From: a virus | Length of the DNA: 64,000 nt | Strand: one strand, 5' to 3' | Virus record (IMG/VR): IMGVR_UViG_3300020596_000020 | Location: 1-64,000 of that record | Part shown: in pieces, positions 1 to 64,000 of the stretch | Numbering within the stretch: the stretch's first letter is position 1 | How the letters are laid out: every line of letters starts with the position of its first letter | Notes under the pieces: generated by a model | What the model saw: the letters and a program-made list of their open reading frames with translations, nothing else | Databases searched by the model: none | Told to the model about the DNA's origin: nothing | Position numbers and translations under genes: made by a program

Positions 1-566
1 GCGAAGACGGCAGCACCGACCGCACCCGCGGTCCGCACCATGCCCCACGAGAATCCGTCCGAGTGAGCGGAGCCGTCTGATGCGTCCTCCCACGTGCAGG
101 CGCCCTGAAGCACACCGGGGACGACCGCAGCAGAATCCGAGATGAGGAAGAGGATAAGCGAGTCATTGACCGTCGTAGTAAGGACCGGCATCGCCACGCG
201 AGCAGCAGAATTGCTCGCAGTGCGGTAGCCCGCGCCTGCGCCACCCGTCCCATTGAAGGGCGTGGCCGTGTTCACATCACGAATTGACAAGAGGTGAACG
301 TTTGCCGTCTCTGCGATCGTATACGTGAACGTCGGATCGGTCTCGGCCGCTCCGGCGATCTTGTACAAGATCGCCAGGTTGCTCGTGTTGGACACACTGA
401 AGAGCTGAGTCCAGCCAGCCAGGGACCACGCTTGCGTCGTTCCGGTGTCTGCCGAGAGGATGGCTAGAAGTAGGTCGTTCTCGGCGTGGACCGGAAGCGT
501 CGCGACAATTGTTGTAGCGCTCGTTACCGTGCCGTAATTGAACGTCCAGTCACGAATCGCCGGCAT
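1..566 (-). CDS. Probable virion structural (tail/fibre-associated) protein, runs off window edge
   Basis: ATG at 566, open frame MPAIRDWTFNYGTVTSATT... to position 1; Thr/Ala/Gly-rich; 3 nt downstream of 570..2924; not in ORF track. Confidence 0.6.
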   Translation of the reverse strand, partial: MPAIRDWTFNYGTVTSATTIVATLPVHAENDLLLAILSADTGTTQAWSLAGWTQLFSVSNTSNLAILYKIAGAAETDPTFTYTIAETANVHLLSIRDVNTATPFNGTGGAGAGYRTASNSAARVAMPVLTTTVNDSLILFLISDSAAVVPGVLQGACTWEDASDGSAHSDGFSWGMVRTAGAVGAAVF

Positions 567-569
567 AGA

Positions 570-2924
570 TCACGTGTCTCCGGTTCGAATCGCTGTCGTA
601 GAACCTCCGCTTGATCCGAGAGTACCAACGGTTTCAAACGTCTTGATCGGCGTGCCTCCGCCGTCGCGAACTCGAACGAAGAGGTTACGATCTGCGAGGT
701 AAACGCCCGTGAACGACGCAGTGGCTGCGACTGCCAACAAGTCAACATAGGAGATGAAGATGCTGTTTCCGGCTTCCACGGCGCCACCAGTAGCGGGGTC
801 AGCGACGAAGTTGGTCGAGCCGATCGTGAACGTCGAACCCGTGTAGGACGTGTACGCGACGCGCCGGAAGATTCCGCTGTTGAGCTGAATGCGGATTGTG
901 CCTGTCGAGGGCGTGTCCGTGGGGATGGCCGAGGTGCAGACCACTGCCAGGACGCCGGCGCCGTTGAGCGTCGTATTGAGCCGGAGCTGGCGAGGGTCTT
1001 CGCTCGCGACAACCGTGCCGTTGACGGCGGCCGTGGCGGCTGACGTTCCGCCAGTGATCGTCGAGTTGTCGACGGGCGGCGACCCAGTGAGGAGACGGAT
1101 CTGTATCCGGCCCGTCGTGCCGTCGTCAGTGAGTGCGGAGAGGTACCCTGTACCCGCTGGGCTCGTGAACGTGAGCGTCTCTCCGAGCTGGAACGGGCCG
1201 CCGGCCTCCGCGTCGTACGCGAACGAGTAGCCGAGGGGTGCAACAAGTGTGCGATCCTCGCCGGAGATGAGACCTCCAACAGTGAATGTAACGTTGTTTG
1301 GCGGTACACGGAGGGTGCCGTCGAGGTCCGTGACCTTGTCTGAAGCGGACAGGTCAGATGTTTCAACGCCAAGGCCGTATGCTCCGATGAGTGCTGTACC
1401 AGTGGAAGCACCAACAGAGGGCGTCGCAACAGTTCGCTCGGTGACTGTCACGTTGACCATGCATGTGGCAGCCGATGTCCCGCCAGTGATGACTTGATTA
1501 TCTGTGGGCGCGACTCCTGTGAGTAGCTGCATCCAAAGCTTCGTGCCTGCCGTGGTGCTGTTGATGGCGAGGAGCTGCCCCGTGCCACCCGTCCACGAGA
1601 GCGCTTCCACGGCAGCGAAGGTGCCGGTGGGCGTGTCGATCACAACCTCGTGCGTGACTCCGCGGAAGACCTCGCCGGGGATGCCGTACTGCTTCGGGCT
1701 CGCATAGACCTTGAAGTACAGGTCGTCCGCTGCCGTTGCCGTCCACGTAGCCACGACGAGCTGAGAACGGTTGCCTGTGTGGGTGCCGGTCGCCGCGAGG
1801 CCCTGGATCTGGACGTAGTTCGAACCGTCGCCGACCGCTTTCTCGAACGTGATCGTGTAGTTCGTCGAGGCCAGCATCTCGAACTGCGTGAGGAATGCGA
1901 TCTCGTATTCGATGTATGCAGTCGTTAGTTTCGAAACGTCGAAGTTGACAGAAGTCGCAAGCGCCGCGGCAGTGGGGATGGACGACGTGCCGAACGTACC
2001 CGAGTGAGCGTAGAGCTTTGCCGTGAGGTTACCCGTGGGTGAACCCGTCTTCTTCATTTTCACACGTACGCGTGTCAAATATTGCGCGTTTACGCCGTTG
2101 ACGAAAGACTGTGCCTGCCCGATGACAGTTGCGTTGCCAACCTGAAAGTCTGAACCAGAGTCCGCGCATGAGCTCTCGATCGTAGATTCACGGTGAAGCC
2201 ACTTGTGGCGCTCGTAGAACTGGTTGATCGAGAGTGCGGCCCTGTTCCACTCCGCGTAGTACGGCTCGTTGACGGTGTCGTTGTTCACATCAAGGAGCCG
2301 GTAGCCCTGTGTGTTCGTGATCGTCGTGTAGCCGCGAATGGAAGCCTCGGCGGTCGCGTTGTTCAGGTCAGCTGCGTACGTGAGTGCGAGAACGTTGTTG
2401 CCTCGCGACGTGCCGTTGATCTTGAACTCCGAATAAGTGAAGCCGGTCGAACGTGTCTGCCCGACGAGACGGCGACCGTCGATGTCCGCTCCGCTCGTGC
2501 GCGTCTTGAGCATGAAACGATGCGAGATACCAGCTGCCGAGTCGGCGTTGATGCCTGTGTCCCAGAAGTTCGGGTAGGCAGGCTTGCCGTTCTGCAAGAT
2601 CTGGAGCGGCGTCCCAGTAGCGGCGAACATGAGGATGCCGTCATAGATGTCGGCACCGCTGTTCTGGATGATCGACCCGTCGAACAAGTGCTGCGCTGCG
2701 GTATCGTCGATGTTGTACGGCGTGTTCAGCGTGATGATGTTGTCGGTCGAGCGCTCCGAGGCCGTCGCATCCGTGATGTCGAGGATGTCGTTGCCAGCGG
2801 CGGCGGCGTCATCCATGAGGTCACCGAGCCAGCGGTGCAACGCGATGACGGTGTAGTTGCTGGTCGTCCCCGTGTATCGAATTTCACCGTTAGCGGCGAC
2901 ACTGAAGTCATCTGCGATTGCCAT
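570..2924 (-). CDS. Large virion structural/tail-associated protein, 784 aa
   Basis: Thr/Gly/Ala-rich beta-type sequence; internal duplication ITGGTSAAT; TAAGTA 6 nt upstream of ATG. Confidence 0.65.
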   Translation of the reverse strand: MAIADDFSVAANGEIRYTGTTSNYTVIALHRWLGDLMDDAAAAGNDILDITDATASERSTDNIITLNTPYNIDDTAAQHLFDGSIIQNSGADIYDGILMFAATGTPLQILQNGKPAYPNFWDTGINADSAAGISHRFMLKTRTSGADIDGRRLVGQTRSTGFTYSEFKINGTSRGNNVLALTYAADLNNATAEASIRGYTTITNTQGYRLLDVNNDTVNEPYYAEWNRAALSINQFYERHKWLHRESTIESSCADSGSDFQVGNATVIGQAQSFVNGVNAQYLTRVRVKMKKTGSPTGNLTAKLYAHSGTFGTSSIPTAAALATSVNFDVSKLTTAYIEYEIAFLTQFEMLASTNYTITFEKAVGDGSNYVQIQGLAATGTHTGNRSQLVVATWTATAADDLYFKVYASPKQYGIPGEVFRGVTHEVVIDTPTGTFAAVEALSWTGGTGQLLAINSTTAGTKLWMQLLTGVAPTDNQVITGGTSAATCMVNVTVTERTVATPSVGASTGTALIGAYGLGVETSDLSASDKVTDLDGTLRVPPNNVTFTVGGLISGEDRTLVAPLGYSFAYDAEAGGPFQLGETLTFTSPAGTGYLSALTDDGTTGRIQIRLLTGSPPVDNSTITGGTSAATAAVNGTVVASEDPRQLRLNTTLNGAGVLAVVCTSAIPTDTPSTGTIRIQLNSGIFRRVAYTSYTGSTFTIGSTNFVADPATGGAVEAGNSIFISYVDLLAVAATASFTGVYLADRNLFVRVRDGGGTPIKTFETVGTLGSSGGSTTAIRTGDT

Positions 2925-2930
2925 GTTGGA

Positions 2931-2936
2931 TACTTA
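2931..2936 (-). promoter_or_regulatory. Putative late promoter hexamer TAAGTA
   Basis: TANNTA 6 nt before ATG at 2924; same geometry recurs at other genes. Confidence 0.55.
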
Positions 2937-2969
2937 CCTGTCACGACGATTGTAATGTGACCTTGACGA

Positions 2970-3230
2970 TCAAAGCTGTGTTGTGCTCGCAATCTTTTCG
3001 AACGAGAATGATTTCATCGCCTCTCGCATGTCGGACGTCGTGAAAGATCCCGAGGTCCAGTGGCGGAAGCTACTGCCACGGTGCTCAGAGTTGTTTCCGT
3101 CATCCAAAACGAAAAACGTGTAATTCGTTCCAAAACCCCAGCTTAACTCGCGAATCTCAAGACAGATCAAGACACGAGCATCGTGGAGAGAAGTTTGATA
3201 GACGTCGCCAACATGTGGCAAGCAAGTCAT
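2970..3230 (-). CDS. Hypothetical small protein
   Basis: 86 aa ORF, 4-nt overlap with upstream gene. Confidence 0.55.
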   Translation of the reverse strand: MTCLPHVGDVYQTSLHDARVLICLEIRELSWGFGTNYTFFVLDDGNNSEHRGSSFRHWTSGSFTTSDMREAMKSFSFEKIASTTQL

Positions 3231-3508
3231 AGCAGTCGGAAGTACTTCGCGTCAGCGAGAATGCAGCCGATGCCCTCCGAACAGACGACCAGGGCGGCGT
3301 ACGTGCAATTGAAGGCTAAGTCCTCGTCGTCAAGCACATCGATCACTCCGCAGATGTCACCCGGCGTGAGAACGGAAGTCACCATGACGAGCGTGTCGTC
3401 GTCGTCGGACGAATTGTACCACATTTTAGTAGGCCACAGATGCGTGTGCTTAACCACAAGCAACGTCATGCACGGCTCTAGTCTAGGCACCCAGGAAGTG
3501 GGTGCCAC
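3227..3508 (-). CDS. Hypothetical small protein
   Basis: 93 aa ORF tiling the operon; start uncertain. Confidence 0.5.
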   Translation of the reverse strand: MAPTSWVPRLEPCMTLLVVKHTHLWPTKMWYNSSDDDDTLVMVTSVLTPGDICGVIDVLDDEDLAFNCTYAALVVCSEGIGCILADAKYFRLL

Positions 3509-3571
3509 TCACATTGCTCGCAATTCCAATCAAGCCACGCATCTTAACGATGTTGTAATCATGTACTTGAA

Positions 3572-3820
3572 TTACTTCCCTGGAGTGCACTCATATCCCC
3601 ACACCCAACCGGAGAGTTTCACGTTGTTGTGAACAAGCTCCACCATGTATGCTGTTTTTCCCTTGTCGGCGTTCTGGATGACACCAAGCACGGTTGCCTT
3701 GGTGTCGTACTCGACGATGGCGCCTTCCTGCATGGTCTGATCGAGCAGACGCTTCCCATCTTCGGAGATGCGACGAAAACGCGAACCAGACACGATGATG
3801 ATGTTGTTACCGGGCTTCAT
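3572..3820 (-). CDS. Hypothetical protein (SH3-like)
   Basis: Start reassigned to MKPGNN at 3820, just after the endonuclease stop; ends GWVW. Confidence 0.5.
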   Translation of the reverse strand: MKPGNNIIIVSGSRFRRISEDGKRLLDQTMQEGAIVEYDTKATVLGVIQNADKGKTAYMVELVHNNVKLSGWVWGYECTPGK

Positions 3821-3821
3821 G

Positions 3822-4580
3822 TTATTCTTCTTTCCAATAGCGTTTTGCGACAATGTTGGCAACGTGACCTTTGGAAACGCCAAACTCGATTGAAAGCTGT
3901 CGATAGCTAATCCGAGTTGGATCCGCTTGAGGCAAGTGTCGCGTGTGATCATAACATAGTCGAATTTCGGTTACCTGTTCACGTGTCAGACAAGCGTTCG
4001 GGTGATTTTCAGCTGCTTGATGCATGCCATTTCGTTCACCACTCACAGCTTCGCCTATACGTTTACGTGTCACCTCAGAATGTAACTTTCCATATGCGTG
4101 ATGTTTTGCACCACTCATGGATTCACTTTTCTGACGTTTCCATTCGTCTGAATGAGTATGTCCAAAGAAGGGATTGGAATTTCCCATCATCATTTCGCTG
4201 ATTTCAGGTCTTTTCTTCCCATACATTGGGTTGTTGCTCCCTGATCTCGCCTCTATCCATTCGCGCGAAGGTTTCCATCCGGTGGCTCCTTCGCCACCGA
4301 CAGTGAGATTTGCTCCCCAGGATTCAGACTCAGAGCTTTCGTGTGTCTTGAACTTCGCGATGAAACGGATTTCTTCTGTGAAGGCGTATGCTTCATCTTT
4401 TGTAGCAAGCACGACTTCGCGTCGTCGGCCGTATTTGCGAGTGATATTTTTCCAATAGACGTTACGTTCAGATCTTTGAACCCGTGAAAGTGTACCCTTC
4501 CCGACATAAAATGGTCGAGGCGTATTTTCAAGCGTCCAATCCACGTAGACAAAGAAGATGTTATTCCTTGACAGGCTCAT
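3822..4580 (-). CDS. GIY-YIG homing endonuclease with NUMOD3-like repeats and C-terminal HTH
   Basis: FVYVDW..FYVGKG..R, GANLTVGGEG, NPMYGK/NPFFGH repeats, SYRQLSIEFGVSKGHV; start at MSLSRN overlaps GroEL stop. Confidence 0.85.
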   Translation of the reverse strand: MSLSRNNIFFVYVDWTLENTPRPFYVGKGTLSRVQRSERNVYWKNITRKYGRRREVVLATKDEAYAFTEEIRFIAKFKTHESSESESWGANLTVGGEGATGWKPSREWIEARSGSNNPMYGKKRPEISEMMMGNSNPFFGHTHSDEWKRQKSESMSGAKHHAYGKLHSEVTRKRIGEAVSGERNGMHQAAENHPNACLTREQVTEIRLCYDHTRHLPQADPTRISYRQLSIEFGVSKGHVANIVAKRYWKEE

Positions 4581-6231
4581 GCACAATTGCGTCCAAAAGT
4601 AGGAAAATGCCGGCGACGCTAGAAGCGTTCCGGAAGGCGCATCGCGACACCTTGACGGGGTCGATGATGCCTGCCTTGCGAAGATCCTTGATCTCACCGA
4701 CGGCAGCGTCCCAGCCGACGTTTGCGGTCGGATCGCTTCGATACGCCAAACTGTTCATCCTGTCACAGACGACGTCGGGTGATTGTCCCGCGTTCTCGAC
4801 GATGCGTCGAAGAGGAGCCTTGCAGGCGTCGAAGACAGCCTTCCATCCACAAGCAACGGCACCCCCGTCGGCGAGGATCTCCTTGACATCTTCGTTGTAC
4901 ATCTGAAGATCGTGTTGGATCTTGAAGAGTGCTGCGCCGCCACCTGGGACAACGCCTTCTTCAAGCGCTGCTTTTGCAGCGTGAAGTGCGTCTTCCAGCC
5001 TGTACTTGCGTTCAACCAGTTCGAGCTCGGTGGCGCCACCGACGCGCACGATGGCCGCACCACTGGAGAGCTTGGCGAGGCGTCGACGAACGGCGTCTGT
5101 TTCTTCCTTCGAAAGGGTGGCGTCGTCGATCTGGCCGCGCAGTTCTGTAATGCGCTCAGCAACACGATCGCTAGCGTCTGCGCGACCGACGATGGTGGTC
5201 ACCTTGGAGTCGACAACCACCTTCTTTGCGTGACCGACATGAATCAGCTTGGTCTCGTCGACCTTGCGACCACTGGAATGAGTGGGATGCTCGCCGCCGA
5301 CCAGCGCGATGAGATCGCGCATCTGAGCGTCGCGGTCGGAGCCAGCCCCGGGGAGTTTGACCGCAACGACACGCAGATTCGCTTGAGCTCGGTTGAGCAC
5401 GAGGCCTTGCATGGCATCCCCATCGATCTCGTCGGCGACGATAAGCAGCGGCTTCTGAGCCTTGTTGCAGTCCTCGAGCAGCGGGATGAGCTCCTTTAAG
5501 GAGGACAGCTTACGATCGGTGATGAGGACGACACAATCCTCGTAAGATGCGCGCATCTTCTCCTGATCTGTGACAAAGTACGGGCTGAGATAGCCTCGGT
5601 CAAAGCGGAGGCCTTCAACAATCTCGAGAGTCGTCGTCGCCGACCGCGCGTTCTCGACAGCTACGACTCCGTCGACGCCGGTCTTGTGCACCGCACGCGC
5701 AACGAGCTCACCGATCTCGACGTCTCCGTTGGCACTGATCGTCGCGATGTCTCTCAGCGCCTCTTCGGTGTTGATGGGCTCCGCGATACTCGCGAGCTCT
5801 TTCAAGACACGCGCGGTCGCCGCGTCCAGTCCTCGCTTGATGTCCGAAGGCTCCATGCCGGCTGCGGCGTACTTGATGACGCTGTTGACGAGCGCGCCGG
5901 TGAGCACACTAGCTGTCGTAGTGCCGTCACCGGCCTCGTCGTTGGTGCGACTAGCAGCCTCACGAACGAGCTGAGCTCCCATACGTTCGGCGGGATCGAC
6001 GGGATCGACCGCCTTGCTGACCGTGACGCCGTCCTTGGTGACGACAGGCGACTCGCCCTCCTCACCCTGGATGATGACGCACTTGCCACGCGGACCCATC
6101 GTGGCACCCACGGTGTCCACTGCGAGGTCTAGACCCCTCTTCAGGGGTCCTACCGCGTCCTTGCCACGCAGGATGACCGAACGCCCAACGCGCGGCCGGC
6201 CAGATTCCTTCTTGAACATTCCGTCGAACAT
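4561..6231 (-). CDS. groEL: Chaperonin GroEL (Cpn60)
   Basis: TMGPRG, VTKDGVTV, AGDGTTTA, EGLRFDRGYLSPYF, GVVPGGG, GIIDPVKV; no GGM tail. Confidence 0.97.
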   Translation of the reverse strand: MFDGMFKKESGRPRVGRSVILRGKDAVGPLKRGLDLAVDTVGATMGPRGKCVIIQGEEGESPVVTKDGVTVSKAVDPVDPAERMGAQLVREAASRTNDEAGDGTTTASVLTGALVNSVIKYAAAGMEPSDIKRGLDAATARVLKELASIAEPINTEEALRDIATISANGDVEIGELVARAVHKTGVDGVVAVENARSATTTLEIVEGLRFDRGYLSPYFVTDQEKMRASYEDCVVLITDRKLSSLKELIPLLEDCNKAQKPLLIVADEIDGDAMQGLVLNRAQANLRVVAVKLPGAGSDRDAQMRDLIALVGGEHPTHSSGRKVDETKLIHVGHAKKVVVDSKVTTIVGRADASDRVAERITELRGQIDDATLSKEETDAVRRRLAKLSSGAAIVRVGGATELELVERKYRLEDALHAAKAALEEGVVPGGGAALFKIQHDLQMYNEDVKEILADGGAVACGWKAVFDACKAPLRRIVENAGQSPDVVCDRMNSLAYRSDPTANVGWDAAVGEIKDLRKAGIIDPVKVSRCAFRNASSVAGIFLLLDAIVHEPVKE

Positions 6232-6266
6232 GCGACGGATCTTAGTCGCTTGTCTAAGTTCGTTCT

Positions 6267-6925
6267 GTGGTATTCTTCACTTACATTGATTGGACGACTG
6301 AGGAAATTGCGCGCGCTTTTACGTCGGCAAAGGTAACGAATCACGTGTCAGAGAGCGAAAGAGAAATCTGTATTGGTAGCGGGTAGCTGCGAAATATGAG
6401 CACGTTCGTGAGGTCGTGTTCGCAACAAAAGACGAGCGTATGGCTCTTGATTTTGAGATCGAAATGATCGCCGTGCACAAAACATATCGCTTTGATAACG
6501 CTGATCGATGGTGATGTAACTTCACTCGCGGAGGCGATGGAACTAGCGGTCATCGACATTCCGAAAAGCATCGAGCAAGTATGAGCGGTGAAGGCAATCC
6601 GTTCTTTGGCAAGAAGCATTCACCTGAACAGATTGTCAAATGGAGTGAATCGCGCTTGGGAGAAAAGAGTTGGCAGTATGGTAGGCGTGGCTCTGACTGT
6701 CACAACTATGGGCGCAAGGACACACCAGAACAACTTGCTTTCAAGCGTGAGCTTATACTTGGTGAAAAGAACATCAATGCCAAATTGACGCAGACAAAGG
6801 TCGATCGAATCCGTTTGCTGTACGCCACTAACGAGCATACTCAAAAGGAGCTAGCGGCGATGTTTGAAGTCTGCGGAAGCACCATCTTCAAGATACTTCA
6901 TTACGAATTGTGGCCTAAAGTTTGA
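6267..6925 (+). pseudogene. Decayed GIY-YIG endonuclease; DNA-binding half (6581..6925) still open
   Basis: VVFFTYIDWT.../FYVGKG paralogous to 3822 and 20427; 1-nt frameshift near 6316, TAG 6377-6379, TGA 6512-6514. Confidence 0.85.
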
Positions 6926-7274
6926 GGAAAGAATACACAGGGACCACACCTTGCTCCCAAGCGATCGCGATGGAACCCTTGAGGTAGTCTGCCAACATTC
7001 GAAAAGCCAGACGACGCACGTCAGCGTCAGTGTGAGTGGCAGCCAAGCGACGCAGCTTCCGCTCCGCGAGGTCGACGACGTTCGTCGCGTCCTCCGTCGT
7101 CAGAAATGTCGACACGTGCACTTGGTAAGCACTCCGTGTGCATGCGTTACTCTTCCTCTTTACCATCGCGAACGTCATACATCTCCTAGTCGGTAAGTAC
7201 CGGTTCTGAAAGAGATGCCAGTCTTGAAGAAGAGCGCTTTGACTGTCGCGATGCGGTTTCACGCTGTCGCCCAC
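6915..7274 (-). CDS. Hypothetical protein
   Basis: ORF overlapping upstream stop; true start may be internal. Confidence 0.5.
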   Translation of the reverse strand: MGDSVKPHRDSQSALLQDWHLFQNRYLPTRRCMTFAMVKRKSNACTRSAYQVHVSTFLTTEDATNVVDLAERKLRRLAATHTDADVRRLAFRMLADYLKGSIAIAWEQGVVPVYSFLKL

Positions 7275-8476
7275 ATATGATGCGCTTGCTCGGGGGTAAG
7301 ATCATCGCCATACAGTCTCACGATACTATCTGTGTCGATGTCTCTGAGCTCGACTTCGGCCGGGCTAGCCTTCATCACCTCGAAGACTTCGGCGGCCTCC
7401 ACACCGTACTTCATGGAGTCGGACATCGCCATCAGCATGCTGCCAATCTGGAAGAGATCAACGGCAAACTCATCTGCCAAGCGCCCCGTGTCAGTGATAA
7501 GCTTGTCTAATTCAGGAGTCGCGACGTGTGCTTGTGTCGCGGCTGACTTCTTCTTCTTTACGAAGTGCATCATTTTGAAACCAGCCGCAAATAACGGCTT
7601 GAGGCCCGCGGCTCGCACTCGTTTTGCCACATGGTACGGCGTCCAGCCGCTGTCGACATTGTCGTCGACGATCAAAATCTTAGACCCGATCGCCAGGTCG
7701 TCGTCTATGATGTCATCAAAGAAGTTGAAGAATCTCTTATGACCTGTGTTGACGTTTACCCCTCCAGCCATGGTCGGCTTCTTCCCGGCCGCGATCAGGT
7801 TTCTCGCGTATCTGAGCTCGTTGCTCAGCACGACTTTGGCTGCGTCAAGATACTCGCTCGACGTGACTAGCCTCTTCACACCTTTTACCTTGATCATCAG
7901 CGGCTCACCGTTGCCGTTCGCCTCTGTGGAGCGTATCATGTCCTCGTACGCCGCCCATTCGTCAGCATCCCACGTGAGATTCATATTCATGGTCTTCTTG
8001 ATCATGGACTGATACGGCACGTTGAACTTCGTTGCCACCATTTTTGCTAGCGCCGCGGCCATGTCGTGACTGCTGTCGACGCATGAAACAACCACGACTC
8101 CCTCGTCCTCGAAGTGTCGAAAAATTTGGTCGGCCATGATCTCAATCACGATCTCAGACGCGTCAGGATCCGCTTTAAGCGTCAGAGGCGCGATCTTAGA
8201 GTCGCGACTGCCGTACTTTACTGTCGATATGACCTCAAACGGGTCCAGCTTAGAAAGGCGTTCTAGACGCGTGTGGGACGGCATCATCTTACGCTGACGG
8301 AACGGTGTATAGATCTTCTCATTATGAAGATTAGACACCTCAGACTTCGGCGTGAGCGAGAACATGATGTCTTCGGCCGACAGAATGAGCTCCTCGCGAG
8401 GTGACTCTACCTTCTTTGGCGTCTCATCCTCCAAGAGAACGAGTTGAATCAAATCGCGTAGCTCGTCTAGATGCAT
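7259..8476 (-). CDS. Phosphoribosyltransferase-fold protein, probably virion-packaged
   Basis: PRPP-binding motif ILIVDDNVDSGWT; N-terminal ELRDLIQLVLLE helix; TAGTTA 6 nt upstream. Confidence 0.65.
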   Translation of the reverse strand: MHLDELRDLIQLVLLEDETPKKVESPREELILSAEDIMFSLTPKSEVSNLHNEKIYTPFRQRKMMPSHTRLERLSKLDPFEVISTVKYGSRDSKIAPLTLKADPDASEIVIEIMADQIFRHFEDEGVVVVSCVDSSHDMAAALAKMVATKFNVPYQSMIKKTMNMNLTWDADEWAAYEDMIRSTEANGNGEPLMIKVKGVKRLVTSSEYLDAAKVVLSNELRYARNLIAAGKKPTMAGGVNVNTGHKRFFNFFDDIIDDDLAIGSKILIVDDNVDSGWTPYHVAKRVRAAGLKPLFAAGFKMMHFVKKKKSAATQAHVATPELDKLITDTGRLADEFAVDLFQIGSMLMAMSDSMKYGVEAAEVFEVMKASPAEVELRDIDTDSIVRLYGDDLTPEQAHHMWATA

Positions 8477-8482
8477 GCCTCG

Positions 8483-8488
8483 TAACTA
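8483..8488 (-). promoter_or_regulatory. Putative late promoter TAGTTA
   Basis: 6 nt before ATG at 8476. Confidence 0.6.
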
Positions 8489-8504
8489 CGTGTGGAAGCC
8501 GCGA

Positions 8505-8521
8505 CGGTCGCGTCGCGACCG
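8505..8521. repeat. Inverted repeat CGGTCGCG-T-CGCGACCG
   Basis: Intergenic palindrome just downstream of AAA ATPase stop; possible terminator or operator. Confidence 0.45.
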
Positions 8522-8539
8522 CGGTTGAACTTTGATCTA

Positions 8540-9733
8540 TCAATCGTCCTCGTCGTCATCACAGTTCTCAGACTCCTTACCAATCAGACGCTCTATGCGC
8601 TTCTGCAAGTCATCGAGCGTGGCGAGCGCTTTCTCGGGGCCGAGCAACTTCCGACGGATGATGTACTCGTTCACGAACGCGACGGGCCAGTTTTTCACGA
8701 CTTCGAATGCGTCGTCGAACTCGCCGAGCATGCCGTGCACTGCAGTCGCGTCAAGCTTCGCGACTTCAATGAGTTCATCGAAGCGACCTGGTCGAAGGAG
8801 CGCCGGCTGTAAGTGATTGATGTGATTGACCGTCGCGAACACGAAACGCACGCGCTTATGCAGGTTCTCCAAGGTCTCAAGCAGAGCAACCTGCGAGATC
8901 GCGCGGTCGAGATCGTCGAAGATAACAACGTCAGGGTCGAAGATCTTGATCATCTCGCCGAGCGACTCGCTGCCGAGGTCGCCGACGTCTTCAACACGCA
9001 CACGAAGGCTACGAAGCTTCAGGATGTCGCAGAGTGTGCGAGAGATGGTGGACTTCCCGGATCCCGGAGGACCGTAGAACAGAATGGTTCTGTTGACGTT
9101 CTGCTCCATGCACTTCTTGAGATATGGAGCGTACTCCGTGGCGAATTCGGAGCTAGCCGGCGCAACGAGGTCATCGGTCGCAACGCGTAGCTGATCGAAC
9201 CCACTGTGACCGCGCTTCCCGCGCTTCCCGTCAGGTGCGTTGGTGGTAAGAACGATACGAGTGAGGTCAACGGTTTTCCAGAGCATCTCGCGCGCAAACT
9301 TGACGGACTCGTCGAACGTGCTGACGTGCGCCAAGATCTCGGTGACGTGGTGGTCTTCATCGCCGCCTTTCACCCACCCGATGCGAACGTTAGACTCGGA
9401 GATGAAGTACGCGTACGTCTCGCCGGACCGGTTGACACGCAATTTAGATGTCATCCGCGGCTCAAGGATCTCAAGCAGCTGTGTCTTGATGCAAGTCGGG
9501 AACATCGGCTTCCACTCGGTGACGGGGAGAACCTCAGCGTAGTAGATGTCACTAGCCGACAGAGTGCGAGCCACGGCCATCGCAGCGCGCGTGATGTTTA
9601 TCGGGCCAGGGTTCTCAACGACCTCACCGATGATCTTGACGGTCTCCATGCCACGCTCGAGAATCTCGTCCCAGCCAGAGTTGCTGAGGCGACGGACGTA
9701 CAGGTCAAATTTCAGTTTCAGGTCGTCATTCAT
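8540..9733 (-). CDS. AAA+ ATPase (classic AAA clade)
   Basis: Walker A GPPGSGKS, Walker B VIFDDLD, second region of homology LLRPGRFD. Confidence 0.9.
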   Translation of the reverse strand: MNDDLKLKFDLYVRRLSNSGWDEILERGMETVKIIGEVVENPGPINITRAAMAVARTLSASDIYYAEVLPVTEWKPMFPTCIKTQLLEILEPRMTSKLRVNRSGETYAYFISESNVRIGWVKGGDEDHHVTEILAHVSTFDESVKFAREMLWKTVDLTRIVLTTNAPDGKRGKRGHSGFDQLRVATDDLVAPASSEFATEYAPYLKKCMEQNVNRTILFYGPPGSGKSTISRTLCDILKLRSLRVRVEDVGDLGSESLGEMIKIFDPDVVIFDDLDRAISQVALLETLENLHKRVRFVFATVNHINHLQPALLRPGRFDELIEVAKLDATAVHGMLGEFDDAFEVVKNWPVAFVNEYIIRRKLLGPEKALATLDDLQKRIERLIGKESENCDDDEDD

Positions 9734-10542
9734 GTTTGAACTGCGGGTACGTACCAGACGGTGCGCCCATTCTTGTCCTTTTTGCGTTCTACCGGGTTGC
9801 CATGCGGATCGTGTGTCTTACCGTAGATCTCTAGAAAATCAACCTGATCTCCTCTGTTACCGTCCCCGTCATAAAAGTTCTCGAGAGTGGCTCCACCACG
9901 GGCATAGGACTCCTTCATCACTGTAGCAACAGTCTGACAGAGGCGAATCGTGTCGGCGTAGACGATGTCTCGATAGCTTTTCCACGGGTCAATCTTTGCG
10001 CGATACATTGTTTCTGCGCGAATGTAGTTGCCCACACCAGCAAAGACATTCTGATCGAGCATCACCTCACAGATTGGTGTGACTCGTCTCACGTATTTTG
10101 TTGCGCGAGCGAAGATCTTTCCGTAGCCACCAGGATCCTGTAAAGGATCCCAACCTAACTCATCCAACTTCGACGTTGCTTCACGAGTGTCGACAACTTT
10201 AAAGTTGCCGAAGCGACGTTGATCGATATAGTAAATCGGTATGATGCCACGTGTCGGCGGCCATTCGCAGCCGAGTTTGAGAGCCGCATGCTTACCATCA
10301 GCACGCGACCATAAGCCACTCATTCCAAGCGTTGAGACGGCCGAGATGTCTCCTTCAAAGTCAAGAACCATCACCTTGCCACGACAACGAACGTTGATGC
10401 ACTTCTTGTTTTGCAGCTCCGTGAGTCGTTCAATCGGTTGCTTGACGAAGCGGCCTGCGAAGTCGATGCTGCGGATGATACAGCCCTCAATGTTGCTCTT
10501 CAGCCAATCAGCGGTTTTTCGAACTTCAGGGCCTTCCGGCAA
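9730..10542 (-). CDS. Fpg/Nei DNA glycosylase with zincless finger
   Basis: MPEGPE N-terminus, LGMSG, DQRRFG, H2TH GVGNYIRAE; C-terminal finger lacks Cys; TTG start. Confidence 0.92.
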   Translation of the reverse strand: MPEGPEVRKTADWLKSNIEGCIIRSIDFAGRFVKQPIERLTELQNKKCINVRCRGKVMVLDFEGDISAVSTLGMSGLWSRADGKHAALKLGCEWPPTRGIIPIYYIDQRRFGNFKVVDTREATSKLDELGWDPLQDPGGYGKIFARATKYVRRVTPICEVMLDQNVFAGVGNYIRAETMYRAKIDPWKSYRDIVYADTIRLCQTVATVMKESYARGGATLENFYDGDGNRGDQVDFLEIYGKTHDPHGNPVERKKDKNGRTVWYVPAVQT

Positions 10543-10770
10543 AATAACACCTTTTCATGACGTTCAGTGTAGCGCGCTCGCGTAGCAACAACCCTCTTTT
10601 CATCCTTTGCGTTCGAGAGAAAGGTTCTCGAACATTCACGATACCCTATGTCAATGACAGTTAAAAAGAAGCTGCAGCCTATGAAGGCATAGTGTCTCGT
10701 TCTTCTATTTAGTGTCGGGCGTCTAAGCACGTCTAATTCAGCGCGTGAATGTCTCGACGAGCTGCTGAGA

Positions 10771-11031
10771 GTGCGACACAAGATTGGTACAGCGATGCTT
10801 GGCTCTAGTCTTTCGCAAAGAGAAATGGTGACGTATCTTGTCGAGAACTACGTGACTGTTATGTTGTCATTTATCGAGCTGATTAAGGTTACAGAGGATC
10901 CGAGTGTTGCGCATGCAATTGCTTTGAAGCAGCAACTCGAAGACTTGCGATATAAGCTCGAGGAGGTCACGAAGGATCTCTCCGAGCATGAGAGACGTTA
11001 CATGCACGAAGACAACGGAAACTTCTATTGA
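10771..11031 (+). CDS. Hypothetical coiled-coil protein
   Basis: First of a + strand run with overlapping stops and starts. Confidence 0.5.
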   Translation: MRHKIGTAMLGSSLSQREMVTYLVENYVTVMLSFIELIKVTEDPSVAHAIALKQQLEDLRYKLEEVTKDLSEHERRYMHEDNGNFY

Positions 11032-11267
11032 TGCGGAGTTGGCAAAACGGTCACTGGATCGAGATAGCGTCGCGCAATCGCTTCGACAGCCGCTCGGGCT
11101 TCTTCATCGCGAAGGCTCACGAAGCAGAGCTCATCTTCGACATGATCACGTTTACGATCATCAAGAACTGTTATGGTAGCTGCGATTTGACCTCTCAACA
11201 AGCCTACGACACGCTCACCGAGTGCATCGAATACGCTGACACACGCATCTTGTTACTCGTAGACTAA
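11028..11267 (+). CDS. Hypothetical protein
   Basis: 79 aa, overlaps upstream stop. Confidence 0.5.
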   Translation: MMRSWQNGHWIEIASRNRFDSRSGFFIAKAHEAELIFDMITFTIIKNCYGSCDLTSQQAYDTLTECIEYADTRILLLVD

Positions 11268-11279
11268 CGTAGTTGTATA

Positions 11280-11426
11280 ATGCAGACTTTCAAGTACATC
11301 CTTCAAGCGTTCGGCGCTACACTGTTCGTCGTTCTCCTCGTCATGTTCATCTGGTCGCTCTCACAGCCGCCGGTGATCGAGGGTCCCATGCCTCCGATGC
11401 CCGCTCTCAACAACCTGAGGAACTGA
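11280..11426 (+). CDS. Small membrane protein MQTFKYILQAFGATLFVVLL...
   Basis: Hand-translated 48 aa with one TM segment; TGATG coupling to next gene. Confidence 0.5.
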   Translation: MQTFKYILQAFGATLFVVLLVMFIWSLSQPPVIEGPMPPMPALNNLRN

Positions 11427-11578
11427 TGGAAACACAAGGTAAGAAAGAGATCCAAGAAGCCGTCATCACGGCGGCGCTCGTGACGGTCGCAACCGGAATT
11501 ATCGGCATTGGTTTCGAGCTCGTTAAGCGACGTCTCTTCAAGAAAGAAGAACCGAAGCCTACGTCGGACAAGAAGTGA
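11426..11578 (+). CDS. Small membrane protein METQGKKE...
   Basis: TM segment plus basic tail; coupled start. Confidence 0.55.
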   Translation: METQGKKEIQEAVITAALVTVATGIIGIGFELVKRRLFKKEEPKPTSDKK

Positions 11579-11907
11579 TCATCTATACAGTCACGGTCTT
11601 CAAACACTTCGACCAGTCACGAGAAGACTACGGCAAGAACAGACAACGTACTTGGGGTTACTACGTCACGTTCGAAGAAGCTGAGAAGTCCATCGTCAAC
11701 AACTGGGGTGACATGTTCGAGAACAATTACTATGACATGGCGCTTATCGAAAAAGTGCCTGAGGGTATCTGCATTTGCAGCGAGATGATCCAATGGTTCA
11801 AGGCGACGTTCATGCCGCATGTGCCAGGTCTCTACCGCGAGCCAGACGTTCAACGATGCGACGCACCTGCTTGGTGTGCTAGCACAGTTAATTGGTCGAT
11901 GGGCTAG
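11575..11907 (+). CDS. Hypothetical protein
   Basis: 110 aa, RTWGYY..EEA motif; overlaps upstream stop. Confidence 0.6.
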   Translation: MIIYTVTVFKHFDQSREDYGKNRQRTWGYYVTFEEAEKSIVNNWGDMFENNYYDMALIEKVPEGICICSEMIQWFKATFMPHVPGLYREPDVQRCDAPAWCASTVNWSMG

Positions 11908-12557
11908 CGCTCTCGACAGTCGTTGAACATCTCGATTTTGCAAGACCATACTCTGCAGAACTCACGTAGATCGTCTCGCTCCCAAGTAATCGGGGTCGTC
12001 GGGAACGTTGGCGCGTATGTTTGCATTAGCCCTAACTCAACATGCTCGAGTCCGATCGTGTGACCGAACTCGTGCGCGGCGACCCAAACAACCATCTCAG
12101 GCTCGTCGATCCTGTCGATGACGAGAAAGACCCAATGAATGCCGGGTTGCGTGAGCCCAAGCAGGTTCTCATCCTCATTGTTGAAGGCCGCTTTCATCGT
12201 AGAGCTGCGCACCGCCATCACAACGTTGTCGCCACGAATGGTCGCTCGCAGCAGGCCGGCTTGGTCGGGGATGAAGTCCCACACGATCGTCAACTTGACA
12301 AGCCCGCACGACGTGCGGTCGAGGTCAATTAGTGACTTCTCAATGCCTTCCTTGAAGATGAGGTCAAGATCTGCTTGACCGTGGAACATCGCAGTGATCA
12401 CAGGTGTCTTCGCCTTCCCGTACTGTGTGATCTCACCCCACCGTGAGCTAGCGGCGAACGCGTAAGATTGAGTTTGCGGTTTCGAAGGGCAAAACACGAC
12501 CCCCGCTACTAGCGCGACGATCAGCGCGCCGTAAGCTTTAACGTCGACCCAGCGCAC
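11904..12557 (-). CDS. Matrixin-like zinc metalloprotease with signal/TM segment
   Basis: HEFGHTIGLEH plus Met-turn (GLM). Confidence 0.8.
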   Translation of the reverse strand: MRWVDVKAYGALIVALVAGVVFCPSKPQTQSYAFAASSRWGEITQYGKAKTPVITAMFHGQADLDLIFKEGIEKSLIDLDRTSCGLVKLTIVWDFIPDQAGLLRATIRGDNVVMAVRSSTMKAAFNNEDENLLGLTQPGIHWVFLVIDRIDEPEMVVWVAAHEFGHTIGLEHVELGLMQTYAPTFPTTPITWERDDLREFCRVWSCKIEMFNDCRER

Positions 12558-13680
12558 GAAGCACGACCTCCATCATAATCTTGATGAAACCCATGATGAT
12601 CTCGACGATGCCACCGTTCGGGCGCACAACAACGTCAAGTGACGGTGGTGTCGAAGGAATAGACGGCTCCGAGGGAATCGGCGAAGACTCCGGGGTCGGC
12701 ACGACCGACAAGTCCTCCAAGACGACCCACGGCTGCAGGTCGGGTGTCATAAACACGGGGACAACAGGCACCGACGGCAACGGCGGCGAAGTAGGCGCAG
12801 TGACGGCCCAGGAGCGCGCGACGAGGCCAGCATACGTCGGCAGCTTCACACCGAACGCGCGCTCTACAAGAGGCATCTTGGCCGACCAACGGGCCTTCCA
12901 GACGTCGATGCCGCCGTTGACCACGACGTCTCGCAGAACCTCTAGACACCAATCGGGAGAGAACTTAGATTTGCTGTTGTTCTTGGCTATCTCGTAACGC
13001 TTGACAACAATCGCCGGCGCGTTGACCGCGTACGCGAGCAGCAGAGCTCGAGTCGCTCCAACATACCCATCGTCGACGACGTTCACGTTGAACAGCTCAG
13101 CACGTAGACTTCCCCACGTGAAATCAGACATCAAGCGACGCAGACAGTACTCGCTTTGAGCTTCGACCGCGCCTGGGATGTACCAGACGTTCGCCATACA
13201 AGCCGCCCACGTTTTGGCGCGATTCTTCTTACCTTCATTGAAACTGCCAAAGGTGTTGCCTTGAGCGTCGCCAAAGAAGAGCTCACGCTGCTGTCTAACA
13301 GTTGTGACCGGCTGAGCGTTTGTGCTGAAGCGCCAATCGTTGCCAACCTTCAAAAAGTTTGCGTTCGACAGATTGAGCGCCGGCTGCAGCGCCTCAAGCA
13401 AAGGTTCGAGCCCGCACTTCTCAGCGACCTCACCGAGCATGCGCGTGACGCCGAATTGCGGAGCCACATCGATGAACTGCATGGCGCCGACGCTGAGCAG
13501 GCCACTGTCGTACATGTTGATTGCATCATAATGTCCACCTTCGGCGGCTGCAGTTATGGAAAGTACTTTTTTGGCGAACGAATCGATTCGCTCGGCTATT
13601 GGTGTTTTGATTGTGCCACCAAAAAAAGGGCCTTCCTGCGAGTGATAGCGACCCCAGCCGATCTTCGCGACGACGATCAC
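12538..13680 (-). CDS. Lysozyme-like peptidoglycan hydrolase (endolysin candidate)
   Basis: AAEGGHYDAIN.YD.GLLSVGAMQF (E...GxxQ); Pro-rich linker; hydrophobic C-terminal helix. Confidence 0.6.
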   Translation of the reverse strand: MIVVAKIGWGRYHSQEGPFFGGTIKTPIAERIDSFAKKVLSITAAAEGGHYDAINMYDSGLLSVGAMQFIDVAPQFGVTRMLGEVAEKCGLEPLLEALQPALNLSNANFLKVGNDWRFSTNAQPVTTVRQQRELFFGDAQGNTFGSFNEGKKNRAKTWAACMANVWYIPGAVEAQSEYCLRRLMSDFTWGSLRAELFNVNVVDDGYVGATRALLLAYAVNAPAIVVKRYEIAKNNSKSKFSPDWCLEVLRDVVVNGGIDVWKARWSAKMPLVERAFGVKLPTYAGLVARSWAVTAPTSPPLPSVPVVPVFMTPDLQPWVVLEDLSVVPTPESSPIPSEPSIPSTPPSLDVVVRPNGGIVEIIMGFIKIMMEVVLRALGRR

Positions 13681-14192
13681 AGTTTCACCGCCGTGTTCTT
13701 GACATCGTTCTTGCAGTGCAAGTAACCTTGCGTGAACGAGGCTGGATCAGCGACCTGACCGGCGGCCCGCCGAGCGGCGACTTCGAACGCGTTGTCGTTG
13801 TACAGCTTCTCGCCAGCGCAGTAGCTGATGAACGAGGAGGCCGCATAAAGAATCGGCTGGAGGAAGCCGAGCGTATGCATTTGATGAACGTGGTGTAACT
13901 CATGATTGAGCGTGATGAGCCCATTCTGAGCGGCACGCTTGAGCACGACCGTTGAGCCAACGCAATGACCAGCCCAGTTCCGCCAGTACTTGTTGACGAA
14001 GTCAGGCGCCTTGTCAGCATTGAGTGTGAACACGAGGCCAATACCCAACGGGCTCTTGTCAGCTGGGGCAGTCTCGACCCCATGATAGCTGTACCACCCA
14101 AGCGCCCAGAATGGCAGTAGATAGAAGAGGCCAGTCAAGACGGTGACAGGCGCGGCGAAGACGATCCCAAGATACAGACGTGCGCGGCTCAT
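13677..14192 (-). CDS. Membrane-anchored HExxH metallopeptidase
   Basis: N-terminal TM, HELHHVHQ, downstream N.FEVAA third ligand; TAACTTA 6 nt upstream. Confidence 0.7.
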   Translation of the reverse strand: MSRARLYLGIVFAAPVTVLTGLFYLLPFWALGWYSYHGVETAPADKSPLGIGLVFTLNADKAPDFVNKYWRNWAGHCVGSTVVLKRAAQNGLITLNHELHHVHQMHTLGFLQPILYAASSFISYCAGEKLYNDNAFEVAARRAAGQVADPASFTQGYLHCKNDVKNTAVKL

Positions 14193-14340
14193 GTCGCTTA
14201 AGTTAGCGTCGCTTCAGATCTCGTGCGTGCGTCGCGCGAATTATTGAACGTCCCTAATCAGATTCACACGAACGATGCGCGTCTCACCGATATCAAGATC
14301 CATATTCAGGTGATAGAGCGACGTTCGACATGTTACAAAA

Positions 14341-14715
14341 TTAGAAGAACTTGTACATCTCCGTCCACTCCTGCATCTGCACGTAACGTTGCCCGAAAGA
14401 CACGCCGTCCGCGTTCTTTGTTAGGTCGAAGATCCACCAGCCGTCGCAGCGACGAGACAGCTCCATGAGACCATGTTGCTGACTCATTGACAAACCAGCG
14501 CCGTATGATCTCCCCTCGAACGCTGCGGCGAAGAGAGAGTACTCCAGACTGACTTCCCAGCCAGCACAATATTCCTCTTCGCTAATTTCACTCATCAAGG
14601 CGGCGAGCTCCAACGCAGCCGAGAAGTCGGGACAGTCAGCAGCAGAAAGCTTGCTGTGTGACATGTGCATGCCCCAGAAATCATTCACATCGCACTCTCT
14701 GACCCATTCGCTCAT
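14341..14715 (-). CDS. Hypothetical protein
   Basis: 124 aa, MSEISEEEYCAGW..LEY.L; TAAAAT 6 nt upstream. Confidence 0.65.
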   Translation of the reverse strand: MSEWVRECDVNDFWGMHMSHSKLSAADCPDFSAALELAALMSEISEEEYCAGWEVSLEYSLFAAAFEGRSYGAGLSMSQQHGLMELSRRCDGWWIFDLTKNADGVSFGQRYVQMQEWTEMYKFF

Positions 14716-14854
14716 ACAGGCATTTTATCAGATATCAGGGAGATTGCGAACCGTCTCAGTTACACTCGGTCCGACCATTAACTGCTCGTCGGTCAACGAT
14801 CTACTCGTAATCTCTAACACACATAAGCTGCGAACTTTGATACCCTGTCATAAC

Positions 14855-15082
14855 TCAGCTCTTGGAATGTGAAGATGACGGCGCGGCGCACTCTTCGCAC
14901 TCGGCGTAATGACCATCCGATTGCTTTGCCGAACTACTTTTGTCAACTACGAACCAGAAGAACGGAGCGCCTCGCCAAAAGCGGATACCCCACGAGCGAA
15001 ACTTACCTTGTCGTTGGCCGTTGCAGTAACCGAGGTGCTTCCACCACGAGCGAATGCGAGCGGTCACTCTGCAGCGGCTCAC
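14855..15082 (-). CDS. Hypothetical protein, Trp-rich with CxxC
   Basis: 75 aa ORF; start uncertain. Confidence 0.4.
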   Translation of the reverse strand: MSRCRVTARIRSWWKHLGYCNGQRQGKFRSWGIRFWRGAPFFWFVVDKSSSAKQSDGHYAECEECAAPSSSHSKS

Positions 15083-15104
15083 GTGCCGCCTCCTCTCACC
15101 GTCG

Positions 15105-15392
15105 TCACGTCATCTCTCCCTTACTGACTGCGCCGGCCGGCTGCGCCGCGAGGCATGCGGGGTGGTTGCGTCGGCACCCGCGACGTCCCCCGCAGGTTTC
15201 GTAGCCACCCTCGTGATGGTCCGAATGACAGTGCTCGCAGAAGGACACGACGCCCCCACAAGGAACCCCAACCGAGCGATCGAACGGAGCGAAGCATTCG
15301 TGCCTGTTCGCTCCGTACATCGTCTCGGTCGGCGTGAAGTTGTCGCATGGTTGGCAGTGCTCAGCGCTCGCGTTCCATGAATCGGTCATCAC
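15105..15392 (-). CDS. Small Cys/His-rich metal-binding protein
   Basis: CQPC, CEHCHSDHHEGG. Confidence 0.55.
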   Translation of the reverse strand: MMTDSWNASAEHCQPCDNFTPTETMYGANRHECFAPFDRSVGVPCGGVVSFCEHCHSDHHEGGYETCGGRRGCRRNHPACLAAQPAGAVSKGEMT

Positions 15393-15568
15393 TTGGTCGC
15401 CTCGCGCTGCCGTCCGTTCGCCAAGTCACGCTCGTACGCCGTCCGGCACGACTTCGCGATGGCCTCCAACCATGTGACTTGCCGAACGTCGTCGTCGTCG
15501 TCGAGCAAGTTCTCGCCCCACCCATTCAGAGAGAGTCGAGCTAATCGCCTGAATGTCGGGGCGGTCAT
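15389..15568 (-). CDS. Hypothetical protein
   Basis: Start reassigned to MTAPTF by ATGA overlap. Confidence 0.45.
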   Translation of the reverse strand: MTAPTFRRLARLSLNGWGENLLDDDDDVRQVTWLEAIAKSCRTAYERDLANGRQREATK

Positions 15569-16305
15569 GTCATCACCTTCGCGCGATCCAGAAACCACTG
15601 CGCGATCACCGCAGCCACGTACGCCGCACTCGTGTTGGTGAGCGGCGTGTCGCCCTTCGAGATCTGGAGAAACCAGCGCTCGGCCGGACGAGAGCCGTCC
15701 GGGAGCAGGTCGAGCGTGAGAGATGTGTAATGCTCGTGACGAAGATGCGCGATCGTGCCGACGAGGCACGTACACTCGCCTTCGTAGTGCGCGCCGTCGA
15801 CCGTGCCAGCCCAGAGCGCAGCGAGCAGGCCGGGTACCTCGTTCGGTGCCGCGTCGAGGATCTTACGGAGATCCTCGCGGACCGGCTTGAGATAGTCGAT
15901 CCCCACAGGGACGCCCCGGGCGCGGAACAGATTGGCGCCGCTGATGTCGACGCCGATGAGGTCGGCGCCGCAAAAATTAGCGCCATCAAGGCTTGCGTCT
16001 CGTAGGTTGGCGTCTCGTAGGTTGGCGTCTCGTAGGTTGGCGTCTCGTAGATCGACGCCGTAGAGGTTAGCGCCGCGGAGGTCTGCGCAGTAGAGGTTAG
16101 TGCCGTAGAGGTTAGCGCGGAGGAGATTGGCGCCGCGGAGGCGTGCGCTGCGGAGGTCGGCGTAGCGGAGGTCGGCATCGCGAAGGTCGACGCCGTAGAG
16201 GTTAGCGTCGCGGAGGCGTGCGTCTCGGAGGTCGGCGTTGCGCAGCGTGTCGACCTCCGCCGAGTACAGGATGGCGCCAGCGATGCTCTTGATCTCGATG
16301 GTCAT
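15565..16305 (-). CDS. Pentapeptide repeat protein with C-terminal domain
   Basis: About 20 A(D/N)Lxx pentapeptides; 15-nt tandem DNA repeats near 15996-16048; C-terminal CTCLVGTIA. Confidence 0.9.
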   Translation of the reverse strand: MTIEIKSIAGAILYSAEVDTLRNADLRDARLRDANLYGVDLRDADLRYADLRSARLRGANLLRANLYGTNLYCADLRGANLYGVDLRDANLRDANLRDANLRDASLDGANFCGADLIGVDISGANLFRARGVPVGIDYLKPVREDLRKILDAAPNEVPGLLAALWAGTVDGAHYEGECTCLVGTIAHLRHEHYTSLTLDLLPDGSRPAERWFLQISKGDTPLTNTSAAYVAAVIAQWFLDRAKVMT

Positions 16306-16550
16306 TTCGCCTCCCACTCGAGACACTCGACGATGGTGAGATCAATAGGATCGTCAACCCATCCGTGGTCACCTGAAGTTGCGTAATGAGCTTGGTACGT
16401 GTCATACGCGTGTTGACGACGCTTCTTGACACATTTTGGGTCAGCGAGTGGCTCAGAGTTGTTCGCCTGCGCCGGCCTTGTGTCGATGCGTGCAGTATAC
16501 AGGAACACGGCGAGAGCCATGCCCACGAAAATCCAGATAAACTTGCTCAT
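16302..16550 (-). CDS. Small secreted/membrane protein
   Basis: MSKFIWIFVGMALAV N-terminal TM; ATGA overlap. Confidence 0.55.
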   Translation of the reverse strand: MSKFIWIFVGMALAVFLYTARIDTRPAQANNSEPLADPKCVKKRRQHAYDTYQAHYATSGDHGWVDDPIDLTIVECLEWEAK

Positions 16551-16608
16551 TTGCGACAGGGTGACCAGACGGGTTGAACGTTGACAAACTCGTAGGACTA
16601 TTCTAAGC

Positions 16609-17793
16609 TCACTCACAGCTTCGTACACGCAGGAAAGCTGCGAACTTCGGGACGCCATCATCGCTCAGCTCTTGAAATGAGAAGGTGACCGTCGAGCCGA
16701 TCGGCGGCGGGTCTCGACGGTCGGCGTCGTTGAGACCGGTCCCAAGTTTGAACTCCTTGCCGTTCTTCAAACGAACCTCGAGTGCGCCGACGACACCCTT
16801 GTGACGGCCTTTGCCGGGCGAGTATCCGATGACGACCGCCTCGTCGTCGTGAAACTGCTTGACCTTCAGTAAGGTGTAGGACCGCCCAGCCTCGTACAGC
16901 GAGCCCGACTGACGAAGCATGAGACCTTCACCCTTCTGTTCGAGCACGGCTCGAAGATTCGCCTTGAGATGCTCAATGGTGAGGATCTGTCGTTGGTCAA
17001 CGACGTGAATGTTATCGTTCTCCGTGACGTTGTCCTTGAGCCACTGCATCCGTTGCTCGAAGACGAGTGTGGGGTGCGGGGCGTCGTAGATCATGTATCG
17101 CACGTCGTGCCAACGGTCGTCGGCTTCGAGTCGCTTGACGACGCTGATCGTCTGCTGGAACTTCCCGCGACCCATCCAAAGCTCACCGTCAAGCACGACG
17201 CCCCTGGGTAGAAGGGCTTTGAACCAGGCGGGGGCGTGATAGATGTTCCCTTGACGAGAGATCAGATTCTCTCCATCGAAGTAGCACCGGACCCCGTCCA
17301 TTTTCTCAGAGAACCACCAGCCGACCGGGTTGACGTCACCCTCGTACTTGTGAGCAAGCAGCACCGGTGGCCCGTTCAGTTGCGCCTTCTCGTCCGGGCG
17401 CAGCTTGCGACCCTGCTCTTTTGCGCGGTTGAGAATGATGTTTTGGTCGATGCCCTTCGCCTCCGCGATGGTCTGCCCCTTGACGATCTTCCGTATCTCG
17501 ACATTGGAGTCGATCGGCGCCGCGGCAAGGATCCCATCCTCAGGGATGCCGCCTCCAGCATCTGCCCAAGCAAGCACCTCAGCGCGGTTTAGTTTGTCGA
17601 GCCTTGCGTCCTCGTGCGCGCTGCCGAGATGAACTCGCAAGTGTTTGCAAGTTCTCTGGTCGATGGCGACTCCTTGGTTCTTCCAAGCTGGACATGAGCA
17701 GCTGTAGACGCCACCGGTATTTTTCAGCTCGTACGGTTTCTTACCGGAGCCCTGGATGTACGCGATCTCGCCGTCTTTCAGAGTATTCGCCAT
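16609..17793 (-). CDS. ATP-dependent DNA ligase with N-terminal SWIM zinc finger
   Basis: CSCPAW...CKH; motif I EKMDG, LDGELW, EGLMLR, LLKVK, OB domain. Confidence 0.93.
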   Translation of the reverse strand: MANTLKDGEIAYIQGSGKKPYELKNTGGVYSCSCPAWKNQGVAIDQRTCKHLRVHLGSAHEDARLDKLNRAEVLAWADAGGGIPEDGILAAAPIDSNVEIRKIVKGQTIAEAKGIDQNIILNRAKEQGRKLRPDEKAQLNGPPVLLAHKYEGDVNPVGWWFSEKMDGVRCYFDGENLISRQGNIYHAPAWFKALLPRGVVLDGELWMGRGKFQQTISVVKRLEADDRWHDVRYMIYDAPHPTLVFEQRMQWLKDNVTENDNIHVVDQRQILTIEHLKANLRAVLEQKGEGLMLRQSGSLYEAGRSYTLLKVKQFHDDEAVVIGYSPGKGRHKGVVGALEVRLKNGKEFKLGTGLNDADRRDPPPIGSTVTFSFQELSDDGVPKFAAFLRVRSCE

Positions 17794-17794
17794 G

Positions 17795-18019
17795 TCATAC
17801 GCCTTCCGGGACTTCGATGAGATAGAGACCATCCAGTTGAGCAGAGAACAGGCAGCTCATCAGATTCTTGATGACGTACGAGCGTGCTTCTTTGTAACGC
17901 TCGACCGACAGACCTGGCGTCTCAAGCACGCCGAGTCGAGCGAGAATGCGCAGCGCGTCGCCGTACACGGGCGAGGTCGGCGGCAGGTCTTGCAGAACCG
18001 CTGTCAGTTTGTCGTTCAT
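17795..18019 (-). CDS. Hypothetical protein
   Basis: 74 aa; TAGAGT 6 nt upstream. Confidence 0.55.
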   Translation of the reverse strand: MNDKLTAVLQDLPPTSPVYGDALRILARLGVLETPGLSVERYKEARSYVIKNLMSCLFSAQLDGLYLIEVPEGV

Positions 18020-18057
18020 GAAACCACTCTACCAGAGTTAGGCAAAAGAAGAACTCT

Positions 18058-18309
18058 TCATGCTGGTTGACGACTCATGAATACAACGAGACCGAGCATC
18101 CACCATTCGATGAACTGTTGAGGGTGGAACCAGAACGATTCTTCAACACTGGATTTCTGCCAGATTGTTTGAATCGTCTCGTCAGGCCATAAGCTTTCAA
18201 TATAGATGATCTGTTCTGTGTTGCCTGATTCTTTGATACGATCAATCAATTCAAACAGCTTCCAAGAAGCTGTCACCGATCGCTCATCCATATAGTCGAG
18301 AAGTATCAT
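18058..18309 (-). CDS. Hypothetical protein
   Basis: 83 aa AT-rich ORF. Confidence 0.45.
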   Translation of the reverse strand: MILLDYMDERSVTASWKLFELIDRIKESGNTEQIIYIESLWPDETIQTIWQKSSVEESFWFHPQQFIEWWMLGLVVFMSRQPA

Positions 18310-18425
18310 TTTTCCAAAGGTAGATGCGAATGCACTCTCGCATCATGTTATGGATCTCGAGCACTTTCGGCTCGAACCGAAGTCACCATACTCACGCCCG
18401 CCGGAATCGAATCGGACCTCCATCA

Positions 18426-18890
18426 TCACCTCTTCCGTTTCGGGCGGTAGGCCTTTCGCGCCGCAATGAAGCCTTCCACAAAACTCCGCATGATACTGTG
18501 GTCGCTGCGAGGGATCTTGTCCTCATTGGGGTCCCTCATCGTCGAGTAGTTCCGGATAACCATGAGGTTGTAGTTGCCGCGGTCGTAGTGATTGATGTGC
18601 TTCTGGGCGAACAGATTGTAGAAGGGGAACTTCTTCAAGAACTGCCCTTGAAGACGACCAATCTCGTCTTCGTCGAGGTCGGCGCACCAGCTCATCAAGC
18701 TGAACGCTGGCATCATCGTCGCCTTGCTGATATCGTAGAAGCTGCTGTCTTCCTTGACCTTGTCGCCGAAGACGGCTCGCTTCTCGAGCTCAACGAGCTC
18801 GTTGCGATACTTCTGATCAAGCTCTTCTCGCACAGTCTCGAACGCTCGCTTGGTTTGCTCGTCGACATTCGTGTACTTGATGCTCATCAC
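18426..18890 (-). CDS. Hypothetical protein
   Basis: 154 aa, coupled to upstream gene. Confidence 0.65.
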   Translation of the reverse strand: MMSIKYTNVDEQTKRAFETVREELDQKYRNELVELEKRAVFGDKVKEDSSFYDISKATMMPAFSLMSWCADLDEDEIGRLQGQFLKKFPFYNLFAQKHINHYDRGNYNLMVIRNYSTMRDPNEDKIPRSDHSIMRSFVEGFIAARKAYRPKRKR

Positions 18891-19111
18891 CGACCTCCTC
18901 CAGGCCCGTACTTCTCCACGTCTTCAAGCTCCTGCACGAGCCCGGCAAGACGGTTCGCCTGCACGGCCAAAGTCATCACGTCACTAATATGTGTGTTCAA
19001 GTCGGAGTGGGCACCGTCGCGGCACTTGCGCAGTGTCTCGGCGCGAATGAGGAGATTGTCGACAGCTTCGTTGCGCTGCTTGATACGATGCTGGAGGAGG
19101 GTTTCTTTCAC
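18887..19111 (-). CDS. Hypothetical coiled-coil protein
   Basis: 74 aa, 4-nt overlaps at both ends. Confidence 0.55.
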   Translation of the reverse strand: MKETLLQHRIKQRNEAVDNLLIRAETLRKCRDGAHSDLNTHISDVMTLAVQANRLAGLVQELEDVEKYGPGGGR

Positions 19112-19296
19112 AAGTCACCTCGAGAAAGACATTGCACGACCCTAATTGTGAAGATCGCTGGCCTGGCCAAGACGACGAAGATACTCAAGATCACTGAGAA
19201 AATGTCCACCCACTTGTCGAAGATTATTCTGCGACTCGCAATGACACAAAGAATGCCAACTGTCATGTAGAGTACAACGAGGTGCGCAATGTTCAT
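19108..19296 (-). CDS. Small two-TM membrane protein
   Basis: Hydrophobic 62 aa; TAGAGT 7 nt upstream. Confidence 0.55.
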   Translation of the reverse strand: MNIAHLVVLYMTVGILCVIASRRIIFDKWVDIFSVILSIFVVLARPAIFTIRVVQCLSRGDL

Positions 19297-19337
19297 GGAA
19301 AGAACTCTAATATCTCTGAGAGGGAAAAGATCTCTTC

Positions 19338-19517
19338 TTACAGGTCACCGTCCACGACGTGGTGATGAAACTTGACAACCCACTTGAACGGCCAGAAGAC
19401 GAACGTCCAGAAGACGTAGACCACCGCGAAGAGGCCGCGTGTGTCGTTGATACTGTCGCGAGCGGCGATGCAGGTCAACACGGCCGGCATCAGGTAAACG
19501 AGCAGGAAGATGATCAC
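19338..19517 (-). CDS. Small two-TM membrane protein
   Basis: GTGA overlap with exonuclease stop; hydrophobic, FWPF. Confidence 0.45.
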   Translation of the reverse strand: MIIFLLVYLMPAVLTCIAARDSINDTRGLFAVVYVFWTFVFWPFKWVVKFHHHVVDGDL

Positions 19518-20386
19518 AGCGAAGCTTCCTTCAAGGCGCCAAACGTGTCCACGAAGCGACTGTACGCCGGCTCCTCGGCGAGCGAAGGCATGTCCAACAT
19601 CAGAAAGTCGATCATGCACGCCGCCGGGTCGAACTTGCCGCTGTCGAGCTGCACCTTACGCCACTCGTCCTTGTCGAGCTCGTAGAACTTAACGAGCTTG
19701 AGGTTTCGTTCGTAGATCTCGTTCTGCTCCAACGGCAGATTGGCAACATCGAACGATCCGTCGGCAATGGAGGCACACAGCTTGAGTGCCTTCTTCGGCC
19801 CGTACCCGCCGATGCCCGGGATGTTGTCCGACTTGTCACCGACGATAGCCTTATAGACCAACACGTCGTGGTCGGGCGTTGTCACAAACTCCTTGATACC
19901 GTAGTTGTAGAGACGGATGTGCTCGGATTCGCGGAGAAGCTGAGTGAAGTCCTTGTCGTTGGACGCGATGATGCAGTTCTTACCTTTCTTTGCGAGGGCG
20001 CGGGCCACGTTCGCAATGAGGTCGTCGGCTTCGCACTTGGGATGCTTGATGACGGTCACCTCCAGGTTCTTGAGAGCGAAGTTGATCGCCTCGTCAACCT
20101 GCTTCTTCAGCATCATGATATCTGCGAACTTCTTCTCAGCTTCCGGATCGTCAGATTTCACCTTTCTGTGACCCTTATATTCCGGGTAGATTTCGTAGCG
20201 ATGTGCCGGCGAGCCTTCTTTTACCAAAATAAGTGAACTAGGCTTAAGCGTGTCAACGAGAGCACGAAGGTTGCGCAGGAACTGGAAGGTGAAGTTCGAC
20301 TTCACGCCTTCCGGCAGCGGCTTGCCGAAGGACATGCGACACCTAAACGCAAAGTTTTGGAGGTCCAGCAGGAGGATTCCGTTCAT
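19514..20386 (-). CDS. 5'-3' exonuclease / flap endonuclease (T4 RNase H, T5 FEN family)
   Basis: YPEYKGHR, EADD, SNDKDF, GDKSDNIPGIGGYGPK. Confidence 0.93.
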   Translation of the reverse strand: MNGILLLDLQNFAFRCRMSFGKPLPEGVKSNFTFQFLRNLRALVDTLKPSSLILVKEGSPAHRYEIYPEYKGHRKVKSDDPEAEKKFADIMMLKKQVDEAINFALKNLEVTVIKHPKCEADDLIANVARALAKKGKNCIIASNDKDFTQLLRESEHIRLYNYGIKEFVTTPDHDVLVYKAIVGDKSDNIPGIGGYGPKKALKLCASIADGSFDVANLPLEQNEIYERNLKLVKFYELDKDEWRKVQLDSGKFDPAACMIDFLMLDMPSLAEEPAYSRFVDTFGALKEASL

Positions 20387-20426
20387 AAAGTCACTATATC
20401 AGCTAACTTTGGAACAGGATCTCTTC

Positions 20427-21068
20427 ATGACTGTCTTCTTCGTCTACATCGATTGGACACTCGAGTCTTCACCTCGTGTCTTCTATGTTGGCAAAGGCAA
20501 TGAGCGTCGCGTCGGTCTCCGTGACCGTGACAACAGTCATTGGAAACGCATCGCATCCAAATACGGTTGGCGTCGTGAGGTCGTGTTGGCCACGAAAGAT
20601 GAAGCGTTCGCGCTTGACGAGGAGAAGCGCTTCATCAAGGAACATCGCACGTTCCAAGGGTATGACGACTACCTCTGGGGTGCGAACAAGACATTGGGTG
20701 GTGAAGGCACGAGCGGCCTTCGGTTCCGTCGTTCACCTGACTCCATTGAACGACAGCGTTGTGCCCAACTTGGCAAGAAGCGTGGTCCAATAGTAAAACT
20801 CGCCGGGGTCAATCATCCGATGTATGGAAAACATGGTCGCGATAACCCGAACTACGGATCAAAACGATCTGTCGATTACCTCACCAGGTGCAGCGGCGAG
20901 AACAGTCCGAACGCAGTCATGACTTGGGCGTTGGTTACCATTCTCCGTGAGAGATACGCCCAAGGAGAAAAGCAGGCAGACTTGGCGCGAGCTTTCGACA
21001 TCACGCCACACTCAGTGTACATGATCGTGCACAACAAGACTTGGAAGACTACATCTTCGTCGTGGTGA
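20427..21068 (+). CDS. GIY-YIG homing endonuclease (paralog of 3822..4580)
   Basis: MTVFFVYIDW..FYVGKG..R, REVVLATKDE, WGANKTLGGEG, HPMYGK, C-terminal HTH. Confidence 0.85.
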   Translation: MTVFFVYIDWTLESSPRVFYVGKGNERRVGLRDRDNSHWKRIASKYGWRREVVLATKDEAFALDEEKRFIKEHRTFQGYDDYLWGANKTLGGEGTSGLRFRRSPDSIERQRCAQLGKKRGPIVKLAGVNHPMYGKHGRDNPNYGSKRSVDYLTRCSGENSPNAVMTWALVTILRERYAQGEKQADLARAFDITPHSVYMIVHNKTWKTTSSSW

Positions 21069-21258
21069 ACTGCACGCTGACGCTGACGTTGAACGGGAGG
21101 TAGAGCCTCCACTCCGTCTGAACATCTTCTTCATGCTCGAACACGAACTTATACAGTGTGACCCAGCCGCGGCGCCACCTGATGATCTGTGTGTACGTGA
21201 GTACAAGGTCGCCCTCGACTCCAACGCGATCCCACTCCCAGGTCCACCACTTACTCAT
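21049..21258 (-). CDS. Hypothetical protein
   Basis: 69 aa, Trp-rich, ATGA overlap. Confidence 0.5.
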   Translation of the reverse strand: MSKWWTWEWDRVGVEGDLVLTYTQIIRWRRGWVTLYKFVFEHEEDVQTEWRLYLPFNVSVSVQFTTTKM

Positions 21259-21770
21259 GCTGACACCATGTTATCAAAATGGATGGATCTCGTCGCGCCG
21301 TCCTTGTCCAAGCGTACGAGCACGTGTCCGGGGTACAGTTCACAGAGGCCAAGAACCGTCGCTGACTCGTCTGTCGAGTACGTGAGAACGTGTTGTCCAA
21401 CAGCGTACGGGCAGTACAACCCGATGCGAGCGCGGAAGTCATCCCACGCTGCACGTGTCTGTTCTTTGTTGAGATCTGCTTGTACCTCAAAGCTGACACC
21501 CTGAATGTTGCTGACGTACACGCGCCAACCGTTGCGCTCCCAGATCCAGAAGCGATACACGCCGACCCAGGTGTAATCCTGTTGTCCGAGGATGGCCTTG
21601 TAGAAGCCAACCGTCTTGATCCACCCCTTACGCTTGTACGCGCCAAGAGCGATCGTTCGCGGAGCCATGTATATGGCCATCATCTCGGATTGGAAGGCCG
21701 TCTTCTCCTCGTCGGTCCAGTCCCAGATCTTGTTGACGATCGGCGTGCTCTCCCACCTCTCCCACATCAC
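21255..21770 (-). CDS. Hypothetical protein
   Basis: 171 aa, coupled. Confidence 0.6.
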   Translation of the reverse strand: MMWERWESTPIVNKIWDWTDEEKTAFQSEMMAIYMAPRTIALGAYKRKGWIKTVGFYKAILGQQDYTWVGVYRFWIWERNGWRVYVSNIQGVSFEVQADLNKEQTRAAWDDFRARIGLYCPYAVGQHVLTYSTDESATVLGLCELYPGHVLVRLDKDGATRSIHFDNMVSA

Positions 21771-22198
21771 TTCGTCTCCGGAGGCAGCAGTTCTTTCAGA
21801 AGCTTGGCCAAGCAGCTCGCCACAACGTTGAACCCGTTTGCGCGCTTGCGACGCTGTCGGTCGAACTTCTCCAGCTCGAGAACAAGCTCCCTGATGCCTG
21901 GCACAAGCGTGCTCAGACCCAGGCCACAGCGATCCGAGAACAACGTCGCGGCTCTTGCCGCGACGCGAGCGTTCTCCTCAGCACGAAGCTTACGCAGGTC
22001 AGTCCATTGGTTATTGATGTCACCGCTACCCCAACACTCGTCGCAGACGTCCTGCATCATGGAAGCGCCACCCATCCCGCCTCTCCATGTCGAGGTTGAC
22101 CCGTACATGCGAGTACCAAAGCCACGACATGCCTCGCAAGGCGTCTCGATGTCTCGATAGCGATACATCCACTTGAAATGCTCTTCTGTGTCGCTCAT
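21767..22198 (-). CDS. Protein with DnaJ-type CxxCxGxG zinc finger
   Basis: CEACRGFG and CDECWGSG; start at MSDTEE. Confidence 0.65.
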   Translation of the reverse strand: MSDTEEHFKWMYRYRDIETPCEACRGFGTRMYGSTSTWRGGMGGASMMQDVCDECWGSGDINNQWTDLRKLRAEENARVAARAATLFSDRCGLGLSTLVPGIRELVLELEKFDRQRRKRANGFNVVASCLAKLLKELLPPETK

Positions 22199-22434
22199 CG
22201 CACTCTCCGACAGTTGCTGCCCGGCTGCCCGGGCTCGTTGGAGTGAGTGCAGAAGTTGCCATGATAAGTCGCCTTGGGGCAACGCTTGTTCCCACAAGTG
22301 GGACATAGGACCATACGAGATTTGACAGGGTTGAACGGGTTGAACGGGTTGAACGGGTTGAACGGGTTGAACGGGTTGAACGGATCGTTCGAATTATCGA
22401 GACATGTGTAACAAGCGTCGCACTTCTCAGACAT
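22195..22434 (-). CDS. Small zinc-binding protein with NPF repeat tract
   Basis: CDACYTC...CPTCGNKRCPKATYH...C..SNEPGQPGS; TAATAT 6 nt upstream. Confidence 0.7.
   Translation of the reverse strand: MSEKCDACYTCLDNSNDPFNPFNPFNPFNPFNPFNPVKSRMVLCPTCGNKRCPKATYHGNFCTHSNEPGQPGSNCRRVR
22328..22381 (+). repeat. 9-nt tandem repeat (GGGTTGAAC)x6
   Basis: Six perfect copies read directly; in-frame within 22195..22434. Confidence 0.97.
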
Positions 22435-22473
22435 AACGTCATATTACTGTATGAAGGCGCGCATTGTTACTCT

Positions 22474-23253
22474 TCAGAACACGAACCCGGGCACACGCGT
22501 TACGACCCACGTATCGCTCGTTTCGACCCATCCGATGTAACTTTCATCGACCCAAACATGACCGTTGTCGCCCCAACCAGCGCCCCAACTGTTACGCAGC
22601 AAAAATTCGCGACGGCCGTTCGCAGTGGTTCGCACACCAACGACAATCATGGCATGATAGCCGACCCAAGACGACGGCGGCATCCACACCTTACCGCCAC
22701 CGTGGTAGGCGATGAAGGAGTTATCAACCGCAGTGGCGATGGTGACCGGGTGGTTGGCTCGCACAGCGACCTCGACACCATCAGCTCGTGAGGTCGCGCC
22801 GCCGTAGATGCGGTAATACTCGAGCACTTTGTTATCAAGACTCTCTTTATATGCGCGCAGCGGCGGCTGAGCGAACACTTTGGTGACGTCGTAAGGCCAA
22901 GTCTCCTCGCGGCACACACCGAGTGTACGAAGACTATCGATCGCGTTGGCGATGAAAGTGCCTTCATCAAGGCCAGTATCTCGAGTGTAACTTCGTGCTG
23001 ACCAATAGAGATGCAAACGTGAGATCTGGACGACGTTCGTCGGATCTTCCAGACCGATGACGATCTCAAGTAAATCGCCAACGCAGTTAGCGACGCAGCT
23101 GTTCAATGAGAGCTGATTGGAGATCGGAGTGTGCTCCGGGATGACGTGTTCGCTACTTGTCGCGGCGGCCGTCGCGAAGGCGGGCATGGCGACCGTAAAC
23201 GGCTTAACGTGAGGAGTCTTGAGACTGGGCTTGTAGCCTGTGTAGAAGGTCAC
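22474..23253 (-). CDS. Papain-like cysteine protease (C1A)
   Basis: NQ..LNSCVAN (Cys), GYHAM (His), RNSWG..WGDNG; TAGTTA 6 nt before GTG. Confidence 0.92.
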   Translation of the reverse strand: MTFYTGYKPSLKTPHVKPFTVAMPAFATAAATSSEHVIPEHTPISNQLSLNSCVANCVGDLLEIVIGLEDPTNVVQISRLHLYWSARSYTRDTGLDEGTFIANAIDSLRTLGVCREETWPYDVTKVFAQPPLRAYKESLDNKVLEYYRIYGGATSRADGVEVAVRANHPVTIATAVDNSFIAYHGGGKVWMPPSSWVGYHAMIVVGVRTTANGRREFLLRNSWGAGWGDNGHVWVDESYIGWVETSDTWVVTRVPGFVF

Positions 23254-23272
23254 ATGATCTAACTAGCGAGGA

Positions 23273-23854
23273 TCAATTGTTGCTGTTTCTCAAGTTCTTG
23301 AGGGCTTTTCCCGCATCGGCCGCGGCCGATGCACTCGCGGGCGCAAAAGAGTATCTTTCCACATCACGTAGAAACTCTGCTAAAGGTTTGATAGGTGTGC
23401 CTTCAGATGTTTCGGACGAGCTGATCAACCCGTAACTACAACCAGAGTTAGTAGCCTTGACTTTTGTCGGTTTATACTCATAGGACATGTCAGAAGGGCC
23501 TACACCGTAGACGTCTTCGTGAGCGAGCTTCTTGCCGCTGTTCTCGTCGCTGGTTCTCGCGAAAAAGTGAACCTCATCGTAATCAAGACAATCGAGATCG
23601 TCGAAATGTTCCTCGCTCAACAACCATTCGATCGCTTCAAAGTCTCCATCAAAAGCAGAAAATAACTTGAACGTGAGTTCAGGCGGAAGCCCAGATATGT
23701 TACTCTTCGAGAGACTGAAGAAACCTTCAGCCGAATCGTAGACACGAAGAATCGACATCCCGGTCAGCGCCACGAAGACCGTTGCGGCTTGCTTGTCTAT
23801 CAGATTATTGTTGTCGATGAACTGTAAGGTTTGTGTAGGAGTGATCTTTCGCAT
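23273..23854 (-). CDS. Hypothetical protein
   Basis: Start reassigned to MRKITP, adjacent to upstream stop. Confidence 0.55.
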   Translation of the reverse strand: MRKITPTQTLQFIDNNNLIDKQAATVFVALTGMSILRVYDSAEGFFSLSKSNISGLPPELTFKLFSAFDGDFEAIEWLLSEEHFDDLDCLDYDEVHFFARTSDENSGKKLAHEDVYGVGPSDMSYEYKPTKVKATNSGCSYGLISSSETSEGTPIKPLAEFLRDVERYSFAPASASAAADAGKALKNLRNSNN

Positions 23855-23855
23855 A

Positions 23856-24179
23856 TCATAATCGTTTCGGCAGCGGGTTGCTCGTCCCCGTGCACACATC
23901 GACTTCTGAGCAAGACTTAATGTTTGCGAGACAGCGCGGATTTGGAAAAATTCCTGCAGCCGATAGCTCACGACAAATATCGGAGAATCTTGTGCCACGC
24001 TTTGTTGGTTGGCCTTCCGGACAGCTTAGAGCAATCAGGTGAATCTCGGCGGCGTCGCACATGTCAACGTCGGTGGGAATCGGCGTCGGACGAGGCACGA
24101 CAGGATCAGAACCCTGTGACGGTGGACACGCGCTGTTGCTTAGCGCTACGATGATGGCGACGATCGGTCCGAATCTCAT
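23856..24179 (-). CDS. Cys-rich putative lipoprotein
   Basis: Signal peptide ending SAC; six further Cys. Confidence 0.6.
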   Translation of the reverse strand: MRFGPIVAIIVALSNSACPPSQGSDPVVPRPTPIPTDVDMCDAAEIHLIALSCPEGQPTKRGTRFSDICRELSAAGIFPNPRCLANIKSCSEVDVCTGTSNPLPKRL

Positions 24180-24412
24180 CGTGACCCCTTGAATGCGCCG
24201 AGTGGAATCATCTTGAGAGCTGTGATGGACATCTCAGCCGTCTTCCAGAACTCCGCAAGCTCCGCGTCGGACTTGATCTCCCCCGTGTCGACCATGTGAG
24301 TGACGAGATCCTGGATGCGTTGACGGACCTCTTCCTTCTTCATATACTCTTTTGAGGCTTTAATGGCCTCATCTAACACGATGCGGCGCACTTTGCTGAC
24401 GACGTCGCTCAT
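24176..24412 (-). CDS. Hypothetical protein, putative late gene
   Basis: 78 aa; TAGGTA 6 nt upstream; VRRIVLDE helix. Confidence 0.6.
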   Translation of the reverse strand: MSDVVSKVRRIVLDEAIKASKEYMKKEEVRQRIQDLVTHMVDTGEIKSDAELAEFWKTAEMSITALKMIPLGAFKGSR

Positions 24413-24617
24413 GCTTCTTACCTATCGCTCCCGAGCTTCAAGAAAGATCTCTGGTCAGGCTCCCAGTCGAAGGTCATGTCTTCGTAGGTGACTATCGACG
24501 CCAGCTTGAACGTTCCAGACGCCAGCAAAACATAGAAGAGGTCATCGTCGGTCTGGATCCAGACGAGAACTTCGTCGTCACCGACGATGACCTCTTCAGG
24601 TCGTCTTACCCAGGTTC

Positions 24618-24923
24618 TCACGGCTTGTGCAGCGTGAACGCGAGCGGTTTGCATTCCGCGCCAGACTTGACGTAAGGGTTGTCTTCAAGCACAACCACGT
24701 GTGCTCGAAGCTCGTTGTGCTCTGTGATAGTCGCTGGTGTGATGAGCAAGACGCGCACCGACTTGCTGCCATCGACGCGCATCATGTACTGGTCGCCGAC
24801 GACGAGTTCGACCGAAGCCAGTGCTCGCACGTCGTCGGCGTTCCGACGAACGTTGTAGTCGAAGAAGTCATACGTGCTGATCTCGCCGCTCGGTCCGCTG
24901 TAGTAGTGCCAATCCTTCTTCAT
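24618..24923 (-). CDS. Hypothetical protein
   Basis: 101 aa, ATGA overlap. Confidence 0.55.
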   Translation of the reverse strand: MKKDWHYYSGPSGEISTYDFFDYNVRRNADDVRALASVELVVGDQYMMRVDGSKSVRVLLITPATITEHNELRAHVVVLEDNPYVKSGAECKPLAFTLHKP

Positions 24924-25234
24924 TCAGCAGGCTTCTCTGACGCTTCCATTCTGTACCAGGTGTGCTGCATGTTAACAGTCCACTGCGATTGCTTCTCTAT
25001 CCACTGCTCAAAGTTTTTCTTGAGATGCTCGAGCGCGAGCTCGAGCGTCAGATAGACCTTGCCGTTGATCTCGTCGAGCCTGAACGTCTTCTTTTCAGGT
25101 CCTGAAGTGATGAGATATGTGACATCCTCACCCGCGAAACTGCGACGACGGAGCTCCTCGCACACCTGCATAGGGACAATTTTGTCCGTTTCCGCGGAGA
25201 GTACGTAAATAATCTGCCCAACGTCCATGTTCAC
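24920..25234 (-). CDS. Hypothetical protein
   Basis: 104 aa, VGQIIYV beta start. Confidence 0.6.
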   Translation of the reverse strand: MNMDVGQIIYVLSAETDKIVPMQVCEELRRRSFAGEDVTYLITSGPEKKTFRLDEINGKVYLTLELALEHLKKNFEQWIEKQSQWTVNMQHTWYRMEASEKPAE

Positions 25235-25582
25235 TTATTCCTCCAGTTTATAAACGTGCATCGCTGGGATGTGCGCCGCGCTGACAGCGAATGTAGGCGC
25301 TTGTTTACCAGTCACGATGCCGAGCGCCACACAGGCTTTTGCGATCTTCTTCCAGAGTGTGTGCTCGAGCTTCGTCCGATTGCTGATCGCTGCGAGATAC
25401 TCGGCGATCGTCGCCTCAGTCATGACAACCCCAGCAGACTCTTCATCTTCTTTAGTCGTTGCAACCGGCGTCATGATAGGCATCACGACGCCGAATATGT
25501 CACGTAACATCTCAAGCTCCTTCGAGGTAAGCGGTACGTCGACGGTCTGTTCGCTGACGCTAGACTTCTTCTTCGCCGTCAT
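25235..25582 (-). CDS. Hypothetical protein
   Basis: 115 aa, coupled. Confidence 0.6.
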   Translation of the reverse strand: MTAKKKSSVSEQTVDVPLTSKELEMLRDIFGVVMPIMTPVATTKEDEESAGVVMTEATIAEYLAAISNRTKLEHTLWKKIAKACVALGIVTGKQAPTFAVSAAHIPAMHVYKLEE

Positions 25583-25866
25583 CAGACGTTGAGGTCCCGT
25601 GTCTCGAGGATCTCCATAAAGGTGTCGAGTGTGTGCTTGTGTTCAGCGGCACGCTTCACCTTGACAATCTTCATTGCTGCGTTAAGCGTCTTCATATCGA
25701 GTTTTTCCTTGAACTCTTCGATAAGTTCCTTGCGGTCAGCCTTGAGCAGATCCTGTTCCTGCTCGATCGTGGCGAGTCGCTTCGTAAACTCTTCCACCAC
25801 TGCGGTGAGCTCGTTGAGTTCGTCGGGTTGCTGCGCGCCGGTCTGAGTGTCATTAGTGTTTGCCAT
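25582..25866 (-). CDS. GapR/DUF2312 (T4 DsbA)-like dsDNA-binding protein
   Basis: EEF.KRL..IEQEQ..L..DRKEL..E.K...D.K.L pattern. Confidence 0.6.
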   Translation of the reverse strand: MANTNDTQTGAQQPDELNELTAVVEEFTKRLATIEQEQDLLKADRKELIEEFKEKLDMKTLNAAMKIVKVKRAAEHKHTLDTFMEILETRDLNV

Positions 25867-25881
25867 ATCGGCAAACTTACG

Positions 25882-26937
25882 TCACTTCAACGACTGAAGC
25901 ATACTTTTGAGCGACGTGACGTAAGGACTCTGGTCAGAGACACCCATTCCCATGGCGTGCTTGATCTGGTTCTCGATTTGCGCCGCATAGAACGCCTTCA
26001 TAGAGGCTTTCGCCTGCTCTAGCAACGCTTCGTCGGCGTCGGCCTTCTCATCAGGTTCAAGCGCTTCGTAGTCTTGCGGGACCTGCCAGGCGCCGCCTGA
26101 CGCGTGCGCGAGGTCCTCAACTGTGTTTGCGTTGAGCACTGGTTGCATCGCCTGTTTTAGCGCCATGTTCGTGTTTTTGTCGATCAGTGCTGCGTCCTTC
26201 TTCATCTCGATGACGAGCGGGGACTGCGCGACCATTTTCGCAAACTCTGGCGACATGAGCGCGTCGGCGATGAACTCGCCGGGGGTCTTCTTTTTAGGCG
26301 CGGCGACTGCGGCCTCGGAGCGAGGGCCGGCTTGTTGCGGAACGGGCGCGCCCGGTGCTTGAGCGCCGTACATCCGGTTGCGAATGTCTCGGAGATATAG
26401 CGAGAGAACCTGATTGCCTTCGGCGATAGTGTCGTAGACGGTGAGAATCGCCTCGGGCTTAGCCGTGATCGTCTTGTATGTGAGCCACGTCGTCGGGTTG
26501 TGCATGAAGGAGAAAAGCTGGATGTCGGGGTTGTCGTAGGCCTCGTTGACCGCCGCGTAGGCGTCTTTATACTTCTCAGTGATCTTCTTGATGTACTTTG
26601 CCTGCGTTGCCTCGATCTTCTTATAATCGACCTGGAAACTCGGGACCAAGATGCCGAGCGCGGACTCTAGAGTCGTGCGCACCAACGTGATCAAGCTCAC
26701 GCCGATTTTGCCAATCTCTGCGCCGATCACCTTGATCGCGTTGACGAACGGGTCAATGAAGATCGAGCCCAGATCCATCCCCATGACGCCGGACTTGGTG
26801 TGCTTCGACGAGCCGCCGTAACCGCCGGTCCACGGCGTCGCGCCGCCGTAGTTCGTACCACCGATGCCGTAATCGCCAAACTCCTCTTTGAGCGTGTTGC
26901 GAACAGCCTCGCGCAGCAGCTTTTCGTCAGACTTCAC
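25882..26937 (-). CDS. Probable internal head protein
   Basis: N-terminal KLLREAVRNTLKEE, Gly-rich linker; TAGTTA 6 nt upstream. Confidence 0.6.
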   Translation of the reverse strand: MKSDEKLLREAVRNTLKEEFGDYGIGGTNYGGATPWTGGYGGSSKHTKSGVMGMDLGSIFIDPFVNAIKVIGAEIGKIGVSLITLVRTTLESALGILVPSFQVDYKKIEATQAKYIKKITEKYKDAYAAVNEAYDNPDIQLFSFMHNPTTWLTYKTITAKPEAILTVYDTIAEGNQVLSLYLRDIRNRMYGAQAPGAPVPQQAGPRSEAAVAAPKKKTPGEFIADALMSPEFAKMVAQSPLVIEMKKDAALIDKNTNMALKQAMQPVLNANTVEDLAHASGGAWQVPQDYEALEPDEKADADEALLEQAKASMKAFYAAQIENQIKHAMGMGVSDQSPYVTSLKSMLQSLK

Positions 26938-26943
26938 AGTCAG

Positions 26944-26949
26944 TAACTA
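26944..26949 (-). promoter_or_regulatory. Putative late promoter TAGTTA
   Basis: 6 nt before GTG at 26937; context CGTAGTTAC identical to 8483. Confidence 0.6.
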
Positions 26950-26965
26950 CGTCACATGCATACAT

Positions 26966-27175
26966 CTACGCTACACGCTTCCATTTGGACATCCAGTTTT
27001 CGATAATAGAGAGCAAAACATCGATCTGCGTTGCGTCTTCCATACACGAAAGTCTGTAGTGACGAAAAAGCCTGCTTTGATCTGCCAGCCCAGCCATTGA
27101 CCGATCCATCTCGTTGATGACGATCCAATGCAAGTCATAAAACTTGTAGATCCTTCCGATAATGTCACTCATCAT
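26966..27175 (-). CDS. Hypothetical small protein
   Basis: 69 aa, IIGRIYKF start. Confidence 0.5.
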   Translation of the reverse strand: MMSDIIGRIYKFYDLHWIVINEMDRSMAGLADQSRLFRHYRLSCMEDATQIDVLLSIIENWMSKWKRVA

Positions 27176-27488
27176 CGAACTCCAGCGGTTTCCACCAGCG
27201 AATGTTGCGACGCTCCTTAAACGAACGGAGCTTGAGCTCCACCCCCGTCAATTCCTTCCAAAGGGCCACAATCTCGAGCTCCATCTGATTGAGAGCAACA
27301 ATGTTCTTGGTACGTTCATCGCGTTTAGTGAATAATTTTCGTGTGTCATTGTCGACTTCATTGAGTATCTGCTCTTTCAGAGATACCCAATCATCAGTCA
27401 AGTCTTTTACCCATATAACTGTTAATCTAATCGCGCGCTCGACTTTCACAGGAATATTATCGTTACTTTGTTTGGGTAACACGCTCAT
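27165..27488 (-). CDS. Hypothetical protein
   Basis: 107 aa, ATGA overlap. Confidence 0.55.
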   Translation of the reverse strand: MSVLPKQSNDNIPVKVERAIRLTVIWVKDLTDDWVSLKEQILNEVDNDTRKLFTKRDERTKNIVALNQMELEIVALWKELTGVELKLRSFKERRNIRWWKPLEFDDE

Positions 27489-27668
27489 GCCACTCGTGAG
27501 TAGTTTAGTTGCTCGAATGACGAATCAGATTGCCACCACGGATTACGACTCGAGTCTTCAAGCGATCGGCACTCCCACTTCTTGATCAGGATGTCACCAT
27601 CACGACGACAGTCAATCACGACGAAGATTTCATCGTGCAGACTCGAGTAGTAGACCTCGCCGACACGA

Positions 27669-28127
27669 TTACACGTCACCGAAAAATCTCTCTTGGAACA
27701 CGCGAGTGACGACGCTTCGCAAGGCATCAAACATGGGGCGTTGGTACTGATGACACTGAGGCATGCTCGTGATCGGGAACCACGCCACTTGGTAGTTCTC
27801 TTCATCCATAGGGAAAGGCACGGTGTCGACGGTGTTCTCGATGCCCACGACGGGGATCGCGAGGAAGATGTGAACAGTCTTGCGTTCGTTGCCGGCGTTG
27901 ACCTCGACGCTGCCAAGAAGTTCAGGCAGGACGAGAACGGCGACGCCGGTCTCCTCGTAGGTCTCGCGCGCGGCCGTGTCGATGTCGTTCTCGTTCGACT
28001 CGGTATGACCTTTGGGAAAACCCCACATGTCTTGCTTAGCGCGTGGTCTGACGAGCAAAACCTCATACATACCATGTTCACCCAGACGGATGGTGGCTGT
28101 GCCGCAACTGGTTGTAAGCTTCTTCAC
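27669..28127 (-). CDS. Nudix hydrolase
   Basis: WGFPKG plus Nudix box GHTESNENDIDTAARETYEETGV. Confidence 0.92.
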   Translation of the reverse strand: MKKLTTSCGTATIRLGEHGMYEVLLVRPRAKQDMWGFPKGHTESNENDIDTAARETYEETGVAVLVLPELLGSVEVNAGNERKTVHIFLAIPVVGIENTVDTVPFPMDEENYQVAWFPITSMPQCHQYQRPMFDALRSVVTRVFQERFFGDV

Positions 28128-28588
28128 ATTAAGGATGCTAGCGTTTCCAAGTCCTCTACACGCTTACCGTTGGACACAACAGCACGAACCCAGCGCTTCT
28201 TGAGCTTGGAGAGCCAACGACGATATGATTCTGGCTGTCGACCGCGCGCGAGCATCTCTTCATTCGTGTTAGCATGCATCGCTTGGATCGCGTCGTCGTG
28301 ATCGGTCGCCACATGGTCGAATTCCGCCTCGACGGCTGTATGGAACCACGGGCAAAGCTTCTTAGTCGGCTTGACGCCCTTCGACTTGATCTTGTAGTCG
28401 ACCGCGCGTAACATGGGGACAACGACCAACGAGGCCTGCTCGTCGATCCACTTGACCAACACACGTCCGTCGAACGAGATGGCTGCAAGAACGTCGCCAG
28501 CTGGCGCCGCCTCGATAGCCTCAAAGGCACGCTCAGCGTACCATTCGTCCAAGAGCGTGATGACGCGTCCGTCCATGATGAGCTGCAT
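28124..28588 (-). CDS. Hypothetical protein
   Basis: 154 aa, ATGA overlap. Confidence 0.6.
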   Translation of the reverse strand: MQLIMDGRVITLLDEWYAERAFEAIEAAPAGDVLAAISFDGRVLVKWIDEQASLVVVPMLRAVDYKIKSKGVKPTKKLCPWFHTAVEAEFDHVATDHDDAIQAMHANTNEEMLARGRQPESYRRWLSKLKKRWVRAVVSNGKRVEDLETLASLM

Positions 28589-28594
28589 GACGAT

Positions 28595-28765
28595 TCACTC
28601 GCCGGCCTTGACGCAAGACTGGAGGAAGAAACGCTTGAGATCGGCGTCGGTTACATAGGAGTTGATGTCCATCCCCAGTCGCTCACGAACGAGCTGCTCA
28701 AATCGGGGTTGAACTTCAAGGTCAACGGTACGGCCGTTGGTGATCGTGAACTGTACGTGACGCAT
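28595..28765 (-). CDS. Small hypothetical protein MRHVQFTITNG...
   Basis: Hand-translated 56 aa filling the gap. Confidence 0.55.
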   Translation of the reverse strand: MRHVQFTITNGRTVDLEVQPRFEQLVRERLGMDINSYVTDADLKRFFLQSCVKAGE

Positions 28766-28783
28766 TAGAGCCTCCCTTAAATT

Positions 28784-29422
28784 TTAGTTCGAATGCCTTG
28801 AACCCTTGGACACCAAGACGAGAGGATCGTGCGTACTGTCGGATTGGTTTCCCCAGGGGTGGAGAGGATCTTCATGTACATTGTTCAACCCGTTTTTATC
28901 AGGAAGGAGGTAGGGTGGAACAACCTTTGCCTTGTGCCAAACCTGTCCGTGTTTATCCTTCTTGGAAGAAACAACAGTGATTGTTCGCGTGGAATTTTTC
29001 CAAACCTGACCCACTCGATCGATCACGGGGGCGGCCTTCGCTTGAGTGAGATAGAACTCGTCTTCGAGTTCTTGTTCTACATCGTCCTCGGTTTCGCCGA
29101 CGTACACATCGAGCTCGACGACTAAGTCGCTCACAGCGCCTTGAACTGCGACTTTAATCTCCTCGACATCAGGTTCCTTTTTGAGATACCAACCGATCTG
29201 TCTAGGGTTGATCCCTTCGCCCCAATCAGACTCTGCATTGACAAGCGGATTGACGATATTCGTGATGATTTCCGCGATAGCGAAGACTTCATTGACGTAC
29301 TTGCTAGCAATGGCTTGCTGTTCAGGTGTACGTTCACCACGAGCATCACGTTGACTAGCATTCGCAGCCAGATTCGTTTTTTTGTTTGACAGCGCAAACG
29401 TGATCGTTAGTTCGTAGTTCAT
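28784..29422 (-). CDS. Hypothetical protein
   Basis: 212 aa, abuts upstream gene. Confidence 0.6.
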   Translation of the reverse strand: MNYELTITFALSNKKTNLAANASQRDARGERTPEQQAIASKYVNEVFAIAEIITNIVNPLVNAESDWGEGINPRQIGWYLKKEPDVEEIKVAVQGAVSDLVVELDVYVGETEDDVEQELEDEFYLTQAKAAPVIDRVGQVWKNSTRTITVVSSKKDKHGQVWHKAKVVPPYLLPDKNGLNNVHEDPLHPWGNQSDSTHDPLVLVSKGSRHSN

Positions 29423-30061
29423 TTATCTCTTCTTCGGAATGATCGGTGCAGGAGCCGACGTGTCTTCTTTGGGCGGCGGGGCTGCCTTCCGAGTGATAGG
29501 CGCGCCGACATGTGCAGAGGCGGGCGCGATGGCCTTTCTCATCACCGACGGCTTGATGGTGCGCGTAACCTTGCCATTTGACTTTGTCGCAACGCCGTGA
29601 TCCTTGGGCTCCTCAGCCGCACCTGCGTCGACTTGCCCTGAGACGATCTGCGCGATGCCCTTAAGATACGCATGCAGTGCGTCCTGCTCACTATCCTCGA
29701 GTGCGTCGAAGTAGCGTGTGAGCTCGTCCATGACTTTTGTCTCTTTAAAAGATTGACCGCCGCGAATGGAGTTGAGCTGGTCGACGATCGTCTCCACCCT
29801 GACAGACTCTTCGGATTCGTTATCATCCTTAGACGGGTCAGTGTCTGACGAAGGAGAAGTCGGCGTCCCCTTGGGGGCTGAAGGCGCTGGGGCTGACGTC
29901 GCGGCGCTAGCAGGCGCTGCAGCCGGCGCGGAACCGCCGGCCGGGGCTGCTTCCCCCACCTCAAAGAGTCTCGCGCGCGTGACACGCTTGGCATGGTCGT
30001 TAAGTTTGCTGACGAGATTCTCGAGCTGCTGTTTCGTTTGGACGCGCGCTGCTGCCTTCAT
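29423..30061 (-). CDS. Probable head-associated protein with Ala/Pro linker
   Basis: RLFE followed by PAA-rich linker; LNSIRGGQSFK domain. Confidence 0.55.
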   Translation of the reverse strand: MKAAARVQTKQQLENLVSKLNDHAKRVTRARLFEVGEAAPAGGSAPAAAPASAATSAPAPSAPKGTPTSPSSDTDPSKDDNESEESVRVETIVDQLNSIRGGQSFKETKVMDELTRYFDALEDSEQDALHAYLKGIAQIVSGQVDAGAAEEPKDHGVATKSNGKVTRTIKPSVMRKAIAPASAHVGAPITRKAAPPPKEDTSAPAPIIPKKR

Positions 30062-30065
30062 TGAC

Positions 30066-30662
30066 TCATTTCCCGATCTTAATGCGATTGCTAGGGCTCT
30101 CTTGCGTGCGGAGTTGACGGATATGACCGATGCTCTCTTGATTTAACGGCGCGCGCTTCAGACGATTCTTTGCCTCTTCAAGACGAAGTGTCTCCTCCAT
30201 GTAGGTGTCGCCGTTGAACTTGGCGGACTCGTGCTTCATATGAGACGGGGAGCGCTGAGTCTGAGCGATCGCATCGCCGATAGCGGTGTCCTGATTCATA
30301 CGGTTATGACCGCAACCCATCGGGTCGTCGCAGTCGTTGGTGATGCCGTCGCCAGGCATGCTACCGCAGCCTGGACATGCCTCAGAGTCGCGTTCGGTGT
30401 CGGGCGCCATCTCGTCACCAAAATCGTCATGAATGTCGTCGAGCGTCAATTCGGGCCAGTGGTACGGGACGCCGGATGCGTCAGCGTGCTCGTCACCATG
30501 TTTCGAGCGCACTCCGGAACTTCGCATCGTTTCGGGCCCGTCGAAGGCTTCCTTGAGGTCGGTCGCACATTTGCGACAAACGTTGGCCCCATAGAAGTTC
30601 CGGACCTCGTTCACACGCTTGACGCACGCATCACAGCTCTTCATCATGCTCATACGTAGCAT
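30066..30662 (-). CDS. Zinc-ribbon-containing acidic protein
   Basis: CDAC, CRKC, CPGC. Confidence 0.55.
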   Translation of the reverse strand: MLRMSMMKSCDACVKRVNEVRNFYGANVCRKCATDLKEAFDGPETMRSSGVRSKHGDEHADASGVPYHWPELTLDDIHDDFGDEMAPDTERDSEACPGCGSMPGDGITNDCDDPMGCGHNRMNQDTAIGDAIAQTQRSPSHMKHESAKFNGDTYMEETLRLEEAKNRLKRAPLNQESIGHIRQLRTQESPSNRIKIGK

Positions 30663-31120
30663 GCCTCGTCCGCCGCCACCGTGAACGAGCAGGTGCCGTA
30701 CGAGAAGCTAAGCGAGCAATCAAGCTCGCCCATCAAACCAAAAGTTGCGTTATCGACGGTCGCGCGCACGAGTTCAAGCTTCTGACTTGCGGCTTCTTTT
30801 ACTACCTCAACAGCCGCAGCGATGTTCGTCTCAACCACGACCAGCCATCCCTTGCCGAACGACATAGACGAAATTGTGCCTTCAATCCACTTGACAGTCT
30901 CGTTTGCGAAGACTAGTTCCAACGACACTTCGACAGTTGGAAATGGCTGTAAGATCAACTTCTTAGCCTCATTTTGCTCGGCGCCGACCTCGATGTACTC
31001 GTTCATCTCCTTGATGACGTCATCGAGAGGGAGCGTCAGCAACGCTTCGTCCAGACGACCTTCGAGGTCGTTCGTCATGTACACCGCGTCAGAATCTGTA
31101 GTCGTGCTCGATTTCGCCAT
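30650..31120 (-). CDS. Hypothetical protein
   Basis: Start reassigned to MAKSST. Confidence 0.5.
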   Translation of the reverse strand: MAKSSTTTDSDAVYMTNDLEGRLDEALLTLPLDDVIKEMNEYIEVGAEQNEAKKLILQPFPTVEVSLELVFANETVKWIEGTISSMSFGKGWLVVVETNIAAAVEVVKEAASQKLELVRATVDNATFGLMGELDCSLSFSYGTCSFTVAADEACYV

Positions 31121-31460
31121 CTCGAAGCGCAACGTAGTCCATCTCACGTCGCATACTGTCGAGCGTCTTCGCGAACTCAACCATCGGCTCCGTGAGCCCG
31201 ATCGGTGGCTGCTTGAGCACGACGGTGACCACCTTACCCTCGATGGTCCAAATCACGTCTTCCTTGCCACGATGCGTCTCCAGCGCGATACACTGAATTA
31301 TGAAGCGGTCGCGGATAGGCAACTCCTTGAACTCGTAGCTCTTCATCAGACCGACGTCGATGATGTGCCTCCAGCGGGAGCCTGGTGAAACGGGTCGACC
31401 CGGCTGAACGGCCACGATCGGCTTATTGCTAACCGTGAAGTACTCTTTAAGGGCTTTCAC
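31089..31460 (-). CDS. Pterin-4a-carbinolamine dehydratase-like fold, catalytic His apparently absent
   Basis: W...L.KSYEF...F...E...V.V.L...LTE...FA..LD spacing; GTG start inferred. Confidence 0.45.
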   Translation of the reverse strand: MKALKEYFTVSNKPIVAVQPGRPVSPGSRWRHIIDVGLMKSYEFKELPIRDRFIIQCIALETHRGKEDVIWTIEGKVVTVVLKQPPIGLTEPMVEFAKTLDSMRREMDYVALRDGEIEHDYRF

Positions 31461-31624
31461 TCTTGTGATCCTTGCGAAACAGATTTTCTTTATTATAACT
31501 TGCGAGCAAAATCTGAGCAAACACGAAGTTGTTCTAAGGAGAGCTATACGCTTTCCGCGATCAGGTTCTCGCTGAGGATCTTTTTGTAAAGTCAAAGCCA
31601 ACGATCTCGCGTAGGTTTCGCTTC

Positions 31625-33406
31625 TCAGTCATCGGAATCGTCTTGCGTGTCCGCGCGATAGGCGCGCACGGCACGCTTCACGAACTTCGAGAAGAAATCA
31701 CGGAATTCATCGCTGTACGCCACAACGTCGGCGTTGTCATGCAGGTACTTGATGTCGCCCGCGTCGAGCTCGCCCGTCTTGGTGAGCATCTGGATGTAGT
31801 CGTCGACGCCCGTCATGACGAGCTCAGCGAGGTCATTCGGGTCCATGTCATGCAGAATCTTGAAGCGCTCGAGCGCGATGCCGACGGCCTTCTTGGCGCC
31901 TTCGGGCGTGAAACCGAGCTTCTCGCTGATCTTCTCGTATGTTTCGCCGTCGACACCATAACCGGTGCCGATGTCGATGCGCGGCTTGGGGGAGCCCTTC
32001 TTACCTTTGGGCGCGTCATTGTCGTCGTCGTCCGACTCCTCAGGATCCCAATCGGTGTTCTTGCTGAGCGAATCGAGATATGTCTGCTTCTCCTCGTCGT
32101 CGATGATGTCCTCGTTTGGGTCGAAGTTCAACGAGCCGTCGGCGCGGAAATCGTCATCGGACGAACCACCGAGCGCGGCGAACGTTTTAGAGGGAGGGCC
32201 TTCGAAGTCATCATCTTCGGGACGCGAGGTGTCGAACCCGCCGCTGCCCATGAACTTTCCTTTGCCGAAGCCAAAGGGAAGCTTGTGGTCGCCGTCAGCC
32301 TCAGTCATCGCCGCGTCGTAGTTGGCTTCGTCGAGCTCATCCATCTCGTCGAACTCGTCCATCTCGTCAACACCTCGAATGTTATCTCGCTTGGTCGCAT
32401 TGCGTCCAGCGACTCTCGACGCACCGGCTGCGTCTGCCATCTTCGAAACCGCATCGTGAGCACTGCCAGACGAGTCTGTTGCACGTGCAGCGCGCATCTT
32501 GTGTACATCGCGTGCGGCGGCGTTGCGATCGCCAGGAAGGGGCGTCGAGCCGTCGGGACGCTGCCGACTAATGCCGCCGGCTTGACTCGCGACATCGCGC
32601 GGGTTGATCCGCACGGGGGCCTCAGCAAGAGCTTCAGCCGCGATGTCGCGAATAGCTTCAGCGAGCGAGCCGCCGCCAAAAGACGACGGGTTGTGCTTCG
32701 TCGCTTTGCCCGGGAACGGCTTGTCGCCGTCGGACTCGTTCTTGGTTTTTGTGCCCTTCTTCTTGAACTGATTCGCCTTGAACTTGCCGCCGCCAAAAGC
32801 GAAGGGATTACCCTTCTTCTTCTTGGCTTCCTCGAGAGCTTCGCCGGCGATCTGTCGGATGGCCTCACCAAGGTTCTTGACGGGCTTCTCAGTTTTACCA
32901 GGTAGAGTGGCAAACCTGTCTTCGTAGTCGTCTTTCGTAAACCAGTCGTCGTCGTCATCGTCGTCGTTCGAGGGCAGGGCTTCCGTCACGATGTCGCGAA
33001 CCACGTCCGCGAGATTCATACTCTCACCAATCTTTTTGTCAGTCATGTCAGTGCTCCTCGTGTTCGTTGCATCAGTAGAAGACGGCAGTTCGCGCGCCTT
33101 CCCGAAATCCTTCTTGCCGACCTCGTCGCCGCCGACGAGGCTCTTGATCTTCTTGTACAGTTCGCCAGACTGCTCGTCGTCGACGGTATCAAGCAGGTTC
33201 CGCACCATCACGATCAGCTCGTTTTTGGAGCGCGGCGCATGTCTAATCTCAATGGGATTGAGGTCAAGCTCGAGTGACGTGCGGTCCATCGCCGGGTTTG
33301 GCGTGATCGCAGGTTCCGGCGCGTCGTGACTCATGGCGTCCGTGTTGCTCAAGGCTTCACGAAGCAGCTCACGAAGCGCCGACTCGCTGACAACGGACTT
33401 TGTCAC
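31625..33406 (-). CDS. Acidic low-complexity protein with repeated targeting helices and C-terminal sigma4-like HTH
   Basis: ALRELLREAL; LADVVRDIVTEA, LGEAIRQIAGEA, LAEAIRDIAAEA; TYEKISEKLGFTPEGAKKAVGIAL. Confidence 0.6.
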   Translation of the reverse strand: MTKSVVSESALRELLREALSNTDAMSHDAPEPAITPNPAMDRTSLELDLNPIEIRHAPRSKNELIVMVRNLLDTVDDEQSGELYKKIKSLVGGDEVGKKDFGKARELPSSTDATNTRSTDMTDKKIGESMNLADVVRDIVTEALPSNDDDDDDDWFTKDDYEDRFATLPGKTEKPVKNLGEAIRQIAGEALEEAKKKKGNPFAFGGGKFKANQFKKKGTKTKNESDGDKPFPGKATKHNPSSFGGGSLAEAIRDIAAEALAEAPVRINPRDVASQAGGISRQRPDGSTPLPGDRNAAARDVHKMRAARATDSSGSAHDAVSKMADAAGASRVAGRNATKRDNIRGVDEMDEFDEMDELDEANYDAAMTEADGDHKLPFGFGKGKFMGSGGFDTSRPEDDDFEGPPSKTFAALGGSSDDDFRADGSLNFDPNEDIIDDEEKQTYLDSLSKNTDWDPEESDDDDNDAPKGKKGSPKPRIDIGTGYGVDGETYEKISEKLGFTPEGAKKAVGIALERFKILHDMDPNDLAELVMTGVDDYIQMLTKTGELDAGDIKYLHDNADVVAYSDEFRDFFSKFVKRAVRAYRADTQDDSDD

Positions 33407-33408
33407 GA

Positions 33409-33807
33409 TTAACCCTGCTCTTGCTTCGCGACGTCCGCGTTCTGCTGGATGATTTGATTGGTCATCTGATTCATGGTCGGGTTGGGCATCTGCATGGGCG
33501 AGCCGCCGAGGTCAGACGTCGTCGTGATTGTGTTTGGGTTGCCCCACTTGGCTTCGGTCGCGCGTCGAGCGACGTACGTGCCCAGAATGAGGCCGAAGTA
33601 AGCGGCGCAAGCGCCGGAGTCGAATGACTTGAACTCAACAGGTCCGATCTTAGAAAAGATGGACACGATGTAAGCGAAGGTCGTGGCCCAGAAGGAGATG
33701 GCGAGCATCGTCACCGAGATAGACGGGTACCCAGCCGAGTCCTTCATCCACAACTTGCTAGTCTTGATGACTTCAGGCGTGACAGCAATTTCAGGTGTGT
33801 CGCTCAT
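33409..33807 (-). CDS. Two-TM membrane protein (holin candidate)
   Basis: Start MSDTPE; two hydrophobic helices; TAGTTA 8 nt upstream. Confidence 0.5.
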   Translation of the reverse strand: MSDTPEIAVTPEVIKTSKLWMKDSAGYPSISVTMLAISFWATTFAYIVSIFSKIGPVEFKSFDSGACAAYFGLILGTYVARRATEAKWGNPNTITTTSDLGGSPMQMPNPTMNQMTNQIIQQNADVAKQEQG

Positions 33808-33833
33808 GGCGGGAGTAACTAGGCGTTTCCTCC

Positions 33834-34313
33834 TCACTTCGCGGCACCCACGACCATGATGCTGAGAGTTACGATAACCGCGCCGACGAGAACGCCTCCA
33901 CCAGCCCACAACCAAGCGTTGCCGCGGGCAGATTCGGACTTCTCCAGACGTGTCGTAAGATCCTTGATGTTATCATCGCGCTGCTCGATCGCAGCCTTCG
34001 CAATCTCACGATCACGTTTTGTGTCGGAGACGGCGTTAGCAAGTGTCTTTTCACTGTGCGCTTTCTCTTCGGCGCGCGCACGGTCTGTCTCTACTAACAT
34101 GCGCTTCGGGCAGTCCTTCGCCTCAGCAATGACGCGGGCGACAGCCTCAGGTGTGAGAAGAATGCCAGTGAAGGGGGCGAGCGCACCTTTCGTCACCGGC
34201 GTAATAACAGGGGCGATCCACGAGGTCGGCTCATCGGCAGAAGCCGTGGAAGAAAGAAAGAGAGTGAAGCTCAGTGCGAGCGAAGCGAGCAGGCAGCGCA
34301 TGAAACACATCAT
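33834..34313 (-). CDS. Signal peptide + coiled coil + C-terminal TM protein
   Basis: ASA cleavage site, APFTGILL motif, C-terminal hydrophobic helix. Confidence 0.55.
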   Translation of the reverse strand: MMCFMRCLLASLALSFTLFLSSTASADEPTSWIAPVITPVTKGALAPFTGILLTPEAVARVIAEAKDCPKRMLVETDRARAEEKAHSEKTLANAVSDTKRDREIAKAAIEQRDDNIKDLTTRLEKSESARGNAWLWAGGGVLVGAVIVTLSIMVVGAAK

Positions 34314-34472
34314 ACGCAGTGACCCTAGCCTCTGCAAAGCGCTATTTCACGGTCAAGCGCGTTTTTTCACGTTTCACTCGCAGAGATAGGACCAATCTCC
34401 GAACGGATGCTGCACATCCGGCAATGGCGAAGAGAATACCGATAGCGCAGACGAGCGTCTCCGTCGAGGGTG

Positions 34473-34862
34473 TCACAGCTTCTGCACTTGAAAGCCTAGG
34501 ACAGCCGCGAGCTCCGCTGCGAGAGCGTCCGGGTCATCCTTATGCTTCTTGAGAATGCGATCGACTTCAACTCGTTTTTCAACATCGAGATTGGTGAGAG
34601 CCTTCTTGTACCGGTCGTCCAGCATCTTTAGAGTTTCTTCGAGACGCTGCTGATTCTCCTGATGTTCTCGAAGGCGCGTCTCTTCCGCCGCGCGAATGCG
34701 TTCGATCTCCTCTGAGTGTCGCTTGTTGATGGCGTTGATCTGGTTCGCCATGTCAGAAGGGCCCTTAGCGAAGACAACCATCGCGAGCACGCCCGCAACA
34801 ACCGCGAAGAAGAGCCAAGCATATCTTTTGATGTACGTCCAGGCAATGCTCAGTGTGATCAT
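34473..34862 (-). CDS. N-terminal TM + coiled-coil protein (i-spanin-like topology)
   Basis: TM at about residues 15-32 followed by charged heptads. Confidence 0.5.
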   Translation of the reverse strand: MITLSIAWTYIKRYAWLFFAVVAGVLAMVVFAKGPSDMANQINAINKRHSEEIERIRAAEETRLREHQENQQRLEETLKMLDDRYKKALTNLDVEKRVEVDRILKKHKDDPDALAAELAAVLGFQVQKL

Positions 34863-35161
34863 CAGTTCATCATCCGTTTCCGTTGGGCAAGCTCGTCGAG
34901 CGTCTCGCCTTCCGCTTCCTGAGACTGCATCTGGTCGTCCTCAATGTTGCTCTCGGCCGTGAGGTAACTGCAGATGTCGTCGATCTCGCGCTTGTTACTG
35001 ATCAAGATCTTCGTCAGGTCGATGCAACTCTTTTGCACACCGCTCACCGCTTGTGCGATCCGCAAGATCTGGCTTTCGAGAGTGATCACATGCTCCTTCA
35101 GCGCCGTATTCTCCTCGGACGCCTCAAGTAACATTTTGAATTTCTTGTCCCAAATGCTCAT
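34862..35161 (-). CDS. Coiled-coil hypothetical protein
   Basis: 99 aa, coupled. Confidence 0.55.
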   Translation of the reverse strand: MSIWDKKFKMLLEASEENTALKEHVITLESQILRIAQAVSGVQKSCIDLTKILISNKREIDDICSYLTAESNIEDDQMQSQEAEGETLDELAQRKRMMN

Positions 35162-35439
35162 GTGTCGTCGCTCTCTAACATGTCATAAAGTAGGTCGCTG
35201 TCGACCTGTGACAGAGCGCCGCGCTCGATCCGTTCGTGAAGCTTCCCGTTGTATTTGAGTCTCGCGAGCTCGTCAAGGATAGAGATAGCGCGATCATCGC
35301 CTTCTGCGACTAGTGCGACGAAGCCACCCAGCGTGTCCTGCAACGTCAGTTGTCGCTCGAACGTCGCCACCTTGGTTTTAACGTACGATGATTGTGGTAG
35401 AAGCACATGGATGTTCCGCTTCGCTCCGAACTTCTTCAA
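35158..35439 (-). CDS. Possible ribbon-helix-helix DNA-binding protein
   Basis: RNIHVLLP strand followed by two helices. Confidence 0.4.
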   Translation of the reverse strand: MKKFGAKRNIHVLLPQSSYVKTKVATFERQLTLQDTLGGFVALVAEGDDRAISILDELARLKYNGKLHERIERGALSQVDSDLLYDMLESDDT

Positions 35440-36269
35440 GGGGCGCCGGTGCCTGAACCGCCGCTAGCTGCCGACGGCGCGCCGCCCCCGCCAGGCGCTC
35501 CGCCTGCGCCGGCCGCGGCAGGGCGGTCAGCGAAGCGTTCGCCTTCGAGATCACGTTCCGACTCCAATTCGATGTCGAAGTTCGCACCGAGGACTTGTTT
35601 GAAGTTCTCGGCGGCGTCGGGGCCATACTTCTTCGCGACGTGGTTGTAAGCGCGGCGTGCGATGGTCGCCTTCATGTCGATCAGTGTGTCGGTACGGTCG
35701 ACAAGGGTCGCGATGTCGCTTGCAAAGTCGGTCGCTGAAAACTGTTGCTCCTTCTCAGGATCCGTCGGGTCCATCTCCATATTCGCGGTGCCGGTCGCGT
35801 CGAGCGTCTCGCTCGCCTTCTGAAAGTAGCCGTCGAGCGCAACATCGATTGAATCGTTGGCAATCTGCTGGACGTCGCCAGGTTGGATCTCTGGCTCCTC
35901 GGCAAGCATCCGACGGCCACGTGTGAGCTCCTCAGTGACGAGCTGCGCCAGACGTGAGGCCACAGCGGTCTGGTAGACAGTGACACCCTCGAGCATCTCA
36001 AGACTCTCGGCGACGACTTCGTCCTGCGCGGCCGTGTCTACGTTCTCCAAGAACAGCTCAGCAGCTAACTGAATACGATCGAGGTTCTCAACCATCTCGC
36101 GGCGCGTCACGGTGTGAGTGCATCGGTCGGCGATGTTGTAGAGATGTTTGTCGATGCGTGTGACGATGGCACGAACACTCGACAGAGACGCCATGTACGG
36201 GTCGTTCAGGGCTTCCCGTAGTGAGCTAGCGAGTCGGTTGATCTCAGACTTAATTTCGCTGACTTTCAT
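35436..36269 (-). CDS. Probable head-associated protein
   Basis: LREAL, MLAEE, acidic domain, Gly/Ala tail. Confidence 0.55.
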   Translation of the reverse strand: MKVSEIKSEINRLASSLREALNDPYMASLSSVRAIVTRIDKHLYNIADRCTHTVTRREMVENLDRIQLAAELFLENVDTAAQDEVVAESLEMLEGVTVYQTAVASRLAQLVTEELTRGRRMLAEEPEIQPGDVQQIANDSIDVALDGYFQKASETLDATGTANMEMDPTDPEKEQQFSATDFASDIATLVDRTDTLIDMKATIARRAYNHVAKKYGPDAAENFKQVLGANFDIELESERDLEGERFADRPAAAGAGGAPGGGGAPSAASGGSGTGAP

Positions 36270-37027
36270 CCCATCACCTCTTTCACGGCAGTGACTCGCT
36301 TGAAGCGGTCTTCGATGACTTCCCAGTTTAACTCACGCATCATCGCGGTCAAGTAACCCTTCTTGTCACCGGCGTAGTCACGCACATAAGCGTGTTCCCA
36401 GAGATCGATGACGATGATCGGCAGAATGCCCACCGGAACTCCTTGATCGTGACTGTCGATCGTCACATTAATCAACCGCTTGAGAAACAAACTGTACCCA
36501 CAGACAACCCAACCAGACCGCGACGCGAGCGCTGCGGCCATGAAGTCCTTCATCCACGCGTCGAAAGTGCCCCAATCGCGAGACAGGTAGATGTACGAGT
36601 CCGAGTCCTGGAAGAGCTCCGAGTTGAGATCGAAACAGTTCGCAAAGAAGAGCTCATGCAGGTAGGTCGCGTTGAGATTGTAGACCTCGTCCTTCTTTAC
36701 CGAGCGGTACGCGGAGTGCGCCGAGCTGACGTTCTCTTTGTCGGCTGCGTCGACCTCAGCGCTGACGCGAGTCAGTAGCTCGGTATAGGACTTATAAAGC
36801 TGCTCGTGATGCTTCTTGGCCGGCTCAGATAGGTGATTAGTCGTCATGGAGTACGACTTGTTCTGCGCCACATAGGCCTCGTCAAGGAACGAACTCTTCG
36901 ATTGCGCGGTCTTCCTGTCTTTGCCACGAATCTCGGCCGCGACCTCCTTGACGCATGCCGCAGCGAGGTCAGAGATGTCGGCGTCGCTAAACTCCGGGAT
37001 GTGCAACTTAGTCAAGATCGAACCCAC
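36266..37027 (-). CDS. sod: Fe/Mn superoxide dismutase with N-terminal extension
   Basis: KKHHEQLY, LHELFF, SGW, DLWEHAY. Confidence 0.88.
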   Translation of the reverse strand: MGSILTKLHIPEFSDADISDLAAACVKEVAAEIRGKDRKTAQSKSSFLDEAYVAQNKSYSMTTNHLSEPAKKHHEQLYKSYTELLTRVSAEVDAADKENVSSAHSAYRSVKKDEVYNLNATYLHELFFANCFDLNSELFQDSDSYIYLSRDWGTFDAWMKDFMAAALASRSGWVVCGYSLFLKRLINVTIDSHDQGVPVGILPIIVIDLWEHAYVRDYAGDKKGYLTAMMRELNWEVIEDRFKRVTAVKEVMG

Positions 37028-37304
37028 TTTCCAGTTGTTGATCGGAGACGTTGACCGTCTGCCCGGTGGGGTCGAGGAGGATCACGGAGTCAGGCCCCAC
37101 AGCCTTGACAGTGTAGAGGCGGCCGTACGGCTTGTCTCGGACCTTCAATCCGGGGGTGATGATCTTCTTCTCAGTGCCGCCGACGTTCATGTTGACGTCA
37201 ATGTTCTCAGTGAGCGAAGGCATCTCAACGCGCAAGGCGTCGAGTTGCTTCGCTCGCTCCTCTCGAAGGAGCTTGAGAATCACGTCAGAATCAAGCTTGT
37301 TCAT
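37008..37304 (-). CDS. Probable head-associated protein, first gene of a late operon
   Basis: MNKLDSDVILKLLREE; TATCTA 9 nt upstream. Confidence 0.55.
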   Translation of the reverse strand: MNKLDSDVILKLLREERAKQLDALRVEMPSLTENIDVNMNVGGTEKKIITPGLKVRDKPYGRLYTVKAVGPDSVILLDPTGQTVNVSDQQLESGFDLD

Positions 37305-37483
37305 GCTACACGATAGATACGAAGTCTTCGTCAGAAGGGATAAAACCAGAACAGGTGGAATCATTCCATCTGTTCAAGCTGCGGGATTCTATGTGCCCAT
37401 TTCGGGTTATAGCGTGCCCGACAGCTGAATTTTGATATAGTGGAACTTGTCCGCGTGACCGCCCCAATCGATGACAAATGTGT

Positions 37484-38074
37484 TCATAAATTTCCGGTCC
37501 CCAGGTCGGCGTACTTCACAACCTCGATGCCTGAAGCACACAGAATCACAAGACCTTCATTGTTTCTGTAACTTTCGAGGTACACGACGCGACTAACTCC
37601 TCGATTGACGAGGATCTTCGCGCACATCTTGCAGGGCTGAGTCGTCACGAAACAGACCGAGTCATGCAGGTCGTCTCGAGACTTTGTGAGCGCGTTTACC
37701 TCGGCATGAATGCACCCGCAGTTGCCAGGTTCGCAGCTATCGCAACCGTTTGGGCCGCCAGCGTAGCTGCCGTTGTAACCGGAACAAAGCACGCGCATCA
37801 TATTTATGTCGGTAAAGACAGCTCCAACCTGGAGACGGTCGCAGGTAGCCTGCTTCGCCATCTCACCAGCATGGATCATATATATCTGTTCTTTTCGTGG
37901 TCGGTAGCTGACAGCGTTAACGTTTGGCTTGACGTACGCGACAAGCTTCTCGGGCACAATGATCAGTTTTTTCGCAGGCAACCCCGTAGCCGCCTCAAGT
38001 GCTGCATCGATCGCTTGACGCACCTCGGGTTCAAGGTCGCACGAATTACTCTTGAAGGAGTTTTTCTCGGTCAC
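37484..38074 (-). CDS. dCMP deaminase
   Basis: C.RLQVGA, GYNG, HAEVNA, PCKMC. Confidence 0.92.
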   Translation of the reverse strand: MTEKNSFKSNSCDLEPEVRQAIDAALEAATGLPAKKLIIVPEKLVAYVKPNVNAVSYRPRKEQIYMIHAGEMAKQATCDRLQVGAVFTDINMMRVLCSGYNGSYAGGPNGCDSCEPGNCGCIHAEVNALTKSRDDLHDSVCFVTTQPCKMCAKILVNRGVSRVVYLESYRNNEGLVILCASGIEVVKYADLGTGNL

Positions 38075-38193
38075 GTTGTCACCGTCCCATCACATTAAAC
38101 ATGACGTACATGTATTCTATTAGCAATCTGCACTGGACTGTTACTCTTCCGTTCGACGTGAACTCAGCAACGTCAACTTCGAATTGTTAGACT

Positions 38194-38754
38194 TCATACA
38201 TCCTCGAGACACGGGTGGTGCGCGCGACAACGAGGCTCGTAACTCTCCTTTCCACCAATGACGATGTCACCCACGACGTCGTCAATCTTGCGATAAGTGT
38301 AGAAGGCGTCGCGACCGCATACCGAGCACGCACTGGGGCACTTAACCACCTTTGTGGCCCATGGCAGGATCCTGGAGACCTCGTCGAACGGCTTGCAGGC
38401 GTACGACAAGTCTAGAGTCGCAACGACCACGTCAACACCGCGATTGTAGAACCAAACCAGCGTGTCGGCCACGTTATCAAGCATGAAGAGTTCGTCGACG
38501 ACGATGAGACTGTTGTTGAAGTCCTTCGCGTTGTCAAGCATGTACGTCTCGATATCACGGCCGGACTTGACACATACGGCCGGGATGGACCAACCCATGT
38601 GCGTCACGATGTTCTCGGATGAGTAGCGGTTGTCGACCGTCGGTTTGAAGGCGTGAACCTCACGACCGGCGTGACGATGCTTTTCGACCTCAAGCAGCAT
38701 CCTACTTGTCTTGCCGCCCCACATCGGTCCGCAATAAACGGTCAAATTGTTCAT
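38194..38754 (-). CDS. tdk: Thymidine kinase
   Basis: GPMWGGKT, D.RY, VDE, CSVC, IGG..YEPRCR.H. Confidence 0.95.
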   Translation of the reverse strand: MNNLTVYCGPMWGGKTSRMLLEVEKHRHAGREVHAFKPTVDNRYSSENIVTHMGWSIPAVCVKSGRDIETYMLDNAKDFNNSLIVVDELFMLDNVADTLVWFYNRGVDVVVATLDLSYACKPFDEVSRILPWATKVVKCPSACSVCGRDAFYTYRKIDDVVGDIVIGGKESYEPRCRAHHPCLEDV

Positions 38755-38984
38755 TCCACTTTCGATCTTAGCCGCTCAGCGATGTTTATCGCGTAGGCAG
38801 CCATGTAGCCGTTGGTGTACTCAAAGCCGTCGGCTTTTTCAAGCTGTTTCATGATGAGCTCGATGTCGCCGCCGACCACGTGATCACGTAACAACAGATA
38901 TAGGAAAGCAACGAGCTTGTCGTCGCTCACCACATTGTCGGACCGGTTCTTGAGCCCCGCGTTCACTTCGTCACCAATCGACAA
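38751..38984 (-). CDS. Hypothetical protein
   Basis: 77 aa, FLYLLLRDH, YTNGY. Confidence 0.6.
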   Translation of the reverse strand: MSIGDEVNAGLKNRSDNVVSDDKLVAFLYLLLRDHVVGGDIELIMKQLEKADGFEYTNGYMAAYAINIAERLRSKVE

Positions 38985-39766
38985 CGATCAGGCAGGCTCC
39001 GCACGCTCTTCGCGCCGGCTGAACAGCACAACTCGAGCAGATTCTCGCGCATAGCGTCCGCGATGGACTTGACGATGAAGTCGAGATCTTCATCTGCGGC
39101 GAACGGGCCGCCAAAGTGGACGAGCGCCGCGTCAGCCCCAGCGACAAGCGCCTTGCAGACGTCGGTCGTGCTGCTCGCCGTCGAGATGACAGGCACGTCG
39201 ATCGCACGTGAGATCGACTCGATGAGTGTGATGCGTGGAACTGAGATCCCGATCGACTCGAGCCGAATGGTGGTCGCTGCCTGCGTCGGCCCAACGAGGA
39301 TGGCGGCAGCCACCTGTAGTTCGTTCGCGAGCGCGAGCGCGTGACGCGTTGACAGCGAGCAGCCAATCACCAGCGCCTGCGCGTCGTCGGTGAGTGTGCG
39401 GATGTCGGCCATGCTGTCGGCGCGAAGCGGGTCGAAACGCTCGAACAGCTTGTAACCGAGCATTTCGACCTTGACGTTCTTATCGTTCGTGACCAGCTCA
39501 TCCTCGGTCGACGACATGTTCGCGAGCGGGATCTGCGAGGCAGGCGCGCCGGCGGTAATGAGACCGTACTTGCGACAGACTTCCTCCATCTTTGAGATGC
39601 CTTCCGGGTCGTCGTAGTAAACGATCAATGGAAGCGTCGAGTGAAGCGTCCCCAATATGAAAGAGAGATCTGGATCGGTGACCTCTTGCTCGTACGAAAC
39701 GTACTTCTCGTCGATGAAGACATTCACATCTTCGTAGTCGTACTTGTTGTTTTCGCGGTGATTCAT
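38963..39766 (-). CDS. Degenerate IMPDH/GMP-reductase-like TIM barrel
   Basis: YEDV, TTIR..IG..VP.IT, VPVI, DVCKALVAGADA, AGAKS; catalytic Cys loop and phosphate motif missing. Confidence 0.5.
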   Translation of the reverse strand: MNHRENNKYDYEDVNVFIDEKYVSYEQEVTDPDLSFILGTLHSTLPLIVYYDDPEGISKMEEVCRKYGLITAGAPASQIPLANMSSTEDELVTNDKNVKVEMLGYKLFERFDPLRADSMADIRTLTDDAQALVIGCSLSTRHALALANELQVAAAILVGPTQAATTIRLESIGISVPRITLIESISRAIDVPVISTASSTTDVCKALVAGADAALVHFGGPFAADEDLDFIVKSIADAMRENLLELCCSAGAKSVRSLPDRCRLVTK

Positions 39767-40011
39767 TCTTTCCCTCTGTCTTTCGTGATGCAAGAACACT
39801 TCACGTACCCAAGGCCTTGTTCAAAGGTTCCGAGTGATGTTACGGCGTCGACACATTGCGTCTCGCAGGCGTCGAAGTTGACACGCTTGTTGGCTTCGTA
39901 ACCGGTGTCGCAGCTAGCGAACACGAGAAACAACATAAACAGTATCACCATACCCATGAGAACGATGAAGACCGTGCCAAGGATCCGTTGCACGCTCTCC
40001 CAAAACTTCAT
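39763..40011 (-). CDS. Small membrane protein, Cys-rich
   Basis: N-terminal TM, C..QC, CSC. Confidence 0.5.
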   Translation of the reverse strand: MKFWESVQRILGTVFIVLMGMVILFMLFLVFASCDTGYEANKRVNFDACETQCVDAVTSLGTFEQGLGYVKCSCITKDRGKE

Positions 40012-41009
40012 CGCGTCAACTCCTTGAAGCACGCAATGGACAGGCCTTCGCGGAACCATGTTTCAAGATCTGTCATTCCCAACTTCTTGGCACGATGAGC
40101 GAGCAGAATGTGCACCCAGTCTGTCCACAACACATCACTGAGCATGCGCGCCGCGCTGCCGATCTTCACGAGCTCGTCAGAGGTAGTCGCCGCTCGACCT
40201 TGCGCCTCGAAGATCATCATTTCCTCGATCGGGGGAGGGCCAGGCAATCGAGGCATTGCGTGACGCATCTGTGTCTTGCCGCTCGCGTTGGACAGGATGT
40301 CCTCACACATCTTGTAATGACGATCGTACACATGCATTGAATTGCTGGTATGATAGTAGAAGCCGAGCTCGAGACCAAGCTCCATCGCCATCATCTCCTG
40401 CATAAAGGTAAAGGCGGGGACGTCGAGCGCCGTGCCAAGGATGAGGTCGTTTGAGCGCATCTGAACGATGAGATGCAGCTTCTCATCACGGATGAAAAAT
40501 TGCAAATTGAGCGTGCATGGCATGTCCTTCACAGCCAACATACTATCCTGCGGCTGACGGATATGAATAACGCCGCGACGCGAGTCACGATCGCGAGTGA
40601 GCTCGTCCTTGACGTATTGCCACTGGTTCCAGCTGATGAGCGTGTCTGCCGAAGTCCACGCGTCATGATACTCATGCTGCTTGAAGATGCGCGCACCGTA
40701 CGCCGAGTTGGCGGTCTTGCCATCGTCGCTAATCGCCTCCCAAAACTTGCTATACGTCGAAATCCAAGCAGTTTCGTTGTTGCCCGAGATGTACCACAGG
40801 ATCTCAGCCATAACGTAATCGAGCGGGAAGTTCCGCTCAGGCACGTAGAGTAGTCTGTCACGCGGGTTCGTAATGACGAACGAGGTAAAGAGATTCTCGC
40901 GGATCTTCATGCCGCGAGGCGCCGTCTCATAGTCGTACCCCTCGTACGTCCCCTGAACTAGAGCGTAGTAGGCGTCGGTGAAACTCTCAAAAACCATCAT
41001 CTGTTGCAT
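40008..41009 (-). CDS. Thymidylate synthase-family enzyme of dCMP (hydroxy)methylase type
   Basis: AEILWY, AYG.R, DSRR, DMPC, MRSNDLILGTALD (Asp at the E. coli ThyA N177 position), SMHVY. Confidence 0.85.
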   Translation of the reverse strand: MQQMMVFESFTDAYYALVQGTYEGYDYETAPRGMKIRENLFTSFVITNPRDRLLYVPERNFPLDYVMAEILWYISGNNETAWISTYSKFWEAISDDGKTANSAYGARIFKQHEYHDAWTSADTLISWNQWQYVKDELTRDRDSRRGVIHIRQPQDSMLAVKDMPCTLNLQFFIRDEKLHLIVQMRSNDLILGTALDVPAFTFMQEMMAMELGLELGFYYHTSNSMHVYDRHYKMCEDILSNASGKTQMRHAMPRLPGPPPIEEMMIFEAQGRAATTSDELVKIGSAARMLSDVLWTDWVHILLAHRAKKLGMTDLETWFREGLSIACFKELTR

Positions 41010-41167
41010 GTTCGTGGTGACCTTAGTAGTCTTGAGGGCCAGAGCGTTGACTTAATGTCAGCAGCTCTTCTCACACAGCTCGTCAAGCAGCGCGCGTGTC
41101 GCTCTCATCGAGCTCGGCGGTCTCTGCTACATTCTCTTCATAATCCGCTTCCATCTGATAAACTTTA

Positions 41168-41536
41168 TCAAAGAACTTCGTCAACCTTGGCGTCAATGTT
41201 CGACAGATCACTCGAACACACCGTCGAGTTCTCGATGTAGTCTGAAGGGTTCGACTTCGTGGTTCTCATGATGCGCTCGCCTCCGAACGCTATTTCTTCA
41301 AGTTGTTCTTGTGTCATCGGAATGATGATGTCGCCAACAGCAACGTAAGGGGTTTTACAAGCGTCGAGGTTCGCGAGCATCATTGCGAGGATCGTTGATC
41401 GGAGCAGATCGACGGAATCGCAACGATTGATACTGTTGGTGTCATGCAGCCACGTGTACAACTCTAAGAGTCCTTTAGAGCTGAGCTGCAATTGAAGTTG
41501 ATGAAACTTCTGAGTCTTGTCAGGACAATTGATCAT
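41168..41536 (-). CDS. Hypothetical protein
   Basis: 122 aa; TAAGAT 6 nt upstream. Confidence 0.55.
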   Translation of the reverse strand: MINCPDKTQKFHQLQLQLSSKGLLELYTWLHDTNSINRCDSVDLLRSTILAMMLANLDACKTPYVAVGDIIIPMTQEQLEEIAFGGERIMRTTKSNPSDYIENSTVCSSDLSNIDAKVDEVL

Positions 41537-41553
41537 GCGTCAATCTTAGATCT

Positions 41554-41763
41554 CTACGTGTCGATCAGTAACTCCCAACCGTCGATGCAACCGACTGTGA
41601 GAGGACACCTGAAGTACAGACCCTTGTTCAGGTCGAACCACTCCCAATTCTGGCAGTAATCCTTCCCCAGATGCAAGGACTTCCCCAGATGCAATTTCTT
41701 GATGAGATACACGAGGTCGTCGTGATACCACGACCAAACCTGACCTGCTTTGGGAGGAGTCAT
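41554..41763 (-). CDS. Hypothetical small protein with 18-nt internal duplication
   Basis: KAGQVWSW start; LHLGKS-LHLGK. Confidence 0.5.
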   Translation of the reverse strand: MTPPKAGQVWSWYHDDLVYLIKKLHLGKSLHLGKDYCQNWEWFDLNKGLYFRCPLTVGCIDGWELLIDT

Positions 41764-41978
41764 GCGACCTTCTTCCAGTAAACAGCGATGGACACACCAC
41801 GATGGAACAGATCGTCCCTCTGAATGGTGAGATGACCCCTCTGAAGGGAAAACCTCTCGGATGTGATCTCGAAGTACTCATAGATCGAGTGTCCAGGTAT
41901 GAGCGAGCGTTGAAGACTGACTATCCAAAAGAGGCGATCTTCGGCTTCCCACAGGTCACCAATCTTCACAATGTTCAA
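41760..41978 (-). CDS. Hypothetical small protein
   Basis: VKIGDLWE start. Confidence 0.5.
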   Translation of the reverse strand: MNIVKIGDLWEAEDRLFWIVSLQRSLIPGHSIYEYFEITSERFSLQRGHLTIQRDDLFHRGVSIAVYWKKVA

Positions 41979-42910
41979 AACAACGGCGACTCGAGTGCCC
42001 AGAGACGTGTCTCCTCAAGCCCAGGCCAGAAGTCGGTAAGCGGCTTGTAGCCGAGCACTCTCTGACAGGCCGAGATGTCCGCCTGGGTCGCACGCACGTC
42101 GCCGGCGCGCCAGTCGGCATGCTTGACACGTGACTGGATCTCAGGGTGTTTGGAGGCGAAGTGCTTGAGAATCTGCTTATTACTGACGCTCCCACCGGTG
42201 CCAGCGTTGAAGGCTTCGCCACGAAGACGACCTTGGTGAGCGGCCACTCGCACGAAGATGTCCACGACGTTGTCCACATGCGTCATGTCACGTGTCTGTG
42301 AGCCGTCTCCGTCGCTTCGAAGCTCTCCGTCATGCTTGATTGCGTGCAGCCATGACGAGACGACCGTCCCGTACGCGCCATTAGCAAGCTGACGCGGGCC
42401 GAAAACATTAAAGGGACGAACGCACGCAGTGTCCATGTCGTACAGATCCGCGAACATGACACAGTAGTCCTCGCCGATCATCTTCTGAAGAGCGTAGGGC
42501 GACTTCGGGTCGCGAGGCGCGCTCTCCTTAGTAGGAAGCTGCTGCGCGCCGCCGTAGACTGAGCTAGACGACGTGAAGACGAACCTTCCGACCACACCGC
42601 GGCACGCTTCCAATAGTTTCACGGTGTTGCCGACGTTCTCGTCGTTCGTCTCAGCCGGGTGCTCCACCGAGTAGGACACACGAGGACGTGCTGCGAGGTG
42701 GAACACGGTGTCAAACTGTGACTGCTTGATGAAGCGAAGCACGCTCGGATCGGCGTAGTTGCTGTACAGCGGGACCGCTCCAGTCGGAACGAACTCGACG
42801 CGACCGTTCGAAAGATCATCGACCACCACAACCTGGTGGCCCTCTTTGACGAGGCGTTCAGCGAGGTGAGAACCGATGAAGCCCGCGCCGCCCGTTACCA
42901 AAGTTTTCAT
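41975..42910 (-). CDS. NDP-sugar 4-epimerase (extended SDR, WbpP/TviC-like)
   Basis: TGGAGFIG, HLAA, SSSSVYG, PYALQK, FNVFGPRQ, GDGSQTRD. Confidence 0.9.
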   Translation of the reverse strand: MKTLVTGGAGFIGSHLAERLVKEGHQVVVVDDLSNGRVEFVPTGAVPLYSNYADPSVLRFIKQSQFDTVFHLAARPRVSYSVEHPAETNDENVGNTVKLLEACRGVVGRFVFTSSSSVYGGAQQLPTKESAPRDPKSPYALQKMIGEDYCVMFADLYDMDTACVRPFNVFGPRQLANGAYGTVVSSWLHAIKHDGELRSDGDGSQTRDMTHVDNVVDIFVRVAAHQGRLRGEAFNAGTGGSVSNKQILKHFASKHPEIQSRVKHADWRAGDVRATQADISACQRVLGYKPLTDFWPGLEETRLWALESPLF

Positions 42911-42924
42911 GTTACCACCTTACG

Positions 42925-43137
42925 TCACTCCAGCGGCACCGTGAAGTTGAAGAAATCGTCGTGACACAAAGTATATCTGAGCCCGGTCTCAGGGCAGAAG
43001 ATCTTCGCGTACAACCAGTTGCAGTACATCACAAGTAAGGTGCCGTCGTCAAGCCAGATCTTGCTGTACTCTTCCTCACACCATGCGTCAACACCGCCTC
43101 CGCAGACGACGTATGCCGTGCCAAGTTCGTTTCTCAC
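42925..43137 (-). CDS. Hypothetical small protein
   Basis: 70 aa, coupled. Confidence 0.45.
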   Translation of the reverse strand: MRNELGTAYVVCGGGVDAWCEEEYSKIWLDDGTLLVMYCNWLYAKIFCPETGLRYTLCHDDFFNFTVPLE

Positions 43138-43334
43138 GGCTCGTATCGAGTCAAGTAGATCGATCCAGTGGTCGGCATCGTCAACCCGCCCTCATCGTTG
43201 TCCCACGTGTACGTCATCATATTGCCGTGAACGAGGTTGAGCAGCTCCCACATGCAAGGAACGGCGTCATTTTTCCTTGTTCCGACGACGAGATACAGCG
43301 AACGGCCGTAGTGGTGCCAGAGTGTACCGATCAT
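43134..43334 (-). CDS. Hypothetical small protein
   Basis: MIGTLWHH start by ATGA overlap. Confidence 0.5.
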   Translation of the reverse strand: MIGTLWHHYGRSLYLVVGTRKNDAVPCMWELLNLVHGNMMTYTWDNDEGGLTMPTTGSIYLTRYEP

Positions 43335-44992
43335 ACCATCGCGTCCAAAATGTACTGAGGAAGGATGTGCTTGTTCTTGCGTAGGAACGCTTCGAAGCAA
43401 CCGTCAAGCACATATGTCACTGCCCAATCTTTTTCGTTGCGTACGCTACGACCAACAGCTTGAACGAAAGATCTCGTTGTCAAATAGTCGTAGTACCAAG
43501 GATCACGATCACAGCGTTTCTTTAAGCTTTTGTCACCCAAATTTGGATAGGGAAGTTTCGCGACGATCTGAAATCTGGATAGATCATCATCAAGCGAGAT
43601 TCCCTCGGTCATGGAGGGGGAGACAAGGACTGTTGGTTCAGGACTGTCGTGATGGCGACGTAGCACCGCATCGCGGTCCTCGCTCCCATGTACAAGAAGG
43701 CGGGGATCACGAAGACTGTCACGTAGATGATGAGCAACCCTAAAATTCGTTGTGTGGATGATGCCCTTTTGATCACTGTGAGCCTCTAGCAAGGCCTTCA
43801 CGGCTTGCACTAGTCGAGGGAGCGTGTCGTCGACGTCACGCATCGACATCTTGCCAACGGGCATGTAATGAATGGCGCGGTTTTCGACGGGAAACGTGGA
43901 TGGTAGCGCGATGTACTCGGTCTTATCGAGGTCGAGGCCGAGCGAACGACAGAACGACGTCTTGTCGAGGATGGTGGCGCTCATGAGCAGTCGTTTCTCG
44001 CCGAACCTCAACAGATACGGCTCCGCCCAGACTGATGCGTCAATGGGCTTGAACTGCAGCGTCATACGGTCGCCTCGATGATCCTTGCGAATCTCGCGGT
44101 TGATGATCCATTCCTCAGGTTTGAACCGATCGATGAAGCGGTTGACCTTGCAGATGTGCTTGTCGAACAGATCGTTTTGTTTGATGAGCTGCTGGAACAT
44201 CTCGTCGCCGCCGACGCCGCGATTGTCAGCGAACATTCCAAGCGCGCTTTTCACTTGGTCAAACATCTGGGCAAGCGCCGGCCGATACGTCTCCTTGATC
44301 CAGCGATAGAGGTACTCGGGATCCTCACCTTTTGCCATCGTCATGCCGAGATGCTTCTTGCAGAAGCGGTCCGTGACCTCGACCTCGACGAACTTGCAAA
44401 CCTCGGACTCGATGTTATGAGCTTCGTCACCAACGAGTAAGTCTCGCGGCTCGAGTTTGCCAGCATAGGTTGTCTCGGCCATGAAGTACGAGTAGTTCGT
44501 GATGCCGAGGTGACCTTGAATGAACGAACGCTTCGCAATGTTGTATGAACAGTTCGATGAACAATGTTTCTTCCAATTTGTGCCGTCAGCTGACTTTCCG
44601 AGAGCTGTCAGGGCTCGTTTGGATTCACCACAACTCTGTCGCTCGTCGTAGCCGCATTGGTAGTTCGTCGCGCTCTTCAACTCGAGCATCCCACCTCGAC
44701 GCTTCTCCTCGAAGTCACGCAAGTACTGCTGCTGCAGGATCTTCTGCGTCGTGAGGAAGTACGCCCCGATGTTGTACTCGTCCTCTGAATTTTGGCTGCG
44801 GATCTGGCTGTTCAGGTATCGTGCGACTGTCATACCGATAGCGGACTTGCCGACACCAGTCGGAGCGTCAACACAAACAGTGTTCTTCCCCTTCGCGAAG
44901 GCCTCGAGGATCGTGTCGATAGCCTTGATCTGGCCTTCACGAGGCTCGGAGTCGAGAGGGAAGTACTCACGCCAGTTCGTCATCAGTAGCAA
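43331..44992 (-). CDS. DinG/XPD-family SF2 helicase
   Basis: Q motif REGQ, APTGVGKS, Cys cluster, DEAH, MSAT, EGI, QAVGRSVR. Confidence 0.92.
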   Translation of the reverse strand: MLLMTNWREYFPLDSEPREGQIKAIDTILEAFAKGKNTVCVDAPTGVGKSAIGMTVARYLNSQIRSQNSEDEYNIGAYFLTTQKILQQQYLRDFEEKRRGGMLELKSATNYQCGYDERQSCGESKRALTALGKSADGTNWKKHCSSNCSYNIAKRSFIQGHLGITNYSYFMAETTYAGKLEPRDLLVGDEAHNIESEVCKFVEVEVTDRFCKKHLGMTMAKGEDPEYLYRWIKETYRPALAQMFDQVKSALGMFADNRGVGGDEMFQQLIKQNDLFDKHICKVNRFIDRFKPEEWIINREIRKDHRGDRMTLQFKPIDASVWAEPYLLRFGEKRLLMSATILDKTSFCRSLGLDLDKTEYIALPSTFPVENRAIHYMPVGKMSMRDVDDTLPRLVQAVKALLEAHSDQKGIIHTTNFRVAHHLRDSLRDPRLLVHGSEDRDAVLRRHHDSPEPTVLVSPSMTEGISLDDDLSRFQIVAKLPYPNLGDKSLKKRCDRDPWYYDYLTTRSFVQAVGRSVRNEKDWAVTYVLDGCFEAFLRKNKHILPQYILDAMV

Positions 44993-45168
44993 CCTTTCCA
45001 GACATAGTCAACGATACCCTTCCAGGCGAGTTCGTCGATGAGCAATGGGATCGACTGCGTGTCCCAGTTCTCAACCCCGCAGTAACGTGCGAGACGACGA
45101 ACGGCGTCTTCAGGCGCCGTTCGAAGTTGAGTCTCGCGTAGTCCTATCCGTTTCAAGCCTTCTCCCAC
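44983..45168 (-). CDS. Hypothetical small protein
   Basis: 61 aa ORF. Confidence 0.45.
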   Translation of the reverse strand: MGEGLKRIGLRETQLRTAPEDAVRRLARYCGVENWDTQSIPLLIDELAWKGIVDYVWKGCY

Positions 45169-45318
45169 TCCTCCTCGATCATTGCGATGGTAGCATTCAT
45201 CTCGAGACCACGACTCTTAGAGATCTTACAAAACAAGCGAACGAAAACCCGAATCTTCATATCATTGAACAGTTTCATTGCTTCATCGTAACGCTCTATC
45301 TACCCAAAGACACTCTCT

Positions 45319-45609
45319 ATGAAATCAAATGATCAAGCTCTTCGAGTCATGATTCGCAACGTTCTGATCGAGTCAGAGTACACGAAGACCCCAGATGGTT
45401 CTTTCACGTTCTCGTTCCCTGTCCAGAACGACGAAGAGATCACGATCACGGCCACATACAACCCTCGTCGACCGTTCGAGGTCGAGTGCTGACAGGCGAT
45501 CGACACGTCCTCCGGCCTGGAGGTCGACATCGATGCCGTCGCTATGCAACACGACCTTGACTCGAAGGCGATGGATTGGATCGGCGATAACCTCGACGAA
45601 GAGAGCTGA
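45319..45609 (+). CDS. 96-codon ORF with one internal TGA (Cys-TGA): readthrough/selenoprotein candidate or nonsense pseudogene
   Basis: MKSNDQALRVMIRNVLIE...EVEC[TGA 45490]QAIDTSSGLE...LDEES*; ends 2 nt before next ATG; hairpin 3' of TGA. Confidence 0.55.
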
Positions 45610-45611
45610 GC

Positions 45612-46097
45612 ATGAACATCAAACTACTAAGAGAGTACGTCAAACGCGTGCTTGCCGAATCTGTCTGTCCGGGCTGCGGGAACAAGGATGCGTACATTGG
45701 AATAAACGCCGTCGAGTGCCCGAACGCCTCGTGTAGCTTCTTCTCGAAGAGACAACAAGACGACATTCAGGCGGTCGGGGCCGATGACGAGGACGGCGAT
45801 TACGAAGAGTGCGGCTGGTGTGATAACGACATCTCGGGGTGTGGTGGACATTGCGAGAAGTGCGGCGATGGCGACATCGACATGCTACAAGCGTTAGACG
45901 ATGAAGCCAACAAAGCGTTAGACGATGAAGCCAACAAAGTGAGTTACGAGCACTGTGGAATGTGCGGCTTGAAAGCGGTCGACCCTGACACACAGAAGTG
46001 CACAAATTGCAGCAACGGACACTTCCCGGACTGTGCGGGGTGCGGTGGAGCGGTTGACAACCCAACGGCTTGTCAAAACTGCGGCCACCCTAGCTGA
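45612..46097 (+). CDS. Multi-zinc-ribbon protein with N-terminal targeting helix
   Basis: KLLREYVKRVLAE; repeated CxxC pairs; 24-nt duplication (ALDDEANK)x2. Confidence 0.7.
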   Translation: MNIKLLREYVKRVLAESVCPGCGNKDAYIGINAVECPNASCSFFSKRQQDDIQAVGADDEDGDYEECGWCDNDISGCGGHCEKCGDGDIDMLQALDDEANKALDDEANKVSYEHCGMCGLKAVDPDTQKCTNCSNGHFPDCAGCGGAVDNPTACQNCGHPS

Positions 46098-46304
46098 TCA
46101 CGGGCGAACGATCTCCCACCCGAAATTTTCCCACTCGCTCAGGTCCCAGTCAAACTTTGAGATGGACCCGGCCGGCCGACGATCGTCTCCCGCGTCCTCG
46201 ATGACTAGCCCCCACTGGCCGTAGTCATCGATGATGACGAACGACGCTCGTGTAAACGCGAACACGAGGTCGGTGTAGAGGATAACCGTGCCCTTGAGAC
46301 TCAC
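46098..46304 (-). CDS. Hypothetical small protein
   Basis: 68 aa, GTGA overlap with DnaE stop. Confidence 0.45.
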   Translation of the reverse strand: MSLKGTVILYTDLVFAFTRASFVIIDDYGQWGLVIEDAGDDRRPAGSISKFDWDLSEWENFGWEIVRP

Positions 46305-48448
46305 AGATCGGTTCCGTCAACCTCTCGCATGTCACGGAGCGAGCAACTGAAACCGAGTTTGTCTTTCTTCACTCTCACGACGTAACAAGCGTACTTCTTG
46401 AGCTCGCTAATCTGATGCTCGGCGGTGCTCCACACGAACATGCGATGGATGGCGCCGTCCGAGCCGTAGCACGCTAATTGGAAGAAGTTGTTGCCTGTGC
46501 GCGCGGTCTTTTTCTTACCGTCAGACAGTACCATCCAATACGTTCCGTACTTCGCAGTGGTGCATTCCTCGAGAGGCGGGATGTCGTGCGCCTTGAGCTG
46601 CATGCGTAAATCATCGTCGAGCAACGCATCGGGGTCGATAGAGCCATAGAGCTCGATCTGATTCTTCACGATCTCATCACGCGTCCAGTCAGTCAACGTC
46701 TTCGACTCCTCGATGAGCTCGGCGAGTCGGCGAGTGTGATACTCGGGGTCCTTTTTCAAGCGTTTCTTGAGTTCGGCCTGACCATCGACAATGACATGAT
46801 GTAGCTGCTTGTAGTTCTCGAACGTTCTCCCCGGTCCGACGATTTGCATAGAGTCGAACGCCCCGAGTGTCACAAGTGCCCCGAGCGATTTCGAATTAAA
46901 CTTACTGTGTCGCCACGTTCCGTTCTCATCCCAGAGCAGGTCCTCCAACTTACGATACGGTCGTTTCACCAGCAGCTCGTTCACAGCCGAGGTTCCGACG
47001 CCGGTGACCGTGAGGAAAGACGGGTAGAAGGTTCGGTTGTCAGACGCGATCTCCCATTCGCGATTCGAGCGGTTGATGTCAACCTTTGCGACGTCGTAAC
47101 CCATCGCCTTGATCTCGGCCAGCGCACGTCGACGCGAATCAGGATCACCGAGCATGGATTCGACGTACGAGCAGAGCCATTCCGGCTCGTAGTAAGTCAT
47201 CAACCAGGCACACTGATACGAGATATATCCGTACGAGTACGAGTGGGCGCGGTTGAAACCGTAGGCGGCGAACGCCTGTAGGTCGTCGTAGAGCAACTCC
47301 GCCTTTGCGCGTGGATAGCCTTTGGCCTCGGCGCCGTCCACGAACTTCTCGTGCAGCTCGTCGGTCAGTGTCTTCCCCTTGGATGCGTCCTTGGTAGTGC
47401 GTTTCAGGATGGCCTTGCGCAGCTTGTCTGCCTCGACCTCGCTGAAGCCTGAGAGCTTCATTGAAATCTCCATGATCTGTTCTTGATAGATCACGAACCC
47501 CATCGTATCTTCAAGACATTCGTTGACCGCGGCGTGACCGTAGTCCTTCTTCACACCATCACGACGTGCTTTGATGTAGAGCTTGTCGACGTCGGCAGCT
47601 AACGGTCCGGGTCGGTAGATCGCGGTCGCGGCTGCCAGGTCGTGAACGCTACGAGGGTCAAGGTCAGTGATGAATCGCTGCGTGCTTGGATTCGTGAACT
47701 GAAAGATGCCGGCAAAGCGAGACTCACGGAAGACATGGTTGAACACGTCGCTCAGGTTCGGGTCGATGCGACTCGGCGTCAGATTATCGTCGTACCACTC
47801 CTTCACCTGCGCAAAGGTTGGGTTTCGGATCCCGCTGTGACGCTTCAGGATACGACGCACGCACCGCTCAATGATACGTAACGTGTCGAGGCCGAGGAGG
47901 TCGTACTTGACTAAGCCGTACGGGCTGAGACCCTTCATCGCCATGCCTTCACTCCAAGGCGTCTGTAGGTCTCCGCGGACGCTGATGAGTGGCATGATGC
48001 CGTCAGGGTCGTCGTGAACGATGATGCCGCCGGCATGCTTGCCGACAGCCTTCGTCTGCCGACCAAGGATCTTCACGTCGTTGTCGATCGCCGGGTACTT
48101 CTTCATCAGAGCGCGGAAAGCCGGCGAGTGCTCCATGCAGCCCTCGTACGTCAGCTGAACAGAACCCTTGGTGTCGTCGCCGGTATGAAGATGCGGCTTC
48201 ACCTCCTGATCGAGATTCTTGGTGGCGTCGTTGACCTCGTTGAACTCGAGCCCGTGCAGCTTGGACACGTCCTTCACGAGCGACTTCATCTGCAGACCGT
48301 TGAAGTTGCTGATGGGGACGATCGTCTTCTCGCCGAACTCCTTCTTTAGCAGGTCGATGACTTTGTCGCGATCAGAGACGTCGCAGTTGTGTGTCCCAAT
48401 CCAACGATCTTCTTTCATAAAAGAAGAAATTCGATAACTTTTACCCAC
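46301..48448 (-). CDS. dnaE: DNA polymerase III alpha, C-terminal half, preceded by a short C-intein
   Basis: ...GTHN|CD..., KHAGG, KYDLLGL, GIFQF, YRPGP, IYQEQ, YGFNRAHS, OB fold. Confidence 0.95.
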   Translation of the reverse strand: MGKSYRISSFMKEDRWIGTHNCDVSDRDKVIDLLKKEFGEKTIVPISNFNGLQMKSLVKDVSKLHGLEFNEVNDATKNLDQEVKPHLHTGDDTKGSVQLTYEGCMEHSPAFRALMKKYPAIDNDVKILGRQTKAVGKHAGGIIVHDDPDGIMPLISVRGDLQTPWSEGMAMKGLSPYGLVKYDLLGLDTLRIIERCVRRILKRHSGIRNPTFAQVKEWYDDNLTPSRIDPNLSDVFNHVFRESRFAGIFQFTNPSTQRFITDLDPRSVHDLAAATAIYRPGPLAADVDKLYIKARRDGVKKDYGHAAVNECLEDTMGFVIYQEQIMEISMKLSGFSEVEADKLRKAILKRTTKDASKGKTLTDELHEKFVDGAEAKGYPRAKAELLYDDLQAFAAYGFNRAHSYSYGYISYQCAWLMTYYEPEWLCSYVESMLGDPDSRRRALAEIKAMGYDVAKVDINRSNREWEIASDNRTFYPSFLTVTGVGTSAVNELLVKRPYRKLEDLLWDENGTWRHSKFNSKSLGALVTLGAFDSMQIVGPGRTFENYKQLHHVIVDGQAELKKRLKKDPEYHTRRLAELIEESKTLTDWTRDEIVKNQIELYGSIDPDALLDDDLRMQLKAHDIPPLEECTTAKYGTYWMVLSDGKKKTARTGNNFFQLACYGSDGAIHRMFVWSTAEHQISELKKYACYVVRVKKDKLGFSCSLRDMREVDGTDL
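48386..48448 (-). mobile_element. Split intein C-fragment (21 aa from GTG 48448 or 11 aa from ATG 48418)
   Basis: Ends in His-Asn followed by Cys+1 at 48383-48385. Confidence 0.85.
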
Positions 48449-49469
48449 GCTTAATCTCCTGTGACAGACGATCTATTTCGTGTTTGAAATTGACTTTTGT
48501 GGCTGCTTCCCAACATATCAACACGCGACAACCAAGTTTACTCTCTATACGACGTACACGAGATTCGTTTTTAAGACGAATCTGTCCTGCTGTCATACCG
48601 GAATGAAGGAGTTTATCGGCAGTGTAGACGCTTGGATTTGCATGCCAATAGTCGCCATAATACTCAACTGCACAGTCTCGATCTGGAAGGTAAAGATCGA
48701 GACTGTAACACCAACCTTCTTCTCTATTTGAGACAAAGAACTGTCTATTCATCCAAGAATATGATTTCTCGTTCTCAAATTCCTTAAGAAGAGCGTAAAT
48801 AAATTCTTCTTCTTTTGCTGACGAACCGGTCGTATGACTGTTAGGCCATTCAACGTACGGATTCACATTAGCAAACCAATTATTTTTCCCATGCGTTGAG
48901 AGCATGTTTGCTTTATGCAGATCGCGCACATTGCTAGACATCATTGGGTACGAGACACCCAATCGTTGTTCACATGTAGCTTTGTATTTCGCTTGAATCA
49001 ATGTTGACTGAAGTGGTCTATTGACACCATGACGATATCTCATAGTTGCTGTGAATTTATCTTGATATTCGTCAGTGCTATAAAAGGCTGATTTTAGACA
49101 AGATTCACAAAGAAATGTTCTCTTATGCTGACGACGTGCTGTGTTCCCCTCCATTACGTGGAGTTTTCCGCATGTTGGACACTTGAAATTGAATGCCAAA
49201 GAACCTAAAGCATACTTTTTCGCATTCTCATCGACGAAATGACATTTTTCGTCATCAAGCACGAATTCCACGTTGTTGATCAGTAACCCGGTAGTCATCA
49301 CACGCGTAGAAACTGCGTGCTTCACATTTTCGTAGCTGAACCATGGTGTTTCGAACAGTCCGCTAAACTGTTTTCTGAGCAGATTTATTTCGCGCGAGGA
49401 TTCGTCTTTGAGTTGATACCCGTGTTTCGCAGCTAACACTGACGAGAAGTTACTTCGATACTTCATCAA
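48441..49469 (-). CDS. Free-standing Vsr-like/PD-(D/E)xK homing endonuclease between the dnaE halves
   Basis: CPTC/CESC finger, HGV/LGV/HGK repeats, LDLYLP...AVEYYGDYWH..., ICWE; AT-rich; overlaps both dnaE halves. Confidence 0.82.
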   Translation of the reverse strand: MMKYRSNFSSVLAAKHGYQLKDESSREINLLRKQFSGLFETPWFSYENVKHAVSTRVMTTGLLINNVEFVLDDEKCHFVDENAKKYALGSLAFNFKCPTCGKLHVMEGNTARRQHKRTFLCESCLKSAFYSTDEYQDKFTATMRYRHGVNRPLQSTLIQAKYKATCEQRLGVSYPMMSSNVRDLHKANMLSTHGKNNWFANVNPYVEWPNSHTTGSSAKEEEFIYALLKEFENEKSYSWMNRQFFVSNREEGWCYSLDLYLPDRDCAVEYYGDYWHANPSVYTADKLLHSGMTAGQIRLKNESRVRRIESKLGCRVLICWEAATKVNFKHEIDRLSQEIKRG

Positions 49470-51399
49470 CGTCTAAATAGTCATTGACTTTGATAATCAC
49501 GTCACCCAAACGTGGATCACTTTCATCCACGTAGACATCGAACGGAATGACACGAAAAGTGTGAGAATGTTCGACCTCAATGTCCACTAACGTTCGTATA
49601 CCATGCAAAATTATGATACCAACCACGACGCAATTCTCAGATCCCTTGAGAGAGTGCCCGATTAACAGTTGTTTGGCACGAACAACTGTGTTATCATCAA
49701 GTACCATCTTGTGCTCGGCGTTACACACAATCGTTCCATAGCATGAATCTTGTTTCACTAGTAGTTCGTAGATTATCTCATCTTTTCTAGCAGATCTTGC
49801 GTTCACGGTCAAGACTTTACGATGAGCGCCTTCGATATCGATCACAACGTCGTTTTTTTCAACTGTCTCGATGCGCTTATAACTTCCATCTGTCATCATG
49901 ATCAAATGACGAGCATCTAAACAATCGATGTCTGGAACGTCAGTGCGAGCCAACGACATGAAGCGGGCGAAGATGAGATTGTTAGAAACAGGATCGACGT
50001 CTGTGATGCCGAGCACGAAGTTGACGAGGCTGCCGGCTCCGGACCCGCGACCCGGACCGACGAGACAATCCTTCTTGGCAACATCAAGGATCGCCTTCAG
50101 AGTGAGGAAGTAAATGGAGTTGTCGAGCTTCTTGATGACGGACAGCTCGTTCTTGAGTCGCGCGACGTAGGCCGGTAGATGGGCCAACCGCTTCGCGCGC
50201 ATGCCCTCCTTGCAACTCTCCACGAGCGTCTGGAACGGCGTCATGTCGGGGCGAACGCCGAAGCTAGGAAGCTTCACGCTCGTGTCGATGGTCACGTCGC
50301 CGATGACGTCGTGCGCGACGTGCCAGGCGTTCTCGATGGACTCGGCTACGACCGCGTCGTCGTAGAACGCGTGACCCTCCTTGTACAGGTTGTACGCATC
50401 CCACATCTGATCCGCGTTCTTTGGATAGAGCTCGCACTTGAGCTGCTTCACGTCAGCCGGGATGGAGTCCGGACCGAGCTCCGAACCGCCGCGCCCCATG
50501 CGGCCAAGCAGCTTGTACACCTCGCGTGCGCGCCACAGATCGGGGCTACAGTAGTGCGAGTCAGCCGTAGCGACCAACTTGACGCCGTTCGACTTTGCGA
50601 ACTCAAGCAGCACACGGTTGGTGAGGTGTTGAGGCGCTAAGCGGTTGAACTGGATCTCAGCGAACACGTTGTCGCGCCCGACGGCGTCCGTGAGTCTGTC
50701 GAACTCGTTGCCGACGGCTCGCATAACGGCGTCGCGCTTCCCAGGTTCGTCCAGGATATCTGGGGTCAACTCGTCGAACGACTTACCGGCGAACTGAGAG
50801 TACGTCGCCCAAGATGGCACGCCGGCAACGCAGGCCGTAGACACTACGACGTCCTCGCCATGTTCCTTCAGCATTGCCGAGTCGATGCGCGGGAAGCGGT
50901 AATAACCCTCGCGCGCACTGCGAGACACCAAGCGAAAGATGTTCTCGAGGCCCTTCTGCGACTTAGGAAGCAGCACGAGGTGGTGGCGACGCTCGACCGG
51001 GTCGAGGTATTTGCCGTTACGCTTGGACGCGTCCTCGTCTTCCACGGCGACGCCCGTGTCATCTTCGTCATTGTCCGGACGCTTGACTTTGGCAGCCTCG
51101 CGCTCTTCCTTGCGCACTTGGTCACGCGTGACTTTCGCTGCGGCCCAGTCCTTCAGACTCGGGATGTAGTATGCTTCGACCCCGGGAATGAACTTCATGG
51201 GTCGACCGTTTTTATTCAACTCCTGTGTTTTTTGGTAGCATTCAGGGAACGAGTTCATGTTTCCATGATTCGTCATAGCCATCGAGCTCATGCCATTGTC
51301 AGCAGCGAACTGGATGTGATCTCCTCCATCACCGAAGCCGTCGTAGATGCTTTTCCCATCGTGTGCGTGCAAGTTCGCGAACTTCTTCGGATTTACCAT
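49450..51399 (-). CDS. dnaE: DNA polymerase III alpha, N-terminal half (PHP + palm start) fused to N-intein
   Basis: LHAH, TNHG, GVEAY, HLVL, ADSHY, GPGRGSGAGSL, PDID|CL. Confidence 0.95.
   Translation of the reverse strand: MVNPKKFANLHAHDGKSIYDGFGDGGDHIQFAADNGMSSMAMTNHGNMNSFPECYQKTQELNKNGRPMKFIPGVEAYYIPSLKDWAAAKVTRDQVRKEEREAAKVKRPDNDEDDTGVAVEDEDASKRNGKYLDPVERRHHLVLLPKSQKGLENIFRLVSRSAREGYYRFPRIDSAMLKEHGEDVVVSTACVAGVPSWATYSQFAGKSFDELTPDILDEPGKRDAVMRAVGNEFDRLTDAVGRDNVFAEIQFNRLAPQHLTNRVLLEFAKSNGVKLVATADSHYCSPDLWRAREVYKLLGRMGRGGSELGPDSIPADVKQLKCELYPKNADQMWDAYNLYKEGHAFYDDAVVAESIENAWHVAHDVIGDVTIDTSVKLPSFGVRPDMTPFQTLVESCKEGMRAKRLAHLPAYVARLKNELSVIKKLDNSIYFLTLKAILDVAKKDCLVGPGRGSGAGSLVNFVLGITDVDPVSNNLIFARFMSLARTDVPDIDCLDARHLIMMTDGSYKRIETVEKNDVVIDIEGAHRKVLTVNARSARKDEIIYELLVKQDSCYGTIVCNAEHKMVLDDNTVVRAKQLLIGHSLKGSENCVVVGIIILHGIRTLVDIEVEHSHTFRVIPFDVYVDESDPRLGDVIIKVNDYLDVDEVSK
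49453..49923 (-). mobile_element. Split intein N-fragment, 157 aa
   Basis: Block A CLDARHLIMMTDG, block B CNAEHKMV, block F LVDIEVEHSHTF; no terminal HN. Confidence 0.88.
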
Positions 51400-51439
51400 A
51401 CACTTCTATTGTCTGTCACTCGACCTCACACCCGAACAC

Positions 51440-51513
51440 TGGAGCCACCGACCGGACTTGAACCGGTATAACGAAGATACAAACTTCGGGTCCTGCCATT
51501 AAACGACAGTGGC
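51440..51513 (-). tRNA. tRNA-Thr(UGU) with encoded CCA
   Basis: Acceptor GCCACTG/CGGTGGC, anticodon arm CGAAG-TTTGTAT-CTTCG, T arm ACCGG-TTCAAGT-CCGGT. Confidence 0.93.
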
Positions 51514-51530
51514 TAATCGCTGCTTTCCTC

Positions 51531-51773
51531 TTACTCTATCAGACGCCGCGGCGAACGAATCAGTTCCCACGTCGAAGAGATATTCGCCTCATCGTTGCGA
51601 ACGTTGACCACCTTACCTGTTGTCAGTCGTAGAGATACGTGTCCCTTGCGGGTTCTGCTGCGCTCAAGAATCAAGATCACTAGCGCGCCCTCGCGCCTGA
51701 CAAGGATGTCACCTTTACACAATGACGCCCAAGTTGGGGCCATTTCATCGGACGAATTCCATCTAAACGACAT
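51531..51773 (-). CDS. Hypothetical small protein
   Basis: 80 aa, KGDILV. Confidence 0.5.
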   Translation of the reverse strand: MSFRWNSSDEMAPTWASLCKGDILVRREGALVILILERSRTRKGHVSLRLTTGKVVNVRNDEANISSTWELIRSPRRLIE

Positions 51774-52072
51774 TAGTTGTCTTCACAGAGATCACGCCAC
51801 CAGCGCTTGAGAAAAGACACGTTAGCCTCAGCAAGCAACGCATCGATCGTCAACAGTTCGTCGGCACAGATCGCTCCCGAGATGTAGGCGTCGATGATCA
51901 CCTGCACCGGGATCTCCTTGGCTAGCGCGCGTAGCAGCGATCGACGTGTATCGACAGATCGCAGGGCGACCAGGAACTCGGGACTGATCCATCCACGATT
52001 CGTCACCGTTTCATACGTGACACCAGCTCGATGTACGAGATCGTCTCGGACCGTCTTCAAACTCTCGTTCAT
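51773..52072 (-). CDS. Hypothetical protein
   Basis: Start reassigned to MNESLK. Confidence 0.5.
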   Translation of the reverse strand: MNESLKTVRDDLVHRAGVTYETVTNRGWISPEFLVALRSVDTRRSLLRALAKEIPVQVIIDAYISGAICADELLTIDALLAEANVSFLKRWWRDLCEDN

Positions 52073-52125
52073 GAGTTTCAACTGCACGACGCAATCACAC
52101 AGGCGTCGTTCTCCCAGCCCCACAT

Positions 52126-52668
52126 TCAGTCCTCCACCGAGGTTAAAATTCCATAGATGTTGTCGGCCACGCACCAGCCGTTGACGCCCCCCTTGTTGTT
52201 TCCGATTTGGTAACGTCCGTCGCTCCCGACGGCAAGCACCAAGTGAAGATACTGATTGCCAGACACCTTGCAGAGAACGACAGAACCCACTTCAAGCGGG
52301 TGAGTTGCCGGCGCAACAGTCACCAGTTGACCATTCTTGACCCTACCAGTCATAGAGTTACCACGCGGTCTGAACTTAACAGTCTTTCCGTTCTGTAAGT
52401 CTGTAATGTGACTGTCAGCCCACATCACGCTTCTCCCGGGCACCCACAGCCCATCCGGCGCTTCTGGATTCACCGGAGTCTCGCGAACTTGGTAGTCGCC
52501 CTTCGGGTCACGCGTCTGATACTTTTGTGCAAGGTCAACGGCTCTATTGCGATCCTCGAACGAAGCGATGTGTGTTCCCTCAACATCGTCGCGAATCCAC
52601 GTGTACATCTCGCCCATGCTTTCGTAGCTGACGAGCATCACACCATATTTTACATTTTTACTTGTCAC
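52126..52668 (-). CDS. S24/S26-like peptidase domain protein
   Basis: GNSM (Ser), VLCKV...LHLV, IGNN; GTG start overlapping NADAR stop. Confidence 0.6.
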
Positions 52669-53134
52669 CCTTGAGCTCCCTCCGCAATTCCATCCAAAGT
52701 ACGCCCAGAACGTTGCAACCTGTCCACTCACCATCTGCTTTTAATGCCGCGCCCCAGAAGAGACCAGTGCCCTGCGGACGTTTGGTGCAGTCTTCGATGA
52801 GGCAAGCGTCTTCTGTAAGCAACAGGTCAGCTTTAACCTTTGGGTGGGCTTCGACCTTCAAGCGAAGCACGATGCGCATCAAGTCAGCGTCTTCTTCCGA
52901 CAGCGGTGTCACCACTCGCTTCTCGGCGTACTTTTTCGCTGTCATCTTTGCTGCCATTGGCGACTTCTGTTCACGGATGAGGTCACGAATCGGGTCATTT
53001 TCGGCTAGACGCATGGCCTGGAACAGAGCCTCTGTCGTGCGCCACTCTACACCCTGGTAGATGACGGGAAAGGGTGCCATGTTGCCGAGCCAGCCGTAGG
53101 GCTCGGATACTTTGCGGAAGGTGATGTTTCGCAT
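52658..53134 (-). CDS. NADAR (YbiA) family hydrolase
   Basis: [33 protein letters not shown]. Confidence 0.88.
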
Positions 53135-53196
53135 GTCTTCAATCTACACGAATGTTGAAGACAACCTATCTCTTCACAATTCTCAACACAAAAGGA

Positions 53197-53229
53197 AACA
53201 CCCGGAAGCCATGAGGCCGTCCGGGTGTT
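53197..53229 (-). terminator. Rho-independent terminator after GH5 gene
   Basis: Stem AACACCCGGA/TCCGGGTGTT followed on the minus strand by TCCTTTT. Confidence 0.7.
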
Positions 53230-53248
53230 AAGCGAAGCGTAAGAAAGC

Positions 53249-55687
53249 TTAGTAAAGAATACCGCCGCTCGTCGGTACGTATTTCTTTGGGCCGTAATCC
53301 CAACAGAAACCGACCGTTGCTGAAGATGTGTTCGCAGCAATTGTGCCAACGCCGATGTTGTTGTTCAAAGGCGTTACCACGGTCTTGCCAGTGGCTGTTG
53401 GATTTGGGAAGATCGCTCCCCACACACCAGAAACACCGCGCAGCCTGCTGTCATTCAAGTAAATGATCATCCCTTTCCACGACAGCGGCACAGGGTTTTT
53501 GTTGGTGTAGGTGTAAACTTTACACCCGCCACTACCCCAATCGTACGTCTTCACTGCGGTGACAACGAGAGGGAGGCAACCCTTTGCGCTGACTGTTCCC
53601 TTGACACTTGGACACAGATCGTTGACGTCGAGCACCCCATCGCCGTCAGTGTCGGTCGTCGGAGAAACGTATGTGCACGACTGACTGAGTGTGGGTGTGC
53701 CAGAGCATACAGTCGGATTCGAGGTCACCGTTCGCGTTTGCGTTCCGTTAGATTGGCAAACGTTCCAAGTCGAGTACGTGAACGTGCAAACAGGAGGAAC
53801 ATATGTACACGACTGTGTGAGCGACGCAGACGTCCCAACACAACCGACCGGCAACGAAGTGACGGTTCGCGTCTGCGTTTCCGTTGACGAACACGATGAC
53901 CACGTTGAGTATGTGAAGACACACGACGGAGGAGGCAAAGGCGCGCTGTCAGTCATCCAACCCGCGTTCATGAAGGGCAGCAAGCTGTTGATGAGATCAT
54001 ATTTGGTGCCGGTCGTCCCCACGTCGTTGTCCCAGTGACTACCAGGCTTCTCGATGAACGTCACCGGGAACCCGCGAGTCTTCAAGATGTTCATATTGTT
54101 ACGCACGTTGGCGATCGCGTAGTACGTGATGGTATCGCCGGTGTGAGCAAGGTGAGCGATGTTGAGCTTCCAGCTCGCGGTCGTGGACGCCGTCATGGCA
54201 GTCACGCTCGGATTGGTGTTCTCGAAGATGAGTCCAGAGAACAAATTTGCGTTCTTGAACGCGAGCTCGTACCCGATGTCACCGCCGGACGAGTATCCTC
54301 CGAGAATCACGCGACGCGGATCGACGTTAAAATGTGTCTTCATGTTCGCGATGGCGGCGAGGATCTTCGCACCGTCGGTCGCGTAGTTGGACCAACAAGC
54401 TCCCTCACGACCACCGACAGCAAGTGTGATCCAGTTCTGTGCGCCGCCAGGCGACACCATCCAGGCGTCGTACTGCGCCTGTCCACCGCATCCGTGGAGC
54501 CAGACGAGTAGTGAGATCGGAGTGGCGTGCGTCGCGTCGTAACTCGCTGGGACGTACGCCCAGTTGGTCTGACCGCTGTTGGTCGTAAAGACTGTGCTCT
54601 TCGTGTAGGCGATGGGGTTTGTCACCGGCGACGTTGTGGTCGGCGACAAAGTAAGGAACGGTGTGAGCCAGGCTGTCTGTGGGCGATCGACGCCTGCTTT
54701 CGGCTCGAGCGTGAGCATATACTCACCCCACCACGGTCCAGCAGCCCACCATGCCCAGCCAACGAGCACGTCAGAGTTGACGGTCGCGTACGTGAGGAAG
54801 TCCGTCACAGCAGCCTTACACGTCGACGTGTTCGGTGTTCCGATCTCGCCGACCCAGATCTTCTTGCCGTTCTGTCGAGCCCATGCCACGACTGCGGTCA
54901 TGCGAGTCGATCCAATAGTGGAGTTGACGCAATCTGTGCCGCCGCCACTACCGTCACTGTCGAAGTAGTTGTGCACCTCGAAGATCGAGTTGTTACCGCT
55001 GTCCACGTACTTGAGAAGCGCGACGGAGTTGGCCGTCCCGTACCAGGTCGCAGTCCAGCTGTGAGCGCCTGACCACGCGTTGCCAGGCACCGACACCACA
55101 TTCGTCGCTCCCGTGGCTCGAATGGCCGCGGTGGCCGCGTTGGCAGTGATCACCCACTGCTCGGTGGGCATGTCGTGCGGCTCGTTGACGAGGCCGAACA
55201 CAACCTTGAGATTGGACTTGTACTTGACGGCGAGTCGCGACCAGAGGTTCGCGAACACACTGGAGGGGACTTGTGTCGTGCCTACAACGCCATCATAGTA
55301 ACGGGCGAAGTTGTGCGGATTAAGAACGACCGTCAAACCTTTCGACGTCGCGTAGACGACGATGGCGTTGAGATCAGTCTCGTACGTCGGCACAAACGCG
55401 CCGTTGGCTGTCGGCTGCAGACGTTCCCATAAAAAACCGACACGAACCGTGTTCATGCCCTTACTAGCGAAATAGTCGACTTCGCTTGTTGTCGGCCAAA
55501 CATAATCGGTGCCCTTGACGCCAGGCTTTGCAGTACCAAACTCGGCTCCAGCGAGATTGATGCCGTGCATCGCGGGAAGACTGACTTCAGTCTTGGGGAA
55601 GTCGCTGCGACCGATATGCGGGTAACAGCCGACGGTTATCAGCACGGTGCTGACGATAAGAATGAGATATCGGATGATCTTGTTCAT
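53249..55687 (-). CDS. Multidomain lipoprotein: GH5 endoglucanase + alpha/beta esterase + TSP1-like repeats + Ca-binding repeat + CBM2-like domain
   Basis: Lipobox TVGC; GINLAGAEFG, HNFARY, NEPH, HNY, GEIG, WWAAG; LHGCG, GYSSGG; two C.FTYSTW..C...TQTRTV; DTDGDGVLDVNDLCP; DWGSG. Confidence 0.88.
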   Translation of the reverse strand: MNKIIRYLILIVSTVLITVGCYPHIGRSDFPKTEVSLPAMHGINLAGAEFGTAKPGVKGTDYVWPTTSEVDYFASKGMNTVRVGFLWERLQPTANGAFVPTYETDLNAIVVYATSKGLTVVLNPHNFARYYDGVVGTTQVPSSVFANLWSRLAVKYKSNLKVVFGLVNEPHDMPTEQWVITANAATAAIRATGATNVVSVPGNAWSGAHSWTATWYGTANSVALLKYVDSGNNSIFEVHNYFDSDGSGGGTDCVNSTIGSTRMTAVVAWARQNGKKIWVGEIGTPNTSTCKAAVTDFLTYATVNSDVLVGWAWWAAGPWWGEYMLTLEPKAGVDRPQTAWLTPFLTLSPTTTSPVTNPIAYTKSTVFTTNSGQTNWAYVPASYDATHATPISLLVWLHGCGGQAQYDAWMVSPGGAQNWITLAVGGREGACWSNYATDGAKILAAIANMKTHFNVDPRRVILGGYSSGGDIGYELAFKNANLFSGLIFENTNPSVTAMTASTTASWKLNIAHLAHTGDTITYYAIANVRNNMNILKTRGFPVTFIEKPGSHWDNDVGTTGTKYDLINSLLPFMNAGWMTDSAPLPPPSCVFTYSTWSSCSSTETQTRTVTSLPVGCVGTSASLTQSCTYVPPVCTFTYSTWNVCQSNGTQTRTVTSNPTVCSGTPTLSQSCTYVSPTTDTDGDGVLDVNDLCPSVKGTVSAKGCLPLVVTAVKTYDWGSGGCKVYTYTNKNPVPLSWKGMIIYLNDSRLRGVSGVWGAIFPNPTATGKTVVTPLNNNIGVGTIAANTSSATVGFCWDYGPKKYVPTSGGILY

Positions 55688-56241
55688 ATATTTTCCTTAC
55701 GGTCGCTGAGACCTTCTTCGACGGCAAACTCGATCTCACGTAACTCGCGGTCGAGATCTTCGTCTGAAGTATCAAGAAAGATATGACGTGTCTTCAGGCG
55801 CGGCGCGCACTGCTTGTAGAGGGTGTCGATCGCCGTGATCTGGTCCTCTTTGATGGTGATATCATCTTCGTCGACCCGGCCAACGTACCCCTGTAGTCGG
55901 GTACACACGACGATAAGCGCGTTCATGCGTGCGTACGCTTCATCGAGCTGCGCGACGACATCAGGGTCGGTCGGGCGGCCGAAGTGTTTCGAGTAGACAA
56001 TCTCAGATGGAAAGTTGCGGTCAAGAATGACCGATGTGTCAGTCTGCTCAAGGAAGTCCGCCAGCGTCGTCTCGCCAAAACGGAGGAAGGGCAGAAACTG
56101 CGACCGGTCGCTCATGAAGAACTTCTTCTGGACTTGCGCCTTAAAGATCGGAATGTCGAGACTGGCAGAGAGAGCCTTAGCAATCTCAGTTTTTCCGACC
56201 CTCTCCGTCCCTTCTAGGATAATGATTCTCTGTTTGCTCAT
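55684..56241 (-). CDS. Deoxynucleoside monophosphate kinase (TMPK-like)
   Basis: IILEGTERVGKT P-loop, ILDR..PSE.VY. Confidence 0.82.
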   Translation of the reverse strand: MSKQRIIILEGTERVGKTEIAKALSASLDIPIFKAQVQKKFFMSDRSQFLPFLRFGETTLADFLEQTDTSVILDRNFPSEIVYSKHFGRPTDPDVVAQLDEAYARMNALIVVCTRLQGYVGRVDEDDITIKEDQITAIDTLYKQCAPRLKTRHIFLDTSDEDLDRELREIEFAVEEGLSDRKENI

Positions 56242-56250
56242 GCTTTTATC

Positions 56251-56535
56251 CTAGCCGCTCGTGCTCATTTCAATCTGCTGATCCAGTTGCTCGTCGAGCG
56301 TATGAACCTGTTCGCAGAGCTCGCGAATAATCTCGAACAAGAATTTCGTCTCAACGTCGTGATGCGTGCTCAACTTTTTGTACTCAATTGCCCAAGCATC
56401 CTCTCCAATGGGAGATGACTCATTATCAAGCTTGGATAGCGGCATCCAAGTTTCAGGATTGTCTATGCCTTCACGAAGTAGGATCTCGACGCGTTGCGCG
56501 ATGTTAAGCGACTTCTTCTCTTTTTTAATCGCCAA
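56251..56535 (-). CDS. Hypothetical protein
   Basis: 94 aa ORF. Confidence 0.5.
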   Translation of the reverse strand: MAIKKEKKSLNIAQRVEILLREGIDNPETWMPLSKLDNESSPIGEDAWAIEYKKLSTHHDVETKFLFEIIRELCEQVHTLDEQLDQQIEMSTSG

Positions 56536-56821
56536 AGAATCCTCCTGAACTCTGTGCTGGAAGTTTGAAACCGTTCATTAGCGACTTGAGACACGACTCG
56601 CATAACGAGAATGTATACGTCATGTCGTCGGGTAAGTCCGAAAAATAGCCAGTCGTGAAGCTGGTCTCGATGAGACCATACCAACTACGTTTCCAAGTCC
56701 AATCGTTCTTATACATCTCTTCTTGCTGAGAGGTCGAGCAAAGCTCGGAACAATTGTTACAACGAATTTCGTCAACAACCTCGATCTCTTCTGTCACAAC
56801 GATCTTTTTAACGGTTTTCAA
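56525..56821 (-). CDS. Zinc-ribbon hypothetical protein
   Basis: CNNC...LCESC. Confidence 0.6.
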   Translation of the reverse strand: MKTVKKIVVTEEIEVVDEIRCNNCSELCSTSQQEEMYKNDWTWKRSWYGLIETSFTTGYFSDLPDDMTYTFSLCESCLKSLMNGFKLPAQSSGGFFGD

Positions 56822-57087
56822 TCTTCCTCCTCAGGCCCAAGGAACTTCTTGAACCACTCAACGACCTCGTCGTCGTCTCCGATCATGAGCCATGAGGCGT
56901 CGTAATGAAGGCTAGCATACTGCTCGCTTCGCCAACGCCAAAACATGAACGCTTCCGCCGCGCTCAACTCGGCGAACATGCGTGCTCGTAGAACATTACG
57001 AATGCGTGAGATATCGGCGATCCCACCCCAATTGCCCCAGCCGGTGAGGAACAAGAATCTCTGATCCACACGTTGTTGAATTGTCAT
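56818..57087 (-). CDS. Hypothetical protein
   Basis: 89 aa, FW.W.SE.Y.ASWL. Confidence 0.55.
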   Translation of the reverse strand: MTIQQRVDQRFLFLTGWGNWGGIADISRIRNVLRARMFAELSAAEAFMFWRWRSEQYASLHYDASWLMIGDDDEVVEWFKKFLGPEEED

Positions 57088-57893
57088 CGGATGATCAGCT
57101 CCCCCACCTTACCGCGACCCATACCGTTGCTGTTGATCGAGCGACGCGCCTGCACCTCATACAAATCGAACATCTTATAGAGCTCGCGCACGAGCGGTGT
57201 GTCCGAGTTGGACAACATAACATGTACGCCACGCGACTTTAGATCAAGCGCAAGGTCACGCAAACGCAGCTGCTCGGGCGCACCGAACCCGTTGGCTGTG
57301 TAATCAACGAAGCTCGTTGCAGTCAGCGGGATGTACGGAGGATCGAAGTAGACTAGGTCACCTTCACTAGTGTGCTTGTCGACGTCGCCGAAATCCTCGG
57401 TGTTGAGATACAAATTCGGCGCGCGTAAAGCGATCGAACACGCCATCAGATTCGCCTCGTCGAGGAACATGCCGGACCGATCGCCCCCGTACGGGACGTT
57501 CATGCCGCCGCCGGCGTTCTCACGCCAGAGACCGTTGAAACACGTCTTGTTGAGGAAGATAAACCGAGCCGCAGCCTCGGGCTCTGCGAAGAACACGGAC
57601 CCTTCCTGATTCAGGAGATCACGCTGTTCGTAATAACACTTCTTCGTGCGCTTAAAGGTGCGCATGTGAGAGACGACTTCTTGTAGATCCTCTTTAATAC
57701 AGCGGAAGGCGTTGACGAGACGCGGGTTGAAGTCAGACAGATACGCCGTCTTCGGCGCGAGCGCGAAGAACAGGGCGCCACCGCCGAGGAACGGCTCGTG
57801 GTAAGTCTTGAACTCCTTGGGAGCGAGCTCGAGAAGGTGTGGCAAAAGTTGAGTTTTTCCTCCAACCCAACGCAAAAAAGGTTTCATTTTCAT
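57084..57893 (-). CDS. dam: Dam-family DNA adenine methyltransferase
   Basis: KPFLRWVGGK, EPFLGGG, FNGLWR.N, DPPY, LSNSD. Confidence 0.93.
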   Translation of the reverse strand: MKMKPFLRWVGGKTQLLPHLLELAPKEFKTYHEPFLGGGALFFALAPKTAYLSDFNPRLVNAFRCIKEDLQEVVSHMRTFKRTKKCYYEQRDLLNQEGSVFFAEPEAAARFIFLNKTCFNGLWRENAGGGMNVPYGGDRSGMFLDEANLMACSIALRAPNLYLNTEDFGDVDKHTSEGDLVYFDPPYIPLTATSFVDYTANGFGAPEQLRLRDLALDLKSRGVHVMLSNSDTPLVRELYKMFDLYEVQARRSINSNGMGRGKVGELIIR

Positions 57894-58061
57894 CCGAACT
57901 TCTTCTTAAGCTTCTCGAACGTCTTTCGTTCCTCTTCGACTTCACAAACTTTCTTCTCGGCGAGAGCTTCTTGAGCTTTTTTCTCGCGTTCTAGCTTCTT
58001 TTTAAGCATTTTACGTTCTATATCTTGCTCGACTGCGATCTCTGCAAGTAACGAATCTCAC

Positions 58062-59081
58062 TCACTTCAATCTCTCTTTCATCCACTTGATCGTCTTCTC
58101 AAGCCCGTCGCGCAGTGACACAGTTGGCCTATACCCCAATGTGATACGGGCTAGCGCCAAGCTCGGCTTGCGAACCTTTGGATCGTCGACTGGCAGAGGC
58201 TCGTTGACGATGATTAGTCGCGGAAACCACTCCGACAATGCCTCGGCGAGCTCGATGATCTTGAACTCACCGTCGTTACCGAGATTGACTGGCGCGCTCG
58301 GCGGCTTCGGCGTCTCCCCCAGTTTGCGTAGCCCAGTGACGAGGTCGCTGACGTAGCAGAAGCTCCTCGTTTGGTCGCCGGCGCCGTACACTGTGAGCGG
58401 CTCGCCGCGGATCGCCTGACGGATGAAGTTGCTAACTACACGCCCATCATCTGGGTCCATACGCGGACCATAAGTGTTGAAGATGCGCGCAACACGGACA
58501 TTCGTGTTTGCTTGGAGGAACTCGTAGCAGAGCGTCTCGGCACAACGCTTACCTTCGTCGTAGCAAGAGCGAGGACCCCAAGTGTTGACGTTACCCCAAT
58601 ATGCTTCGGTCTGTGGGTGCTCGAGCGGGTCCCCGTAGATCTCGCTCGTCGAGGCTTGCACGAAAGCGGCTTTGTGCGCTCGAGCAACCGCGAGCAAATT
58701 GGCTGTGCCCACCACGTTTGTCATGATCGTGCTGAAACCGTCAGTCTGATAGGCACGCGGCGAAGCTGGGCAAGCAAGGTTGTAGACGACGTCGTAAGTT
58801 GTGAGCACTCGACCGTTGTCACGGGCTGTCGAGGTGGTCACCGACGCGGACGTGACGTCGCCATAGTTTACCTGCATGAGCTTCTCAGGTTCGCCGTTGA
58901 AGTCGGATGCGTTGTCAAACTCATCTAGAAACTTGATGTTCTCAGGGTTCCCCGTGCTCATGTTATCGATCACGTCAACAAACCACCCAGAGACCACGAG
59001 ACTCTCCACGAGGTGCGAACCGATGAAGCCGGCTCCGCCGGCCACGAGCGCATATTTTCGACCTAGATGCATACAGATCAA
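58062..59081 (-). CDS. UDP-glucuronate decarboxylase (UDP-xylose synthase)
   Basis: GGAGFIG, LACPASP, STSEIYGDP, YWGNVN, RSCYDEGKR, DGRVVSNFI. Confidence 0.9.
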   Translation of the reverse strand: MICMHLGRKYALVAGGAGFIGSHLVESLVVSGWFVDVIDNMSTGNPENIKFLDEFDNASDFNGEPEKLMQVNYGDVTSASVTTSTARDNGRVLTTYDVVYNLACPASPRAYQTDGFSTIMTNVVGTANLLAVARAHKAAFVQASTSEIYGDPLEHPQTEAYWGNVNTWGPRSCYDEGKRCAETLCYEFLQANTNVRVARIFNTYGPRMDPDDGRVVSNFIRQAIRGEPLTVYGAGDQTRSFCYVSDLVTGLRKLGETPKPPSAPVNLGNDGEFKIIELAEALSEWFPRLIIVNEPLPVDDPKVRKPSLALARITLGYRPTVSLRDGLEKTIKWMKERLK

Positions 59082-59142
59082 TGTACTGCGTCGTTTACAA
59101 GAGGTTACTCTGCTCGATGACTAGGTTAGATTGTAGATTCCG

Positions 59143-59565
59143 ATGGAGATTGAGTTCGGCACACTCATTGAATGCGACGCCTTCTCGGCGATCGTTGTCG
59201 CGTCGAACCTATTGCTTGTGTTTGACATCAAGTTTCCAGACTATATGAACGTCAATGACTTGTTGTGTTTGAATTCGCTCGGGCCAAATGATTGGATGAT
59301 CAGCGTCTCGATGGATTACGGCGTGTGTGACAACTACTGGATCAAACGCGATTGGAACGGGGTCATCGAGACGAACCTCGCAGATTATTGGAGCGATTGG
59401 TATAATGACGACGACGACTACTATGACTATCTGCGCAATTATGTGAACGAGGACATCGTTGAATCGTACGACGACTACAAGAGTCTCAGCAGCCCGGCGC
59501 ACAACCCCAGATGTCACAGAGTCTTTTTCGGTCGAGGCAAGTGGGGTGGTCGCCGACGTCCGTAA
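59143..59565 (+). CDS. Acidic Asp/Tyr/Trp-rich hypothetical protein
   Basis: 140 aa; DDDDYYDY tract; 3' end overlaps convergent gene. Confidence 0.45.
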   Translation: MEIEFGTLIECDAFSAIVVASNLLLVFDIKFPDYMNVNDLLCLNSLGPNDWMISVSMDYGVCDNYWIKRDWNGVIETNLADYWSDWYNDDDDYYDYLRNYVNEDIVESYDDYKSLSSPAHNPRCHRVFFGRGKWGGRRRP

Positions 59566-60088
59566 TGTACGGGTACATAATGGTAGGGGTGTCCTTGCTC
59601 GCGTAATGAGCTAGCCCGAGCGCATGCCCGATCTCATGCATCGCCGTCAGGTAATACATGCGTGGGGCGAGATCGTCTTGGATCCAGATGCGCGAACGAC
59701 CAGGTCGACCGCTGCTGTCTGCGTTCCACGTCCAGCAGACGCCGACCGTACTAGAGGTCTTGTCGACATTTGTCTCGGTATAGATCCAGATCTCGCCGAG
59801 CGGCGGGATAGGTCGGTTGTCACCCTTGTATTGGAAATCATCGTACGTAACCTCAAAGGCGACCGCGCCCGAGGAGGCGGTCACCCACTCGAACGCTGCA
59901 TCGAGAATCAGACCTACGCGGTCAGTAGGGACGTCTTTGCTGACAACGATCTTGTACAGCTTGACGCTGTCGATTGGCACGTTCCGATCGGTCATGACCA
60001 CGTCACATTTGTCACGCTCCCCGTCAACACATGACACAAAGAGCGCGATTAGCAAAATAAAGAAGATGACGAAGCAACGCATAATCAC
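59486..60088 (-). CDS. Matrixin-like metalloprotease lipoprotein
   Basis: Lipobox FVSC, HEIGHALGLAH, IMYP Met-turn. Confidence 0.85.
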   Translation of the reverse strand: MIMRCFVIFFILLIALFVSCVDGERDKCDVVMTDRNVPIDSVKLYKIVVSKDVPTDRVGLILDAAFEWVTASSGAVAFEVTYDDFQYKGDNRPIPPLGEIWIYTETNVDKTSSTVGVCWTWNADSSGRPGRSRIWIQDDLAPRMYYLTAMHEIGHALGLAHYASKDTPTIMYPYITDVGDHPTCLDRKRLCDIWGCAPGC

Positions 60089-60107
60089 ATGCTAGCTCTG
60101 GCTCAAC

Positions 60108-60506
60108 TTAGTCGTTCTTATGTTTATCAGCCGAAGCGTACTTTGTGTTCGTTTTTTCGACTAAATTCAGTACTTTTTCGTAAAGCTTAGACTTGTCGAT
60201 CTCCGCCGCAAGATTCTTGCTGTGGTTGCGCGCGTACAGATTAACCACGCCAGCCCAGTCGACGTCGACGCCGCGCTCAGACCATGCGTTGTGTAGTTGC
60301 TTGGCCATCGCTTCGTATTTCTTGTCAGTGATTTTCTCAGCGAAGTCGTCGTCGAAACTACGGAACTCGACGACGTTGCTACAACCGAGACCATCTTTGG
60401 TAGGCTCGTCAATCTCAAGCACCGGATTCACAGAGGTGCTGCTCATCGTCTCACGTACGAGCGCTCGGAGTTCAGACACTTTGATGCGGATCTTCTTGTC
60501 GCTCAT
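60108..60506 (-). CDS. Probable head-associated protein
   Basis: MSDKKIRIKVSELRALVRE; TACCTA 20 nt upstream. Confidence 0.55.
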   Translation of the reverse strand: MSDKKIRIKVSELRALVRETMSSTSVNPVLEIDEPTKDGLGCSNVVEFRSFDDDFAEKITDKKYEAMAKQLHNAWSERGVDVDWAGVVNLYARNHSKNLAAEIDKSKLYEKVLNLVEKTNTKYASADKHKND

Positions 60507-60525
60507 GCCAGATGGTTCCCTATCA

Positions 60526-61052
60526 TTAGGTAGCAACGAACTCATCCCAAGACTCGTGCCAATCATCACGCGTCGACTGTCTTCGCATGTCAGAAAGCCA
60601 AAAATGTGTGACGGTCGGTAATCCAGGCTTGCAATGTAAATGCATGTCGGCCTTCTCGAGGGTCTTGTTGTCCTTGCGACGGTTGCAAGACTTACACGCG
60701 GTCACGCAGTTGATCCAATTGGTTCTTGCCGTCGCGTGACCGCGGGACGACATGGTCGATGGTCGCTTCCCTAAACGTCAGGTTGCGACCGCAGTACTGA
60801 CAGGAGTAATCATCGCGCGATAACACGACACTACGATTGTACCACACATCTTGTGCGCGCGAGAATGAAGTTCTTAAGTCTCAAGATGGCCGGTGTCTGG
60901 AGACCGGTGACGATGCAATCGTCGCCCCACTACGACACCACGTTCACACATTCGCATCGGATCAACGAGTACATGCGTCGATAGTTCACTAACACGATGG
61001 GTTCGTGGATCGTGCTGATGAGGAGGGCTCTCCTCGCTTTGCGTGCGCGCAT
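60526..61052 (-). pseudogene. Decayed McrA-type HNH endonuclease
   Basis: Pieces RDDYSCQYCG, TIDHVVPRS, NCVTACKSCN spread over frames; TAG at 60930 and two frameshifts. Confidence 0.85.
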
Positions 61053-61053
61053 C

Positions 61054-61854
61054 TCACCAGAGAGTAGGCGTCCAGGAGACGATCTGCGGATGCCCGTATC
61101 GAGCCTCCGCCGTTTGAACAACCAGGTTGTCTAGACGCTTGTGGAAAGCGCGGCTGTGTGTGTGCCCACAGAGCACCTCAAACTTGACCCAGAAATACTC
61201 ACGCGCCACCTGCTCGAGAACATCGCCGATGACACGCGACGTGAACCACGGCTGCGCGTAATCGTCGCCCGGCCGACCCATGTGCAATGCGGCCTCAGTG
61301 TATGGTGGCACATGTGTGATGACGATGACACGATTGTTTTTCGCCTCGCACGCCGCGCGCAGCTTCGCCTCGAGGATCTTGGCGCGACCGTCGGCGATCT
61401 CAGCACTCACGACACGCTCGTTCTTACCCTTGTACTCTGCGATGTAAAACCAGTCGTTCAGGATCATCTTGGGGTTGCCTTGCAGACCATTGCGACCATC
61501 GTACCATCCGCTGTCGCCAACAACACATAGATCTTCCTCGATTTGCACACGGTCAACAAGATCCATGAAGACCGAGTGGCCCTGCACGAGACCGTGAGAC
61601 CGCAGGTCACGCTCACACTGGACAAACGAGCTACCCCAACGGTCGTGATTGCCGAGCACGTAAAGCATCTTGCCGCGACCGGCCTGCCCGAGACCGTCAA
61701 TGTGTTCGAACAGTCGTCGCGACGAGGTAATGTCGCCGGTGACGAGCAACGTCGTGTCCATCGTGGTGTTGTCGCGAACCGTCTGGAAGAACTGCTCGAG
61801 TTCTTCGGGACTAAGGTGATCTAAATGCGGGTCGCTGACCCAAGAGTAATTCAT
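61054..61854 (-). CDS. Calcineurin-like metallophosphoesterase
   Basis: SDPH, GD, GNHD, THVPP, GHTH. Confidence 0.9.
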   Translation of the reverse strand: MNYSWVSDPHLDHLSPEELEQFFQTVRDNTTMDTTLLVTGDITSSRRLFEHIDGLGQAGRGKMLYVLGNHDRWGSSFVQCERDLRSHGLVQGHSVFMDLVDRVQIEEDLCVVGDSGWYDGRNGLQGNPKMILNDWFYIAEYKGKNERVVSAEIADGRAKILEAKLRAACEAKNNRVIVITHVPPYTEAALHMGRPGDDYAQPWFTSRVIGDVLEQVAREYFWVKFEVLCGHTHSRAFHKRLDNLVVQTAEARYGHPQIVSWTPTLW

Positions 61855-61859
61855 AATTA

Positions 61860-62459
61860 TTAGAAGTTACCACGTACGGGCGGGAAATTGTTCTCTTCTA
61901 ACGTCATAGACAGGCTTTTCCATGACGTGACGCGTCGGATGCCAGCTCCAAGCTTGACGCGGTTCCATGGTTGATCGAAAAGGATCGGAAGCGGACCTTT
62001 GCAACCATCAAAAATGCGTTCTCCGCGGTAGTATGCCCACTTTTCGATGTTTTCCACCTTGTCGTCGACAAGGATATCGGAGTCGAAGAACTCCTTCTGA
62101 CTAAGGAAACAGACGTTCTTGCGCGACAGGCCAAGATTCTCGACCATCCAGTCCTCACGACCCTCGTACCAATGCAGCACGTCGTACGGGGCAGTGACGA
62201 TCATCACTGTGTACTCCTCCTGTGCCGCGCGACCGAACTCAATCGCTCCAGGGTAGGCTTGCATGTTTCGACAGAAGTCGGGCTGTGCAACGATCTCTCG
62301 TCTGTACATCGTCTCTAACTTCTCGTCGTCGTCGAAGACACTCCAGTTAGTAACGTCAGCGAGCGTTTTAAAACGACCGTGGGAGTTGATAAACTTCAGA
62401 GCCGGGGTCGTAAAATCGACCAACACACCATCCGCATCAAGTGCGAGGACAGGTTTCAT
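61860..62459 (-). CDS. 5'(3')-deoxyribonucleotidase (HAD, NT5C-like)
   Basis: LDADGVLVDF, VTAP, LVDD, FDQPWN. Confidence 0.88.
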   Translation of the reverse strand: MKPVLALDADGVLVDFTTPALKFINSHGRFKTLADVTNWSVFDDDEKLETMYRREIVAQPDFCRNMQAYPGAIEFGRAAQEEYTVMIVTAPYDVLHWYEGREDWMVENLGLSRKNVCFLSQKEFFDSDILVDDKVENIEKWAYYRGERIFDGCKGPLPILFDQPWNRVKLGAGIRRVTSWKSLSMTLEENNFPPVRGNF

Positions 62460-62480
62460 GCTGCGAACATAGTTCTCTGC

Positions 62481-63782
62481 TTAGATCGTGACGAGAATGA
62501 TGTCTTTTCGTAGCTTTGACGCGTCAACGACGCCTTTGAGGTCCAAAAGAACGCCGTTCGGTGCAAGACACACGTTTGCACGGTCTTCAAGTGTGTCGAG
62601 GTACGTTGCGTGCGGCACTGCCACGACGAGCGCGTCTAGATTTCGTTTTTCGAACACAGCAACACATGACTCTTTTGTGCCTGTAAACTTGTATGTGTCG
62701 TCGCTTGGATCAATCGCCAACGGGTTATAGGTGATGGAAGCGATCGGATCATGCACACTGACTTCACATCCACGGGCGCGCAAGGATTTCACTAGGTCAA
62801 CAACTTTGCTGTTACGCGTGTCCTTCACACCTTTCTTGAACGTGTAACCCAGCACCCCTACTTTGGCGCCGCGGTAGAAACCGCGTGTGGAAGCCTCGAG
62901 CGAGCTGATGAGCCGTTTCGCGACGTGTTTCGGCATGTGCTCATTGACACGACGCGCCAAAGACGCGAGTCTAAGCGGCTCACCGACGCTATCGGCGAGC
63001 ATCATGAGGTAGTACGGGTCGACGCCGACGCAGTGACCGCCGACGAGTCCTGGCTTAAACTTGAGAAAGTTCCACTTCGTCCCAGCTGCTTCAAGCACGT
63101 CCTTCGTGTTGATATCGACCTTGTTGAAAAGCTTGGCGAGTTCGTTTACAAGTGCAATGTTGACATCGCGTTGGATGTTCTCGATGAGCTTCGCGGCTTC
63201 GGCGACGCGTATGGTGGGCGCCTTGTGAATCTCCGTCACCTCACTATACACGGCCGCGACGCGTTCGAGCGTCTCCGCGTCCTCGCCTGCGACGATCTTG
63301 ACAACTTTCTCGAGTGTGTGCTCGACATCGCCAGGGTTAATGCGCTTCGGCGAGTAACCTAATCTGAAGTCTTTTCGGTCGAGCTTCGACGCCAGAACAG
63401 GAGCACAGATGTCCTCCGTCACGCCAGGGAAGACCGTTGACTCGTAAACGACGACGTCGCCTTTTTTGAGCATTGTGGCGACGATCTCAGACGCTCTCAG
63501 TAGAGGACTGAAATCTGGGGACTTGTCGTCGTTGATCGGAGTGGGAACGGCGACGATGTAAAAGGTCGTCTCCGCCATGTCGGTGAAGTTGCACGCGAAC
63601 TTCAGAGTCGTGTTGCAGAGTTTCTCAAGTGGAGTCTCGCCTGTCCGATCGTGCCCACGCATGAGTTCGGCGATCCGCACAGTATCGACGTCGTACCCGA
63701 TGACGTCAGGAAACTTGTGCGCGAGCGCTAGCGCCAACGAGAGCCCGACGTAACCAAGACCAATAACCGCGATCCGTTCCAT
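62481..63782 (-). CDS. UDP-GlcNAc/UDP-glucose 6-dehydrogenase (WbpO/TviB-like)
   Basis: GLGYVG, VPTP, ESTV.PG, AEAAK, TKWNF, GGHCVGVDPY; start at MERIAV. Confidence 0.92.
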   Translation of the reverse strand: MERIAVIGLGYVGLSLALALAHKFPDVIGYDVDTVRIAELMRGHDRTGETPLEKLCNTTLKFACNFTDMAETTFYIVAVPTPINDDKSPDFSPLLRASEIVATMLKKGDVVVYESTVFPGVTEDICAPVLASKLDRKDFRLGYSPKRINPGDVEHTLEKVVKIVAGEDAETLERVAAVYSEVTEIHKAPTIRVAEAAKLIENIQRDVNIALVNELAKLFNKVDINTKDVLEAAGTKWNFLKFKPGLVGGHCVGVDPYYLMMLADSVGEPLRLASLARRVNEHMPKHVAKRLISSLEASTRGFYRGAKVGVLGYTFKKGVKDTRNSKVVDLVKSLRARGCEVSVHDPIASITYNPLAIDPSDDTYKFTGTKESCVAVFEKRNLDALVVAVPHATYLDTLEDRANVCLAPNGVLLDLKGVVDASKLRKDIILVTI

Positions 63783-64000
63783 TAATACTCCTTGACGAGG
63801 TTGAAATACAGCGAGACGACAAGTGTTATTAAAGAACAACGACGCCGATTATATTCACGTCGAGCCAATCTTGTCGTTGGCGTTTCTCGTCTGCTTCGAG
63901 ATCTCACCTGCTCGATCAAGCAAGTCAGCGATGTTACGTTCGAGACGTACGCGACAACTAGGCGTGAGCGTGAGCAACTGTGTCTCCTGACCGATGGAAG

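Follow-up and report, generated by a model that had tools for sequence, protein, structure and literature searches.

Which pyrimidine nucleotide is modified by the thymidylate-synthase-like (TS-like) enzyme encoded by an uncultured giant phage from a microbial mat, and is the product destined for the phage DNA? The gene lies in a window of 64,000 nucleotides, the whole stretch analyzed here, which belongs to an IMG/VR record of 81.6 kb representing about 24% of the complete phage genome. From its active-site residues, we consider it likely that open reading frame 40008-41009 encodes a folate-dependent deoxycytidylate 5-hydroxymethylase, an enzyme that would have the function of T4 gp42 on a longer MilA-like scaffold. 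As this active site matches that of the T4 enzyme making 5-hydroxymethyl-dCMP, hydroxymethylcytosine (hmC) is probably placed in the phage DNA. Our observations concern the fold, the residues and their conservation, the neighboring genes and the gene repertoire of relatives; from them we infer substrate, product, DNA incorporation and glycosylation. Hydroxymethylcytosine is a known anti-restriction trick of phages, of which this gene would be a well-supported new example. The protein and its key codons are as follows.

40008..41009, minus strand: thymidylate-synthase-fold protein, predicted dCMP 5-hydroxymethylase, 333 aa (PF00303, MilA match, active-site residues).
40524..40526, minus strand: codon of Asp162, at the Leu143 position of E. 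coli ThyA (MAFFT alignment; invariant in the close, n=120, and distant, n=150, sets).
40515..40517, minus strand: codon of Cys165, the predicted catalytic nucleophile, equivalent to Cys146 (alignment; conserved in both sets).
40446..40448, minus strand: codon GAC of Asp188, equivalent to Asp169, Asp being retained (sequence and alignment).
40422..40424, minus strand: codon GAC of Asp196, at the Asn177 position, predicted to select cytosine over uracil (HMMER and MAFFT alignments).

Alignments were made with HMMER against solved ThyA chains and with MAFFT against E. coli ThyA, whose numbering (Ec) is used hereafter. The close set comprises the 120 nearest homologues of the TS-like protein (46-100% identity) and the distant set the 150 best representatives of 50%-identity clusters (34-62% identity to it). 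Gene context was compared in 69 related loci and genome content in five large relatives of 270-324 kb, two of which reach a completeness of at least 92%; the relatives used for extrapolation share just 44-55% identity in the TS-like protein.

The protein matches PF00303 with 96.4 bits for a Pfam cut-off of 24.3. Its closest solved relative is MilA (5jnh/5b6d, E 2.5e-42), which aligns with residues 6-305, C-terminal extension included, while ThyA chains score from E 1e-17 to 1e-10; it is a long "MilA-shaped" form with a helical extension at the C-terminus. The initial annotation had placed an aspartate, codon 40422-40424, at the Asn177 position of ThyA, and this assignment holds: the minus strand read from 40463 gives Q-M-R-S-N-D-L-I-L-G-T-A-L-D, GAC encoding Asp196, and both HMMER and MAFFT align this residue on Asn177. 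Asp196 is kept in 120/120 of the nearest homologues and in 150/150 of the best cluster representatives and, judged by this invariance, is no chance change. The catalytic and ligand residues Cys165, Arg144, Arg145, Arg185, Ser186, His226, Tyr228 and Glu69 (Ec C146, R126', R127', R166, S167, H207, Y209 and E58) are all present and invariant in the close set, as are the residues at Ec 143, 147, 169 and 177. At these last four positions, the D-T-D-D signature is found in 144 of the 150 best distant representatives, all 150 having Asp at Ec 143, 169 and 177.

T4 gp42 (dCMP 5-hydroxymethylase, EC 2.1.2.8; PDB 1b49, 1b5d, 1b5e and 6a9b) is identical to the TS-like protein at every diagnostic position compared, namely Ec W80, L143 (Asp in both), H147 (Thr), Q165 (Met), S167, C168 (Asn), D169, G173 and N177 (Asp). 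Also common to both enzymes are the catalytic Cys (C146), the Glu (E58), the Arg pair (R126/R127) and His/Tyr (H207 and Y209), and their predicted substrates and products coincide. They are however distant in sequence (E 1.3e-10), and T4 gp42, with 246 aa, is devoid of the C-terminal helical extension of roughly 90 residues found in the TS-like protein. In the phylogeny, which had been proposed as a check, the TS-like family lies outside two clades, each with 100/99 support, namely the one uniting ThyA and PaMx74 and that of the 5-hydroxy enzymes, but the tree does not join it to T4 gp42, which sits on a very long branch (length 6.5). Like T4, the phage has its own deaminase and kinase candidates, to which relatives add a GT-B neighbor resembling DNA glucosyltransferases; T4 combines gp42 with ThyA (td) and DHFR, whereas these phages combine their enzyme with ThyX and do without DHFR. 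The nucleotide-metabolism genes of the record are listed below.

37484..38074, minus strand: dCMP deaminase, 196 aa, with a 60-residue N-terminal extension (PF00383, E 5.8e-18).
38194..38754, minus strand: thymidine kinase, 186 aa (PF00265, E 9.5e-36).
55684..56241, minus strand: small P-loop nucleotide kinase, weakly dTMP-kinase-like, 185 aa, candidate hm-dCMP kinase (PF13521; TIGR00041, E 1e-5).
64147-64794 of the record, just past the window: Tmk-like gene, second candidate hm-dCMP kinase.
61860..62459, minus strand: NT5C-type 5'(3')-deoxyribonucleotidase, 199 aa (PF06941, E 3.3e-16).
27669..28127, minus strand: Nudix hydrolase, 152 aa (Nudix box 27951-28010; PF00293, E 2.3e-14).

The deaminase, thymidine kinase, P-loop kinase, nucleotidase and Nudix hydrolase had all been named in the initial annotation, and profile matches, together with the Nudix box, bear them out; the Nudix hydrolase could act on the dNTP pool. 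We propose that Cys165 would attack C6 of dCMP while Asp196 would orient and protonate the cytosine ring, and that the one-carbon unit of methylene-tetrahydrofolate would be joined at C5. Asp162, standing where ThyA has the hydrophobic Leu143, would let in water, which would then hydrate the exocyclic methylene, the products being tetrahydrofolate and 5-hydroxymethyl-dCMP. One of the phage kinases (that encoded at 55684-56241 or the Tmk-like one past the window) and the host NDP kinase would lead to the triphosphate, which the phage DnaE-type replicase would incorporate. The synthesis of dTMP would be kept apart, dCMP deaminase and dUTPase supplying dUMP to ThyX, an enzyme carried by relatives and probably encoded in the three quarters of the genome that the record does not cover. 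The GT-B glycosyltransferase encoded beside the TS-like gene in most relatives would finally add a sugar to the hydroxymethyl group. Since the record, about 24% complete, holds no dCTPase, glycosyltransferase or ThyX, it is from relatives that we extrapolate full replacement of cytosine, glycosylation and dTMP synthesis by a separate route.

The nature of the product deserves particular attention, as the enzyme might instead be a dCMP methylase (Xp12/PaMx74 type, EC 2.1.1.54), with the deaminase converting 5-methyl-dCMP into dTMP or with 5-methylcytosine in the phage DNA. In the literature, Asp at the Asn177 position suffices to turn ThyA into a dCMP methylase, and the deaminase gene is 1.9 kb from the TS-like gene. 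In metaviromes, cytosine-modified DNA has been tied to TS genes of the Asp177 type and to deaminases encoded no more than 3 kb away from them, a link that speaks for the hydroxymethylase reading; the MetaGPA contigs in question resemble the locus studied here in having an Asp177 TS-fold gene this close to a dCMP-deaminase gene (eLife 2021, PMC8670742; bioRxiv 10.1101/2024.12.05.627091). Five of seven metavirome TS genes tested, in cis with deaminases acting on 5hmdC, produced 5-methyl-dCMP, the deamination of which to dTMP is itself a published phenomenon (bioRxiv 10.1101/2024.12.05.627091). An all-alpha NTP pyrophosphohydrolase partners the MetaGPA genes and is also seen in relatives of this phage (32/69 related loci; phrog_12184, E 1.3e-17). 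However, most of the MetaGPA enzymes tested are 5-methyl-dCMP synthases of Xp12/PaMx74 kinship, whereas the protein studied here has the hydroxymethylase signature; its lineage of jumbo phages also relies on a DnaE replicase, as opposed to PolA in the MetaGPA contigs. Compared with PaMx74, it has Asp instead of Asn at Ec 143 (Leu in ThyA), Thr instead of Pro at 147 and Met instead of Leu at 165, the residues at 147 and 165 being those of T4 gp42, and PaMx74 groups with ThyA. An acidic residue at Ec 143 has been reported to correlate with a hydroxymethyl rather than a methyl product through water access (PMC13326640), a rule which, like the D169N rule discussed below, is a correlation drawn from few characterized enzymes. 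A methylase would in addition call for DHFR, which is absent from all five large relatives (270-324 kb, two at least 92% complete), each of which has one TS-like gene and ThyX. For this last reason, the route from 5-methyl-dCMP to dTMP is disfavored. Altogether, a methylase appears improbable. Of the possibilities envisaged in the initial annotation, cytosine-nucleotide specificity and 5-hydroxymethyl-dCMP for DNA are supported by the T4 gp42 residues, while Asp162, the tree and the ThyX (5/5) and DHFR (0/5) content of the large relatives speak against the path through 5-methyl-dCMP to dTMP.

The deaminase also raises the question of whether hm-dCMP, once made, is deaminated to 5-hydroxymethyl-dUMP, in which case the DNA would contain a modified thymine analogue, 5hmU or one of its derivatives, instead of hmC. 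Its gene is conserved in the module, lying less than 10 kb from the TS-like gene in 61 of the 69 related loci (tblastn), and seven deaminases in cis with Asp-type TS genes made 5hmdU from 5hmdC in vivo (bioRxiv 10.1101/2024.12.05.627091). Nevertheless, this protein is an ordinary dCMP deaminase by sequence: it aligns at the HAE and PCxxC motifs with its nearest solved relatives, the dCMP deaminases of cyanophage S-TIM5, S. mutans and T4. In T4, moreover, such a deaminase coexists with the hmC pathway. ThyX and thymidine kinase, the latter found in 44/69 related loci, point to a normal thymine supply in relatives, and 5hmU as the final base seems to us quite unlikely. As for the part in a modification route that had been suggested for the deaminase and thymidine kinase, they are conserved neighbors, but both look like ordinary pool enzymes by sequence.

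Recently, a third type of Asp177 enzyme, the flavin- and O2-dependent 5-hydroxy-dCMP synthases, has been described (RB69 gp48, DLP3 gp80 and RL38J1 gp216; NAR 2026, PMC13326640), which the initial annotation did not consider; their signature is D169N, and the TS-like protein has Asp at this position. With such an enzyme, 5-hydroxycytosine would be the sugar acceptor. These synthases share Asp177 and an acidic residue at 143 with the TS-like protein, RB69 gp48 and DLP3 gp80 have MilA as top structural match, and they likewise adjoin a Tmk-like kinase, GT-B transferases and sugar-nucleotide enzymes, genes of the last kind being also close by here and UDP-galactopyranose mutase being part of the module in 20 of the 69 related loci. 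Yet the invariant Asp188, the retention of W80 and G173 (Ala and Val in RB69 gp48 and in the RL2RES homologue) and the separate clade of the 5-hydroxy enzymes make a 5-hydroxy-dCMP synthase very improbable. The sugar routes also differ: in their systems, arabinofuranose derives from ribulose-5-phosphate, as opposed to the dehydrogenase, UXS and 4-epimerase found here.

MilA, the CMP 5-hydroxymethylase of mildiomycin biosynthesis, shares Asp at both the Asn177 and Leu143 positions and, as the nearest solved relative over almost the full length, C-terminal extension included, suggests a ribonucleotide hydroxymethylase of the MilA/BcmA type, whose product would be a free base or nucleoside metabolite and not a DNA precursor. 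CMP preference in MilA is determined by Ala176 and Lys133 (PMC5175136); the TS-like protein has instead Ser186 (Ec S167) and Arg144 (Ec R126), as in deoxy-specific enzymes, and the MilA-type Ala and Lys occur in only 6 and 4 of the 150 best distant representatives, respectively. Moreover, MilA belongs to bacterial secondary metabolism, whereas the TS-like gene sits in a phage module for replication and dNTP metabolism, and no MilB-like N-glycosidase was seen, making action on CMP highly unlikely. Finally, an ordinary thymidylate synthase (EC 2.1.1.45) or dUMP hydroxymethylase, although the Pfam and PHROG family names read "thymidylate synthase", is scarcely credible given the invariant Asp in place of Asn177, which all characterized dUMP enzymes aligned keep, NCBIfam ThyA equivalog scores of at most 78 bits for cut-offs of 108-576 (327 for the best model) and the presence of ThyX in relatives.

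Regarding the fate of the hmC favored here, the gene context of relatives is informative. Across the 69 loci, the conserved module comprises DnaE, the P-loop kinase (in 58-64 of these loci, a homologue adjoins the TS-like module), a GT-B protein, SDR sugar enzymes, the TS-like protein, thymidine kinase and the deaminase; most relatives have a kinase gene, a GT-B glycosyltransferase gene and genes for UDP-sugar enzymes in the module around the TS-like gene. The 351-aa neighbor in relatives is predicted to fold as a GT-B transferase, like the T4 beta- and alpha-glucosyltransferases (TM 0.60-0.64), and their 434-aa neighbor is also a GT-B protein. In the 81.6-kb record (about 24% of the genome), neither a glycosyltransferase (Pfam and HMMs of the relatives' transferases), nor a dCTPase-like NTP-PPase, nor ThyX was found; it does hold the P-loop kinase and three sugar-nucleotide enzymes, listed here with a fourth gene peculiar to this sublineage.

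41975..42910, minus strand: NDP-sugar 4-epimerase, GalE/WbpP/TviC type, 311 aa (PF01370, E 1e-55; PDB 7ys8, E 2.3e-50).
58062..59081, minus strand: UDP-glucuronate decarboxylase (UDP-xylose synthase, UXS) homologue, 339 aa (human UXS1, PDB 2b69, E 4.9e-85).
62481..63839, minus strand: NDP-sugar 6-dehydrogenase, TviB/Cap5O-like, 452 aa (PF03721, PF00984, PF03720; PDB Cap5O).
38963..39799, minus strand: IMPDH/GMP-reductase-derived TIM barrel, 267-278 aa, with neither CBS domain nor catalytic Cys (AF2, Foldseek, profile).

The 4-epimerase, whose solved match 7ys8 is a UDP-glucose 4-epimerase, is about 1 kb upstream of the TS-like gene, with tblastn matches in 65/69 related loci when pooled with the paralogous UXS-type SDR of the same cluster; the UXS homologue lies less than 10 kb from the TS-like gene in 64/69. 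The 6-dehydrogenase scores 336.8 bits with TIGR03026, above cut-off, and 348.7 bits with the TviB model, under its cut-off. Since GT1 gene clusters also occur in relatives well away from the TS-like module, these sugar-nucleotide enzymes may serve another glycan. The IMPDH-like barrel, of a family of 25 proteins, is positioned between the TS-like and thymidine kinase genes exclusively in this sublineage, where it takes the place of the glycosyltransferase and mutase. Its AF2 model (pLDDT 86.6) resembles IMPDH, GMPR2 and FMN barrels in Foldseek (TM 0.6-0.7), and its profile matches IMPDH in the PDB (7xlo, E 7.8e-9), the GPGSICTT loop aligning with GPTQA-x-TT. It is conceivable, if rather unlikely, that this sublineage decorates hmC with a pentose or N-acetyl-pentosamine (xylose/arabinose type), which the TviB-like dehydrogenase, the UXS-type decarboxylase and the 4-epimerase of the phage would supply, or that hm-dCMP passes through the Cys-less barrel; if true, either would represent a hypermodified cytosine whose chemistry has yet to be described.

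The TS-fold gene at 40008-41009, which judging from its sequence quite likely encodes a hydroxymethylase, lies in the following group of genes.

40008-41009, minus strand, TS-fold ORF, 333 aa
39763-40059, minus strand, membrane-like ORF, 98 aa
38963-39799, minus strand, IMPDH-like barrel ORF, 278 aa
38194-38754, minus strand, thymidine kinase (TK), a full-length PF00265 protein
37484-38074, minus strand, dCMP deaminase with HAE and PCxxC zinc motifs
within 37484-41009, small ORF, 77 aa

On the minus strand, 40463-40398 translates to QMRSNDLILGTALDVPAFTFMQ, the second Asp of which (Asp196) is encoded by GAC at 40424-40422. This residue aligns with Asn177 of E. coli ThyA (Ec numbering) both by HMMER against solved thymidylate synthases and by MAFFT against E. 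coli ThyA from NC_000913, and it is invariant in the nearest homologues (120/120, 46-100% identity) as well as in the best representatives of 50%-identity clusters (150/150, 34-62% identity). Translation, two alignments and conservation in homologues hence confirm the assignment, made in the initial annotation, of an Asp codon (40422-40424) to the ThyA Asn177 position. Among the 150 nearest Asp-type cluster representatives, about 25 (among P0164-P0216) are fusion forms of 460-640 aa with the TS-like part N-terminal.

In order to compare active sites, we assembled from public phage records T4 gp42 (dCMP hydroxymethylase), SPO1 gp29 (dUMP hydroxymethylase), RB69 gp48 and its Pootjesviridae (RL2RES) homologue (both 5-hydroxy-dCMP synthases), the TS of PaMx74 (Pamexvirus, Xp12 group, 5mC DNA) and the ThyA of E. 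coli, RB69 and RL2RES. The positions compared were twelve residues near substrate C5 in ThyA (list from PMC13326640) and other diagnostic positions.

Residues at diagnostic positions (Ec numbering; 5-hydroxy type, RB69 gp48-like synthases)
Position: this protein, T4 gp42, 5-hydroxy type, PaMx74, ThyA
Ec 80: W, W, A, W, W
Ec 143: D, D, E, N, L
Ec 147: T, T, T, P, H
Ec 165: M, M, M, L, Q
Ec 167: S, S, S, S, S
Ec 168: N, N, Q, S, C/V/A
Ec 169: D, D, N, D, D
Ec 173: G, G, V, G, G
Ec 177: D, D, D, D, N

The TS-fold protein is identical to T4 gp42 at 9/9 tabulated positions. Published rules point in the same direction: an Asp at 177 confers cytosine specificity (Hardy and Nalivaika; Liu and Santi; Graves et al., cited through later papers), an acidic residue at 143 accompanies hydroxymethyl products, and D169N marks 5-hydroxy-dCMP synthases (PMC13326640). 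The closest solved relative is the CMP hydroxymethylase MilA (E 2.5e-42, residues 6-305), which was compared through the HMMER alignment and left out of the residue alignment and tree; Ala176 and Lys133, which set the ribose preference of MilA (PMC5175136), are replaced by Ser186 and Arg144, matching deoxy-specific enzymes. Curated NCBI ThyA equivalog models gave at most 78 bits, versus cut-offs of 108-576. The phylogeny proposed in the initial annotation was informative in part: in a maximum-likelihood tree the family stands apart from the ThyA and PaMx74 clade and from the 5-hydroxy clade (100/99 support each), but T4 gp42, on a very long branch, could not be placed and the deep nodes were not resolved, so that membership in the functional class of T4 gp42 rests on residues and not on phylogeny.

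Regarding thymidylate, each of five large relatives (270-324 kb, 74-100% complete) carries a single TS-fold gene together with ThyX, implying that the thymidylate supply of the lineage is independent of the TS-fold gene. No DHFR was found in these five genomes, and the lack of a dihydrofolate-recycling enzyme alongside the TS-fold gene fits a hydroxymethylase, which releases THF, working with ThyX. The neighboring deaminase and TK reported earlier are both real, the former by its zinc motifs and its closest relatives (dCMP deaminases of cyanophage S-TIM5, S. mutans and T4), the latter as a full-length PF00265 protein. In the simplest reading, deaminase and dUTPase would supply dUMP to ThyX, as cd feeds td in T4. 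By analogy, the deaminase may instead act on hm-dCMP, and we keep this rival since 5-methyl- or 5-hydroxymethyl-cytosine nucleotides can be the preferred substrates of deaminases whose genes, in modified contigs, lie at most 3 kb from an Asp-type TS gene (bioRxiv 10.1101/2024.12.05.627091); dUMP provision is nevertheless simpler. The route from 5-methyl-dCMP to dTMP, also considered at the outset and real biology in other systems (same preprint), is disfavored by the residues, the tree, and the presence of ThyX without DHFR in the relatives.

An IMG/VR search with the single TS-fold protein as query returned no related loci; an alignment-based scan recovered 69, many of them on 150-324 kb contigs. 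ORF clustering over all loci gave a conserved order: DnaE, a small P-loop kinase, a 351-aa or 434-aa protein and one or two SDR sugar-nucleotide enzymes, then the TS-fold gene, UDP-galactopyranose mutase (20 loci), TK, dCMP deaminase and several unknowns, one of them a protein with an Fe/Mn-SOD C-terminal domain. In 32 loci there is also, ~5 kb away, an all-alpha NTP pyrophosphohydrolase, the enzyme type of T4 dCTPase. Neither the 351-aa nor the 434-aa neighbor matched Pfam or PHROG. The AlphaFold model of the former (27 sequences, pLDDT 92.9) matches T4 beta- and alpha-glucosyltransferases (TM 0.60-0.64), and also the bacterial GT4 enzymes resembled by published DNA arabinosyl- and glucosyltransferases; a language-model look-up likewise pointed to GT-B for this protein and placed the 434-aa protein in GT-B. 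As modeled, the 351-aa neighbor is a GT-B glycosyltransferase. Taken across the related loci, these parts thus provide the lineage with predicted components of the T-even scheme, namely hydroxymethylase, kinase, pyrophosphohydrolase and transferase. In the mutase-bearing sublineage, the mutase and transferase suggest that the modified base carries a furanose sugar.

Several further features of these loci deserve mention. About 20 relatives have UDP-galactopyranose mutase and a T4 beta-glucosyltransferase-like GT-B transferase directly after the TS-fold gene (e.g., loci L044:11017-13224, L013:11016-13170 and L061:10920-13213). The five large relatives (G001-G005) also hold clusters of 2-5 GT1-family glycosyltransferase genes far from the module (e.g., G004 132-146 kb, G005 192-206 kb), hence the phage sugar-nucleotide enzymes may serve another glycan, additionally or instead. 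In the window, the SOD-type gene (36266-37027, minus strand) encodes a 253-aa protein whose match is limited to the Fe/Mn superoxide dismutase C-terminal domain; located ~4.8 kb downstream of the TS-fold gene and kept in 62/69 related loci, three further conserved unknowns come after it (35436-36269, 37008-37364 and 35158-35439).

The record itself, of which the window covers the first 64 kb, is linear, 81.6 kb long and ~24% complete (CheckV), and is therefore a fragment of a jumbo phage. A sequencing-run search found the contig in microbial-mat metagenome DNA runs (two possible sources) and in no RNA runs. With 20 kb of window sequence as query, megablast found no match among 50,697 phage records. 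Nearly all window genes lie on the minus strand. The record encodes a split DnaE polymerase with intein, RecA, a gp32-like SSB, DnaB, ligase, Fpg and Dam, a GroEL-type chaperonin and a class II-like ribonucleotide reductase, as well as the nucleotide-pool gene NT5C and, just past the window end, a Tmk-like kinase and dUTPase. Further nucleotide and sugar-nucleotide genes are the following.

27669-28127, minus strand, Nudix gene, 152 aa
41975-42910, minus strand, GalE/WbpP-type 4-epimerase
58062-59081, minus strand, UXS homologue (E 4.9e-85 to human UXS1)
62481-63839, minus strand, TviB/Cap5O-like dehydrogenase

The Nudix gene is hidden in a simple longest-ORF call by a 198-aa ORF in another frame (27485-28081), for which no family match was found.

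The module is less compact in this sublineage, where a DinG/XPD-like helicase (43331-44992, minus strand; DEAD_2 and Helicase_C_2) separates epimerase and DnaE; as this helicase is common to just 2-3 related loci, the module is rearranged here. Whereas in relatives the small P-loop kinase sits beside the TS-fold gene, in this record (55684-56241, minus strand) it is 15 kb away, adjoining a GH5 lipoprotein gene; the latter, an 812-aa GH5 cellulase-family protein (53249-55687, minus strand), overlaps the kinase gene by 4 bases. The sugar-nucleotide set hints at a pentose-type sugar. Neither Pfam nor HMMs of the relatives' proteins detected ThyX, NTP-PPase, glycosyltransferase or mutase in the 81.6-kb record, and tblastn and local HMMs found no counterparts of the relatives' GT-B proteins, GLF or NTP-PPase, a blank that says little as three quarters of the genome are absent from the record. 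PF09198 (T4 beta-glucosyltransferase) matched 0/6 records and left the controls unmatched too, making this blank uninformative.

As read from its genes, the system is of a textbook kind, the T-even hmC pathway, and Asp177-class homologues have already been tied to cytosine-modified metavirome DNA (PMC8670742), so that its value is incremental; signature-based prediction of methyl, hydroxymethyl or hydroxy products has also been published (PMC13326640; bioRxiv 10.1101/2024.12.05.627091). What appears particular here is the MilA-like scaffold length, the combination with ThyX and a DnaE replicase, the sugar-nucleotide set and the predicted IMPDH-like barrel in the transferase slot. A widespread environmental jumbo-phage lineage (hundreds of protein clusters; genomes to ~320 kb with DnaE replicase and ThyX) probably replaces cytosine by hydroxymethylcytosine. 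If true, this bears on restriction and CRISPR evasion and on sequencing and cloning behavior, and the lineage would be a source for mining hmC-handling kinases, transferases and deaminases. With the residue table, TS homologues of the Asp type can easily be sorted by product: methyl, hydroxymethyl or hydroxy. A larger value would arise only if the sugar or the IMPDH-like neighbor turns out to be new chemistry.

This neighbor, a 267-278-aa protein (38963-39799, minus strand), occupies the slot adjoining the TS-fold gene, between it and TK, in place of the transferase; in other relatives the same slot holds UDP-galactopyranose mutase, an SDR sugar-nucleotide enzyme or another small ORF. By its model (pLDDT 86.6) and profile search, the product is a putative IMPDH/GMP-reductase-derived TIM barrel, devoid of a CBS domain and with the catalytic Cys loop GPGSICTT changed to GPTQA-x-TT, Ala replacing Cys. 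The 98-aa ORF at 39763-40059 (minus strand) has one strongly hydrophobic segment and overlaps the 3' end of the TS-fold gene by 52 bases; it had no family match, and no homologue among the related loci. The IMPDH-like family comprises 25 members, all in close relatives, and a metagenome-contig scan with it returned nearly exclusively ordinary IMPDH-family genes plus a single short genuine relative. This sublineage is also represented by a near-complete genome, a 259.8-kb contig.

Follow-up and report, generated by a model that had tools for sequence, protein, structure and literature searches.

A split intein with a 21-residue C-terminal piece predicted to reassemble a fractured phage dnaE

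We find in a large uncultured phage what is very probably (about 80%, in our estimate) a functional "fractured" dnaE, in which a class-1 split intein sits directly after the second catalytic aspartate (PDID, C) and is predicted to restore the polymerase by splicing. The locus lies in a stretch of 64,000 nt (the window) from record IMGVR_UViG_3300020596_000020, whose estimated completeness is only 24%. Three minus-strand open reading frames (ORFs), each in a different frame, make up the locus: the N-half of DnaE, which ends in PDID followed by CLDARH; an endonuclease; and the C-half, which starts at a GTG and reads MGKSYRISSFMKEDRWIGTHN and then CDV. The endonuclease gene, which begins at TTG 49469 or ATG 49466, shares its first 17-20 nt with the end of the N-half, and its stop codon runs into the start of the C-half (GTGGGTAA). 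Each part of the intein is thus on a polypeptide of its own, fused to one half of the host protein, with a stop codon after the N-intein and a separate Shine-Dalgarno site and start for the C-half. The Pfam profile DNA_pol3_alpha matches the N-half at positions 2-105 out of 260 and the C-half at positions 110-260, which means that a single break divides the host gene; the Hint profile matches N-half residues 500-577. The original prediction is borne out in that dnaE is fractured, carries a split intein, and is accompanied by an endonuclease gene that stands free. The intein and the cassette (Table 1) have a GC content of 0.42, compared with 0.56-0.59 in the exteins.

Table 1. Features of the fractured dnaE locus (window coordinates)
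Feature	Coordinates	Strand	Basis
DnaE N-half ORF, 649 aa	49450..51399	-	ORF list
N-extein: PHP domain and first part of palm, ends PDID; D492 is the -1 residue	49924..51399	-	Pfam PHP and DNA_pol3_alpha
N-intein core C493-F620: blocks A, B, and F, then family motif RVIPF	49540..49923	-	AF2 model and family alignment
N-intein tail after PF, 29 aa, net charge -6	49453..49539	-	Conservation, model strands, and contacts
Putative mobile cassette, 1082 nt	48437..49518	-	One X3 contig joining 49519 to 48436
Free-standing homing-endonuclease gene, 342 aa, zinc ribbon and putative Vsr-like domain	48441..49469	-	ORF list, phrog_3339, and profile search
Shine-Dalgarno AGGAG, 7 nt upstream of C-half GTG	48456..48460	-	Sequence read
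DnaE C-half ORF, 715 aa	46301..48448	-	ORF list
C-intein, 21 aa, net charge +2	48386..48448	-	ORF list, alignment, and co-fold
C-extein: Cys+1, remaining palm, fingers, HhH domains	46301..48385	-	Pfam DNA_pol3_alpha, DNA_pol3_finger, and HHH_6
Third catalytic Asp, D183 of C-half	47900..47902	-

Profile alignments fix the insertion point. The alignment to the Escherichia coli Pol III alpha structure (2hnh) ends in PDFD at residue 403, and that to the Taq enzyme (2hpi) at residue 465; the catalytic residues D401 and D403 (Taq D463 and D465) are the two aspartates of PDxD. The claim that these two residues are encoded by different genes is therefore wrong, since both lie in the PDID of the N-half. 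The aspartate that follows Cys+1 is conserved, yet it is not the equivalent of D403. The third catalytic aspartate does fall in the C-half, as had been claimed, in the motif KYD. A search for relatives with an uninterrupted dnaE, which had been proposed as a check, recovered proteins of 87% identity that lack the intein and read PDID-V-DVSDRDK or PDVD-C-DVSDRDK at this point, so the predicted spliced product corresponds to a natural sequence. Because the -1 residue is itself a catalytic aspartate, polymerase activity probably depends on splicing. A megablast search found no match to the locus among GenBank phages, and tblastn with the protein P0002 as query recovered only distant DnaE genes.

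The N-intein comprises 157 aa. Block F had been correctly placed within these, but the acidic tail that follows it is part of the 157 residues and not an addition to them. Block A provides Cys1 (C493), directly after PDID; block B is NAEH, with His563 and with Asn at the Thr position of TxxH; and block F is LVDIEVEHSHTF, with Asp606 and His613. In a family alignment of 19 sequences His, Asp, Phe, and Pro are invariant, His563 of block B and Asp606 of block F being among these positions, and with His20-Asn21 and Cys+1 on the other polypeptide all of the class-1 catalytic residues are present.

The AF2 model of the N-intein (pLDDT 86.7) has the HINT horseshoe fold. Of the 86 PDB chains that match it at Z ≥ 8, the best 50 entries are inteins or close Hint domains (bacterial intein-like and Hedgehog). 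The best match is a bacterial intein-like (BIL) domain (Z 16.8); model residues 8-136 superpose on residues -1 to 120 of gp41-1 with Z 16.7, an rmsd of 1.6 over 119 residues, and 23% identity, and the model superposes on residues 0-131 of Npu DnaE with Z 14.8. It covers the solved inteins to within about five or six residues of their C termini (131 out of 137 in Npu, 120 out of 125 in gp41-1), which places blocks A, B, and F in the N-piece and leaves only block G and one clamp strand for the C-piece. The break is thus not at the canonical site S0, between blocks B and F. Among solved inteins gp41-1 is also the best sequence-profile match (E = 2e-10); as a single sequence the N-intein retrieves nothing useful from the PDB with phmmer. 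The comparison with known inteins that had been proposed as a check supports the assignment, which is far beyond chance given 23 phmmer matches at E ≤ 1e-10 and structural Z scores of 16-17. In the tail, a strand (DVYVD) that pairs with the C-intein is followed by a hairpin ending in YLDVDE, and the model has strands at residues 137-142 and 151-154. A 300-kb phage contig (L005) and two proteins (P0002 and P0003) conserve this tail, which in the co-folded complex contacts C-intein residues 5-10.

The C-intein consists of a clamp strand (YRISSF), a turn (MKED), and block G (RWIGTHN, with His20 and Asn21); His20, Asn21, and Cys+1 are invariant in five aligned C-half sequences, including those of L005, P0005, and P0026. 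It cannot be longer than 21 aa, since the frame has a stop nine codons 5′ of the GTG and no earlier start between them. The original prediction left a choice between 21 aa and 11 aa, the latter from an internal ATG. We favor the longer form because an AGGAG precedes the GTG by 7 nt, because the L005 ortholog has an ATG at the equivalent codon (MGK), and because the conserved RISSF is encoded upstream of the internal ATG. The motif GGAG occurs at the equivalent position in L005 and in a second, diverged contig (L006). The description of the C-piece as 21 aa of essentially block G stands, with the addition of a short strand, as does its resemblance to engineered short-IntC (S11-type) splits.

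Co-folding of the two pieces, a further check that had been suggested, predicts that the 21-aa piece docks, with an ipSAE of 0.77 against at most 0.02 in the controls, a score that likeness to solved inteins may have raised. At least 80% of the contacts are common to the runs, and the partner pLDDT is at least 58; the mark applied is reached by 58 out of 80 solved complexes and two out of 110 mismatched pairs. C-intein residues 15-19 are paired with the last part of block F, and residues 7-10 with DVYV. The predicted interface also takes in the residues at the splice junctions (9 and 11 in the N-piece chain, 20-24 in the C-piece). As a prediction, the co-fold supports docking of the two intein pieces. 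Such docking could by itself hold the DnaE halves together, and the intein pieces might no longer splice but serve as a noncovalent clamp, like the Aeh1 NrdA "gene in pieces"; assembly of a fragmented ribonucleotide reductase without splicing is documented (PMC3045599). We consider this improbable here, since a pure clamp needs no catalytic residues and all of the class-1 residues are kept, both here and in diverged relatives. Furthermore, the break is one residue past a catalytic palm aspartate, where an unspliced insertion of ~180 aa is unlikely to be tolerated.

Two independent phage contigs repeat this layout; their C-pieces measure 21 aa (L005, ATG start) and 20 aa (L006, which has Ser+1; SHN, S). 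Both carry endonuclease orthologs at the matching position, and in L005 the overlap between the N-half and the start of the endonuclease gene is 14 nt. The N-intein is matched by 47 protein clusters. Of these, 45 are DnaE pieces whose ends fall 2-58 aa past block F; the other two are a contiguous form (P0103) and an unrelated partial match (P0101). All of the DnaE-piece clusters with an intact N terminus insert at PD[IV]D, C. These data show a clade of phage DnaE genes that is densely colonized by inteins. The locus of P0103 was not found among viral contigs, a search with an alignment (A3) gave no match in viral or genome contigs, and a word-based search, which is weak evidence, found no longer proteins with a contiguous version.

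This recurrence bears on whether the locus is a decaying pseudogene, in which the endonuclease insertion killed both intein and polymerase and another polymerase does the work. With only 24% of the genome in the record, a second polymerase could lie elsewhere. However, both DnaE halves are intact ORFs with all of the Pol III domains, the three-gene layout and the catalytic residues persist where the inteins share only about 30%-55% identity, and the start/stop coupling and Shine-Dalgarno sites are conserved in L005 and L006. Neither PolA, PolB, nor a second DnaE is present in the two genome fragments examined, which is weak evidence. We regard decay as very unlikely.

The gene between the halves matches the PHROG family phrog_3339, "homing endonuclease" (E = 5e-11). 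A profile built from six cassette endonucleases matches Vsr (1cw0, E = 0.009) and I-Bth0305I (3r3p, E = 0.066) over the D...E.xG.YWH...WE region; the single sequence has no PDB match with phmmer. One contig of sequencing run X3, which like run X1 comes from a mat sample, joins position 49519 directly to 48436 (depth 11.8, with 32 nt on the shorter side and 5 nt shared), and the joined form is in frame, reading FDVYVDES-YRISSF. The segment that it lacks contains the last 22 codons and the stop of the N-half, the endonuclease gene, the Shine-Dalgarno site, and the first four codons of the C-half. It is bounded at both ends by AAAGT, and no direct repeats longer than these 5 nt flank it. On the strength of this single Logan contig, with its short side of 32 nt, another sample seems to contain a contiguous allele free of the endonuclease gene, and the segment may be a mobile cassette. 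Neither viral nor genome contigs matched a degenerate pattern written for the joined FDVYVDESYRISSF form. The X3 contig might also be taken to mean that the halves are rejoined at the level of nucleic acid or translation (through an assembly error, a group I intron with an endonuclease, frameshifting, or read-through), but this is the least probable explanation, since an identical 36.7-kb contig from run X1, which may be the source sample, spans the whole locus, an X3 contig with eight differences bridges the N-intein/endonuclease junction, two independent contigs share the split layout, Rfam detects no intron at E ≤ 1 and no RNA family in 48200-49700, the three ORFs occupy three frames, and the skipped form comes from a run guessed to be DNA, and so would be an allele and not an RNA product (no RNA run is listed among the sequencing runs that carry the locus).

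Split inteins with an endonuclease gene between their halves are known from environmental phages, as the original prediction noted; the fractured genes described by Dassa, London, Stoddard, Schueler-Furman and Pietrokovski include three environmental DnaE loci and a Vsr-like endonuclease family (Dassa et al. 2009; PMC2677866). Our locus shares with theirs two host ORFs on the same strand, split-intein halves at the break, a free-standing, probably Vsr-like endonuclease gene lying between the same-strand halves, and an environmental phage source. Their intein-less SbcD-like locus carries 25 C-terminal and nine N-terminal extra residues that appear to be brought by the cassette; here, 22 and four appear to have come in the same way. 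Their split inteins, in contrast, are divided at the canonical site, with N-parts of 88-105 aa and C-parts of 33-54 aa (except for one terminase with a short N-part), whereas here the break is past block F, leaving a C-part of 21 aa. Their loci also have a noncoding spacer of 27-51 nt before the endonuclease gene, where ours has overlapping ORFs. The intein gp41-1 (6qaz, 6riz), among the top structural matches, likewise comes from a fractured phage gene, but its split (88+37) is canonical in position and its F-G turn is short.

The split also resembles those of engineered inteins: Ssp DnaB and GyrB S11, Ter DnaE-3 S11, and Npu DnaE with a 15-aa C-intein (PMC3620165, PMC2664965). Like the phage intein, these are split between the last two HINT strands, with a near-complete N-piece and block G on a C-piece of a size suited to peptide synthesis. 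They are, however, laboratory-made; their C-pieces measure 6-15 aa, and most of them react slowly. The phage intein is a natural member of a large family and carries an extra clamp strand of 14 aa paired with an extension of the block-F strand. The natural inteins AceL/GOS TerL, VidaL, and PolB16 OarG are also metagenomic and also combine one very short with one near-complete fragment, but in them it is the N-piece that is very short (15-37 aa; S1 or S2 sites), and in the phage intein the C-piece. The Mootz laboratory, from which the AceL-TerL and PolB16 OarG split-intein work came, listed only those natural atypical sites in a paper of March 2026 (PMC13014065). We found no published report of a natural split so near the C terminus; we found the layout described only for laboratory-made inteins.

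We propose that inteins of this family have an elongated β-hairpin between blocks F and G and that a Vsr-like homing-endonuclease cassette entered at its tip, giving the upstream gene a short acidic tail and a stop codon and the downstream gene a ribosome-binding site and a start codon. With stop and start supplied at this place, the N-piece would be nearly the whole HINT domain, wanting only its last strand. The basic 21-aa C-piece would then be captured electrostatically and dock as one long antiparallel strand on the extended block-F strand, bringing His20-Asn21 and Cys+1 beside Cys1, and standard trans-splicing would yield PDID-C-DVSDRDK and an active polymerase. We lean, with some reserve, toward the broader view that this is the first natural split-intein family at an S11-like F/G position, able to trans-splice efficiently with a synthesizable C-piece of ~20 residues, and that it arose by invasion of the hairpin tip and not of the canonical site.

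Split inteins in which one piece is very short are wanted for protein semisynthesis and labeling, and natural split inteins are usually better behaved than engineered splits. Every natural short piece reported so far is N-terminal; a natural family whose C-piece is ~20 aa long, with dozens of diverged clusters, would offer starting points for C-terminal peptide ligation. For intein evolution, it would mean that the intein fold has a second site open to a homing-endonuclease gene, and two alleles, one filled and one probably empty, are at hand for its study.

Three consecutive minus-strand ORFs, each in a different frame, make up the dnaE locus. In Pfam searches the first matches PHP and the DNA_pol3_alpha model (260 positions) at 2-105, and the third matches the latter model at 110-260 together with finger and HhH domains; this is therefore one dnaE cut at a single point. 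After PDID the first ORF continues with a Cys and 156 residues, a stretch with a Hint match, and the third ORF opens with 21 residues ending THN, then CDV. The start of the middle ORF overlaps the end of the first by 17-20 nt, and its stop codon in turn shares nucleotides with the GTG that opens the third (GTGGGTAA); AGGAG lies 7 nt ahead of this GTG. Since the frame of the third ORF, read back from the GTG, offers no further start codon before a stop nine codons away, the C-piece cannot be longer than the 21 aa originally proposed. No intron was found at the locus with Rfam. The parent IMG/VR record is 81.6 kb with an estimated CheckV completeness of 24%, which suggests a phage genome of at least about 300 kb. 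Between a helicase-like gene and dnaE, a 161-aa ORF rich in CxxC pairs runs the other way (45612-46097, plus).

Features of the fractured dnaE locus
Feature	Position	Strand	Remarks
First ORF, DnaE N-half	49450-51399	minus	649 aa
Middle ORF, endonuclease gene	48441-49469	minus	342 aa
Third ORF, DnaE C-half	46301-48448	minus	715 aa, GTG start
Third catalytic Asp, D183 of C-half, in KYD	47900-47902	minus	

The N-piece was modelled in AlphaFold2 with 18 relatives (mean pLDDT 86.7), and the best 50 PDB entries listed for the model are either inteins or near relatives among Hint domains (bacterial intein-like, Hedgehog). Residues 8-136 of the model superpose on chain residues -1 to 120 of gp41-1 (6riz; Z 16.7, rmsd 1.6 over 119 residues), an intein of 125 residues naturally split 88+37, and residues 9-136 on chain residues 0 to 131 of 137 in Npu DnaE (4kl5; Z 14.8), naturally split at 102/103. 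Because the model reaches 120 of 125 and 131 of 137, the N-piece holds the whole intein fold except the last strand. As originally proposed, LVDIEVEHSHTF is block F and lies inside the N-piece. The class-1 catalytic set is complete across the two ORFs: Cys1 (C493), block-B His563 (in NAEH), and block-F Asp606 in the N-piece, and His20-Asn21 with Cys+1 in the third ORF. The atypical natural split near the intein C terminus that had been predicted is upheld, the break falling between blocks F and G; in the nomenclature of Sun et al., as applied in PMC13014065, it corresponds to the S11 region, not the canonical S0.

Co-folding of the two pieces, suggested as a check with the original prediction, was run three times with the N-piece (166 aa) and the first 50 aa of the C-half. 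The ipSAE scores (0.77, 0.76, and 0.81; best of three controls, 0.02) pass a mark that 58 of 80 solved complexes attained, as did two of 110 mismatched pairs, but since many inteins have already been solved, the pass mostly reflects likeness to the intein fold and is no demonstration of binding. At least 80% of contacts are common to the runs, with a partner pLDDT of at least 58. In these co-folds the C-piece pairs at two places, through residues 15-19 (RWIGT) with TFRVIP at the end of block F and through residues 7-10 (ISSF) with DVYV of the N-piece tail; the predicted interface includes N-piece junction residues -1 and +2 and C-half residues 20-24. The modelled picture is of an F-G beta-hairpin longer than in minimal inteins and broken at its tip. 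Net charge is -6 in the tail after PF and +2 in the C-piece; these opposite charges would fit the electrostatic-type capture step established for canonical split inteins.

The original prediction was wrong in placing the first two catalytic aspartates on different genes. Since profile alignments end with PDFD at residue 403 of E. coli Pol III alpha (2hnh, residues 360-415) and with PDID at residue 465 of the Taq enzyme (2hpi, 422-465), the known catalytic pairs D401/D403 and D463/D465 are both aspartates of PDxD. Both lie in the N-half. The intein follows directly after the second; the third catalytic Asp, as predicted, stands alone on the C-half. The active site is still divided between both proteins, as two residues plus one. 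Close relatives that lack this intein (C-half identity 87%) have PDID-V-DVSDRDK or PDVD-C-DVSDRDK at the site, so the predicted spliced product, PDID-C-DV, is a natural sequence.

The layout recurs in other phages. A 300-kb metagenome contig (L005, JACCDT010322299.1) has dnaE in three pieces: the second (P0002) ends in an N-intein 55% identical to that of the window, tail included up to YLDVDE, and is followed by a 337-aa homologue of the window endonuclease (50% identity); the third begins ATG MGKDMRISSFRREARWVGTHN then CDV, again 21 aa with the start codon in the same position, and has a GGAG site and a ATGGGTAA overlap at its start. A much more diverged IMG/VR contig (L006) shows the same three-gene layout, with GGAG upstream of a 20-aa C-piece ending SSHN, then S. 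On this contig (L006:6500-7480) SFELKL closes the N-intein tail and MRQFELHS opens the C-intein, so the clamp strand may occur in two copies, one to either side of the endonuclease gene.

With the N-intein as sole query, a full HMMER search across 1.84 billion representatives matched 47 clusters. Forty-five are DnaE pieces that stop 2-58 aa past block F (contig ends may account for some of the shortest tails), with the consensus ...TDITVE..sTFqvvPFDV; wherever their N terminus is intact, the intein sits at PD[IV]D|C. P0103 is a contiguous member of the family, since its sequence runs through TIVSHN, then S, into the C-extein; the remaining cluster, P0101 (2714 aa), is unrelated and matched only in part.

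Several further observations concern these relatives. Many family members have long N-intein tails ending in R-I-x-K-L-like strands. P0103, a 622-aa DnaE fragment, holds four inteins (a C-intein at GRG|SGAGS, contiguous ones just before SLPDID and at the PDID site, and an N-intein after FKQDKS); its clade of phage DnaE is an intein hotspot. Some 'middle' DnaE ORFs (P0060, P0071, P0096, P0065, P0082, and P0085) consist of a canonical C-intein, an extein of about seven residues carrying both catalytic Asp (e.g., TSWPDID), and a long family N-intein; such a polymerase would be assembled from three pieces, one giving seven residues. In a sister phage (L003:581-5667; DnaE 64% identical, downstream helicase gene in common), the PDVD-V-DV site is uninterrupted and dnaE is fractured elsewhere (GRG|C ... 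HN|SGAGS), with a canonical C-intein of ~35 aa and a 343-aa endonuclease gene. P0004, a 694-aa protein called from the internal ATG on a 6.5-kb contig, is identical to the C-half start (window 48299-48448) but lacks 11 residues (DATKNLDQEVK) found in the window protein, either a strain variant or an indel.

A 36.7-kb Logan contig from run X1, possibly the source sample, is identical across the whole stretch, and one from run X3 with eight differences bridges the N-intein/endonuclease junction; together with the L005 and L006 layouts, these argue that the split is neither an artefact nor unique. Another X3 contig (depth 11.8; shorter side 32 nt, 5 nt common at the joint) joins 49519 to 48436, skipping 1082 nt with AAAGT at both borders. 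The skipped part runs from the final 22 N-half codons and their stop through the endonuclease gene and the SD site to the first four C-half codons. Translated, the joined form is in frame (...HTFRVIPFDVYVDES-YRISSFMKEDRWIGTHN, then C), giving a 152-aa contiguous mini-intein joined exactly at the turn of the co-folded F-G hairpin. This hints at a likely endonuclease-free allele. GC content is 0.42 in intein and cassette versus 0.56-0.59 in the exteins. Related strains (85-99% identity within 46301-51399) occur in runs X3-X5, from microbial-mat, sediment, and 'outdoor' metagenomes of several studies, in short contigs covering parts of the locus.

Among PHROG families, the middle gene matches those of homing endonucleases (phrog_3339, E 5e-11). 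When six cassette genes from the window, L003, L005, and L006 were combined in a profile, it matched E. coli Vsr (1cw0, E 0.009) and I-Bth0305I (3r3p, E 0.066) over the D...E.xG.YWH...WE region, scores that give a weak fit to the Vsr-like family reported alongside fractured genes (PMC2677866; PMC3239194).

In gene layout the locus corresponds to the fractured genes of Dassa et al. (2009), whose split inteins have C-parts of 33-54 aa, with one terminase having a short N-part (PMC2677866). The skipped segment, with coding ends around an endonuclease gene, matches their intein-less SbcD-like locus, where the endonuclease insertion is bordered by residues that relatives lack (PMC2677866). In the natural atypical split inteins described since (AceL and GOS TerL, VidaL, PolB16 OarG) the short piece is N-terminal, whereas here it is C-terminal; a March 2026 paper from the Mootz laboratory names no natural atypical sites besides S1 and S2 (PMC13014065). 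Engineered S11 and Npu C15 constructs do have short C-pieces (6-15 aa), and full-text searches of openly accessible papers found no natural split of this kind. The original observation is confirmed and its central proposal upheld: a natural split intein, predicted to splice, whose break between blocks F and G leaves a C-piece of 21 aa. This intein is one of a sizeable family inserted at a single DnaE site, and a Vsr-like endonuclease cassette is associated with it.
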